A DNA stretch of 62,523 nucleotides, the filler included, from Platydemus manokwari (Eukaryota), in assembly GCA_037951405.1 (NCBI GenBank). It is 6 parts of 6 records of this genome, joined end to end, with 100 filler letters (N's around TTAATTAATTAA, not from the genome) between each part and the next. Parts side by side here need not be neighbours in the genome. Positions count along the whole stretch, not along the records: positions 42,714 to 52,929 come from JBBMOY011157438.1; 5 more parts are not named here. One strand, 5' to 3'. Below are positions 1-62,523 of this stretch, piece after piece (within the stretch, counting starts at the first letter, position 1; every line of letters starts with the position of its first letter). The position numbers and the translations under genes were made by a program. The notes below the pieces were generated by a model. The model was given only the letters and a program-made list of their open reading frames with translations. It did not search any database and had not been told where the DNA came from.

Positions 1-83
1 TGTGCGTATAAAAATATAATCGAATCATATTTTCTTTATTGATGTTCATGTTTTATGAATCAAATATAACATTTCATATATAG

Positions 84-1537
84 GGACGTTTACCCATTAA
101 ATGGATGGCACCTGAATGTCTACTAGATCGCGTTTACACGGTGAAAAGTGATGTGTAAGCATTATTATGATTATTATTATCGAGTTTATATTATTAATCA
201 TTTCATTAACGGTATTAGCTTGATAAATAATTTTAAAATTATCTCATCAAACCTCTTTTAGAAAATGTGATTTATCAAAAACAATTCCATTAAATCAACC
301 AACATTCATATTAACAAATCACAATCGAAAAATCAATTAAAAAGCATCAACAGAATTATATGTTTATCTCAAATAAATCTTTTATAAATAGTTTTACTCT
401 TTGCCGTTATGATAATTTGAGATCAAATGATAATTATGATCAATAGAGATCAACGAATAAAATTGTACTTCAGCATATCTTGTATGACAGATATTTTCTC
501 TTATCCAGTCTTTCCTTGTATTCACCATCGATATTTGCACGTGATTATTAAATGATATAAAATGACAAATCACACTCAAACACCAATTCCATTAGTTCAA
601 ACAGCACTTGTTTACAATCTTAACATTCTATTATAGTTTTGTTTTCCAATCCAATTTAAAAATAAAACACGAAATCAATTTTCAATTGTTTTATTAATAG
701 TTCAATCATATACGTTTACACATTTATATTACTGATCAATATTATTAGTGAGTAGTAAATATTTTTAGTTTTATTTTTTCCTTTATTCATATGCGACATA
801 GATTAGATATTTCTACTTGTATTCTTTCTCTGGATAGCCAAGATGAAAGTTGATAGCAATTTGTATGACATCGAAAATTAACAAATGGTAGAGATCGTAT
901 CAAAGTGTCACCTTTCGTAAAACAAGGAAATATTAGTATAATGCGAAAGATTTTCTGATTCTACTAAGAGTTGAAGATTGCTCGATAGATTATTTACTGA
1001 CAACCGGCCTACATGATTACTTTAATTGTGAGATTATTGCGAACACGCAGGCGGTAATAGATACTACATAGGATTTAAAATGCTATAATATGATATCTTA
1101 CCATATTGTATGATTATAACTATAATTGTGCGATATTATTATTTACGGAATATCTATGGAAAATAATATTAATAATAATAATAATATAATATTAATAAAA
1201 TGAACATATATTATTATTTTAAAGGTGGTCCTTCGGTATAGTTCTGTGGGAAATATTTACGATGGGTCAAACTCCTTATCCAACTATTCAGTCAGATGCA
1301 ATGCATCAAGCCATCAGAAATGGAGTCAGAAATGAAAAACCAACCCTTGCTTCTGATGAGTTATATCGATTAATGCTAACGATTTGGAACGACGAACCCC
1401 AAGATAGACACTCATTCACAGAACTAGTAGACAAGCTTACTCATATTCAGATCGTTGAAGGTGCAGTTTCAGTACAGAGAGTGAGTTTCAGTTATGAGGA
1501 TGATTTTAGGAAACCATGTAAATTGATAACTCATTAA
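84..1537 (+). CDS. FGFR-like receptor tyrosine kinase, last two exons (84-154, 1225-1537); 5' part outside the window
   Basis: Exon 84-154 (AG...GT, 71 nt) reads GRLPIKWMAPECLLDRVYTVKSDV and splices in phase 2 to 1225: WSFGIVLWEIFTMGQTPYP...IWNDEPQDRHSFTELV. These are tyrosine kinase subdomains VIII-XI, with an FGFR-type DRVYT motif. Confidence 0.88.
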
Positions 1538-1759
1538 AGTAATTAGAATATGTTTGATATGAACATCTGAAACCTTTTCGCGCAAGCTCGACATATATAG
1601 TAATGATATAGAATGTCGACATAACTTTATAAAAATTTTCTGATTATCTAAAAATGCCAACAAATCTGAATTCCAAATTTTTACGGGTGATCAAAAATCC
1701 CCAATCAAATTTCTCCAGTCTTTCAAATGATTCTTGCTATCCATTGTCTAACATTGTAT

Positions 1760-1812
1760 GCACACTCACACACACATATATATATGTGTGTGTGTATGTG
1801 TGGGTGTGGGTG
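1760..1812. repeat. (CA)n(TA)n(TG)n self-complementary microsatellite
   Basis: cacacacacatatatatatgtgtgtgtg; a similar tract lies at about 22787-22818. Confidence 0.8.
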
Positions 1813-2819
1813 TCATCGATAGTCGAGTAGAGATATATTTGTGAAGATCTATATTTGAGTGTAAAAGCAGGAATCAGAAATTCAAATTATAAATAAAATA
1901 CCAATACTATTCGTTGATTCAGTGAAAGACAACATATTGTAAACCAACATAAAACCAGAGGTATTAATTGTTTTTATGACCTGTTTCAAATATTGGGTCA
2001 AAAGTACATATTAAAAGTAACAGGTAACAATATAAATGGAACATAACAATACATGAAAAAATTCATTGATCACATTCATGTAAGGTTCATTATTAAAATG
2101 AAAATCTCGTTCAGGATTATCTGGAAATAAGTAGCAATCAATGCTATTCGATAACCAATGTCTAAAAATATACTATCTCTATAAATGTGCCAACAATCCT
2201 GTAATGCCTGTCAATCTCATGGATATACAGGTTACAATTTTGACAATAATTCATTATCCCGTTCCTGGTGACAACAACAAGTCTTATTGTTTTTTTCAAA
2301 TAGCCTTAAAGAATAAATTACTGTTTATTGGATGATAATGATGATTTTTATGATGGAGATTCTGATCTATTAGATAATCATTTATAAATATCTTGATTAA
2401 TTACATAATAATTTGTCTTCATCTACACTTCATTGGACCACATGGATGTTTTGATAATGAATAAAACATGTTTTTTTGTAATTTGTTCGGTTTTACGTTT
2501 AATTATTATTATTATTATCACTAGATATTAATATTGAATGTTATTATTAATAATAATTTATTAATTATTTTTATATTACCTCAATAATTGATGTTATCTG
2601 GATCATAAAGGAATCTTTAGCCATTGTCAAAAAGAAAACCTCTGAAAAAGAACGTTTTAAATCATGTGTTGAATGCAAAAATGTCGTTTGGAATTTAAAA
2701 TGGAGGTCAATTCTAATGGAGTTGAGAATCGCCATCCCCAAATTATGAATTTTAATAAACAAAAAATCTATTTTTATCGATTTTTAATTCATCGATTCTA
2801 TAATTCAAATAATAATGAG

Positions 2820-4343
2820 ATGAGTAAAATTGAGCTAAGTCGTTATGAATTTGATAAATTTGATACCTTAAGTGAAATAAAATTCCAATCCCGTGAAGTT
2901 CTCCATGCTCTCGAATGTTATAAGGAACATACGAACAATTATCTCGAACAATTTAAAAAGGAAGATACTAAAAATCCTCTTAATCGGTTTATTGTCACAG
3001 AAAAAATAACTTTGAGCGAAAGAACGATTGAAAAAATTAATGTTGGAACAGAGGAAATTGATATATTGATATCATTGGATTTGTTTTGTAACATCATGGA
3101 TGCTGAACGAGTTCGAACTCGACTCCAGGTTCAGAGATTGGTTCAAGAAAACAGATGGTTAAAAACGGAATTACTTGACCTACAAAAAAGATTGATAAAA
3201 TTAGAAGAAAGCGTTGTGGCTGCTGAAGCTGAAAAGCAACATTATCAATTCGTGTACAAAATGAGAAACCAACAACGACCTGAAGACCAGTATACTAATT
3301 ATGGTATCGATGAAGAAGATGAAGAAGACACCGATCCCGAAGAAGAGATTCCAGCTAAAATTAAAGCGGTTCACAATCTCTGTATGGATTATATCAAAGA
3401 AAAGAGATATGAGGTGGCGATACCTTTATGTGAAGAGCATGTCCATCAAATTAAAAGCAAGCAAGGAGATGCTAATAATGACATCGCTACTCTATACAGT
3501 ATCATTGGAAAGGTTCACAAAGAACAGGGTAATTTCGCTGAAGCTCAAAAGTTTTATGAAGAATGTTTAAAAATACGGGAAAAGGTTTTAGGTAAAGATC
3601 ACAATGCCGTTGGTATTACACTTACTAATCTTGCCCAAGTTTTGTTTAAAAGAAACAACCCAAAGGAAGCTGAAAAACTTGCAACACAAGCTTTGAAGAT
3701 AAGGGAAAAGGTTCTTGGGAAAAATAACCCTGAAGTGGCATTGATCCATTCTCATTTGGGAATGTATTCGCTGAATCTTTCTAAATGGAATGATGTCATC
3801 AATAATTATAAAGTTGCGATGACAATCTATGAACAAATGTACGACAATACTGACACTCTCATGATAAAAGGTCATTCCAATATGGCCAAGGCCTATGTGA
3901 AATTAAAACAATACGATAAAGCCGCAGAAATGTTGGGACTTGTATGCAAATCGTTTCAACATAAGAACAGCAATACCAGTGATAATATGCAAACGATTTT
4001 TCAAGCTTGCCAGCAACATGCTGAAGGGAAATTAACTGAGTTTACAGCAGAATATTTACTGAAAAGTTTCGGATCTTATGAGTGTACATTAGATAAAGAT
4101 GTTTTAGAAACCATGATAGAATACTATACGAATTTGAAAAAAACAACAGTAGTCGAAGCATTAAATGCTTGGATTGAATCGTCCGATAAACAACCTAATC
4201 CTGTTGTCAGGCAGTCAATTATGAGTCGAGCCTCAAAAAGAGAAAGTACCCATCCAGATGGGAAAGCTTCAGTGACGAGTCAATCTTCGAAAAAAGATAA
4301 AACTAGTTTAATGGGATTCTTTAAAAGGGAAAAGAAAAAATGA
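2820..4343 (+). CDS. klc: Kinesin light chain (heptad coiled coil plus TPR repeats), intronless, about 507 aa from the likely ATG at 2820
   Basis: RLQVQRLVQENRWLKTEL...AEAEKQHYQF matches the KLC heptad region. EIPAKIKAVHNL...RYEVAIPLC matches TPR1, and LKIREKVLGKDH/KNNPEVA are KLC-type TPRs. The N-terminal ORF extension (2673-2819) looks non-coding. Confidence 0.92.
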   Translation: MSKIELSRYEFDKFDTLSEIKFQSREVLHALECYKEHTNNYLEQFKKEDTKNPLNRFIVTEKITLSERTIEKINVGTEEIDILISLDLFCNIMDAERVRTRLQVQRLVQENRWLKTELLDLQKRLIKLEESVVAAEAEKQHYQFVYKMRNQQRPEDQYTNYGIDEEDEEDTDPEEEIPAKIKAVHNLCMDYIKEKRYEVAIPLCEEHVHQIKSKQGDANNDIATLYSIIGKVHKEQGNFAEAQKFYEECLKIREKVLGKDHNAVGITLTNLAQVLFKRNNPKEAEKLATQALKIREKVLGKNNPEVALIHSHLGMYSLNLSKWNDVINNYKVAMTIYEQMYDNTDTLMIKGHSNMAKAYVKLKQYDKAAEMLGLVCKSFQHKNSNTSDNMQTIFQACQQHAEGKLTEFTAEYLLKSFGSYECTLDKDVLETMIEYYTNLKKTTVVEALNAWIESSDKQPNPVVRQSIMSRASKRESTHPDGKASVTSQSSKKDKTSLMGFFKREKKK

Positions 4344-5039
4344 TTTTCAATATTTCCACAAACTGGCCAACTAAATGCTTTGTCTTATGTTTCTTATTAT
4401 GTGATTATTTGCATTTAATTTATATTAAATGTATTTTTAATTTGCTCTGTGTTGATATGTTGTGATTTCAGTCCACATGCTGAACTCGAGAAACATGCAA
4501 TTTATTCGCTCCACTCAGAAAATGTAATTCGTGTAAGGATTTTAAAAAGGATTTTAAAAGATTTTATATTAAAAATATTAATTTTTTAAAACAATTGTAG
4601 ATAAATATAATTTTGCATAGTAACTTTTCAGTTTGTTTTCAATGCGTGTTTTATTAAATAATAGTGGCATACAATACTAAACACTTGTTTATATACTGCT
4701 CTTTTTAATAAATAATTTTTGTCACTCCTCCCATAAAAATATTTTATATACTATTATATAAAATTCGGATTCAAAATACTATTGCTTCAAAAAATAGAGG
4801 CATATGAGCTATTAATATTCCAAAAAATTCAAATTAACTATCTTTTTTACGATGGTTCTTCACAATCTTATAATGTATCCACTTATACTTGGCACTTATT
4901 GTTCAAACTTTTCGATCAGCTTGTAATTCCTTTGATTATAATAAATTTCAGCTTGAATTTCGCTTACCTTTGTAGTAGGAATTCCTAATTAATTAAATAT
5001 TCATTATTATCCAAATTTTGCTTACAAAATGTTAGTGTA

Positions 5040-7036
5040 ATCAGCGCTTAGTTTCTCCGAAACTCTTTGTCTAATTCATTTCATCAATACTCTTGAAAAC
5101 TTCATTTTCCATCTGAAATAATTTCAAATAGGGGAAGATCTAATTACTTCAGGGAGTGTAAACACATTTCTTACAATTGATTGGCATACATGTTTCTATA
5201 TACGGAACCAACAATGTTACTAAATTCCAATTATAAAACAGTCATATTATCTCTAATTTTCAACAATTTTTATTAAGTCAATCAGATTCTCTGATAATTC
5301 TTCTTTTAATCGAAATAAAATATCATCAGAAGTTTCTCATTTTCCAGAGTATCTATTTTCAATTTTTATTATAATATTCATCATTCAACAACTTATTTAA
5401 ATACGTAAGCGTTCCTGGAATCTGAACTCTAATATCAATAAATTTTGAAAATATGTCAAGTCTCTCTTTAACACGAATTTTAAAAACTCTTTCATTACTT
5501 TTTTCTTTAATCTCATCCAAATTATTCATCACAACTCTTCTAAATTCCAAAGTAGTAGCAATCCGTTTCCAAATTCGAGATAATACCACTGTACAAAATT
5601 CACTTTCCACATTTTTCCTGTTCAAAATTTTTATTACCCTGGTTTATTATACTTCAAACTTGTCGTGAGCTTTCTTCAAAACGAGTTGTGTAGTTACCCA
5701 ATTTATTTCTCCAGTATTTTACTTTTTCGACTTTTACTTGCTTAAAAAGCCTTGCTTTAGTTTCATCAAATTTTTTTAATATTACAATTTACTTTAAATA
5801 TTATCATTGTTTTTTTCCGATTCCCACTTCTCTTTATCTTTTGGAAATTTTGTGTTTATTCTATTTACAATATCCTGAAAATTAACTATCCTTTTCAGGA
5901 TAGATGGTTAAAATGTATATGAGTTTGAGGGAAATACCTTTTCAAAATGTCAAAAATTTCCACAATAATAGCATCTTACTTGTCTTTGAATATTTACATT
6001 GTCTCGTGGTGGATAAATGTCTTGATCTACAATTTTGTGCAGTGTTACTTCTCCTACCGTATTCAAAGTAAGTTCGGGATTCTCTATTTCGTGATCTTTT
6101 GGTCTATAATTAAATGAATATTTAGTTGTTGAATATTTAGTTATTTTTGTTGGAAAATCATCGAAAACTCTCTGGTTTCTACATTCATTTACATAATGAC
6201 CAATTTCTTAACATTTAAAGCATGTAACTGAGTGCTATTTCTTCTGTATAGCATTAGCCGGAGATAGTCGATAATTTGCAAATGTTTTAGTGGATCTTTT
6301 GTTCGGAGATTTCTGGGTATCATTTGTTAGAGACCAAACAGAAAGTGATATCTCAATTTGCCCATTTTGAGGCTTGCGGCTTCAATTGCCAAATTTGTGA
6401 GTCGCCTATACATTGAAGTACAGTCCATTACGAATCTCAACGCTTTTTAGTAAGTTCATCATTGTCGAAACAATCATCTAAAGTGAGTGCTGAATTAATG
6501 TGATTGTGAACATCTTTTAAAAATTAGTCCTCGACGACTTTTCTTGTTTGTGTTGACCAATCTGTCTTAGGCTCAAAAGCTTTTCTGCTAACTTTGGCAG
6601 ATGAAATGAAATTCTTCGACAGTTGTATTTACCCTTTGTGTTTGAGAGAAGAATTTTTGTAGAATGATTCTAACCACGTCTCCAAAATGAGTTTTCCGAA
6701 TAAAGCATCCTTAATTGCTTCGACAGTCAAGTTTATCATATGTCTCTCTAGCTGTTTCTGTTAAATAGAGATGTAATCGTATTGTTATCTTTCATTCTGC
6801 TCATCCATATGTAAAATCGTACATGAAGTAATATATCAAAAAATTGACAAATTCGACTAGATTGCCACATTATTGCTCAGGTGGCAATTTCTGTTAACTT
6901 GCAAAATCTGTTGGACCACCTTGTATAACGTTTCGGATTTCAATTTGATGTACCGCTAAATGATTCGGTAAAATTTGAATCAAATTTTTATGATCTTTGT
7001 TTATACTGGAATCTGTTACTTTTTGTGTTCCAAACA
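5040..7036 (-). mobile_element. Decayed LTR-retrotransposon internal region: Gag (capsid-like, two CCHC knuckles) plus downstream domain X
   Basis: Minus-strand translation gives NFLIYYFMYDFTYG*AE*KITIRLHLYL (~6860-6770), CFKC*EIGHYVNEC (~6225-6180), CYYCGNF*HF (~5975-5940) and YWRNKLGNYTTRFEE (5716-5672). Many stops and frameshifts. Confidence 0.75.
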
Positions 7037-7047
7037 CTGGCTCACCA
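7037..7047 (-). promoter_or_regulatory. Primer binding site (tRNA-Arg-like)
   Basis: Minus strand reads ...CA-attttt-TGGTGAGCCAG, one mismatch from the TGGCGAGCCAG tRNA-Arg PBS of Gypsy elements. It lies directly between the LTR and gag. Confidence 0.6.
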
Positions 7048-7052
7048 AAAAT

Positions 7053-7566
7053 TGCTACGAATATTAAGTGATGCTAAATATCAAAATTATAATTGAAGAT
7101 CACAATAGTTCACAAAAACCAAATCTTCCTATAACGAAAATCGAAAATCACATTCAATAATAGATGAATAATCAATACAAAACAGCAAACAGAAAGGTTA
7201 AACAGTCACATAAAACTATAAAACCTGGTTATCAGAAAATCATGTAAAAGTCATACAAAATTAAAAGTTATTGACCAAAAAGACTGACAGATCGTGAAAT
7301 CCAGCTCCTTTATAGGATATCATGAGTGTTCACGTAATGTCTAAAGAGCTTCAATGTTTATTCGATAGAGCCATTTACATGTCAAACTGTAAGCAAATTT
7401 TCTTGCATCTTTCGTGCGCCCATCTATTAATGAGTTATAAATATGGATTTATATAGGAAGTGCTTGATTGGCTAGTGACACGTGAACTTGTCGAATCAGT
7501 GTGTGATGACCCTTTAATGTTTATTTTTATGGTTTCCGTGATTATTATACGTGTTTCAATGACACA
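7053..7566 (-). mobile_element. 5' LTR of the 5040-7036 element
   Basis: TG...CA bounded on the minus strand, adjacent to the PBS, with CCAAT-like and TATAAA boxes. Alignable by eye with 19930-20390. Confidence 0.55.
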
Positions 7567-8574
7567 TCCAATACATTCATCAGGATTGAATGCTTTCGCA
7601 AATACAATAATCTACGCTTCTCCACAGATGAATTAGAACTAATGGCTCCTTTATATACTAGTCAGTAATTATATAAGTTAATGATCATAGATAAAAGAAT
7701 ACATCAGATTGTTGTTTATAATCAATTTATCATTATTAATTGCTCATGAACATTAGTCTTATCACCTTTAATATATTTATAGTGTTTTCAAAATTTTGTC
7801 AATACTCTCATCAATCCCGGAATTTTGTTACCATGCTAATTCTTTGAAAGCCAGAATTATAAACTTAAAAATGGTAATATTTCTTTTTGAAGATCGAGAC
7901 ATATTTTAATGTAGAAAGCATTTAGTTTGCAGACGTTATTCGATTAAAAACGAAAACTCAATAAAACTCATAATAAATATCTTTTTTTAATAAAAGCTGA
8001 ATTGTTTATTCGCACTAATTATTTAATGAAAATAAATTATTGTATACAAATCATTCATGTTATTTTGTACTTATAATTTCATTATAATTTATAATTTAAC
8101 TTGTAAAGATTTGTAATTTGAAAATAATATATTGGATAAACATATTTTGTGACAGATCTGGTTTAAATTGAAAATGGCGGTTAAATTTATGATGATATTA
8201 ATGAGGTGATTTTTGAAAATGGAAATTTATTAATGACTTTTTATAGCCTTGGAAATATTTTGAAAATGTAAATTCGAGATCAAGTGCTCTTGAAAATGGA
8301 TTTGTAATCTGTCTAATGATTGGAATTCTGATTAGGAATGGTGTTTTCAACGCAACTAATGATTCCCATAGTGTTGAAATTATTGATTTTAATGTTTGTT
8401 TAATAATAAATCGTACAACATGTTATGATTTCTTGTTTTCAATCAATAAAATAATTTGTTTGAAAGAGAAAAATTACTTTTTCTGCGAGCACATCACCAT
8501 GAAAATAATCGATGAAAATTAGTTTTGCAATAGCAAGTTTAATTCTGTCTCTCGATAAATGTTAATCGATTGCC

Positions 8575-10231
8575 TTATTGATCGAATGGAAGGCCTTTGT
8601 GATGTTTGGCAGAGCTGACAAATTTGATAAATATTTCATCATTCTCGATCAAATCGGGATTGGCTGATATTTGTGCAGCTGTGATCTCGAGGTATCCAAC
8701 ATGGATTGGTTGGTTTTTACCACTTGATGATTTGTTCAATACATCATCATTGATGCATTCGGAACATTCTACCTCCAATTTTTCGAAAGACAGACCAGTT
8801 TTCTGATTTATCAAGGCCATCTCGACATCTCGATCGAAAGGCCATTTGAGAATGCCGTCATATTGGCCTTTCAAAATGCAGAAATAGAAATAGAAATTTC
8901 CGATATATCGACCAATCCAGCAAGCGAGACGCAGTTTATAACCATTTGGGTGCGACAGGAACTCATCACTGTAAAACCAGATTGCATCTGCACTGGTTTG
9001 TGCCTGCCTGACTTTATCAGCCCAATTATCGATTTTCCAGACATACTCAGTCCCTTTCAAATGAATATCTTGCAGCTCGATTAATTTTTCTGATATTTCT
9101 GCTGTCGATAATCTGATCGTTTCAATCGATTGAGTTGCATCGATTGATTCAGTTTTATAAGCAGCACTGGCTTGCGACAACTCATCGAGCTTTACCTAAA
9201 TAAGCAGTGAAGATATGCAATTAAGTTTTCCACCAATCAAATTCACCTCGGCCATTGACACACGATCACAAATATCATTGCTTCTTGTTTCATCTAGTGT
9301 GCATCGCTGTTTGAGTTCATTGATTTCTTTCTGCTGTTGTTCGATTTGTAATTTCAATTGATCGAATTCTTGAGTGTGATTATCGATTTTTGTATTGACA
9401 AGGACATTCTTCATGCAAAATACCAACAGATAAATCCATATTTAACAACTCATCTCACTTGTTGTATCTGGCTGTCTTTCAGATTCATCATTTCACTTCT
9501 TATTGATCTGTTTTCGATTTTAAGACTGCACATTTTTTCGTTTAATAATTCGATTTCTATCGAATCTTGTTGCACTTTATTCTGCAAATCTTGAATAATT
9601 TTCTAAAATATTTTTCAATCAGAAATTCAATTGGATGAATATCGATTTTTACTTTTGTTTCATCTCTATCGATTTTCATTTGCTGTTTCAGTTGATTGTT
9701 TTCCATCTTTAATGATTCAGTCTCATTTCCGAAATTATTCATCCAATTAATCAATAATTCGCTGTGACCTGAAATTTCTTGTAAAAGATGTTCATTCATT
9801 TTATTCATTGGTAATTGATTTTCCCCACAGCCCAGATTCGAATATGGGCAATTTTGTGATTTGAATTTGCAGCTTTTCAAATGAGTTTCCAGCATTTTTA
9901 ATTCAATTTGAGTTTTGCAATCAATATTTGGACATTTGGTCACTAATTTTGATATTCGAATATTCATAGCTCGATTAATGTGGATATCTCTGTCGAAATC
10001 AATGAAATCATCTTCACAAAATTCAGATTGTCCCGGACATTTTCTTTTAGTTTCTTTTAAATAATCTTTGATACATTCAATGCAAAATCGACATTCACAT
10101 GGCGTATGACAAGCATTCATCAATATCTTTTTACAAATCCCGCATTTATAACCAGCGTCTATTTCATCGACAATTTCTAAATCATTTTCTTTCATAATAT
10201 TCCACATATTGATAAATGTTTGTTGATCCAT
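8575..10231 (-). CDS. TRAF-family protein (RING, TRAF zinc finger, coiled coil, MATH), about 501 aa; exons 10231-9653, 9602-9459, 9408-9247, 9195-8575
   Basis: RING CGICKKILMNACHTPCECRFCIEC...CPG; zinc finger CPNIDC...HLKSC...CPY; MATH YVWKIDNW...FYSDEF...GYKLRL...GQYDGILKWPF. Three phase-0 GT-AG introns of 50, 50 and 51 nt join the ORFs in frame. Confidence 0.92.
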
Positions 10232-11110
10232 ATTATTGATTTGATTCTCTTAAATTCACCAAAGAATTCATTTTCACATCAAACAGTCAAATAATAATAA
10301 TTATCAAAAAATGTCACAAAATGTCCATGAAATATAATCAGATATAATTTTAAATAATAATATTATAATTAGAATATAAATAATAAAATTTAAAAATCAA
10401 TTGCATGATCGGAATAGTCTGAAATATAAATTTTGAAATTTTCAAGTGCTCGCTCTGATAAACAATAACATAAATATCGATTGATTTATTAAAGTATCAT
10501 CTGTATTAACAATGTGATAATTGAGTATTTCAGTAAATAATTGTTTTTGATTTCACCGCAAAATTTCAGTCGATACGTATCATGTCGATTTTTGTTTTTT
10601 TGCTTCATTTTACATTTTAGAAATTGCGTTTAGTTAGACTTTCTGTACCTTATTTCATCTTTTAAAACTGTTTTCAATTGCTGTCTAGTTTAAAATGTTC
10701 GAGTTGTCTCATTTGAAAAATCAATAATCATAACATTTTTATCTTATTTCCTGATCTATTTATTGGATTTGCACTTTATTTATTATTTATTTATGATTAT
10801 TATTTATTATTTATTATTTATTTATTTTTAGTCGATAAATATTGATTTTGACTGCTTGTTTCAAAATTTATTTCGTACCACAAAAATTTCCTTATTTATA
10901 TTATGGTTGATAATTACAACTCGATATTGTTTCTTGCAATTCTCGTCTGATTAAAATGAAGGTTTGACAGCTTTAATTAGTTATTGAACTAATTTACTTT
11001 TTACCTTGTGATTAATTTTACCGTCACAGTTTTTTATTTATCTTCCTCGGTTTTGCTGCACCAACTTGTCAATTTCTATGAGGTTGTTAATGATTTATGA
11101 ATTTTGTCTA

Positions 11111-11210
11111 NNNNNNNNNNNNNNNNNNNNNNNNNNNNNNNNNNNNNNNNNNNNTTAATTAATTAANNNNNNNNNNNNNNNNNNNNNNNNNNNNNNNNNN
11201 NNNNNNNNNN
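11111..11210. other. Artificial contig spacer
   Basis: 44 N + TTAATTAATTAA (stops in all six frames) + 44 N. Confidence 0.98.
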
Positions 11211-11397
11211 GTGGCTCCCAGGCAAAGAACTTCTGGTTGACCAAAGCCGGGTCAGCTTCAATGAATTTTTTCACTACTTTGAGATTGCCACCTGTTAAAG
11301 CCTCGGTGAATTCCATATAGTCTTCATCTGTCAGTGCGAATGCCTGTAATGAAAATGACAACGCGACCAAGGCCAGTAAACATTTAATTGATTTCAT
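11211..11397 (-). CDS. Bacterial-type secreted ankyrin-repeat protein, N-terminal fragment truncated at the contig end
   Basis: MKSIKCLLALVALSFSLQAFA (Sec signal, AxA cleavage) then LTDEDYMEFTEALTGGNLKVVKKFIEADPALVNQKFFAWEP (start of an ankyrin repeat). GGAG Shine-Dalgarno 5 nt upstream of the ATG; about 42% GC by hand count, clearly above the flanks. Confidence 0.7.
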
Positions 11398-11505
11398 AAT
11401 TTCTCCAAACACCTGATTTTCATTTTTTAAAATTATAGCATTATATTTTATGTACAAAATCTACTTTGTAATGAAAATAAATGATCATTTCAACTTCATT
11501 TTTAG

Positions 11506-11685
11506 AAATCTCAAAAGAATATAGTGAAAGATAAATCACTGTCTGAAAATGCTAAACAATGTCGAAAGCGTAAAGCATTGCGATTAAAGTATTTAGTTGA
11601 CAGTGTTAATGCTCGTGAAAAGGAAGTTCTTCGGTTACAGAGAGAATTGGACAAACTAATAAATGATTTGATGATTCCATCATAA
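11506..11685 (+). CDS. CREBL2-like small bZIP, terminal exon
   Basis: After a ttttag acceptor: KSQKNIVKDKSLSENAKQCRKRKALRLKYLVDSVNAREKEVLRLQRELDKLINDLMIPS*. This resembles CREBL2 SARECRARKKLRYQYLEELVSSRE. The first exon is uncertain. Confidence 0.7.
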   Translation, partial: KSQKNIVKDKSLSENAKQCRKRKALRLKYLVDSVNAREKEVLRLQRELDKLINDLMIPS

Positions 11686-12379
11686 AATTGCTGATGGAAA
11701 TCTCACATCTTTATCTCATTATTTCTACCAGATTTATTTTTATCAAATTATTTTTGACACATTTTCCAAGTTGCTGAATTATATCTTAATCTTTATAATC
11801 AGACTTAGCATAATGTTTGACATTTTGATTTCATGAATAAATTATTTTGTTACACATTTTTGTAAAATTTGGATAAATAAAAATTTGTTTTGTTAAATAA
11901 ACATTTTTGTTTACTTCAATAATATGATATCTGTTGAATTAATATTTGCGTTTGTGATTATTGGCAAATAAGTAGTTCAACGGTTTTGATTCACCAATGC
12001 TATGAAGCTGTCGATGTTGATCAATGTTTCGGATGCGACAAGCGATATGGAGCAGTGATAAACAGCATCAATGTAACAAATGTGTCAATAAGCGTGTCTC
12101 TGTTAAGTGCAGTAGCTGTTGGTAAAAGGTTATTGAGAACATGAGTAGGTGTTTTAAATACAAAAATGTTAATAAAGCGTTGACTTCAAATTTGATTGTT
12201 TAATAAATGAATTGCGACAAAGGTTTATCGATAAGATTGTTGAGAATTTACTAATTTGCCACGATTTTTTTGCTAAGCATTTTTATACGCAATCATTAAA
12301 TTATGATGGTGGTTATTATCGAAATGGTTTTGAAATCAATATTTTACTGTTCATCCTGAATTGAAGCTTATCAAAATAT

Positions 12380-13180
12380 TTGGCTTAAGTTAAAAAAGAG
12401 ACTCCTAAGATGAAATTTTAAATTTGTTGAGTGTGTTGCAAAATTCTATATAGTTTATTTAATTATATTCTTTAAAAACATTTTGGATTTTTTATTTAAA
12501 TGCTTAAGAAGAATTTTAGTTGTTTGAAATCAAATATTAAATAGGCTTGAGCGTAAAAATCTCCTAAAATTTGATTATTTGAAAAAAGTAGGTCGAATTG
12601 CAATTTATTGAAAATTTACGAGGACCCATTTTTCAACATTAGAAGCAAATTGAGAGATATTCTCAATGTTTACAATTATTTTATAAAAATAGGCAATGAT
12701 ATTATTAAACATATCTGTAGTTATATTTAATCAATTATATATAATTAAATATATATAATTAATTTATAAAATTATCTCATGAGCGAAAATTCATTATAAC
12801 GAAAGTAGGTCAAAGGTCCCTTTTTCTTAATTTAAGCCAGAAGACTTCATAAAATGTATTTTAAATTTTTTGAGTGTATTTCAAAAAGCTATATAGTTTA
12901 ATTAAAAGGTATTTATTGAAAACATCATAAATTTTTGGTTTAAGTATTTGAAAATGGTTTTCGTTGTTCGAAATCAGAAATTAAGGAAAACAAGGTGATT
13001 AACAATCTGACTGAAAATGAGTATTTGAAAAACTGGGGAAAGTGGGTCAATTAATTAATGCGAACCATTGTTGTTAATATTTTTAAATAATGGGGAAATT
13101 CTGAATTTTTACAATTACTTTTATGATAACGATTAACATTATATTTAATCTCCCAGAAGTGTGGGACGTTGATCTATAAT
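12380..13180 (+). repeat. Two diverged tandem copies (~443 bp period) of a dispersed AT-rich repeat family
   Basis: ctatatagttta at 12446 and 12889. Homologous copies lie at about 42760-43140 (reverse complement) and 62160-62523. Confidence 0.7.
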
Positions 13181-14467
13181 TTTAAAAATATTAATTTTTA
13201 ACCATAGTTTTGATATACAGGTCGGAAATTCTGGAAAGATTTTTTTGCAAATTAAAAGAATCTTTTAAAAATGGATCCCACAAATATAAAACAATTGTAC
13301 TAATAAGAATAGTTGCTTGGTCGAACAATTCAGTTTCGTTCGATGTGACACATCCTAATGATTTACACAGAAAGTGTTTCATTAAATGAACTATCAAGCC
13401 TCGAAAATGGTAAAATATTTCATAAAAGTTAAGAGTGAAGATGGCAATTTATTGTATTAACATTTGTAAATTTGACATGATAAATTTTGACGTGAAATTT
13501 TAGAAAAATATTGATTAAATTATAAAATCAAATCTTACGAGAAAATTCATCATAAGAAAATTAGATCAAATTTCAAGGAACTCCTTAATAACTACATAAG
13601 AATTTTGAATATTTTGCAAAATAATGAAGTAACCAATCGAATTTTTAAAATTACTTCAACCAGACGAGTAGTAGTTCCAATATCAAGAACAGGAATTGTA
13701 CTTGAATTCTTTTCTCTGAAATAGATAAAGTGAAAATCAATTGTTATCCCATATGCAAATCAAGCACATTATTGTTGTTTACTTTGTATGATTTTTGTTA
13801 ATATTTGTTATTGTTGTTGTTTGGTTTTGAGATTTGATATCTTAGCGTTCTACGCGTTACGTTTTTGCTTAAATTTATTAATCAATGAGAACTGATTTGT
13901 AAAATTTTAAAAATTCATTCGGATTTTCAATCACGTTTAGAATCAAACAGAAATTATCTGTGGTTGTGCCAAATTGAGAATGATAAAATATTTGAAAATA
14001 TCAGTTAGCTAGGCTGTGAATGTAAATATAATCAGAGTGAGATAAAATGGTGTTAAAATTGATATCAATAAAATTAAAACAGTATCACACGCCATTCATC
14101 TTGTCTCTATAACAATATGAATATCATGAACATATCGGTCTATTAGAACTTGACAATGTCAACATGAAAGAGGTTGATAGCTGAAATAAAACAAAGGACC
14201 AAATCTTAAAACAACTAGCAACATTAATGCGGAGTATTTTTTGTCAAAAATGAGATAAAAACTCATTACGTAACTATGGTTTATAGAGAACTAATCAAGA
14301 CTTCTTCTGCCCGATAAAGCTGCTAACAGAGTATAATTATATACTGATAAATATTTTATTCATTTATACTTGGTCAATATAATCAATATTTTAAACATTA
14401 ATAAAATAAATAATGTATTGATTGAGTCAGAGATTTAAACAAAAAATCACTTAAAAAGATTCAATTG

Positions 14468-14770
14468 AAAATCAATACAAACAATTTCGACATCGATTTA
14501 AACAAAATAAATGATCAATAGAAAAGATCAAAATGTAAATCGATACAAATTATTTCGACATCGGTTAAAACAAATTAAATAATCAATAAAAAAGATCAAA
14601 ATGTGAATCGATACAAATAATTTCGACATCGATTTAAACAAAATAAATAATCAATAAAAAAGATCAAAATGTAAATCGATACAAATAATTTCGACATCGA
14701 TTTAAACAAAATAAATAATTAATAATAAAGATTTAATTGTAAATCAATACAAATAATTTCGCCATTGATT
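14468..14770. repeat. 68-bp minisatellite, about 4.5 copies, immediately 3' of the second TRAF stop codon
   Basis: ttcgacatcg recurs at 14486, 14554, 14622 and 14690, with a degenerate copy at 14758. Confidence 0.93.
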
Positions 14771-14785
14771 GATTGGAGATTATTT

Positions 14786-16355
14786 TCAGTGCTTGACAGA
14801 AGCTTCGATCAATAATTGATTATCTCGGATCAATTCTGGATATTTAGATATTTCTGACGATTCAATAAAGAGATAATCACGCCAAAATTGTTCATTTTTT
14901 TCACTTGTTGGTTTCTGCAGTGTGGAGTGATTTCCATAATTAGAGCATTTTATAATCGTCGTTTCGTGAGAGAATCCAGTTTTCTGATTAATCACAGCCA
15001 GCTCGACAATCCCTTTGAATGGCCATTCGAGATTATCATCGAATGGGCCGTTTAAAATACGGAAATATACCCGCAAATTATCATTAAAATTACCAAGCCG
15101 CAAAACGAGATTCATTTTATAACCATTTGTTTTCGAGAAAAATGAGTCACTGAAAATAGTTTTCTCTGTGCTCGTTCGTAACTTCTTGATTGTGTCTGAA
15201 TAATTATTGATTTTCCACTCAAAATGTCCTGTTGTGTCAATATTTTCTACCAGATCGTTATAATTCTGCTCCGATTGGTCAATTTTATTAATTTGTAATT
15301 TCTGCGTAAACGTAATGCCTCATTCATATATTCAACCAATCAAATTTACTTCAATCATTTTCATTTGTTCTCCACATATTTTATCGAGTTTCTTTTCAAT
15401 CTCATTACACTGCTCTTTAAGTTTTTCGATTTCTTTAAACTCTATTTGCGCTGTCATGTGTTTCGTTTCACGAATTTGATTACCAACTCTTGGATTGAAA
15501 AACGCATTCTGAATAAACAAAACAAATCACAGTAAATCAATAAATTTCCTTTACATCTAACCGAATTTGTTTTGTCATCTTTAGCTGTCTTCAATTCACT
15601 TCTGATCGATCGATTCTCATTTTTCAAAGCCACCATTTCTTCATTCAACAATTCGATTTCCTTCGAATTCTCCTTTTCCTTTCTCTGCAAATCTGCAATA
15701 ATTTTCTAAAATATTTTTCAATCACAAAATATCATTTGATAAATATCGATTTTACTTGTGTTGTCTGTTTATCGTTTATCATTTGTTGTTCGAGATCGAA
15801 ATTTTTTGTTGTTAATTTATGAATCTCTTCCTTCAATGATTCAATTTCGTTGGAACAATTATTGATCCAATTAATCAATAATTTTGTATGAGGATAAATC
15901 TCATTTAGAAGGTGCTCAGTCACTTTATCTTTCGATAATCTACTTTCATCGCAGCCAAGATTAAATAAAGGGCATTGCTGATGCTGATTTGTGCAATTTT
16001 TTAAATGATTTTCAATCGATTTCAATTCAACTATCGTTTCACAATCAATATTTGGACAATGTGCTTTTAATTTCGATACACCAATATTGATTGCATTATT
16101 AATTTTAATGTTTTTGTCAAAATCCAAACATGTAAATGTGCAAAATTCTTTTCCTCCTGGACAATGTTTTGGTCCATTTATCAAATATTGTTTAATACAC
16201 TCTTTGCAAAACAGACAGAAACAAGGCGCTTTACACGCTTCCGTGAGAATTTTTTTACAAATTGTGCATTTGTAATTCCAATCCGTATTATCAGCGATTT
16301 CCAAATCATATTGTCTCATAATTGCCCACATTTTGTCGAAATGTTGATCAACCAT
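14786..16355 (-). CDS. TRAF-family paralogue, about 472 aa; exons 16355-15756, 15705-15562, 15508-15350, 15301-14786
   Basis: RING CTICKKILTEACKAPCFCLFCKEC...CPG; MATH GHFEWKINNY...IFSDSF...GYKMNL...GPFDDNLEWPFKG. Phase-0 introns of 50, 53 and 48 nt at the same positions as in the first TRAF; exon 2 is 144 nt in both. Confidence 0.92.
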
Positions 16356-19300
16356 TATTGGATTGTCTAAAATTTAATATAAAATCAATATCGACATTAA
16401 CACCATAAAACTAATAAACATTATATAAAGATATTGATATAAATTTTGAGCGAAAGAGTTTTTATTGGATGACACGATTGTGAAATGATTGATGAAAAAA
16501 ATTAGTAATTACCTCGCAAAAATATTCCGAAATTATTTAAAATAGAACTCTTGATATAACCTATATTGATTCGAATAAACAAATCCATCAATATTTGTAA
16601 TGAATAACTTGATATGAAAAATATTTAATTTTTCAAGTTAAAATCGTGTATTTTCATGATAAAATTTTCGCCTTATTTTACCATGACCTTAGACACTATC
16701 ATAGAATCGTACTAAAGGCATGGAAGAGAAACATGGTGCTGATTTATTATCGTGCTACAATGTCAATATTTAATTTAAATAATGATGGCATTACAATTGG
16801 ATGACCAAAGTTTCCTCATAAAACATCTCTTACAAATCATGAGTTCTGAATCACGTTCTTCTTCAAAAATATTGGAATTTATCGTTTCCTTTTAACTATA
16901 TTTTTATAAATTTTCTTTTTTGCATTTTACTTTTATTCAGATTTTAGCTATTTTAATAAATTGATCCAAACAACTAAAAATAGCTCGATTTGTATTCATA
17001 TTTACTGGAGAAAATATTTGATTTCTCTACTAGAACGGTTTTCTGTCATAAAAATTGTTTGATTTTGGAATTTGTGATTTATTGAAAAATATTATTTAAG
17101 AGTCGATAGAAAACTAATGAGAAGACTCTCAAAATTATTTAAAATGCTGGAATGTAGTGTTGGTCTTGATGCACCTTAAGACGATGATCGGTATAATTAA
17201 ATCTCAATTTAGGAACAAATATATCGAGTTGCTTTGTTTGTTACCTACATTCTTGGTGAATGAAGGCGGATTACGTGGATCCGCTGTACCCTTATAGAGC
17301 TGTACCCGTTTTAGAGCAGCAAATTCTAGTTAATAATTTATTCAACGTTCAGTTATTGATCAGATTGCTCATAAAGATTTTTGTTTGAATTTTTAAGATT
17401 TATTTTTTGTCCTTCTTTTAAAGTCACTTATTTATACGGCCTATCTAATGGCACTGGATTTTAACACTTATTCCAATGCCCCACATTTCCATACTGTTAA
17501 TAAATTTACTAATCGACAGATGCCACCTTTTTCTTAATGCCGGAAATACGAAAAACATTAAAATTATAAAAAATCCAATTCAAAACATCACAATAATTGT
17601 AAGCAATTTTTTAAGTGATTCAAAGATCTCTGCATTATTGTTTAAGAATTGGAGCTCATAATCTCCTTGACGAATAGGGAAATTTGTATTAATTGATATT
17701 TTTGATTAAGTATTTATTATTTTAACCACTGTGACCTCTCAAATCGAATCGAAAATCATTATTAGCTGATTATATATAATGATAACACGAGTGACTAACT
17801 TTCTGCCGGTTGCGGAGCTGTCTATTGGGACAATAAAATACGTAATAAAGGTATCATAGATTGTGTTTGGCTTTGAATTGCCTCTGAATTCTCGGGAGCG
17901 TTCTTTATCTTCTAATATAACTTGAACATTTTGACGATTGTACATATAGCATGCTCCATAAATCATTAATTTGTGTTTCCTTCATTTTTAGAGCACAGTG
18001 TGTCTAAGTCATCGTGTTTAAAACGTGTAAAGTAACCACGTGTCAATGTTCTCATTGGAAATTGCATTCCTAAATTTGTAACACGCGTATAATACATCAT
18101 CATAGAGTATCATGACAAATTTAAAAGAAACCCAAGTTACTATGACAACTTGCTAATTTATCATAAATAATTTAATACCAAATTAAATTTAAAAAATGTT
18201 CACAACTATTTATCCATTGAGAATCTTATTTATTTGTTTATTCGAACCAATTAAGATTGTGTTGTGGGTTTCTTCTCAATTTCTTCTCCAATCATTTCAC
18301 ATTAGAATCATCCAATAACGGTGTTTCAATAAAATTTTTCATCGACATCTTTCTATACTTACTTTTTTATAATGTTTGTTATGACATTTTAATATTTCTA
18401 CTAACCGATAGCTATTCCACTGACTAAAACCAATTTTAGTACCTCTTGTTTTCATTCCTATCAACATTATTTCTTGCTATTAAATCTGAAATTATTCTTA
18501 TTGAGTTTTTGTTTCGTGGTTTATCGTTTAATATTTTTAGTTCATGTTAAGGTTGTGTACTATACAAACCATTATTATCGATCAAATTAAACAAGTGAAC
18601 TGAAAATAGGAGAATCGAAAGAGGACCCTAAATAATCAAAATACTGACCCCATAAAGTGCTAGTAAGGTTACGCAAATACAATGTTAGGTAAGCTCATTG
18701 TGAATTCAGGTTTTATGGATTCGAATTCTTGTCTAATTGTTACGATCTGGCCATATTTGTTTTTTATAGGTTTTAATTTCATTTCTATTTCATGCCACTA
18801 TTGTTTTAATCAGTCTCACTGAGTTCTTGATTAAGACCTTTTTGTCATTCTAATCTTCACCTCGCTCAACGTTATTGTATGAGGACAATGGGTGTGGCAA
18901 TATTAATATCTTAACCATAAGTCTCAGTTTAAGCACCTTATTTTTAATCCTAAAATTGCTGATACCAATGACATTGAAGTATGATTTATGATCCCTATTT
19001 AATCAATAACTAATTCTCGTGACTACAAATTAAATAACAACGATACAAATTAACAACTAAATAAAATGATAAAATAAAAATTACAAGTTATTTCTAATGC
19101 TACAATTCACAACAAACTTTACAACGGACTTTTACAATTCCTGGATTAAGATGACGGTTGGCGAAGTCCATACTCTTGTGTCAAAACCCGTTACTTTTTC
19201 ATGATGATAATAGGAAGTATGAACTCGAACGTAGGAAATAAAAACGACTTTAGTAACGACCAGTAGTTTATATAACTGTATCTCACTGTTGGGTCTTTCA

Positions 19301-19926
19301 GCAAAGCACTGGGTATATATGGAATCCTCATCATCGTCACAGATTTGCAAATCGTGTCTTATTCTCGTCTAAAACAATTGAGGATGTAATAACTATAACT
19401 GCTGCCTTACATAGGCAGCAATGAGTCACTCGCAGAAATTATCTTAGATATTTGTTTAATGTCACGCGTTTTTATTTTCATGTTGGGATTTATTATCACA
19501 GAAATAAAGTCTCTGATTAATAAACTGAATCTTTTATTGTGTGCGATAAAGGGGGACCATTTATTTGGCAGTGTTATTGAGCGACAACATATTACGGGCT
19601 ATTTCTTATATAATTTTATAAATAAATTTATTATATTGGAAATTTTAATGAGTTTTCCTTTAATAAGGTTGTTCAGATATTATTTTTTTGATCACTAAAC
19701 ATCATCTGAAGATAATTATTATAAATATCCAATATATTATTTCACAAATACTATTTCAATAAAGTGACTTTATTAATGTTTTCCAGGAATCGACAAGTTC
19801 TAGAAAAATTAATATAGATCAGATTAAAGATAAAAGGAATACAATAAAAATTGCTACACTTATGGCAATGTTCATAATATGTATCAACATGCAAAATAAA
19901 ATTGATTTATCCCATGAAAAGGTACA

Positions 19927-20389
19927 TGACGTCACGCAAAAATTTCAATAATAACAATAACAAATTTTTACGCAATTCACAAAGAAAGTCATTCAAGAGG
20001 GAATAATCGCTCGAAAGTCAAAAACAGAAAGAAGAGTAATCAAAAAGACTGATTACTAAAATCACACGTAAGCTAAGCACTAAAGAGACCGATCAAAAAA
20101 GACTGGCAACAATTCATGGAATTCAACTTCTTTTATAGTCCAATCTGATATGCCTACTTGATGTCATGGATCTTCGTTTTTAATTCGCTGAATTTGTTTG
20201 TGGATTGATTTACTTGAGATTTTCCTTATATCTCTCATGCCATTGGCGATTCTTAGCTTCTAAATATGAATTAACATTAGAATGAATCTGATTGGTTAAT
20301 GACATGTGTGTTTAACGGGTTTGTATGTATTGACCCTTTTTATGGTTTTTCCTTGGTTCTTGGGATTCTTTTGATTGATTTGTGATACA
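19927..20389 (-). mobile_element. Probable solo LTR related to 7053-7566
   Basis: Shared blocks in the same order: caaaaa-gactg, c-tttatag, tgattgg-ta-tgaca-gtg, tgacccttt-atggttt. Boundaries are approximate. Confidence 0.5.
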
Positions 20390-21813
20390 CCTAACATTAT
20401 AAACAGCACTAATTATAACAACAAAAAAGCGAGCTTATCAAGGTTAAGTGCAAATGTTTAGAAAATTTAAAATCATATCATTAATAAAACTTACTTCTTG
20501 TCATCATAACTTTGGCAAAGACCCCATAGGAAGTCCATCAATATATGGGCTATAATTCTATTTATTTTTACTTGCTTCTCACAGCTTTAATATCAATTTC
20601 ACCTTGAAACAAATAATATGACTCAGAACTGATAAAATGTAACGAAATTTTTCAAGTTTTCACTAAATTTCAGCTCAAAACATACTCAAATTTCTGACCC
20701 AATGACTTTTAAATAATCCAACTGATGTAACTCATAAGCATCAAAATAAGAATTTGAATTATTTAAATAAATGTAAGATCATAACTCTAAAATGAAGCTG
20801 TAACACCGAGGCTTGTAAATAAAGAGCAGAGAATAGATAAGAAATTAAAAACCAAAAGAAATACTGGACACATATAAAGTGTTCAAGTTCTAAATAGAGT
20901 GATATACAAAATCGGTATTCAAATGCAATGAAGTTCGATGAAGTTTCATAAATTGATTACGTCGATTGCGTCCACGAGGACAGCGGTTTAATAGCGTCAC
21001 CATGTCCTTATTAAATATAAAATTCAGGAGCTTTCAGAGGCGGTGGCTGTGGTTGTGGTGATGGTAGATTTGTGATGTAGATAGTGTTCTATTTCGGCCT
21101 TCTATAGATTCTATCAGTGTCTCTAACCAAAAATAGCTATACATTTACATACCAATTCCGAGACCAATTCATCAAATAATCAAAAACCGAAGTTCACTAT
21201 ATAGTGGCCAAAACAATTATGAAAACTCGCCGGGATTTTAAAGCTATGATAGGTAATAATTTTGACGCATTATTGCCGTCAGAAGAAATCGCAGCAGAGT
21301 CCGAAAAATTATAGAAACTTAATTTAAGAATTCAATTTATATGGGATTATGCGGCTTCGATAGATGGTCGCGTCTCAATTAGATAAATAATTAAAAATAA
21401 TAATTACATTTATTATATAAAGTACATATTATCATCTACAATAAATAGTTGATAAAAATTACAAAAATATTTTGTTTAAAATCATTTGATATCAAATATC
21501 TTGAGATTATTTTATTTTATGTAATGTTTTCATGTCACGGTGCCAAAAAATGGACGCCTTAAGCCAATCTTTCTAAATAGATTTTGTGTTGTAACTTTAT
21601 TACTTTATTCAAATAAACATTATTATTTCATTTTGTTTTGATTCAGTACCCATCTTTTAAAACGAAAACTTGTTAGTCTAAATAAAAATCAAAATAAACT
21701 AAATTTAAATATCAAAACAAAGAAATTACAGGAAATTTAAATTTGGAAAACAAAACAACTTAAATAATGATGGAATTTAAACATTGATGGGACAATGTAT
21801 TAGCTGTGAGGAT

Positions 21814-21913
21814 NNNNNNNNNNNNNNNNNNNNNNNNNNNNNNNNNNNNNNNNNNNNTTAATTAATTAANNNNNNNNNNNNNNNNNNNNNNNNNNNNNNN
21901 NNNNNNNNNNNNN
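21814..21913. other. Artificial contig spacer
   Basis: N44-TTAATTAATTAA-N44. Confidence 0.98.
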
Positions 21914-22352
21914 ATAGTTAATTTTCAAAGAATAACATCGCGATGCCAAATATTTATGAATAACAGATTATCAAAAAAACTAATAAATACTCTCCATGAA
22001 CATTATATTAGCATCAGGAAGAAAATTTTAATTTACGAAATATTTAAATTGTTTTAATAAATATGGTCAGATTTGATAGGCTGGATAATTGGGACATATG
22101 TCAGGTAATTCGAAAACATTTGATAGCAGTTTAAAAATAAATAATTAAAGATAGATTGATAGTTCTAACTCCGATAATTATGAAGACTCTTGACAAAAAT
22201 CACTCCTAGTCCTAGGTAAATAAATCTACTACAGTGAATATTGAGTTGAGCTTAGGTTGTAATTGGATTTTTAGTGAGGTCGGTTAATATCACTACTATT
22301 CATCTTGATACGAGTTGAACCGTACGTAAATAATCAGAAAATTTCATTCCAA

Positions 22353-25300
22353 CTAACACGATTGCAAGGGAATTTCTGGACAATCAGCAATTTTTTTCAA
22401 AATCTTTTCCGCATCAAGATTGGCGGGTGATGATTCGAGTTTTTCATCGAAATCTTCTTTGTTATTTAACTTATTTGAAATATCTTTAGTATCCGTTGTC
22501 AATGAATCTAGAAAACAATCTAATATAAACAAACGATTTTTGAACAACGGTAATAAAATTAATGATTCAAAAAACGTTAAATTTGTATAAAAATAATGAA
22601 ATGAAATTGTATACTAGATTCTAATGTTATCGTAGATGAATTGTTATCTATTGGAATGCCTTCACTTGGATATTTCAAATGCTTAACATCGGTTTTTGCA
22701 ACTTTCTTATCAACTTTATCTTCTCTATCAAAAGCTTCGAACAATCTTAAATAATGATATTTAAATTAAATCTTATACAAGTTATGACACACACACATAT
22801 ATGTGTGTCTGTGTGTGTAAAAGATTATTGAATTCGTACTTTGCATCCCATTTCGTAACAACATTGACTATATCAGCCCAGAGTCGAATAATTTCATCTT
22901 TCATATGATTTTCACGTTGACCTAACAAATTATTGAAACGATATCAACTCATAATATCTATTTATTAACAGAGTATAAAATAATAATAATATAATCAATA
23001 AAATAATAATTTAAATATAATTAATAATAACATAAATTATAAAATAATATTGTTATAATCATTATTATTCTGGGAAGATCAGTTTTAGAAAAGTGAGATT
23101 CACAAATTTAGAATAAATACTAATTTGTAGAATTAAAAATTTATTTAAAATTATTCTAATCAATACTGGGATTATTTACACCTCAGTGAGTACATTATTT
23201 TTTTAATCTTATTATTTATTAGTGTGCTCCAATAATATATTGTCGGGATTTAATTTCATGGATAATCAAAATTTGATGGACAACAATTACAGTTAGATAT
23301 AAAATTAAAATAGATATTCACACCGAAGAAGTAGTCAAAAACGCGCATTTACAAATGAGCCAATCGAAGATTCTGTAAAATACTAAAGCATAAAAAGAGC
23401 TACAAAACTAGTCCATCGGTGAACTATATATTAAAACTTTCAGTGTGTCATTAATCAGATTCCCTATAACTCTTAAAATCAAAGCAAATATTACAAATTT
23501 GAATATAATATTTCAAAACAAAAATCTTACTAAATAAAGCACTGTCAAAAATGTCCGTCGTTGGAGAATAGATTTCCTCCATTAAATTGTAAATGTCTTG
23601 CATTGTTTGAGAGTATTGCTCGGTATTACTCTCTTGCTGAAATATAAGATGTCAAATCAAGTTATTCCGTAAATAATAGATATCTAAATCATATTTATAT
23701 ATTAATTACAGATTCTTCTTCTATGAAGAAATCCATTACAAAAATATGTTACAAATAAATATTTAATAAAATATCAAGTAAACTAAATACCTTCAAAAAA
23801 TCCCACAATTCATTATCTTTATCCTTAGATGTCGATTTCAATCTACAAATCTTTTCTTTAATTTCCAAATTATATCTTGTCCTATCATATTTAAAAAAAT
23901 ATTATCAAATCATAATGAGTGCAGATAAATGTGGTTTCTTAATTTTATGAAATTTTTAATTTCCATACAAATTGAGTAAAAGTAATAATAAAAATAATAG
24001 TGATTAATATTATGTTACATAAATAATAATTATTATTAGTGTGATTGATAATAGTAAAATGAATTTGAAAAATTAATGAATATAAGTTAAATGAATAATA
24101 AGTTAAATTGGTCAATGGCGACTTATTAAATGATGGGACATACAATGTCATACCCGATACATATAAAGTAGAAATGACTAAGAAACAGATGTATTGGTGA
24201 GTCAAGTGCTGAAATTAGTAGTGATCTTCAGAACCATTGAATAACAATAATAATAGTAATAGTAATAATGGTAACGATAATAATACAAATATATAATACA
24301 TAAATAAATGAATATTTGTTAATAATAAATATTAATAAAACATAAATGATTGAAATATTATCATAATTATTATTAATAATTAATCTACTAAAATGTAATA
24401 ATTATTATTAACACGATTATCAAAATTAAGAACAAAAATCCATTGAATTACTTGATTTCATTAATTTTAGAAATTTCATTTTGTAAATTCTTAAAAGACT
24501 CTAATAAAGATTCTGTAGATCTGGAAATAGATGTGAAACTGATGAACAGCGATGGGGTTTGGAATTCGAGTACTTTGATTGGTACATATCTGAATTTTAA
24601 TTTATTTAAAAATAAACAACTAATATATAACAACAGATGAAATCCATTAAAAAATAACTAGAACATTAATTAATACAAAATCAATATTATTTAAAGTTTG
24701 AGATATGTTGATGAATATTCCGATATGGTTAATCTGGATTGGATAGAATTTAATCAAAACAATTCAAACATAGCTTTATCTATGTAAGGATTAGAAAATC
24801 AATTAATATTTAAATGATCATTTTAAATAGAAAATATATTGATATTATAAAATATAAATGATCAATATAATTTGTTTGAATATTTTGAGTAAATATACAT
24901 TACTGGTGTGAAGTTCTTAGATTCGTTTTCCATTTGTATTCAATGATGGAGTGGCAACTAATAACGTCAACCCATATTAAAGCCATTTCTCATATAATAT
25001 TTAGATCTAAGAATGAAATTACTTGATTTCCAAAGCTTTATTGACAGAGAACTGTGTGAAATAATAATGAATATCGGTTTGTAATGAATGGAAGCACTGT
25101 GCCGGATATAGAGTGGTATCAGAAACATTCAAATTAAAAATAATATCAAAAAATCGACCGAGTGACAAATTCCAAGTATCGTCAGACATTGTTTGGAGTG
25201 GAATAGACTAAAATTGAAAAGGATAATTACAGATTATAACAAACAACTAAATAAAAAAGAGTTAAACAGAATAATATAATGAATAATAATAAAAATATCA

Positions 25301-28300
25301 TCCTGCCTATTACATATGCTAAATATATTTATTGATTAATAGATTCGTGGAATCAAATACCTAGATTCATTTTAATTTCGGATTGTTTTAATGCTTATGT
25401 TTTCAATAATTGACACATTTGCACAAAATGGATATCAGAGATTTTCTAAAATCAATGGTATATATTGAAAATGATAATATCATACAATAAATTATCTTAA
25501 TATTGTCAGTGGTGCAGAATTGGAATTGAATTATTTTCTTACTGGTCTTGTCGACACGATACAGAGTGGATAGAACTTATTAGTGATTCAGTTTATTACC
25601 GAATACGCAATCGTTACTGCTTATCAGTAATATATAATGCACGGTCTTTTTCGCTTATTATTATTAAAATTGAATTTACCATTGATGTAAATTACCATAT
25701 ATACTAGACAATCTCTTAATTACCATTACCATTTAACTTTTACAACCTATGGTAACAAATTCATCATAAACACATGCTATTCAACGCGGTTATCATATCA
25801 TATATTCTCCGAAATTTATACATCGCTTTATAATGTTGTTTTAATTGCCAACGAAGTTCATTCCTGAGAAAAGAATAATCATAAAAATAAAGACAATGTA
25901 AATAAAAGAAAGAAATATTAAAATCAATAAACACCAGTAAACATAAACAAATAATAAATGCAATGTGAAAGAGTTTATATCATGTTGAAATCAAACCTTT
26001 TCAATAAATTACAAAATATTACAATTGATAACATCAAGTTTACATCTGAATTATCAAAACATTTTATATCGTTTTAATTATAAAAATAGTCACTAGATAT
26101 TATATATTCAGGTCATTTGATAATTACGTAATCCTATTCATTCAACGGTATCGATAAGAATTTGACTCATGGCCATTCCAATTTGTTCAGTGTGACATGT
26201 CAATTGATTATCCGTATCAAATTATATTATCTTCACATAATCTAATCTTGTTTTCGATACATAAAATTATTAAAGAACGAATCTATTTAGATACAAAAAC
26301 TCATTGTGTAAGAAAACCCATAGCACAAACATGAAAGAAACTGTAGCCAACTATTAAAAAGTATCATAAAAAATGTTTACAATTGGAATTTTAGAGATTT
26401 TCTATTCCTTTTGTCACTAATTATACTGTTCAGCATTTTCCAATATTCTCAAAGTAAAAGTAGTTATTTCCAAATAAGAAAACCCATTATGGAATATGAG
26501 CGCTTTCTATCCAACTACTATCAAAATATTATCAACAACTTTGAAGAATATATGGATATGAATTCGACGAGTAATGGGTTATTTATTGGGCTTAACCTCT
26601 TAAGCAACTCGAACGAGACATTCTCGCGAATCAAATGTGTTCCGATTTGCGCTATCCTGAGTACCACTCGCCACTTATAAATATTATGTTAATATTTTTA
26701 TTTGTAGCGATACCTTGTCTCCCGTTTGTATTTCATAGAGCTTAGTGTACATTTATTTTGAACTTTTTTTTAACTTTTAAACTTTCTTTTGGCCTCATTC
26801 TACAGAAAAATCCTCGCATTAAGTGGTTAAATAGAAAATTAAATAACATGTTTTCATGAGAACAAAACAACATTTCATTTGTTTTTATCATTTTAAACCA
26901 TAAAAAATAAACGTTTCTATACCTTATCACAACGAGAACACCAATTCCATAATTTTATCGTCGATGAATCGTTGTCGGAAAATGATGATTTCCATAATTT
27001 ATCGCGTGATTCCACTTCCAATTGATGAAGTGACACTTGAACACATCCACTGCTACTGATGAATTTATAAACATGTTCAAATATCGACCGGTCACATTTA
27101 GATGGACATGAGTTGATATCACTTTATGACATGAGATCGGATCAATCACATCACAACATACAGACAGAAATTACTTGAGCATCGACGAAACGAAATTACC
27201 AAGAGTTCGATCACTATTTTCATAATAATTCAATGATATTTTTCGTGGCTTTTCACATATGCCCATATGTGTTTGGATTGAATAGAGCAAAAGGATTCGT
27301 TGATAATTTCGAGGATTAAACGAATCAGTGATCGATTCAAATTTCTGAATAGAATGAATGTCATTATTAAAGTAATTATCAAAATCAGAAATTTTCAATG
27401 GCTAGGAATTTAATAATCGAAAATTTTATTTCAAAATCCATCAAAACAAATCACGATCGATAATGCATTGAACGAATTACAATGGATTTACTTTTTTATT
27501 GGCAATTCGCCATTTTGTTTCTTGTGATTTTGTTAAAAATCCGGCTTGATAAGCCAAGTCCGACGAATCGAAATTGACAGTGGATATACTAACAGATCCA
27601 AAATCCTTATTAACAGGATGAAATCTGCTACCGTTTCTACGAAAATCCGAATAAACAATACAACTTTCTTTGTTGTCCATTTTCTTATTTTCAAAAGTGT
27701 TTGTAAAAACATGGAGTTCGGGATTGCACATCAAAGGATGTTTAGTAGTATTCATTCGAACCATATCATAGATTTCAGCCCAAATGTGCTAAAGTTATTT
27801 ATTATACACAGTTCTTTTAAAATTCGATTCCATACTCGTTGTTTGCGTTTTAAAACACAATTTAGTCGCTCTTTCCACGAAAGATTGATTATATCGAGGA
27901 AAAGCAATCGCTGTTGCAATTCTGGATTACAAATACTCCTGACAACCGCACAAGGTGGATTGTATTGGACATTAACAGACATAGCAATGCAACGAGTCTC
28001 AATTATGTCAAGAAATGACTACAATAAATATAATTATAAAATTGGATTATGTATCAAAACAGATGGTTTAGTTAATAGTTATATTTATCTAACTTGACTA
28101 GTCAATCAGATGATTTGGAAATGTAGATTAGCAGATTATAGCATTAGTAAAAAAATAATTTTTCAGGTTACCTACCTCAAGGTGATGGAAACTTTTTATT
28201 ATCACACTAACATATCATAACCCACTAGTATATTATAAAGCACGCGTTATTTTTCATATCATTACCTTAATTCTTAATCACCATTATTGTTATTTTTCAT

Positions 28301-31300
28301 AACAGTTATTGACAATATTGTATCATGACAATTATTATTGCGATTATTATTATTATTAAAATTATTTTGTCATTATTATATTATCAGTGTATTTATAACT
28401 ATTATTAAATGGTGTTTAATAAAATTTTATCAGAAATTCATGGGTAAATGACCAACCGATTCAGTTTGAGAAGTATACAAATTTATTGATCTATCATTGG
28501 TTCTATTGAGGGTGACATGATTGGAATTATTGCTCGACGGAAATAGCTTAATTTGAAAATTCATCAAACAAGCTAATTCCAGATGTGCATTTTTAAATGC
28601 GAGAAGAATAAATTTAATCACATATTTCACTCGGACCAGTTCACTGAAAGATTTCCCATGCAGCAGAAGAGTACAGCCGTCTTGTGGTTTGAACAATTTG
28701 AAAAATATTATATGCTTACTTTTACCTAAAAACATATCTTTAATTAAAAAGTCATTTCAACGATAATAACTCATTTTTAATTATCTTAAAGAGAGAAATA
28801 TCTAACTTTTTTATAAAAATAATTTAGATTATTTCGTACTACTCACAATTTATCAATGTCAAATATTCACATTTAAATCAGTAATTATTCTTTGTGAAAT
28901 ATGGTGATATTATTGAACTAATGATTTAATTACAGCATATGTCCGCAAAGTTGTGAAAGGTAAATAATAGTGAAATTATGTGGAATGCCCCTGGATTTGA
29001 ATCTATTATTATTAAGTGATTGAATCGATATTCGATTTGACAGTATTGAGTAGAAATTATTACAAAACTAGTCTGTATGTGGTAGACTACCTGTTGGAAT
29101 TTGAACACTGTAAGCAATCATAAAAACTTATGATGAAAATATTTTCACTCAAAATAAATCACGTTTTATGTTATTATCTTCAAACAAACATACGGTTCAC
29201 CTCAGAATAATTCATAAATGATCATCAGTTTTATTTTATTCCTCAATCTCCCTAGTTTATCTGATCAGTCTTTATTACCATCTTTATAAATATTTGATTA
29301 TTATCAATCATCGAGGTATTATTTCAAAATGAATTGCTTCCACACGGGATGAAACTTCTCACGTTATAAAATAGATAAATGGTTTATAATGTGATTGGTC
29401 GACTGTGAAAAATTTGACATCAGAAATTGTTATTACAGCATAAATAATTTTCAGTATTTTTAGTTTAAATAAAGCCATTATGTGCAGATAAAACAATAGA
29501 ACAATATAAAGAGGATATAAATAAATCCATATAAATCTATCAACCGTTTGTTAACGTATATTTCTGTACCGAAAATTGACTACATCTTCCGATCTGTGAT
29601 TGGACATTTGCTCCGAGAGAATCAACTGAATCAAAAATTGTCGCTCCAAGCATTCTTGATAATCTTTCAATTTGATCCTATTATTTATTTCATATCAAAG
29701 TAAAAAGTGCAATCAAAAATATCAAATTACCTTTCTAACATTTGATACTAGAATAAGTCCAAATTTTTGCATCATATCTTTGGCAAGCAGCGACACCGAT
29801 CCTTCGACGACTACAATATCTGGTCCCAAGGTTTTTATTTTTATTACACAATTTTTCAGGTATTCCTCTTCCTTAAATATAAATTATTATTCTTGTGAAT
29901 AAATTTATTTCCATCACTTTACTAATTCTAATATAGTATTACGTAAATTTATCATAAACAAATTAACGAATACGCTAATTTTCTCGGGTACTCGGTATTA
30001 TGTAGATCATTAAATAACGAATTTATCTCCCTTTAATTACCAAATATATTATTAAATTAAAAGGTTAGTAAAATAATCAAAATCTTATTATTATAAATCA
30101 TTTTTATATTTCTACATCTCCACACAGTAAATACTTGTTCAGTTGCAATTTTCTTACCTGCAACAATAGAGGTTCAAGTGATACAAGTTTTCTATGACGC
30201 CAATAATCAATTGATGAACGAATAAGAATGACGTTTGGATTCTTGATATCTTTATTCATTGGAAAATCGACATTTTTCGACATAACTATGGAATAAACAA
30301 CTCGACAATCATTTTTCGCAGAGTTCGGAATCTAGAAAACATCGTCTATTAAATGATGAGAACTACAGAGAATTCTATCATATAACTTTATCGAAGATAT
30401 TATAAAAAATATTAATAAATGGCTCATTAATTTGATAAATTCATCCTCCAAAATACTTGTAAATGTTAAATCATATAAAATTCCATTCTTTCATTATAGC
30501 TTTATATATTATCGAAATTGTTTTTGAATGGGGATAGCTCTGATATTAGAGCAATTCATATAATCCCGGAGTTTATAATCTTAATATTTTCAAAGCCAAG
30601 GAAAAGCTTAAATTGTAAAGAAAATGTTGTAACATCAACATTACTAAGATCATAAAGGTGCCAAACATATCTTTTATAATTCGATTACAGATTAAATCGA
30701 TCATTACGCAATTGTCTTGAAAATTATATTAAAATGACACTACTTTAAATCAAATATCTCTGAAACTTTTAGCAATATCAGATTTAATATGTGAAGCAGC
30801 TGATTTCATTTATTCATCTCTATTAGAAATATATTTTATGATATTCAATGTTGATGTTGTCATGTTATGAGAATCTATTTATGATATCGATACGTGTAGC
30901 GAAGTTCCCAATATTTTTGAAGACACAGCTAGATATTTAATTTGAACAAAGATAAAAATGTATTAACAATTTCTTTAAAATATTTCATTTTGATATTATG
31001 ATTCTTTGGCAATGCAACCAATTCAACTTATAGCTAACAGTATTAAATATTCTGCTATGATCGAGATAATTCTCACGGGATTTCTATCCAGTAAAAGAGT
31101 AGATATATCTAAAATATTATTTTCTTATATTCTATGTCTTCAAAATGACAATTTTTTCTGAAATACGATTTCTGCAAAAAAATTTCTTCACAAATAAGGA
31201 TAATTACCGTCAGAATATTTACATTGTTATATTTAAGGAAAACCATAGTGTCTCAACAGTCTATCCATGTCATGTTTTCTTAAATTAGAATGACGCGAAT

Positions 31301-31876
31301 TTATAAACATTGATATAAACCCGTTAGTATAAATCTTTTAAAAATGGGAAACATTTGAGTGTTTTTTAAAAGTAAAAAATTCGAAACATCAAGATATTTG
31401 ACAAAACAGTCTCAGAAAAGGATGCTTAGTTATAACAATCAAAAAAAATTTCTTATTTTCAAGCACTAGTGTTATTAAGCTTCGAGAGAACAATAATAAA
31501 TAATTATAGATAAACATATCTCCTATAAAATATGGCAAAATATAAATAGAATATTGTACAGAAAACACTGAAAAAATGAAAAGAAAATGGTAGATATTAT
31601 ATAAAAATAAATTTCAGAATGGAAAATTTAATGAAATAAATTCTTAATTAACCGATAATTACTATATATATATATGTATAGCTTTAACAAATTACCTTTT
31701 TTATCTGAATAAAATTTCTAATATCATTGATAATTTTATCTCCATTGTTGTGGGGAATGATTTTTTCAGTGACAACCTTACAGATTGGTAAAATGATATG
31801 GCACCAAGAAACATCAAGATTGTAATCATGTAATTCTTGCTTGAGAAATCTTTCCAAATATTTGCAGCTTCTATTC
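22353..31876 (-). CDS. PIKFYVE: PIKfyve/FAB1 phosphatidylinositol-3-phosphate 5-kinase, central part (CCT/Cpn60-like and CCR domains); both ends unresolved or off-contig
   Basis: GT-AG exons: 31876-31696 (WCHIILP...DIRNFIQIKK), 30331-30158 (IPNS...SKNV...IKNPNVIL...EPLLLQ), 29871-29731 (EEEYLKN...PDIVVVEGSVS), 29677-29545, 28725-~28455 (GCTLLLHG...ELVRVK), 28018-27836, 27788-27492 (YSDFRRNG), 27401-27175 (FNPRNYQRI...YYENSDRTLGNF), 27121-26923, 25207-25023 (TWNLSLGRF...CFHSL), 24589-24452 (YVPIKV), 23881-23791, and further exons to ~22370. The order is colinear with PIKfyve. Confidence 0.9.
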
Positions 31877-32755
31877 CTGTAAAGAGATCGATTTAACAAA
31901 AACCATAAAGTACCAACATGATTATTGAACTAACCAAGATTAACTAGAGTGAAATATAAATATAATAAGTGAAACAATAAATGTCTGTAGCATTTATTTT
32001 TCAAAAAAGAAATCAAATGTGTTCATATTGTTAGCCTTTATAGTATTTAATGTAATGACTGAGAAAGAGTTTCATCTCGTATTAAAATTATTTAAATGAT
32101 TAACTTCGCAAGGAGCAATTTTGTGAATGTGAAATGATTGGATTATTAGTTAGGAACAAAGAGCATCTGTTATCAAATACCCAAATACATAGCCTTTGAA
32201 CCAATATCTTAAATACGACTACTAAATTATTGGCTTGATTAATTGAAAATTCTAAAATTATTGATAAAACATCATTGGCTTTAAATAACATATATTATTA
32301 AAAATTAGATTGCTGAATATCATATAATAGAAGCAATTAATAATAGACTTCAGTTTTATATACACTACATACCTTTATAATTGATAATCATTTAATTTCG
32401 TAAGTCAATTAAATGATGCGCGATTTAGATAATCTTAATTTAGGTAAGTCTTATGTTGATATTTAATCCAGAAGCAATTAAAACCAATACACACGGTTCA
32501 ATTGAAAATAAAGGTGAAATGTATCGAAATAACCACCGAAAATAAATTATAAATAGTGGTTTCATGGTTCTATCTGATACTACTGAGTGAAAATGATTGC
32601 GAAATTTATTTATTAGTAAATTATTTGTTTCAAAAGTGGTTCAATCAATAAATTCAAATAATTTTTACACTATAAAGGTGATATATTAGGTGTATAACCT
32701 TAAAATTTCGGTTTTTTTTGAAAAATATTTATTTATTTAAAGTACATTTTGCATA

Positions 32756-32855
32756 NNNNNNNNNNNNNNNNNNNNNNNNNNNNNNNNNNNNNNNNNNNNT
32801 TAATTAATTAANNNNNNNNNNNNNNNNNNNNNNNNNNNNNNNNNNNNNNNNNNNN
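32756..32855. other. Artificial contig spacer
   Basis: N44-TTAATTAATTAA-N44. Confidence 0.98.
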
Positions 32856-33779
32856 TCATTGAGAGCTATTAGACTCCAAGATGAGACAATATGTGAGGTC
32901 AAAATATTTTTGGTTTTTAAAACGAGATCAGTTTTATAAGAAATCTATTAGTTTGGGATAACTTTGGTAAATAAAATTTTGTTAAATAAAGCAAGAAAAA
33001 AGATGTGTTGGGGATCTATAGTTATCTAATCATCATATATCATTACGAGGATCTGAATTGTTTAGACATTTTAAGCGACGTGAAATTTCTCCCAATGTGA
33101 TAGGTTTATTATTAGAATTGTGTTGAGATCAGGGGGAAATCTGATAAAAGTTTGTTTAAATTGGCGGCCGTGGTTCTGAAAGAGTAATTTAGAGTAATTC
33201 GTAAAGTTCTCAAAGGTCAATAAATAAGGACGGAAATTTGGTAGTATCGACTATATATAGATTCCAATGCTGATTAATCTAATGATTTGAGCGAAACGTG
33301 ACTTTCCGAGAGACGGAAAGAACTGTTACAGTGTTTTGTAATCATGTTTAAGGATGTGTGTTATGTGTTCATGTGGGCATTTTCTGGATTATCAGAATCA
33401 ATGGATTGTTTGGAAATAATCATAAGATCAAGTGTCTAAATGTGATAATTGTTTTGAAAGTTTGGTGTTTGCTGTGTGTCAAGGAAGATTTGTGCATTTA
33501 AATCAAAGATACTCTCGGTTGGTGAATCATTTCAATGTGTATAGGAAATGAAAGAATTCTATTATTAATTTGTTATTATTGATGATCAATAAAGGATTTC
33601 GCTGGTTTTACTGAAGAAAAAGATAAAATTTGTGTGAAACGATTTTATTTTATTGCAGATACGATTAATCTGATAATTTAGATAATTTTTCGTAGTAACC
33701 TCAAATTTTTGCGTTTAATTTAATTCACTTAGCTAGAACAAATACTCTAGTATAGTTAGATCATCGAGGATGCTGAGAA

Positions 33780-34600
33780 ATAATTTCAAAACACCAAAGA
33801 TTTCGAGAAATTTAATCCAATGGAACTATACTGTTGAGAGATGACCCCAAACAACTATGTCAAGAATTCAGCAGTTTTAAAGAGGCTGTTTAAAGTAAAG
33901 AAAATAAAAATGATTTTTGGAAACATTTTCACATGCAAAAACATTGTGTGACAAGTTTGAGGATTTGGCAACAATACAGCAAACACCAGAAGAAACATAT
34001 TGTCGATTAAATTCAAAAAAATCACTTCGGGCCAAATATGTCACGAAGCACTGAACATGAAATACCGGATTGTGATATTTGAGCTAAACGGATGGTATAC
34101 GCTGGACGGACTAAAGAAACTATGATTCAAATGGAAGAGTTTGGTCTGCTGTAACAGATTGTTGTTGATGTTGCACACTTTCAGAAATTTATGACGACAG
34201 GATGAAACATATATTTCGAAGGCCTTCATTGATAAATGTATCTATAGGTATGGTGCCTCAAGATCATAGCGCACTGATCATAATATAGCCTTTGAAGGAA
34301 GGAAGATGAAAAAATTAGTGATAAGTTTTGGAATAAAAGAAGAATTCACTTTGCTATACCAACATCAATCAGAGACATGGCATCGGAGAAACCGACTTGG
34401 GAATAATTAATATAGAAGATAGAAATCATCATTACTTCAACATATCAAAGTTTAATTCAACATTCTGCTTTTGAAATATTGACTGGACAAAGAATTTCTA
34501 TGCATGGGTTACGAGTAAATGAATCAAGTCATCACGACGAGATAATCAGGGTTCACTGGGTATTAGATTTAATACAATATGGATAAGAATAAATTAGAAA
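33780..34600 (+). mobile_element. Decayed Gypsy integrase fragment
   Basis: IYRYGASRS*RTDHNIAFEG (~34240-34300) resembles the RxGxP...SDQG..F integrase core, followed by a FT..YQHQS motif. Heavily disrupted. Confidence 0.55.
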
Positions 34601-35511
34601 TTGTTTGTAAATTTATTTGTCCGATACTGAGCTCTAAATCATTTTTATGAAGAATATTTAGTAGATAAACCTCACTCCTAAAGGTTTCTGTGTATTATGA
34701 ATAAAATGATAAAAAAGTTGTTAAAATGTTTCATGATTGTGAGAAATGTGAAAGCTAAATAAAAGTTTCATTTGAATTGCGTAATTGAAGTAAAATGTTC
34801 AGGTCATATCCAACTTAAATGTTGAATTATTTGACAATAGACTAAGAGCCTTACATAACTCCATACATTTCCAATGTTAATCATATATTTCAATTTTTAC
34901 TTTAAAACCTAATAAAAGTAAGTATAGATCTGTTGGATTTCGCTAAGAAACGCAGTCCGTTAAAAGAATTTTTCGATAGCTATTCCACACTATTTTCAGT
35001 GTCCTCCCACAAACACTTATAGGAGTGAAAGAAATTTTAAAAACAGTGTTTTGCTCAAATTTAATTAAACACCTCGAAATCTGGAATTATGGAGAATTAT
35101 TACTATAAGTAATTCAATCAAGGCACGTGAAAATCGGTTCAGAGGAGATTGAAAGTTGAGCGACTTCAACAGAAACTTTGGCCAAAGCTTGTTGAGAATT
35201 CTATAGATATCAAATCAGGAAACTCATACTTTTTCCATGAATAAAATATATTTACTGTTTTTTATAAAATAATCAATTTCAAGTAGAATAATAAAGTAGA
35301 AGAAATTGAATTTATAAAACAATCAATACTTTACTAAAAATATTTCAAACGATTATGAAATTGATATTCGGGATATTTACAACAATAAAATATTTGTTGC
35401 CTATCTACACAATATATGGAGTAAATTCGTCATTTCGACAGTAATATAGGCGAAAAATACACACAAGAAAAATTTGAACGATAAAAATAACGAAAGCAAC
35501 ACATATTTAAA

Positions 35512-35889
35512 TTAAAATGAATGATCGCAATTGATTATTGAGATCATTTTTAACTGCAGCTGAAACGACTTTGTATGAGCACGGGGGTATTTGTTTTCGA
35601 TAATGTTTGATTGATATTCCAAAATTAAGATCTCCTGACATAATGTTTCGAAAACAAAAATACGTTTTATTTCGCTGCAACACAACACTTTATTATGGAC
35701 ATGGTTCATTGATTTCACATTTGAATTTGCCAGCAAAATATGAACTTTGAAGTCGTCTTGACAAGTAAAATTCAAAATCAGATAGTTTTTAAGTCGAATA
35801 AAAGACATTGTATAATTCACATTTGTTTCTTGTATTGATTGGCAGGAATTCGTTACGAACAAAAGCAAGGAAATTAAAATTTTTATCAT
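35512..35889 (-). CDS. Small, probably secreted Cys-containing protein (orphan), 125 aa
   Basis: ATG-initiated 378-nt ORF in very AT-rich DNA; signal peptide MIKILISLLLFVTNSCQS; six Cys; NYT and NFT sequons. Confidence 0.55.
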   Translation of the reverse strand: MIKILISLLLFVTNSCQSIQETNVNYTMSFIRLKNYLILNFTCQDDFKVHILLANSNVKSMNHVHNKVLCCSEIKRIFVFETLCQEILILEYQSNIIENKYPRAHTKSFQLQLKMISIINCDHSF

Positions 35890-38849
35890 TTTAATTATAT
35901 CTAAGTGATACAGTTAAACAAGCACCATTTATGACAAAGGCTATTTCTCAAACTAAATTGTGATTGTTACTCGAACGTATTTATACTAAAATATGTTATA
36001 TACTTTAATATTCTAGAGATCGTAAAAGATATTGATGATTTTATGATTATACCCCTCCCCAAATTAAGGGGAATTCGGATTTACAATATAATATAATAAT
36101 AGTGGCGATGTAAGTCAAAATTTTAAATAATATATTGAAATAATATATAGATAATTAGACAATGCAAATCAATAAAATATATTCAATAAATTATAAAATG
36201 ATTTATTTCAAATAACTAAGAGTGATATGATAAATTATTGTATCCTACAGACCATATAGTATTCAAGTACTCCTGCCACTGATCAAAATGGGGGGACAAG
36301 TCGAGAAGTAAGTCAAATTATAAAATTACTCGTCATAATTGCTAAGATGATTACTGGATAATTGGAAGGTTATTGATGTCTTGTAAGAATGATACTATAG
36401 AAACAGTTATTCTTCAAGTAATCGATTCAATTTCAATGCACTTATTAGCATAACTTAAATTGAGATTGAAAAAGTGCAATCTAATATCATAAATGATTGT
36501 GCACAATATCAGTCGCGAAAAAAATTTGGAGTTGACTGACTGCATAGTTATTTTTATATCATCTTCTCAAATTGAGACATATGGCATCATGCTCATCTGC
36601 TTGTTGGGTGTAATTGAATGTCGACAGGTATTGTTGTTTCTGTATTAAATCCACCATTGAATCGATGTATAGAAATATTCTGCATGAAATAATATTTAAA
36701 TAATTTTGGATATTTTTGTTGTAAAAATTCTGGAAAGCTCTGCGATTGACATAAGTTAAATGCAATATAAATTAGATCCAAAATAATATTATATTACCCA
36801 CTGAATGTATGCCTTAAAATATTACAATCTAAAAGCTCTTTAAAAATTCCCCTTAAAATAAAAAATACCCATAAAGTAATAATAATAAATAACCCCGATA
36901 TATACATCTATCACCAATTATCGTGCACTGTAGATAAAATATTTACCTAGAATAAAATAAATAGCTATACATTAAAAGGGATCCAGTCTTTGTATATGCC
37001 CAGTACTCGTACTGGAAGAACATCAATTCCATAGAAAGATAAAATAAGATTCAATAAATATAAAATCATCTATAATTTATAAACAGCCGCATATTCTTCC
37101 TATTTATAGAGTTAATCCCGGCTATCTTGATCAATCGGTTTTACTCCTCTTGGGAGAATTATAACTTGAGCTTCTTTCAGAATTGTGGTACAATGCTTGT
37201 CGTTTATGTGTATAAAAGTAGTTGTAAAACCTAATTTTTATTAAGTGTATACAAGTAGTAATTTATAAACTTATTGTTATCGGTTGTATGATCGTAGTAA
37301 TTTATATTAATAAACGTGCATTTATCAAGGAATTTAGTTTTGATATTAAACCGGCAACTGCCATTATGGTCCACAATTATTTCTGTAAATAATATCATCA
37401 TCGAAATCACCTCACCACCTTTTTAGCAAGATATATTTAAAGTAGTTAAAGGTTAAAAATAATGTAAATCATTATAGCAATATCTAGAGCCTTTTATCCC
37501 TTCTTCATGCGTAGATTGAAATTGATCGAGGCGGAAGAACATTAAAATATTAGATTTAGTGATTACTTGTAGGTCATACGGACTCAGAAAATTGATTAGA
37601 CTCAGATATTGTCAAAGCTATTAAAAATTCAAACTTTGAATTTGAAATGAAAAGAAACCATAGACCCCCAAAATCATCTCAATAGATACCCCGGAACAAG
37701 ATGAAGTCAATTAAAATGAGTCGACTATTTGTATATATTTTGACATTGTGCATAATAAAGATTTTAATTAAGTAGAATTAATGAAATGCATTATTTCTTA
37801 GGATAAACCCTATCGGCAATAATTTGACAGCTCCTTCTATATTTTATCAATACATCACAATACACCATCCTCGAGATTCAAATAAGAAGTCACTTTTATA
37901 AGAACAATAACATATTTATTATTACATCAATTTTCAAACAAGTTTTTAAAATTAAAAATTACCCCATCAGATTTGTCTACATTTTTTTCAAAATATAAAA
38001 ATTCCCACCTTTATATATTATATCTTTTTAGCAAAAATTTCAAATTTATTTTAATAATTTTCAAACTGAGAATTTAACAGTATTGTTTAGCAAGACCCTT
38101 GACTTTTATAAATATTAATATGGTCTATTTATTTTTAACAAAATTTTTAAATTGTTTTGATAACATGTATATTTTTAATTATTTATTGCATTTTTAAAAG
38201 ATCATTTTGTTTCTTTTAAAATAAACCTCACAAATACAAAGTTATATGATATACATTATCCTATGAAACAACACAGCAAATCTTCATTCCTTTGGAATAA
38301 TTATATTTCAATAGCAACATTAAAATGAGATATTACAAGTTCAAATAATCACATTCCTTGTTGTCTGTTATTGTGGTGGTTTCACTTTCAAAATAATGAA
38401 CTCTGTTGGGAATAGGAATAAAATAACTGAAATATATAATCATTAATTTATATCTATGTGACTTTCTGTAGAAAACTCACAAAGAATTGCCAATTTGAGT
38501 CGACGATCCATTAAGAGGACTGAAATATTTAAAGAGATTACGATTTTAATTTAATAACTTCGTTATTAAATAAATGAAAACATTCTGTCAATATCTATCA
38601 CCCATATGGTTTTAATCAATATCGTGGATAAATATCTTCATGTATGTCTAAAATAATGTTCAATTTTCAGAGGATCAAATCTCCTAGAATTTGAATATTT
38701 AATCTACTAAAAGAAACTTTAACATTCGACACAATTTATTACAAAGCCACAAGCTAAAAGTTAGTGTGGAATATTTGTTGCTGGATTAACGGAAAGGTAT
38801 AGAATAATTAAGCAATGATTTGTCAGTTTTAAACAGAATAAATTATAAT

Positions 38850-39218
38850 CTTATTCTCATTTCATGGATGCTTTCTGTGTCCGGTTAAGATTGTTATAGA
38901 AACATAATAATTGAAACTTAATCCATTGGCATTATCTAGATAAGTGTTCTTCAAAAGAGGGTTGCGACAAATTTCATTTTCGACACTGACTTATATTAAG
39001 ATTTGGAATTAATACTGAGACCAGATATCATCGAATTAGAGCCAAGACTTGATGTTTTATGCCAGAATATGTAAAATCGTTGTTATTATTAAATATATTT
39101 TCATTTTTTAGTGTTATTACTAATATTTACTTCATTGTTTTTAATTTAGTCCCTAAGGGTCGCGAAAAAATTTAGACTCGTAAAGTGAGTCGAAACACAA
39201 AAAGTGTGAAGACCACTG
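38850..39218 (+). mobile_element. hAT (Charlie/Buster) transposon 3' remnant
   Basis: FSTLTYIK and ELEPRLDVLCQ resemble the transposase C-terminus. The end reads gggtcgcg...aaaagtgtgaagaccactg followed by atctaga, a TCTAGA-type target site. Confidence 0.55.
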
Positions 39219-41659
39219 ATCTAGATCATTTAATCAAGGTTAAAATAACTCCAAAATATTAAATAATTTTAAAACATCTACAAATTCTTATTTGCATTTC
39301 AAAATTCTTCAAAGGATTAACCATTCAGAAGTTAATATCTGACTGCTCAAGATAATAACAGTTAAAGTCTAAATTTTTAAGTTGCACTAATATTTCCTAT
39401 TGCTAAATGAAATTATTGTTCCATGATATGAATCAATAATGCATTTCCCAAAGGTCTTTGGGTAGATTAAATCTAAACTTTAAAATCTAAAGACTAAATT
39501 TAAAATGTCAACTTATGTCGTCTTCGATGGGTTGTCTGAAATGACTTGATATTCTGAAATCAATCATAAAATTTTATTGATTTTCTGAGCTTGCAATTTA
39601 ATGAATAAAAATTAATTATAATAAATCTTTTAAAATTATTAAATTAAAAGGTGTTTTATGATTACTTTTCACTATTCTTTACAAAGTTTGCGATATTGAT
39701 GAAATATAGATTAAGAAGACTATAATAACTCTTGTAATCTTCATAAGCCGTCATTTAAACTCTTCTCGAACAGGGGCATACACGGACAATCATACGCATG
39801 CGTGCGAGACGCGAGAAAAAATTCAGATACTCATGAAGAATAGCCACACTAACGTAAAATAGCGGACATCACAATGAACCAATCAAACCTTCCGAAATTT
39901 GAAATATCAAAAAATCACTGTAATTATGTGATAATTAGGTTTGAAAAACTATAAATAGAAATGTCACAAGAGGTTTAGGCACGTCAATAATAATTATCAT
40001 AAAAAAATCATAAATCATGATCGATAATGGACTTAACCATTTTAATAGTATGAAAATAATTCCACTGCATAACCAAACATCTAGACAATATTTCTCACAA
40101 AGGGTATTCAGTATCTTTTAGATATACCTCTATTTCACATTTTCTTATTTTGTGTAGACGATTAACAATTCCCACACTAATTTGAACTATAACTCCAAAA
40201 AATATTTTCAATGCAAAGTGCTTATTTTATTAAGGCTTTAGATTTAAATCACGTTATCGATTTTTAAGTTCTTGTAAAATTCTCAGATGTGACCCTTATA
40301 AATCTGTTATTTAAATATTTTTTTAGGTTTGTAAAAGTTAATCTTTTTCATAAAGTAACTCGTTTTAATAATACTGTAACATTTTATTCAGTACAATGAC
40401 TTATAGTACAATGGCTTAATTATGCTTTCATTTTGTTAACAAGTTTTCAGTCTTTTGTTATTACTTTCTATTTTCATTTTATTCTTCAATTATTCTTACT
40501 CACCTTTCAAATTTTGCTTTATGTTATAGTTCTAAGTGTTGTACTGGTTATATTTTCTTCCAGTACTAATGATTGGTTCTTATTCTAAAAGGATTAACTC
40601 AAAATCTGGGTATATTTTCTGGAAAAACTAATCTTATAAACCAAAATATGTGCCTTTTGGAAAATCTAGTAGTAATATTTATATAATAAAATGAAGTAAT
40701 ACTTGTCATTTTCTATTATTGTACCTCTGTCACAATATGAATCAATAGTTGACGCAGGAATCATATTTGTACATTGAGAATAATACAATGCGAATTGAGA
40801 TGGTGAAATTTCATGGGAAGAGGCAACGATACTTTGAAATTCCAGAATGATTGATTCAGTGTAAAATAAATGCTGCAGCCATATAAAAACGAGACTTGTC
40901 TGACCTGATATATTTAATATTTTAAAATTATACTAAAATGCAATAAACAGATACCAAATGTCGGGGTTGTACTGAGAAACATCTCTTTTAGGAATTTAGA
41001 GAAGAAAATTGACCAGCTTAAAAAGCATTCTTTGTGCCCCAAACCCATCTGGAATTTAAAAAATGAATGATAAACAAGAAAAGGCTTATATCAATATTAA
41101 ATCCCGAGTCGCACCGCAATAAATATAGTGGTTAACTTTGAGCTATTTGAGAATTATGAATTGTAAAGGTTTAATAAAACTGTCAGATACACGCATACGT
41201 GCTACAAAATAATATAAAATATATAATAAATTAAATTAAATAATATTCCAAAAAAGAAAAAAAAGAAAAAAAGAAGAAAAAACATTTAATGTTATATAAA
41301 AACCTTAGTATCAGAACACAGGATTTGGAAAAAATTAATAATCTTAAGCATAGGCAATGTAAATATTGACAAAGAACATTTTTCAAGCAATGACCTGTGA
41401 TGAAAAAGAACAAATATCAGTGCGTTGTAACAAATCATAAACAAAGCATGTCACATCACAAAGATTGGCAGAAAAAAGCACATATTTTTGTTAATATAGA
41501 AAAGACAAAATCAGTATTCTCACACTTAAATTAAGCACATAATTTCAAAGCATAATTTAACGCATAGCATATAAAGATTCAAACAGAAATTTAAAACAGT
41601 CCATTTGACACAAACATGTTATTATTGATCGAGAATATTTTTACGTATTGGAGCAAGTT

Positions 41660-42480
41660 TACCATATTTGACGGTAAATAGGATGTACAGACATATAAGG
41701 TGCACTCCGATTTCAGCAGGGCAAATTCACGGAAAAAATGTTTTTAATGTATTTCAGCATATATTGGTGAAAGGACTTTACCAGCACATTACACTAGCAC
41801 AAAACACTTGAATATAAACAAAAACACAGTAAGATAATGGGAAAACACTTTAATCATCTTTATAATCGGAAAAATCGACATCTTCATTACTACTGCTGGA
41901 ATCATCTTCTGTGCAATCAGAGCATTGTTAATGCCACACTTCTTAAAAGACTTCACAATGATTTCTTCACCCACTAATGTTTTAGGTAGGCCACTTCAGT
42001 TGTCCTGTGAGTGTGAGATCAGGATGTGGCACAGTCATCACGCATGTTTTGTTTCAATGGTTTATTCACAGTCACATCTAAGGCCTGTAATTGGCTTGTC
42101 AGACCATCAGAAATGATAGCCAGCTGGGTTTTCAATTCACCCATCCTTTTATTATGGCTGCAGTTCTTATTTACTCTAAACTGATCCCAATAGTCCACCA
42201 GGACGCCTTGACCATATGTTTTGTAACCGAAGTTCCATTCAATTTTCGTCCATCCAGCCTTCATCAAATATTTCGCATTACTAAAATTAGTGGAAAACTT
42301 TGACTTGCATCTTGACACCAAGGAAATTTATTATTTTCAAAATCAACTTTGTCCAAGGTCTTGCAAACGGTTTTTTCAAACTCTTCTAAACCCCTTCTTA
42401 TTAAATAAATCATCATCTCTTCCAACTACGGAGATTATGTTCACTCATTTTATGTGGCACACCCGATAGTCAAAGACACT
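41660..42480 (-). mobile_element. pogo/Tigger DDE transposase remnant
   Basis: YWDQFR...TQLAIISDGLTSQLQALDVTVNKPLK and EIIVKSFKKCGI are hallmark pogo DDE motifs; frameshifted. Confidence 0.85.
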
Positions 42481-42613
42481 TGAAAGTTATAATTTCTACA
42501 CAAACGTTTACTAAAGCTTGTATTATTCGCATCATTCTATTAGGTTGTTGGGAAAATAATGGCCGTTTGTAAACGTATACTTTAAAATACTATAACTCGC
42601 TTTAAAATGAACT

Positions 42614-42713
42614 NNNNNNNNNNNNNNNNNNNNNNNNNNNNNNNNNNNNNNNNNNNNTTAATTAATTAANNNNNNNNNNNNNNNNNNNNNNNNNNNNNNN
42701 NNNNNNNNNNNNN
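42614..42713. other. Artificial contig spacer
   Basis: N44-TTAATTAATTAA-N44. Confidence 0.98.
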
Positions 42714-42759
42714 GACAGGTTTGGGATCTATGTATCCAATCTATTAAATAGATATTAAT

Positions 42760-43140
42760 ATACTTATTTTGAGAGAAAACACAAGTACCTGATTCTAGCG
42801 CTTCTCAATAATTTCGAAGTCACTTTTTTTATGAAATAACTCTAAAAATCTTAGATATCATTCCAATTGCTTCTAATGTTAAAAGGGTCCTCGTTAATTT
42901 TCAATTAATTCCATTTTGACCTACTTTGACCCGTTTTTCAAATAATTAATTTTTAATAGATTTTTAAAATCTTGTGCATTATTATTTGATTCTAAATAAC
43001 TAAAATTTTACTCAAGTGCTTAAATAAAAAATTCAAATTCATATTAATTAGTTTAAATAAATAATCTATATAGATTTTAGCAATACACTCCAAAATTTTA
43101 TTTTAGGACCCTATTTTTTAACTTTAGTCAATTTTTGTAA
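42760..43140 (-). repeat. Copy of the dispersed repeat family at 12380-13180
   Basis: The reverse complement contains ctatatag, aaagtaggtcaaa and cgaggaccc...aacattagaagcaa. Confidence 0.7.
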
Positions 43141-43149
43141 TGGAATTAC

Positions 43150-45250
43150 AGGACGTTTTTACTTGCGACCACGCCGAGATAAATGCTATGATGTGAGCCA
43201 CAGGAGAAGAAAGACAGAATATCTTTGCTAATCTACCGTAAAAAACTCAAGAGATCTTGATTCCAAAACCGTCGTTCTTCGATGCATGAGTACAAGAAGC
43301 TGAAATATGTTTCCAGACAACCAAAGATTTCTGAGCATTTAACCAAATGGAATTATCATTTGCATTCGAGAGAGAGAGACTACTGCTGTTGAGAGACGAC
43401 GTCAAACCACTGTGGCAAGAATACAGCAGTATCAAAGAAATTATTTCAAATGAAGTAATTGAGAAAAAGTTTTTGGAAACTTTCTCACATGCCAAGACAG
43501 TGTATGATAACATTCAGGATTTAGCAGCAATGCCGCAAAGACCATATGAGAAGTACGGAAGTTATGAACTTTGAGTAACGAAACTTGTGAAGGAGGTATT
43601 GGACAAGAAAAACACTCTTGAAGAAATTTTAAGACTATTTATTCTGTAAGTTCTAAATAGCAAGAAATTGAAAAAGTCTTTTACTCTCGACTTATCAATA
43701 GCCGACGATAGGAGAAGAGAGTTAGCTGTCAATTTAGAGAAGCTAAGTCCGTAAATGTCTATAAACAACATCAAGAAGACATATGGCCAGTCGGCATATG
43801 AAAGTAATCCAAGAAAATCCTTGCAGAGGGAGACTTCTTACAAGAGACGAATTAACTTGCGCAGGAAAAATATTTTAATGTAAAGGAATATCATCGGACA
43901 CCAGTTAATCACATTGAATCTCCAAACAATAACGAGACCAACAGGATCAATTAAACCTGTTGCTTCTAAATTCTAACACGATTGTAGAAAAAAACTCACG
44001 TGGTGATTATTTAAAATCAGGAACTGGTTTTTGCTGTGGACACCGGAGGTTTGAAAGTCCACTGCGGAATTAATGTTTAGTATGTGGAAAAGAAGGACAT
44101 CCGTTCAGAAAATGTCATTTAGCCCGAAAGTCTAATTCGAGGAAAATACTGTACATCCATGACAAAGAAGATAAAGCCGATATTCAAGCCTAGAGTGAAG
44201 CAGACGATTTTGTTAACTTATTCTCCATGGAATACAAAAACTGGAATCAACCTCCTATGCCTATCTCCTAAGTAGGTTTGACTCAATATGACAAATATCA
44301 ACTAGAAATAGAATATAAGTAAAGAATGAAGATAGCAAAATGAAGTGGAAGAAGTCACAGATGTGACAAAAAGCAGATGGTAGACAGTGGAGTACAATTG
44401 ATTGTAATCGGACACTTATTGAAATGTTATGGGGTTCTAGTGGATCGATAACAATGATGAATGAGAGCAATTGGAAGCGCATTGGAGAACCGCAATTGAA
44501 TATATTGCTGATAAGAAAATGGCTCAATTTTTATGGTGTTTCGGTTCGTTTTGGGACTAACAGGTTTGATCAAAAGGGGATCCTAACAAAAGGGGAATCT
44601 ATTACACAAAACCCCGGAGGTAACCAATAAATTTAGAAACCAAATTTCAAGAATTGATATAAATTGATAAAAGTTAATGTCATAAGCCAGTGCAAAAGCA
44701 TTTGGAATTTGCCTTTGGTCGTGCTTTCAAATAAAGATGGATAGATTAGTATTGGTTTAGACTTAAAATAATCGAACGAACAGACCGAAAAGATTTCTTT
44801 TCTGGTACTTTATATCCAAACGATTTTGAATTCTTTGTATTGAATGACAGTCTTTTCCACGATATTTTTAGGCCAAACATATTATCCGGTCGAACTTTAA
44901 GAAATTTCTAAATTGTAAAAGGGCGTTTTAACAGATTATCATTCGGACTATGCTCTGCACCAACAATGTTTCAGAGCCTAAACAATGTAATATTCAAGGG
45001 TTTACAAAAGTGTTCTTGTTTATCTGGATGACATTTTAGTGTATGGAAGAACAGTAGAGTAACACAATGTGAAACTGGACCGGGTATTTAGGTTGATCAA
45101 ATCATCAGGTTTGAAAATCAATCCCGAAAAATGTGTATTTTGAAACAAAAAATTGAATTTCTTGGATCATACGGTTAGTGAAGAAGATATAGAAACTAAT
45201 AACGACAAGGTGAGGAAAATTAAAGAAGTAATAAAACCCTATTGCATAAA
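43150..45250 (+). mobile_element. Decayed Ty3/Gypsy element: gag, protease and reverse transcriptase
   Basis: Knuckle CLVCGKEGHPFRKC (~44075); protease-like MLWGSSGSITMM; RT motifs SIWNLPLVV..NKDG, FGLCSAPTMFQ, VYLDDILV and KINPEKC. Confidence 0.88.
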
Positions 45251-46894
45251 GTGCACACATTTAATCATTTTTTATCCTGAATAAGGTGGCTAAGATATGG
45301 TTGCACCCTAATATTTTGGATATCTTTCCTTCTTTTAAAATTATTCTAGTTATCGGTTCCATAAACCGTGGTTTTTCCTTCTGCATTGATTGAGTGTTTC
45401 ATTATTTGCACTTAGATTTCTTTACATCTGTAATTATAAAGAGCCTCACCAAAATAGGACCGAATATCCAAATTTCATGCTACTATGTTTGAGTTTATCA
45501 AAACCATTGCCATTCAGTTTACCTATTGTATTTTGAGCCAAATAAAGTCTAATTTATTACTGAAATACTGTGTCATTTTAAGTCATCTTTGTGGACTTCA
45601 ATTTTATTATTTTAGTGATTTGTCCATCGTAATTTATTTCTAGACGAAAATTGAACATAATATTTATTACACAGTGAAATTGTTATCAAAATTATCTCCG
45701 AATTTATTAAACTATAAAAACTAATTCTATAAAAAGTAAAATTTATACACAAGAAAATTTCTTTTTATGTTTTAATAATTCTTAATAAGTTTACTACTTA
45801 AAATGATAACTGGTATGGCTTGAAGTATTCCAGTACCTTCAATAACTCCGCCAATGATACAAAATCATGTAATTACTTCAAAATATGTTGAATAAAATCG
45901 ACTTATATCAAATAAAGATTACAATGTTAATAATAGAAAAATTAATTATTTAATTTCTTTAATTTATAATTATCGAATTGAAATAAATATTTTTAACAAT
46001 TGTTTACAATTTTAAAATTCATTAAAATATTAAATTTAGCACGATTAAATGTTGTCAATTTCCTGCTAAAATTAACTAACACGCTAATGATCCATAAAAA
46101 TTATTACAAAAATCTTTCTACTTAAATGGAATTAACAAATACTAATTATAAAAATGATTTATATTGTTATATGTTCCTCACTAAATAATGAAGTCATCGG
46201 TAATATTAATAACATTGATTCATTTAAACAATAGTTTAAACACACTTAGTTTTATAGAAAATGTAATAAATAAAATGTATAATTAAATAGCTTGATAATT
46301 CAGTATGTTTCAGCTCAGGTCGTTTTAAATATTGTAAAACAAATATATGAATAAAATTTGGATAAAATATTTAGTTTATTCCAACATTATCAATAATAAA
46401 ACACATTTTGAGCACTCGATAATAAAGGCAGAAAAACATGTCTTATATCTGCTATGTTAATCAATGAATAACAAATTCGTTGCTATCCATCAATGTGAAT
46501 AAAACAATTCGAATATAGTTATGAAAACAATTCTATTTGTTATTGGTTATGAGATGAAATTGTAAATTATACTGACGAATAATGTCTGTTAACCAATAAA
46601 AGTTATTTATTGAAAATGTTGATAATATTTATTAAATACCTATGTTATAGTTGTTTAAGTGGGCCACTCAGATATTTTCGTACAATAAACATAAATTGAA
46701 GAGGTTTGTCAGAATTTCTTTTAATATATCATAATCATAAAGTAATATAAATAGAGAGAAAATATAAAAATTCACAAGCATTTTCTCACCAAAATGATTT
46801 AAATTACAAAATATATTACAAACAAATATGTCATCATATTGATTTTTATGTTATTTTCTAATTCAATCCCATATCTGTTCATAATAGGATACAT

Positions 46895-47730
46895 CTTTTG
46901 AATTCAGGTGTACTAATAACTACTATTAATAAAATATCATTAATACAATTATTATTATTTATGTGTATTCAATACTCACACATAATTTTAAATTTGTTTA
47001 ACTAGTTGTATAAACTGGTTGCTGAATAAAGATGAGATGTCCTAAAAGGAAAAACGATTTTGCACCTTGAAACCCATTTTTTTTAGCTTTTTTAGAATTT
47101 CCATGCCTACACAACAATACAGGTATAACAATCAACCAATCACAGCTGACTTAGATGGAAAATGATAATTGTAAAAAGAAACATAGCCACACAACACCCA
47201 TATAGGAATGGACCAATTCCGCATATACAAAAATCAACAAGTCCAATAGGAACTTAACAAATTAAAGATAAAATCAAAATGAAGTATAAGCTTGATACAA
47301 AAATTGCCGATGATCATAATGACACATACCTTTTGAATTCAGATGTACTAATAACTACTATTAATAAAATTTCATTAATACAATTATTATTATTTATAGA
47401 GTTTCAATACTCACAAATAATTTTTTATTTGTTTAACTAGTTGTATAAACTACTTGTTGAATAAAGATATGATGTCCCAAAAAGAAAAACGATTTTGCAC
47501 CTTGGAACCCTTGTTTTAACAATTTTAGCATTTGCACATCTACACAACCACACAGGCATAACAATTGACCAATCACATCTGACTTAAACGAAAATGATAA
47601 TTGGAAAAGAAACATAGCCACACAACACACATACATATAAAAAAATCAACAAGTCCAATAGAAACTCAAGAAACTTGAGAAATTAAAGATCAAATTAAAA
47701 TATGATATTAGCGTGATACAAAAATTGCCA
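46895..47730. repeat. Diverged tandem duplication, about 420-435 bp unit, 2 copies
   Basis: gaattcag-tgtactaataactactattaataaaat at 46900 and 47335; aactagttgtataaac, gattttgcaccttg, aaagaaacatagccacacaacac and gatacaaaaattgcc all occur twice. Confidence 0.9.
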
Positions 47731-47899
47731 TAAATCTCAAGTATAAATATTAAGATAAAGATAGCCAGGTGGAAGCCAAGTTTTTGTTTGTAATTTTTGA
47801 GATATTTGTAGAAACTTTAAATCGTGATGATTAGTACACGTTTACAAAAATACAGTTTGCAACTTTCGATTATTCAGTCGTCAACAATTGTTTGATAAC

Positions 47900-49790
47900 T
47901 CCGACATAACACAAAAATTAATTTAGAGGCAGACAATAAAAATTCAGACAATCAAATTCTCCAAAGTCAACAGCAAGTCCAAACTCAAATTAGAAAGAAT
48001 CCTCAAGCAGACATTGTTAGCTCTCAGAAGCTCTCAGTCGACAAGTACGAAGCGAATCCAGTAGATTCTGGGAACTTCATGATAGACTATTTCATGTATA
48101 TCTCTACATACGAATGGACTGAAAGAACAATGATTTAAAGACTGCTTCTCCACATAAAAGGTGCACCAAGAGAGGCCTAGAATACAATTGAACGAAGAAA
48201 TATCATTAAGTTTACAGTCATGAGAGATGTGTTTTCATACTCGTCACAATTTGTTCTTCAGATCTCAGAAAGCTTATAAAACACACGGGTATATTGCGTA
48301 CCACTTGTAAACTCCAGCAGAAAAGGCATTCGAAACGAAAACTAGCGAGAATCATTTAAATCTCGAAGTAGCTCCACTTTCCCAATTCTCAAACAAAAAG
48401 ATTCACCAGTTCGGGATATCAGAGTGTGCTTAACATGCGGTGAAATTGACTACCTTCCGAGAGTCTACAAAACAGAAATCTTCACGAAATCATCCCAACG
48501 ACACATTTTTAACAGTCAAAGCCACATTAAATGCTTCTCCTTTAGTAATCTCGCAAGGTCATGTTCATAAAACATGAGTAAATTTCAGCAATCGTCTCCG
48601 AATAAGAAAGTAAGTTCTTAAGACCATCTACCCAGAGTCAATTTGGCACAGTTTGAATATCAAGCTTAATAGGAATCAAAATCGGTGATGAGAGACAAGC
48701 TAGAAAGTTAGATCGAAGAAATATAGGGTAAAGAAGGGCATAATCTAACGATTGAGATGCAAAAATGAATATTGATGATGACGAGAGTAATAAATAATTG
48801 ACACATTGGAGAACGAAATTGGAGATTTGTATGACGCGTTTTGAGAAAATTCCGACAAAAATTTGGAACGCGGTGACTTTGCAGAATACCTTTTAATTTA
48901 GGAGAAAATTAAAATAAATTATGTTCAGTTATGTCGTGGCAGCTTTTGAGGAGTAGGTAATTAATCCAGGATTTGTAAAAATAATTACAGAAATGTTGGA
49001 TTTTATAGAAGTTACTTATAAAGTGAGAGATTTCGAAATTTAGTTGAAAATTTGGTAGGATATTTAATTAAAGTAGAGTTAAATTATTTTTTGAGAGTTC
49101 GAGATATTAGAAGCCAGACTGCAAGGGGAGTTGCTCTGCTTTCCTTTTTGAATTAATTTTGCGTAATGATGAAAACGGTGTTGTGGTGAAAATAGAAAAA
49201 CAATTTATGGGAGAATGGAAAAATTCCCCCGAAATGATAGCACAAGTGAGTACATTATTAAAGGAAGGGCTTTTTACGTTGTGTGGTAAAAGGATAACTT
49301 AAATCTTCCTCCATTAGAGATCAGTTTGATGAAATCAGGGGTTGAAATGGAGAACTTTAAACAGCAATGATCTACAAAGATAAAGAGAATTAGTAGAAAG
49401 ATTTCAGAAAAATTGTGAATCGAAGCAGTTCTTATTTTATCATATTGTGATCAAAATTTAGATGATAGTGAACATCTGTTAAATTACGGATGTATTACTG
49501 GAAAAACTAATTAAATTAATGTTAAGGTTTATACTGAGCAAAGAATTGTCAATGAAAATGTGAAACATAACCGAGTCAATTTACAAAAAAAGTGGCGCAA
49601 TGTATGAAATTCAAAAAGCAGTATTTAATTTGCCAGCCCGTTAAAGTAATGATACTTTCAATAATAATGAAATTTTGAAAGATTATGTTATTAAAGAATA
49701 GAACAAAAAATCTAATGAAATTGAATAAATTAATAATAAATATCGAATATATTTAACGAAATTATAGAACAAGATAAAGAAAATTAAAAG
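47900..49790 (+). mobile_element. Gag (two knuckles) plus domain X of a decayed LTR element, same family as 5040-7036
   Basis: NFMIDYFMYISTYEWTERTMI*RLLLHIKGAPREA (~48070-48180); CLTCGEIDY (~48427); HWRTKLEICMTRFEK (48804-48848); NPGFVKIITEML; LNLPPLEIS. Confidence 0.72.
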
Positions 49791-51200
49791 TTGGAATGTT
49801 ATCCTTTTCCTTTTGGAGTAAAGTAAAACTTTTTACTGAGATTATGATGTTATATTTCGCCAAAATAAAGTTAGAACTTTCATTGCACAATTTTGCTCTA
49901 AAACAGGATGAGGAAAAATTTGTTCATTAATGGATATAATGGAATGGACAAAATCGTATCCGATGAAAATTTCTGGTAGCGATGACAACCATAGTTTTAT
50001 ATATCAAGACTCGAATTTTATTCGAGATCAGTTAAAAGAATACTGTTGCTTTAGTAAGTGGTGTTACACATCACTGTTTATGATATAGGCAATTCCTAGA
50101 TCGTTAGCGAAAGATGCCTGAAATTGTGAAGCAGCCTTTCAAACTGGAAAATTAAAAATAGACAACGAAATTAGACCGTTTGCGAAAAGAGGTTATATTA
50201 TAAGAGAATTTTTTGTTATTATACGACATGTCGAGGCCAATGGAGGGTGTAGAGGAGAACCATATAAATGTTCTGGACAAATTTTTGATAAAGTTGTAGT
50301 AATGGAAGATTATTCCGTCGAAATACGACAATGGGAAGGTGAATCTGATGAATGGACTGGACAAATTCAAACTCATCCATTTTGCAACTAAAAACACAAA
50401 TGTTGCCAAACCGGTGAGTCAGTATTAGTTTACTATGTAAAATCACAGGATTGTAATTTGAATGAAGTTAAAGGTGAACGTGTAAATAAAGCCATCAATA
50501 GTTTACCTTTCAAAGGAACACCTAACGGCAAGATAAATATCATTCCAGTAAGAACAAAGCCAACTCCAACTGATTTAATGTCAACTCTGACCGAAGATGT
50601 AATGCGCTTTATTAGAAAAGACACAGTAGCAAAATATGGTAAATTAGTGTATAAGACCAATTATAAAGGACTACGTGTATAAAAAAATAAAACTATAAAG
50701 TGCCAAAAAACATCCACAGCGATGACCTAAAACTGACATATTATTTCAGTAATATATACTTTTGATTTTGGTCGAAAAACAGGAACTAATGTATATTTCT
50801 TTCAGAACTTATATTAAATTACCGTAGGATAAAATTTAAACGCAGTAGCACCTATGCTGGTCATCGAAAATGGGATATTTGGTCACGTTCTATGTAAAGA
50901 ACCACATAGTTACATGTAAAATAAACTCCCAGCACAAATAATGAAACATAATACATGTGCAAACGAGCTTCAAACCAATTTCGAAGAGAAACTATATTTA
51001 ATGGAACCGATAACTCATTTTAGATGAAGGAAAATATTGGAGAGTAACCCAATACTTAATATATTCTACATCTTTAAATAATTTGGCAGTTACTTGAATG
51101 TATTCACCAGAAGACTTGGAGGATGCTAGACGTTATTTTAGGATGTGTTCCTTTTGTAACTTAATCTTAATCATTAACAATCAGTATGAAGATATGAATA
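49790..51200 (+). pseudogene. Chuvirus (Jingchuvirales)-like class III fusion glycoprotein (env-like), decayed
   Basis: One frame from ~49800 to 50730 and again 50821-51025 with few stops: FIAQFC...SLMDI, FIYQ, CEAAFQTGKL, GGCRGEPY...DKVVV, CN*KHKCC...VLVY...C, GKLVYKTNYKGLRV, GIFGHVL, TCANELQTNF...LMEPITH; then MYSPEDL (51098). Motif order and Cys spacing match chuvirus-type glycoproteins as I recall them. Confidence 0.68.
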
Positions 51201-51569
51201 ATATTAAATCTGAAATGAGAAATAAAATGAAAGTGAATTCCGTACATATTCGATTACTTACGATAACTCACCGAATGACCAAAACAATGACTTTAAATCA
51301 GGAGATGATAAAAATATAATATCGAGTTCAGATATATTAGTATCAAATTTTGGAGACTCATGAACCATATTAAGATTAGAAATGTTTCGAAAAAAATGAA
51401 CCGCGTTTGAATAATTTATTAATATCCTCAATATTTAAACCACCACGTTTTTATCTTTTGAGTGAGTTCGTAGAAATGTAGAAAAATTTAAGAGAAATAC
51501 TAAAAATAAAAAGAGTGCCTTGGGGTGTAACAGAAGAAATAATCTAGCGATACATAACTCATATATATA

Positions 51570-51870
51570 TAAAACACTTGGACACAAGGGTCCAACACCT
51601 TCCAAACGCATTAAGCTAAATAACAGACCAGCTGGTGCTATTATTGACTCAAGATAAAATATGCTATAATATCAAGAGACTTTCTAACACAAAGGAAGAA
51701 AATGTAGTTTGGGCATTAGGAAGTATAAAAACATATGTAGCGTTGATACAACAAATGGTCGGGAGTCCTGTGGTAAATATTTAAATGACAAGTGAGATAA
51801 TACAACACATTGTAGTTGTAATGCTTAGTTTGAATGTTTGTTAGGAATGGATATACTAGAACGATAAGGA
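51570..51870 (+). pseudogene. Retropepsin (aspartic protease) remnant
   Basis: GPTPSKRIKLNNRPAGAIIDS(R) with the catalytic Asp at 51646, then IISRDFL, and the C-terminal motif FECLLGMDILE at 51829. Confidence 0.7.
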
Positions 51871-52929
51871 AACATACCAATGGATTTGCAAATAGGAAAT
51901 CTTTTCCAATCCTCTTCTATCAAATTAATTCATAATTCAAATGAACTGCATTTAGCGTGTATGCAGTTCAGAGGTTGTATACGATGTTAGCACATCAGAA
52001 AATGAAAAAGGATGAATATTATTTGATCCAAAGAAGTGGTTCGTGCAAAAAATATGAAATACCAGTTTGTTATAAATTAGTATTGAGAGAGAGAATGAAA
52101 AGATTCCAGTTCATCTCTACAGTGGATAAAAATGGACATGGTTACAAATTTTTACAAATTTCAAATAAAAATTAAAACCAGCTAATTAATACATTTCAAT
52201 AAACTTTGAAAGTTTATAAATTACTACGATACACATAAAAAATTGTCATCATCAATAATTGTCAGAGTTAGTTCAGCATTTGAATTTTAAGTTGGATTTG
52301 TCGACGCACCAACATAAGTAAGATTGAGTAACTTCCAGTAAATATAATATTTTTTGTGACATGATATTTGATTTCATATGCTATAGTTTCTTATTTTATT
52401 CGGTATATTATTTTATTTTGATTTCATGTGTGATTATTGTGATATGGTTTTAACTTTATTATCCTGTTATCTGTTCAACCAACGTGACGAATTAATAGAG
52501 GCAAATACTATTTGATGTCACGCAGTAAGTAATAAACATAATAAATAATATTGACACATTATATGCTTTGAATTGTTACAAGTGTTGGGCTTTTGGAAAA
52601 ACTGACTCCGTTATCTGCATGAATTAATCTTTTAAAAACCACCCCTATATCAATGTATAAAAGTATATTGCATGAAAATAATATTTAAATTTTTTTGGAT
52701 TATAATTCTGGAAAAGCTCTGCGGTTGATGAGACGATCTCCTTAAGTGCGTTGAAATTGAACGATGGGTCTACTCCAATTGATGTAACGATAATAACGGC
52801 AGTGACAGAATTCGTCTATGGTTTTGTGTCAGCGAAAATAATGGCAGTTTTCATTGAAATCACTGCCTTATATAGGCAGCGAATTACTTGCAGATATTGT
52901 CTGCGATTAAATTTAATGCCAGTGAATAT

Positions 52930-53029
52930 NNNNNNNNNNNNNNNNNNNNNNNNNNNNNNNNNNNNNNNNNNNNTTAATTAATTAANNNNNNNNNNNNNNN
53001 NNNNNNNNNNNNNNNNNNNNNNNNNNNNN
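52930..53029. other. Artificial contig spacer
   Basis: N44-TTAATTAATTAA-N44. Confidence 0.98.
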
Positions 53030-54290
53030 CATCTGATTATATGTGATATCAAATTGCATTTTATTGGGTGGACAGTTACTTCTACTTAATATAACTTTTA
53101 ATGATTTTATATATTTATCATTTCCAATATTTTGAATGAACTTTGGATTATTTTTAGTTAAACTAATTTCGGGATCTTTAAAAGCAATTATAATATATCT
53201 CGGTCTATTCTTTAATAAATCTACTTGCCATATATAAGTCTGAGACTCTGGAATACCAATTAGATTTGAAAGTCCATTTGAATAATTAACTTAAATTAGT
53301 TTTGTTTCGTAAAATATTTTATTATCATCCATAAATATGTTTAAGTTTAATTTAATCATCATCAAAAATAATGGTCTATTATAGTTTTCTAAAAACCAAA
53401 ATATGTGTTTTAATGGAAATCGTCATGTGAACCTGTTTTTTTAATTATAAAAGGCTTTTCTTCTCTTAAATCCCCTATTGTCTTTATCTGGATCTTCTTT
53501 AGTTTTATTTGGAATCCGTGATGTCAACTCTCCGGTTTTTCATCAAATTGATCTAATAAAATAAAATTTAACATAATTGATGCTCCTTCAACACTTTCAA
53601 CATTTTCAATTTCGTGTGTACTCAATGTTAATCTCATAGAGTTAAATAAATTAGAAAAGAAATTATTTTCTAAAGTTATATTATGGTTTTCTCATACACC
53701 AACACTATTTTTTGTCTTTTCTAATTTAATCTCAATTTAAAATCTTAAGAAACTATTACAAATATGTAGAGGCTTCTGATAATGCTTTATGATTTAGACT
53801 AAATATTTATGGTTCAATGAAGCCCGGCTTTACGTCATTTTTTGCTAATAATTTATTATTTCAACATTTTTTTCTCCAATAGCTTACAAATTTTTATTTC
53901 CTACTTCAATTGCTAGTTGCTGTTTTCACTCAATAGCTTTTAAATTTTTATTTCCCTCCTCAATTACTAATCGTTTTTTATCTTGATTTTGTACAACGGG
54001 TTCTAATAAAGGTTTAGAAAATTCGATAATACCTGGGTTTCACAAAATTTTTGAATGTAGTTTTTCTTTAGATTCAGTATTTATTTCTGTTTTAAGGAAA
54101 GACTCTTTTTTAATTCTTCTATTCTTTTTTTTATCTTATAACCCGCCATTTTTATTTATAAAATTATGTGTTTAGTTTTCTTCTTAACAACTTCTTTAAC
54201 GCCTTTTTAACTTCCTCTTTTCTTCTTCATTAGCTTTAAACAGATCTGCAAGATTTACATCTTTATCTTTATCAAAAGCTGTATATTTAT
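53030..54290 (-). mobile_element. Maverick/Polinton remnant, left part: ATPase C-terminal tail, Lys-rich ORF and integrase start
   Basis: Minus strand: KYTAFDKDK..., FSKPLLEP, YIWQVDLL (integrase first-Asp motif, ~53220) and PPNKMQFD (second-Asp motif, ~53060). Confidence 0.55.
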
Positions 54291-54299
54291 ATCAAATTC

Positions 54300-56875
54300 T
54301 AAGGGTCCCATATGTAACCCTAATAATACTGATAAAATAGTGGAAACTCAGGAAGTACCAGCCCCAGTGATTAAAGAAGTCAAAATCAAAAAATTCACTA
54401 CGAGGCAAGAAAAAATGCTGATCCTAATGGATAAACAGGCCATTGTGTCGACACCAAAAAGAGTAAACAAGAATCGATCTCTTTCAACCATCCCCAACTC
54501 AAGGTTCTTAGATAGTGAGGAGTACTCCTTATCTTGCACTGCGAGCTACAGAGAGGAGCCTCAATGTCGTATAACGAATGGTTTTCCGGAGACCAGATTG
54601 ATAAATATGTGTCAACACATGTTAAGTTAAATGATTGCATGTTCATCAGTAGCTATGTTGCAGAATTAATTACAAATGAAGCCAATCTCAGTAAAGGTGG
54701 TATCAATCCCTTGAAGCTCACAATATGTAAAACGGTCCTTGGTCCAATTAACGTACGAGACCAACATTAGATGCTACTAGTGATATACCCATTCGGGGAG
54801 GTATACTTGGCCATTGAGTACTGACGAATTCTTAAATGAAGCTGAAATCAAAGTGAAGAGGATATGCAACACACCCAAATACGAAAACATACTATGGAAA
54901 AACTCAAAGATAAAAAGAAACTTCTTTGATAAGAAAGAACGGCAATTACAAAAAAATAACTTTTGACTGCGGCCTATTAATATGTGGCTACATTGATTGC
55001 GTAGCCATTAGCCGATCATGCATAGGCATAGACATCAGTACCATCAGAAGAAATTATAAAGACATTCTATATGCAGACCCAGTGACAAAAATCATAAACA
55101 AGATTTTCATAAAATGTCTAGATAACCGAGAAATACTAGAGGAATGAAAAATATAAACAACATTGATGATACCGAAACCTATGAAAAAAGGTCACTATCA
55201 TCAAGTCAACTCCTGGCGTCCTATTGCTATGCTCGACTGCAGGTATAAATTTCCACAACTATTCTGTATAAACAACTGAAGAATTGGATTGATGAAAACA
55301 ACTTAATACATCCACTCCAGAAGAGCCTAGGTCTAAATGACTGATGTGCCGAACACGGCTTTTTACTTCGAGCCATTATAGAAGAACAGAGCAAGAAAAA
55401 TATCGATAATGTTCACATCGGATTCTTAGACATCGAGGAAGTCTTTCCTTCATTAGATCTTGAAGTGATTATGAAACAAAACTGCTCGATCTCCATGTTT
55501 TTATTCAACATAGTCATCAATCCAATCTATGTAAAAATAGACAACTGTCTTATTGGAGGCCTGATAATTGCAAATCATCGAATTTCATGCCTTGCATATG
55601 CACATGATATAGCAATTATTGCGAAAAAGCAAAATGGTCTCCAAAGGATGATCAATGAAGCATCGGCGCCCGAGTTCCAAATTGGCTTCAAGCTCAAACA
55701 CTCAAAATATGGGCACTTACATAAGGCGGCGGATCTCCTGATCCACAATGAGAAATTCCAACAATCAGTCTAGTAGAGCACTATCACTACCTAGGCTTGA
55801 ACCTCTCTTTGAAGGTACATAATTCAACTGAAGGACTGTTTATCGATATGGAAACACTGATGAATAAACTGTAAAAATGCATTTTATTACCATGGCAGAA
55901 ATTAAGGGCCTTTGACTTGTTCGTTCACACCAAAGTGACTTTCTACATAAGAAATTACTATGTCACATATAGTAGATTACTGCAGTTTGATGTGATGATA
56001 TGAAAATATCTGAAAAAAATCCTTGGCGTACCGAAATCTTGCTTATAGAATTACCTCTATTCAACAAAATCAAACGGTGGTTATGGACTACGAAGCATGA
56101 CGGAAGAGTATTCAATACAATCTATCATCCACAAGTATTATCTATTAACTAGCAAACATAAAATGATTAGGATGACGGCCATACAATCCTTGCGTAAAAG
56201 TGCTGGATTGAATAACCAAGCCGCGACAATCGAAGAAGCATTAGATTGCAATAATTCGCATATTCCCTCAAATGAAAGTAGCAAAACAAAAAGGGGTAGA
56301 GTATCAAATATGCCGCAAAGACAACATATAGCACATATATATTAGAGTTCAACAAAGCCTTACAATCAAAGATTTCATTACGAAAGGAGTGCCACAGTGG
56401 AAACAAAGAAAATCAAAGAAATGTCAAAACTACTGAGACAATATTTTGTACAATCTCACCAATTAAATTGGACTAATCAAATCAAAAATGGACGCTAATG
56501 CAGCTACTCAGAAGCTATTAGTCCAATGTGGTCTAAAGTAGTTTTAAAGGAGCCCCTCACTATTGCTGAATTGAGTTATGAAAATGATAAATAAGATAGC
56601 TCTTGCCTGCATAAAGTCGAATATAAATGCGATCTATGTGCAATGGAAGTTCCATCAGGGAAAAAAGTATGGCAACGAAGGTAGCCTTAAAATAAGGGAA
56701 GAAGATTTCCAAGAAAACATCGACTGGATAACGGAGACAGAATTGAATGAAATGTTGAATTGATTGTATGATTGAACTAGCGAACTGTGATTTATGGATC
56801 GAACGGAAGAAAGAACCATGTACATCCCATATTTTAATGTATGGGTATCTCTAATATCAATATTTATGAATAAAT
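54300..56875 (+). mobile_element. Decayed non-LTR retrotransposon, NeSL/R2-like, with Ulp1 (C48) cysteine protease and RT
   Basis: Ulp1: EWFSGDQIDKY, GPINVRDQH*ML, FDCGLLIC. RT: MIPKP..NSWRPIAML, HPLQK, FLDIEEVF, KQNCSISMFLFN, LAYAHDI, YHYLG, GGYGL. 3' stem-loop cccata-N8-tatggg and AATAAA at 56869. Confidence 0.88.
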
Positions 56876-57340
56876 ATTAGTATAATATGAATATATTAAA
56901 TCTCTATCTTTTTTATTCAATTTAAACAAAATAATGAAATTTGAATTATTAAACAATCATCAAAAATTATTAAGTTTTGTTTTAATAAGATTTCAATTAA
57001 TTTGGCAGTCATGGTTATTGAAGAAACCTCGGACTCTGTCCGGCTTTCCATGGTCTGCATAATGTTCACAGATATCTCTAATACTTAAATCTTTATCAAA
57101 CTTCTCAAATATTTCTATTATACTTTCTTTTGATAATCCATTTTGAAATCCATGATATAAAACTTGATATTCTTCTTGATAAACGGTTTTTCAAAATATT
57201 ATTAAGTTATCATTATCTAGACATCATGTTGTTAATAACATTTTAAAAAGTAATTGAGTTTTACCACAACCAGAACTTTCAACAATTAACATTCTAAAAG
57301 AGGAAGGAGTATTTGATTGATTATTAAATTTAGTTTTATT
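56876..57340 (-). pseudogene. Maverick/Polinton A32-like packaging ATPase, decayed
   Basis: PSSFRMLIVESSGCGKTQLL (Walker A with G->E), KTVYQEEYQ, LIIFDDC (Walker B, ~56960) and NSNFIILFKL. Confidence 0.8.
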
Positions 57341-57414
57341 CCGATTCCAAAAAGCACAATTTTTATATTTTAAAATTGAGAAGACAAATAAATTCAAAAC
57401 CTTATTTAACAAAC

Positions 57415-57605
57415 CAGTTTATCTTAGAATTCTCGGATAAAATCTTCTCATAAATTTTGATATCCTAAAAAACATTTCCAATATAGTTTATCTTGAAATT
57501 CTATAATAATTGAGTCTGATAAATTTTGATATCCTGAAATATATTCCCATCCCACCTCATCTTGTAATTCTCGGATAAAATATTTCGATAAATTTTGATA
57601 TTTTG
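57415..57605 (-). repeat. 69-bp coding repeat (23-aa tryptophan-repeat family), 3 copies
   Basis: ttttgata at 57455, 57524 and 57593. Translation: YQNLSKYFIRELQDEVGWEYISG / YQNLSDSIIIEFQDKLYWKCFLG / YQNL*EDFIREF*DKL. Confidence 0.8.
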
Positions 57606-57629
57606 ATTTATGCAATCTAATATAAGGAT

Positions 57630-57770
57630 TCTTTCATGTATATTTTGTCTACTATAAGGACATTTATCATTTTATATTTCTTATTACATTCTTTTCACAT
57701 ATGACGTTTACAAAAAGTAATCAGAAATGTATCACCACAATGTATTCACGGCAATTTTCTGATTTTTTAA
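57630..57770 (-). pseudogene. RING-finger-like remnant within the Maverick
   Basis: Frameshifted ENC...CKRHICE..C...DKCPYSRQ pattern. Confidence 0.35.
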
Positions 57771-60700
57771 GTAATAGTTTTCCATTTCCCCCAATAAATT
57801 TTAATTTTTTTCCATATACATTTTGGGGGTTATTTTCAAGTGTTATTTTTAATATTTTAACAATTTTTTTTGTCAGATTTCTAATAAGGAAAATTCTGAA
57901 TCTAATAATTCAAGACACAAAAAAAATCTTATATGAGTGGTATGAATGGTTCGATTGGTACGAGTATGAAAAATATGAATGGTACTAATTATACGAGTAT
58001 GCCAAAGAAGGAACTTCGTTCGCAGGACTTTGTCTAAAAAGCAAGAAATTAAGGGGTTTTGAATGGAATGGAAGCGATATACAAGACGCAATTACAAATT
58101 TTAGAGTTTTTAAATTACAGTTTTTAAATAAATTTAGTAATGATTGCCATCCAGGAAATCACATTAAAAAGTATGAATTCTTTGAAAAAATAATCCTGTT
58201 CATAATGATACGGATCAAAATGAGCTCGAGTGTTGATTCAAAGTCAATACTAGTGTTATTGAAATTTCTATCATCTGACATACGAGGAACTTTGTTCAAC
58301 AATGCGACATCTTCAAATTGCCGGAACTTCATCTACTACTTCAATTGAGAAATCTTTCGAAGGATCTCATGTACAGACTGATCTCTAGTAAAAACGATGG
58401 GGAATAAATGGACAATCCGCAGCAAGTTTTCTAAGTTCGTTATGATAAGAATATGGAAACTGTTCAGAGACTAAATGTTGGTGAGCACGAAGGGTTTAAG
58501 CACCTCTAATGATTGTTTAAGATATAATATAATTTAAAATTGAAAGTTATTAGTATACGCAAGGAAAATATCTTCAAAAACATTTAGAAAATTATAATGA
58601 AACTGGAAAATTAGATATACCACAAATTCCAACAGTAAATCATCAACCTATAAATAGAATAGATTCAATAGCAATACAACAAGATGTTAATTATATTTCA
58701 AAAGATTTACCTTTTTTCAATTTGAAAAAGCTTTTTATTATTATTCAAAAATATCGAAAACTAAAAAAATAAATGTACACTGTTTATGATTAATTTATTT
58801 TTCGATTAATCAATTATTATGTTTCGGGTGATTATTATTCAATAATATTGCTCATCATCAAGTTAGTATCTTTAAGTCTGGATTATGACAAAATGAAGGG
58901 TTCCAAAAGATGTTGTATGTAATATAAGTAAAACATAAATGAAGAATACGTAAACAATACATTTAAAAATTTTAAATGTTGCGAATATATATCGTTGAAT
59001 CATTTGTTTATTATGATTTCTGTTGAATTGGGATTTCAACACTGATCAATTTTTTCTTCAAAAATTTTGTTCAATTTTTTCGTCGAATTTGACTTGTATT
59101 TTACTCAGATCATCACCATCAATATTCATAAATTAAAAACTTTCAGTTCTATCGATTAAATATATTATTATAAAATAAAAAAATTAACCGTAAATTAATC
59201 ATTAGGTATAAATCATGATTTTAAAAAATGGAGATCTGTAATTATCAGTTCTTAATATATGGAAATTCGTGGTTTTCCAGAATTTTCAAAATCATGAACC
59301 AATAAATTTAATGATGTTTTATTAATATTTCACTAATAAGACGCATTATTATGTCTCTGAATGTCATGATTTTTCCAAAAATTTCGCAATAGCCAACCAA
59401 AAATGTATTGGTAATTTATTAATAATTTATTAATAAGAAGCACTAACATGTCTCTGAATGTCTCATATTTAAGGAAATATTAAAATAAATTTTGAAATGA
59501 ATGCAATGTCCAGTAAAGAAATCCAGTAAAATAGTCATTATAACTTGAAAATTTCAGAAAATATATCAAAATGGAGTCTTGATTGAAATATAAATTAGTA
59601 TTAAATATGAAATTATTGTTATATTCAGTGTTGCAGACAAGTTTTAACATTATCAAGCACTTAATGCAGCATTGATTACTTAAAGCTGATCGGGAATTTA
59701 TTAGTTCCTCTTCCAACAATATTTTCACAGATTAAACTATTTTGATATTAAACATACTCGAATGCTTTATTATAAGCAAGTCAACTTATTGTTGATTTAC
59801 ATTTCTCAAACTCATCTTAATCTTAGATAACCTTAGATAATATTTTATCACTTAAATAAACGAGACATTAAATGGAGATAAAGCCAATTTAATTGCTTAC
59901 TAGAAATTAGAAATTATAGTTGTTTCAAAATTTGACCTGAGCAATGATCGCCGTACGAAATTTAATTAAAAACCATTCTAAAACTTAATGATTTATTTAT
60001 TACTTATCATATTCTGGCCAGAGTTTTCTCGTAGTTCTTAATTCATAGTAAAATAATTCACAATGAAATAAATATTTATTTATTTAATATTCCTCTTTGA
60101 CATTGACAAACTGTTCAAGGCAGCCAAAAGGCACTCAAAAATAGAATTAAAGTTTTGTAGAAAAGTAGACTTATAACGTGATGTATAAGTTTATTATATC
60201 ATTAATGTATAACAAATAATGAATAACAAAACAATTATGTATAAAAAGACGTCGTAACAATCAGAAAGAAATTCTCACGTAGTAGCATAATATTGTATCC
60301 GTGATAAATGGGTTAACACTATTACTAATTACTTCTCATAATTATTTTGAAACTGGAATTTATCCAAATTTTATCTACTCTCAAATTAATAGTAGTTAAT
60401 TTTCGAATAATAATATTGAAAAAATTGCCAAATAAATTTATATAATTAAATAAGAAAAAAGAGATTTAATAACTGAACTATAAATCGGTTTTGTCCATTT
60501 TCCTTCAGGTGTAATACATGTAATTCAAAGAGTAACATTATGTGCTCAATGATACAATAAAAACCCATTGAAAAATTAAAATGTGAAAAATTCACAAAAG
60601 TAATAGGTCAACTTTTGTTAAATAATATTATAACTGATAAAGATGGCGAATAGAGGCCATCTATTCACCATATAGATATATAACAACTCATACATTCTCA

Positions 60701-62159
60701 CAGTAATAATAAAATTACAAATAAGACAATCGATTTCTGCAGGTAATGAAGCAATAGAACAAGAGATTAATTTATCTGTGTCTAAGTCATGGATATCTTA
60801 TGTGAAAGTAAATTCAATAAAAATTAGAGAAAATTTCCAGAGAAAAGAAAAGAAATCGAAAAATAATAACCATATTTATTCTCGAGTGACAAATCGAGAC
60901 ACTATTTGGATATAAATTTAGGTCACCAAATTAAGCGTTTAACAAATAAATTTTAATATTTATATTGATTTTCTTTAATAGTTTTTTAGTATTTAGACAT
61001 ATGCTTAATGTTGTTTTTTGGCCTCGAAATTCTCAATTTATATTAAGATAAATAGAATGACGCACATAATATTTTTTGACACAAATCCTATTTATACTTC
61101 TTTGTCAATTTCAACGGCTAATTTAATAATTTTATCAGTCTTCTTATCTTCTAATTTTATTCCAAAATACTAACAAAAAAGATGATTATTCACAATTAAA
61201 TATTTATTTTAAAATCGTGATTCCTGACAGCCAACTCGTTTTATAAATAAATTATTTATTGCACATAACCGATAAACAAAATTTAATACATTTATACAAC
61301 TCGAATTTTAATACTACAATATACACTTAAACGTTGAAGTCAATGTGCAACAATTCATGGTAAAAGACTATAGACCAAAAAGCCCCTTTGTCGATATTAT
61401 AGAATTGTCTCTGTAAGATATTGGGGCAACGCTCGAATATTGAACAACAGATCTTTTTTATTAACAGGCTAATGGTTTCGAAAATAAACGAGTAAGAACA
61501 TCAACTGTTCACTGCCTTTTAAACTAGTTGCTAAGCCAAGAGGAATAAAGGATTATTTTTCAAAATATGGACTACATTTCCAGTGTTTTATTATTATTAT
61601 TATTTGGTGGCAATGGGTTAAATAAAACTGATATTATCGTCGAATTATCGCTACCCGGGTATTATTGTCAACAAAAACTATCATTATTATTTCCATCAAA
61701 TATGTTGCTCATTCACTAATCTTGTTTGCATATTAGTTATAATTTTAACTCTAAATTTTCAAGGTTGTGACACACAAAATGAATATGAATGAAAAAGATA
61801 AGAAATTAATATTCCAAATAACCATTCCAGAATTTTTCCAAAGCATTTAATAAAATTGTCTGCTAATACCATACAACGATAGCTATTTATATACAGCGAT
61901 AACTACTGTCATGCATTAAATCATCAAAAATTCATTCAAATTTAATTTTTAGAGTTAAATTTTGGAAAATACTTATTCAAATTGATCATCCAGAATTGAC
62001 CTTGACTCTGTCACACTAAAAAAATGTCATAATCATTCCTCAATTGGCCATCAAATTTAAACGTTAATAAATGAATTAAAAAGTAAGCATCTTTTTATAT
62101 GGTACCAACATTCTTTTAAATTCTCCAGTCTGTCAAAATTTTAAATTGTAATCAGTTAT

Positions 62160-62523
62160 TTTGGCTAAAGTAAAGAAAAGAAGTCCTAAAATAAAATGTT
62201 CAATTGCTGAATGAGATGCAAAAGCCTATATAGTTTATTTAATAATATTCTTTTAAAACATTTAGAATTTTCGATTTGAAAACAGAAGAAGAGTTTTATG
62301 AGTCAAATATTAAATACATAATGACTTTTAAATTTTGATTATTTGATAAACGGATCAAATAGGTCGAAATGGAATTTATAGAAAATTATCAAGAATCCTT
62401 TTCTAAAATTTAACAGATAATTCTGACATTCCTTAAAATTTTTTGATAAAAACAAGTAATAGTAGACCATTAAACATGTTTGAAGTTAATCCACTAAATT
62501 TATAATTTGAAAATAATTAAATA
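62160..62523 (+). repeat. Copy of the dispersed repeat family at 12380-13180
   Basis: ctatatagtttatttaat...aaacattt...attttgattatttga...taggtcgaa is shared with 12440-12610. Confidence 0.7.

What the first reader, a model, noticed from the sequence alone, without database searches (positions are those of the whole stretch)
47900..51870. Enveloped LTR retroelement with a chuvirus-like class III fusogen placed between gag and protease
Seen: on one strand and in order are Gag with two CCHC knuckles, about 1.1 kb of unknown coding-like sequence (X), a Cys-patterned glycoprotein of about 450 codons, and a retropepsin (AIIDS...LLGMDIL). The glycoprotein frame continues upstream through an internal basic-hydrophobic stretch (KIKKIKSWNVILFLL), interrupted only by point-mutation-type stops. 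Known: captured env genes normally lie 3' of pol (errantiviruses, nematode BEL/Pao env captures, mosquito BEL/Pao elements with chuvirus G). Inference: this is a potentially infectious retroelement family with a Gag-X-Env-Pol polyprotein. It should be compared with the giant single-ORF Burro Gypsy elements of Schmidtea.
Basis: partly seen in the sequence, partly recalled or inferred. Interest (0 to 1): 0.88.

Follow-up and report, generated by a model that had tools for sequence, protein, structure and literature searches.

The report
Decayed Gag-Env-Pol gypsy retroelement fragment
This is a broken 4-kb remnant of a retrovirus-like jumping gene that carries a herpes/chuvirus-type cell-entry protein between gag and protease, an arrangement already published for flatworms, nematodes and bryozoans, in a host that is likely a planarian.

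Summary
On the + strand lie, in order, gag, a ubiquitin-like stretch, a class III (gB/chuvirus-type) env and a retropepsin. Profiles from intact relatives place gag, the ubiquitin-like stretch and the protease in that order, so this is one element, not nested pieces. Relatives encode Gag-X-Env-PR-RT-RH-IN in a single ORF. This copy is dead: stops, frameshifts, no transmembrane anchor, degenerate knuckles and catalytic site, no RT, integrase or LTR pair. The arrangement is not new. It was described for planarian Burro elements (PMC6431247, 2019) and, with a gB-type env, for GAG-ENV-POL Ty3/gypsy elements of flatworms, nematodes and bryozoans (PMC13524379). The env is closest to published Schmidtea mediterranea errantivirus_1/2 (about 48% identity, counted by eye). 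The host is probably a triclad flatworm (inferred). Read depth hints at a high-copy family in this genome, but intact copies were not seen. Small addition: the evidence suggests the Burro-type env is class III, not F-like. This scan noted a gB-type env gypsy in another genome (e1-7496385). Verdict: new, decayed member of a known kind; low interest.

The parts
47902..48660 (+). Decayed gag; capsid N-terminal match at 48031-48192
   Evidence: Gag profile from 2 relatives, 15.5 bits; next best in the window 5.1, best of 40 shuffles 2.5; tblastn to P0010 42% over 45 aa, E 7e-6 within the contig; 6 stops in 253 codons
48427..48564 (+). Two degenerate zinc knuckles (neither an intact CCHC)
   Evidence: Read directly from the translation; no Pfam hit at E<=0.1
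48661..49770 (+). Region X, frameshifted; holds a ubiquitin-like domain at about 49362-49526; no Bcl-2-like domain found
   Evidence: Profile from 5 relatives, 17.5 bits; next best 4.6, best shuffle 1.8. The ubiquitin label is weak: Pfam ubiquitin E 0.005 in 1 of 4 relative segments and in L002; the window's own segment has no ubiquitin hit. Bcl-2-like profile: no hit here
49771..49818 (+). Basic-hydrophobic stretch at the place of the internal signal/anchor of relatives (probable remnant)
   Evidence: Position just upstream of the env match; hydropathy stays under the 1.6 threshold that 3 of 4 relatives pass there
49852..51154 (+). Class III (gB/chuvirus-type, PF24664) env, broken: stops, frameshifts, membrane anchor missing
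   Evidence: Pfam E 4.4e-6; phmmer best E 1e-33; profile positions 19-317, 374-439, 490-517 of 643; X-read model matches gB and GP64 at E 2e-4
51598..51912 (+). Decayed retropepsin; catalytic motif reads IIDSR (Asp at 51646)
   Evidence: Profile from 5 relatives, 16.8 bits; next best outside the element 1.8, best shuffle 0.0
51968..52117 (+). Weak trace of the domain that lies between protease and RT in relatives (dUTPase-like in Burro); the element's recognisable sequence ends here
   Evidence: 2.4 bits, weak, in the expected place; the dUTPase label comes from PMC6431247, not from a hit here
45264..45597 (-). Second, separately decayed fragment of the same env family
   Evidence: Profile hits up to 16.7 bits; 220 of 335 aligned bases identical to the main copy

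Best explanation
This is a dead, 3'-truncated copy of a retroelement with the order gag - ubiquitin-like - class III env - protease, likely a Ty3/gypsy GAG-ENV-POL element of the Burro-like / Smed_errantivirus_1-2 kind in a planarian host. Shown: the domain order on one strand, the env family and fold, the breaks, and that intact relatives carry all domains through integrase in one ORF. Inferred for the live ancestor: one polyprotein is made; an internal hydrophobic segment after Gag-X threads the env ectodomain into the ER lumen, and a second membrane segment returns PR-RT-RH-IN to the cytosol; signal peptidase and the element's protease would release the parts; particles would bud with a gB-like trimeric fusogen and enter other cells. 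This copy can do none of that.
For: Gag, ubiquitin-like and protease profiles from relatives, which were found through env alone, each have their best hit in the 62-kb window inside 48031-51912, on the + strand and in the relatives' order, far above 40 shuffles. Of 16 hits scanned, 9 carry env and protease in one protein, 4 of them also RT and RH, and 3 carry a CCHC knuckle or (P0007) a Bcl-2-like match upstream of env. L003 has CCHC-env-PR-RT-RH-IN in one 2693-aa ORF and L001 a 3426-aa open ORF from the ubiquitin-like domain to IN. A relative's env model matches herpes gB (E 5e-13) and chuvirus-like G (E 2e-38). Hydrophobic segments flank env at both ends in 3 of 4 relatives scanned. The motifs AAFQT, QTHP and GEPYK of the window's env occur only in Smed_errantivirus_1 and _2 in the published gB-type env table. 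In a quick tree the window env groups with P0018, P0020, P0029, P0038 (SH-aLRT 95); P0020 is, by eye, about 94% identical to the Smed_errantivirus_1 row.
Against: This copy has no RT, so the Ty3/gypsy assignment rests on relatives. No LTR pair here or in L001 and L003 (both contigs may simply end too soon). No Bcl-2-like domain, unlike Burro. Pfam score for the window's env is below the curated cut-off, and TM-scores to gB are low (0.29 for the relative, under 0.2 for the window's model). Two word-seeded homolog searches found nothing. The tree is a quick one without bootstrap, on partly overlapping fragments, with 9 short hits left out. The host is inferred, not named.
Confidence: 0.88

Rival explanations
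1. A chuvirus glycoprotein gene (an endogenous viral element) or a separate env-bearing fragment landed inside an env-less gypsy element, so the order is an accident of nesting.
For: The contig is a graveyard of repeats, with a second env fragment on the other strand beside an unrelated gypsy RT. Chuvirus-derived glycoprotein insertions often sit next to fragmentary LTR elements (PMC10084718).
Against: All best sequence hits are retroelement polyproteins or their fragments. The same relatives that match env also supply the flanking gag, ubiquitin-like and protease matches in the same order. Single contigs of run X1 bridge the gag-X, X-env and tail-protease junctions with no differences, which speaks against mis-assembly though not against old nesting.
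Confidence: 0.04
2. It is a BEL/Pao element with a chuvirus glycoprotein (Anakin-like) rather than a Ty3/gypsy element.
For: Anakin elements carry the same type of glycoprotein (PMC7642597), and several knuckles are typical of BEL/Pao Gag (recalled).
Against: Relatives' Pol regions hit RT_RNaseH, Integrase_H2C2 and rve and show a GPY motif; no Pao-specific Pfam family appeared among the polyproteins scanned. The nearest published env sequences are from Ty3/gypsy elements.
Confidence: 0.03
3. The family keeps env but moves only inside cells; env serves another role (virus-like-particle release, interference) or is simply carried along, so it is not infectious.
For: No entry mechanism has been shown for gB-type errantiviruses (PMC13524379). 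A single polyprotein leaves env and Pol tied in fixed amounts (inference).
Against: Env is kept whole, with both hydrophobic segments and conserved cysteines, in diverged relatives at 25-56% identity; published S. mediterranea families with intact env have 45 and 215 near-identical copies.
Confidence: 0.3

Closest known systems
Smed_errantivirus_1 and _2 of Schmidtea mediterranea; GAG-ENV-POL 'ancient errantiviruses' with HSV/gB-type env (Chary and Hayashi, PMC13524379)
   Same: Order GAG-ENV-POL, gB-type env, shared env motifs found in no other row of the paper's table; 66 of 138 residues identical to the errantivirus_1 row without gaps, counted by eye, against 64% between families 1 and 2 and 31-38% for the other S. 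mediterranea pairs shown.
   Different: This copy is broken and truncated, and is too diverged to be either family. The paper's main text does not mention ubiquitin-like or dUTPase-like domains or a single ORF.
Burro / GYPSM1 giant gypsy elements of planarians (Arkhipova and Yushenova, PMC6431247)
   Same: Gag with two or three knuckles, ubiquitin/SUMO-like domain, env in frame between gag and protease, dUTPase-like domain between PR and RT; relatives found here also show Bcl-2-like and ankyrin matches.
   Different: Gag-to-env distance is only about 1.1 kb with no Bcl-2-like or MATH match; one protease seen. The 2019 paper ties Burro env to gypsy Env and baculo/paramyxovirus fusion proteins, while the env here is class III. 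No Burro sequence was available for a direct comparison.
Non-canonical nematode ERVs with env before pol (Sacco et al. 2022, J Gen Virol 103:1739)
   Same: Metavirus with an RNA-virus glycoprotein and flipped ENV-POL order, as cited in PMC13524379.
   Different: Paper not held; only its title and one citing sentence were seen.
Anakin, mosquito BEL/Pao elements with chuvirus glycoprotein (PMC7642597)
   Same: Same glycoprotein type.
   Different: BEL/Pao backbone; the relatives here have gypsy-type Pol.

Membership tests
GAG-ENV-POL Ty3/gypsy errantiviruses with gB-type env | Order gag - env - pol on one strand | tested here: met
   (up to the protease in this copy; through integrase in relatives)
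GAG-ENV-POL Ty3/gypsy errantiviruses with gB-type env | Env of class III, gB-like fold | tested here: met
   PF24664; Foldseek to gB, GP64 and chuvirus-like G; Atlas neighbours all class III families
GAG-ENV-POL Ty3/gypsy errantiviruses with gB-type env | Ty3/gypsy-type Pol (PR-RT-RH-IN; RT placed in Ty3/gypsy) | tested here: inconclusive
   RT-IN absent from this copy; relatives have the order and a GPY motif; no RT tree with named references was possible
GAG-ENV-POL Ty3/gypsy errantiviruses with gB-type env | Flanking LTRs and primer-binding site | tested here: inconclusive
   No repeat pair around the element, but its 3' half is missing and the contig ends at 52929; primer-binding site not tested
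GAG-ENV-POL Ty3/gypsy errantiviruses with gB-type env | Ectodomain flanked by signal/transmembrane segments | tested here: inconclusive
   Met in 3 of 4 relatives; in this copy only a weak upstream remnant and no C-terminal anchor
Burro | Ubiquitin/SUMO-like domain upstream of env | tested here: met
   17.5 bits with a relatives' profile; the ubiquitin label itself is weak
Burro | BCL2-like domain directly before env | tested here: not met
   No hit in this copy; present in P0007, P0008, L001, L002
Burro | Single ORF of about 5000 aa, element over 30 kb with long LTRs | not testable with these tools
   4.2-kb fragment on a 10-kb contig; no host genome held
Burro | Sequence kinship to Burro1-4 | not testable with these tools
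   No Burro sequence among tool results; only the indirect link through S. mediterranea elements of about 14.8 kb span versus a 4,873-aa ORF
Anakin (BEL/Pao with chuvirus G) | BEL/Pao-type Pol | tested here: not met
   Tested on relatives only: gypsy-type families and GPY motif, no Pao-specific Pfam hit

The most novel reading that the evidence does not exclude
The host carries a live, high-copy, compact family (Gag - ubiquitin-like - class III Env - Pol in one membrane-crossing polyprotein, without the Bcl-2/MATH cargo of Burro) that forms enveloped particles and spreads between cells. Burro and the published S. mediterranea gB-type errantiviruses would then be one clade of flatworm retroviruses whose env is class III, not F-like as first described.
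Probability: 0.3. Interest if true: 0.55.

Novelty: new member of a known kind. Interest (0 to 1): 0.2.

Why it matters
As found, it matters little: a fossil of a published architecture. Two small points remain of use. It links two literatures that do not cite each other in the texts read (Burro's in-frame env; gB-type GAG-ENV-POL errantiviruses) and suggests the Burro-type env is a class III fusogen. And it hints that another AT-rich, probably planarian genome holds a high-copy family of this kind. If such elements proved infectious, planarians would offer a tractable animal for asking how a one-polyprotein retrovirus with a gB-like entry protein spreads among stem cells, which PMC13524379 leaves open.

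Tried and rejected
No host genome is held, so other copies could not be read. Word-seeded homolog searches with the X-read env found nothing at near or longer lengths; PDB sequence search gave only chance antibody hits. The look-up of contigs behind the polyprotein hits was closed, so their flanks and hosts were not seen. No LTR pair in L001 or L003. The 430-bp tandem duplication at 46876-47729 has no partner downstream, so it is not shown to be an LTR. The gypsy RT at 44661-45251 lies upstream, is only 25-31% identical to the relatives' RT and has its own gag, so it was rejected as this element's pol. Host naming through the kinesin light chain failed: named hits reach only 29-39%, one unnamed hit 71%. 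Sequencing runs: one holder, no RNA holder listed. Troyka was considered and dropped: no envelope protein (PMC12440569). The careful env tree did not finish; only the quick tree is cited. The env-tail hit (3.5 bits) does not beat shuffles on its own (3.7). Sacco 2022 and Grohme 2018 are not held. The scan's earlier notes held nothing on this genome.
Full report
Setting. The window is a string of contigs joined by N spacers; the finding lies in the contig at 42714-52929. GC is 22-37% per kb. No whole genome is held. Broken frames were read with X at stops.

Observation. The frame that carries gag (47902-48660) has 6 stops in 253 codons and the glycoprotein frame (49762-51060) 14 in 433, against 8.5 per 100 codons expected from base composition, as for decayed coding sequence. 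The glycoprotein frame matches Pfam PF24664, Monjiviricetes fusion glycoprotein, at E 4.4e-6 and 25.4 bits, just below the curated cut-off of 27; it was the only family hit among the 10 frames of the element scanned. Both knuckles are degenerate and the protease site reads IIDSR.

Relatives. Two word-seeded searches found nothing. phmmer over 1.84 billion representatives gave 43 hits at E<=0.001, the best at 1e-33 and 28-33% identity. I scanned 16 of the 43 with Pfam: 15 hit PF24664; 9 carry env and a retroviral protease in one protein; 4 of these go on to RT and RH, 3 to integrase; P0004 and P0010 have a CCHC knuckle upstream of env and P0007 a weak Bcl-2 match. A 4844-aa cluster member adds ankyrin and C2H2 matches. 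None has a useful name. A metagenome scan returned 3 loci. L003 has one 2693-aa ORF with CCHC, env, PR, RT, RH and IN; L001 has a 3426-aa open ORF from a ubiquitin-like domain through a Bcl-2-like domain, env, three proteases, RT and IN; L002 has gag, CCHC, ubiquitin-like and Bcl-2-like domains, one stop, then env in the same frame. So the Gag-X-Env-Pol polyprotein is real.

One element or nested pieces. Profiles were built from relatives' segments and run over all six frames of the whole window. Best hits: Gag 48031-48192 (15.5 bits, next 5.1), ubiquitin-like 49362-49526 (17.5, next 4.6), env 49852-50706 and 50830-51027 (151.6, 23.6), protease 51598-51912 (16.8), a weak trace of the PR-RT linker domain at 51968-52117 (2.4). 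All are on the + strand in the relatives' order. The best scores over 40 shuffles were 2.5, 1.8, 1.7 and 0.0. The env hit is expected by construction; the gag, ubiquitin-like and protease hits are not. The Bcl-2-like profile found nothing. The ubiquitin label is weak (Pfam E 0.005 in 1 of 4 relative segments, and in L002).

State of this copy. Env covers profile positions 19-317, 374-439 and 490-517 of 643; the last piece is in another frame and does not beat shuffles alone, and a patch at 50700-50753 matches in a third frame. The part that holds the membrane anchor in relatives is absent, and the main frame has no hydrophobic peak. A Pol profile finds no RT, RH or IN downstream; its only RT hit is a separate gypsy element upstream at 44661-45251, 25-31% identical to the relatives. 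No repeat pair flanks the element. Contigs of run X1 at depth 11-17 repeat the window's letters without differences over 47672-49116, 49437-50150, 50562-51223, 51204-51694 and 51671-52139, so the breaks there are in the DNA; X1 may be the source sample and is not independent. Variant contigs at summed depth about 3000-3700 match X (49076), env (50587-50636) and the env tail (51085). That hints at a family of a few hundred related copies, but the tool warns that depth is no copy number, and intact copies were not seen. A second env fragment lies on the - strand at 45264-45597, 220 of 335 aligned bases identical to the main copy.

Fold. A model of relative P0007 (mean pLDDT 71) matches herpesvirus gB at E 5e-13 with TM 0.29 and, among viral models, chuvirus-like and xinmovirus glycoproteins at E down to 2e-38 with TM up to 0.49. 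The X-read window protein (pLDDT 66) matches gB and baculovirus GP64 at E 2e-4 with TM under 0.2. Atlas neighbours are PF24664, rhabdovirus G, GP64 and gB clusters. The fusogen is class III.

How it likely works. Shown: order, family, fold, single ORF in relatives, hydrophobic segments on both sides of env in 3 of 4 relatives. Inferred: the polyprotein crosses the ER membrane twice, leaving Gag-X and Pol in the cytosol and env in the lumen; signal peptidase and the retropepsin release the parts; particles bud with a gB-like trimer. Infectivity is untested. This copy is a fossil.

What is known. Arkhipova and Yushenova 2019 (PMC6431247; passages and section 7 read) describe Burro with Gag, knuckles, a Ubi2/SUMO-like domain, BCL2, env in frame between gag and pol ('the first case'), and a dUTPase-like domain between PR and RT; they relate the env to gypsy Env and note hits to arthropod and fish mononegavirus glycoproteins. 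Chary and Hayashi (PMC13524379; abstract, passages, first parts of sections 5 and 6, sections 11 and 22, rows of supplements 1 and 2) report that elements of Nematoda, Bryozoa and Platyhelminthes carry only gB-type env arranged GAG-ENV-POL, and list six S. mediterranea families, two with 45 and 215 copies and spans of about 14.8 kb. They cite Sacco et al. 2022 for nematodes (title and one sentence seen; not held). In their env table the motifs AAFQT, QTHP and GEPYK occur only in Smed_errantivirus_1 and _2 (motifs split by alignment gaps would be missed). By eye, 66 of 138 residues of the window env equal the errantivirus_1 row without gaps; this count comes from no call. A quick tree of 36 env segments (9 short hits left out) groups the window with P0018, P0020, P0029 and P0038 at SH-aLRT 95, and P0020 differs from the errantivirus_1 row at about 7 of 111 places, by eye. 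Anakin papers: passages of PMC7642597 and part 2 of 5 of PMC10084718. Troyka: parts 1-2 of 5 of PMC12440569, not relevant.

Host. Not named by any search. A triclad flatworm is likely: AT-rich DNA (over 70% A/T in S. mediterranea, passage of PMC11410931), the nearest published env, and two TRAF genes on two other contigs of the window, a family expanded in planarians (passages of PMC6109357). This is inference.

What is not in print, as far as searched. The word Burro does not occur in the main text of PMC13524379, and searches joining Burro or gag-env-pol order with envelope or class III terms found no paper making the link. Subscription journals, Repbase, figures and the bioRxiv supplements were not visible, so this is weak. 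That Smed_errantivirus_1/2 are Burro is my inference from host, copy number and span (14.8 kb against a 4,873-aa ORF).

Verdict. It is not filed as Burro, since the Bcl-2-like domain was tested and not found; it is a decayed member of the gB-type GAG-ENV-POL Ty3/gypsy kind, close to the S. mediterranea families. Interest 0.2.

Noticed in passing
window 43000-45251 (+): A separate decayed gypsy element with its own gag knuckle, protease and RT (Pfam RVT_1 E 1.5e-9); its RT stops right where the inverted env fragment begins (45264). Very high read depth.
   Followed up: partly
window 46876-47729: Tandem duplication of about 430 bp (82-97% alike) just upstream of gag, high read depth; could be part of a long LTR or an unrelated repeat.
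   Followed up: partly
window 8575-10249 and 14786-16373 (-): Two TRAF genes (RING, zf-TRAF, MATH) on two different contigs, about 70-75% alike in DNA; fits a TRAF expansion.
   Followed up: partly
window 2673-4343 (+): Intronless, very divergent kinesin light chain, 556 aa; 29-39% to named animal proteins, 71% to one unnamed protein.
   Followed up: partly
window 54211-56500 (+): Decayed RT-bearing element on the next contig (RVT_1 E 6e-6 at 55345-55770), probably non-LTR (by eye).
   Followed up: no
window 34198-34380 (+): Integrase-region fragment matching the relatives' Pol profile at 14.3 bits, on another contig.
   Followed up: no
L001 10617-12107 (+): A 496-aa ORF with an RNase T-like exonuclease match (E 1.4e-5) right after the polyprotein; P0044 has, by eye, a similar nuclease-like stretch upstream of env. 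Possibly accessory cargo of these elements.
   Followed up: no
P0004, P0047, L001: Several relatives carry three to seven tandem retropepsin-like domains, some after integrase, and long membrane-protein-like C-terminal extensions.
   Followed up: no
P0012: An env-PR-RT-RH-IN polyprotein filed as a bacterial metagenome-assembled-genome protein; likely animal DNA in that bin.
   Followed up: no
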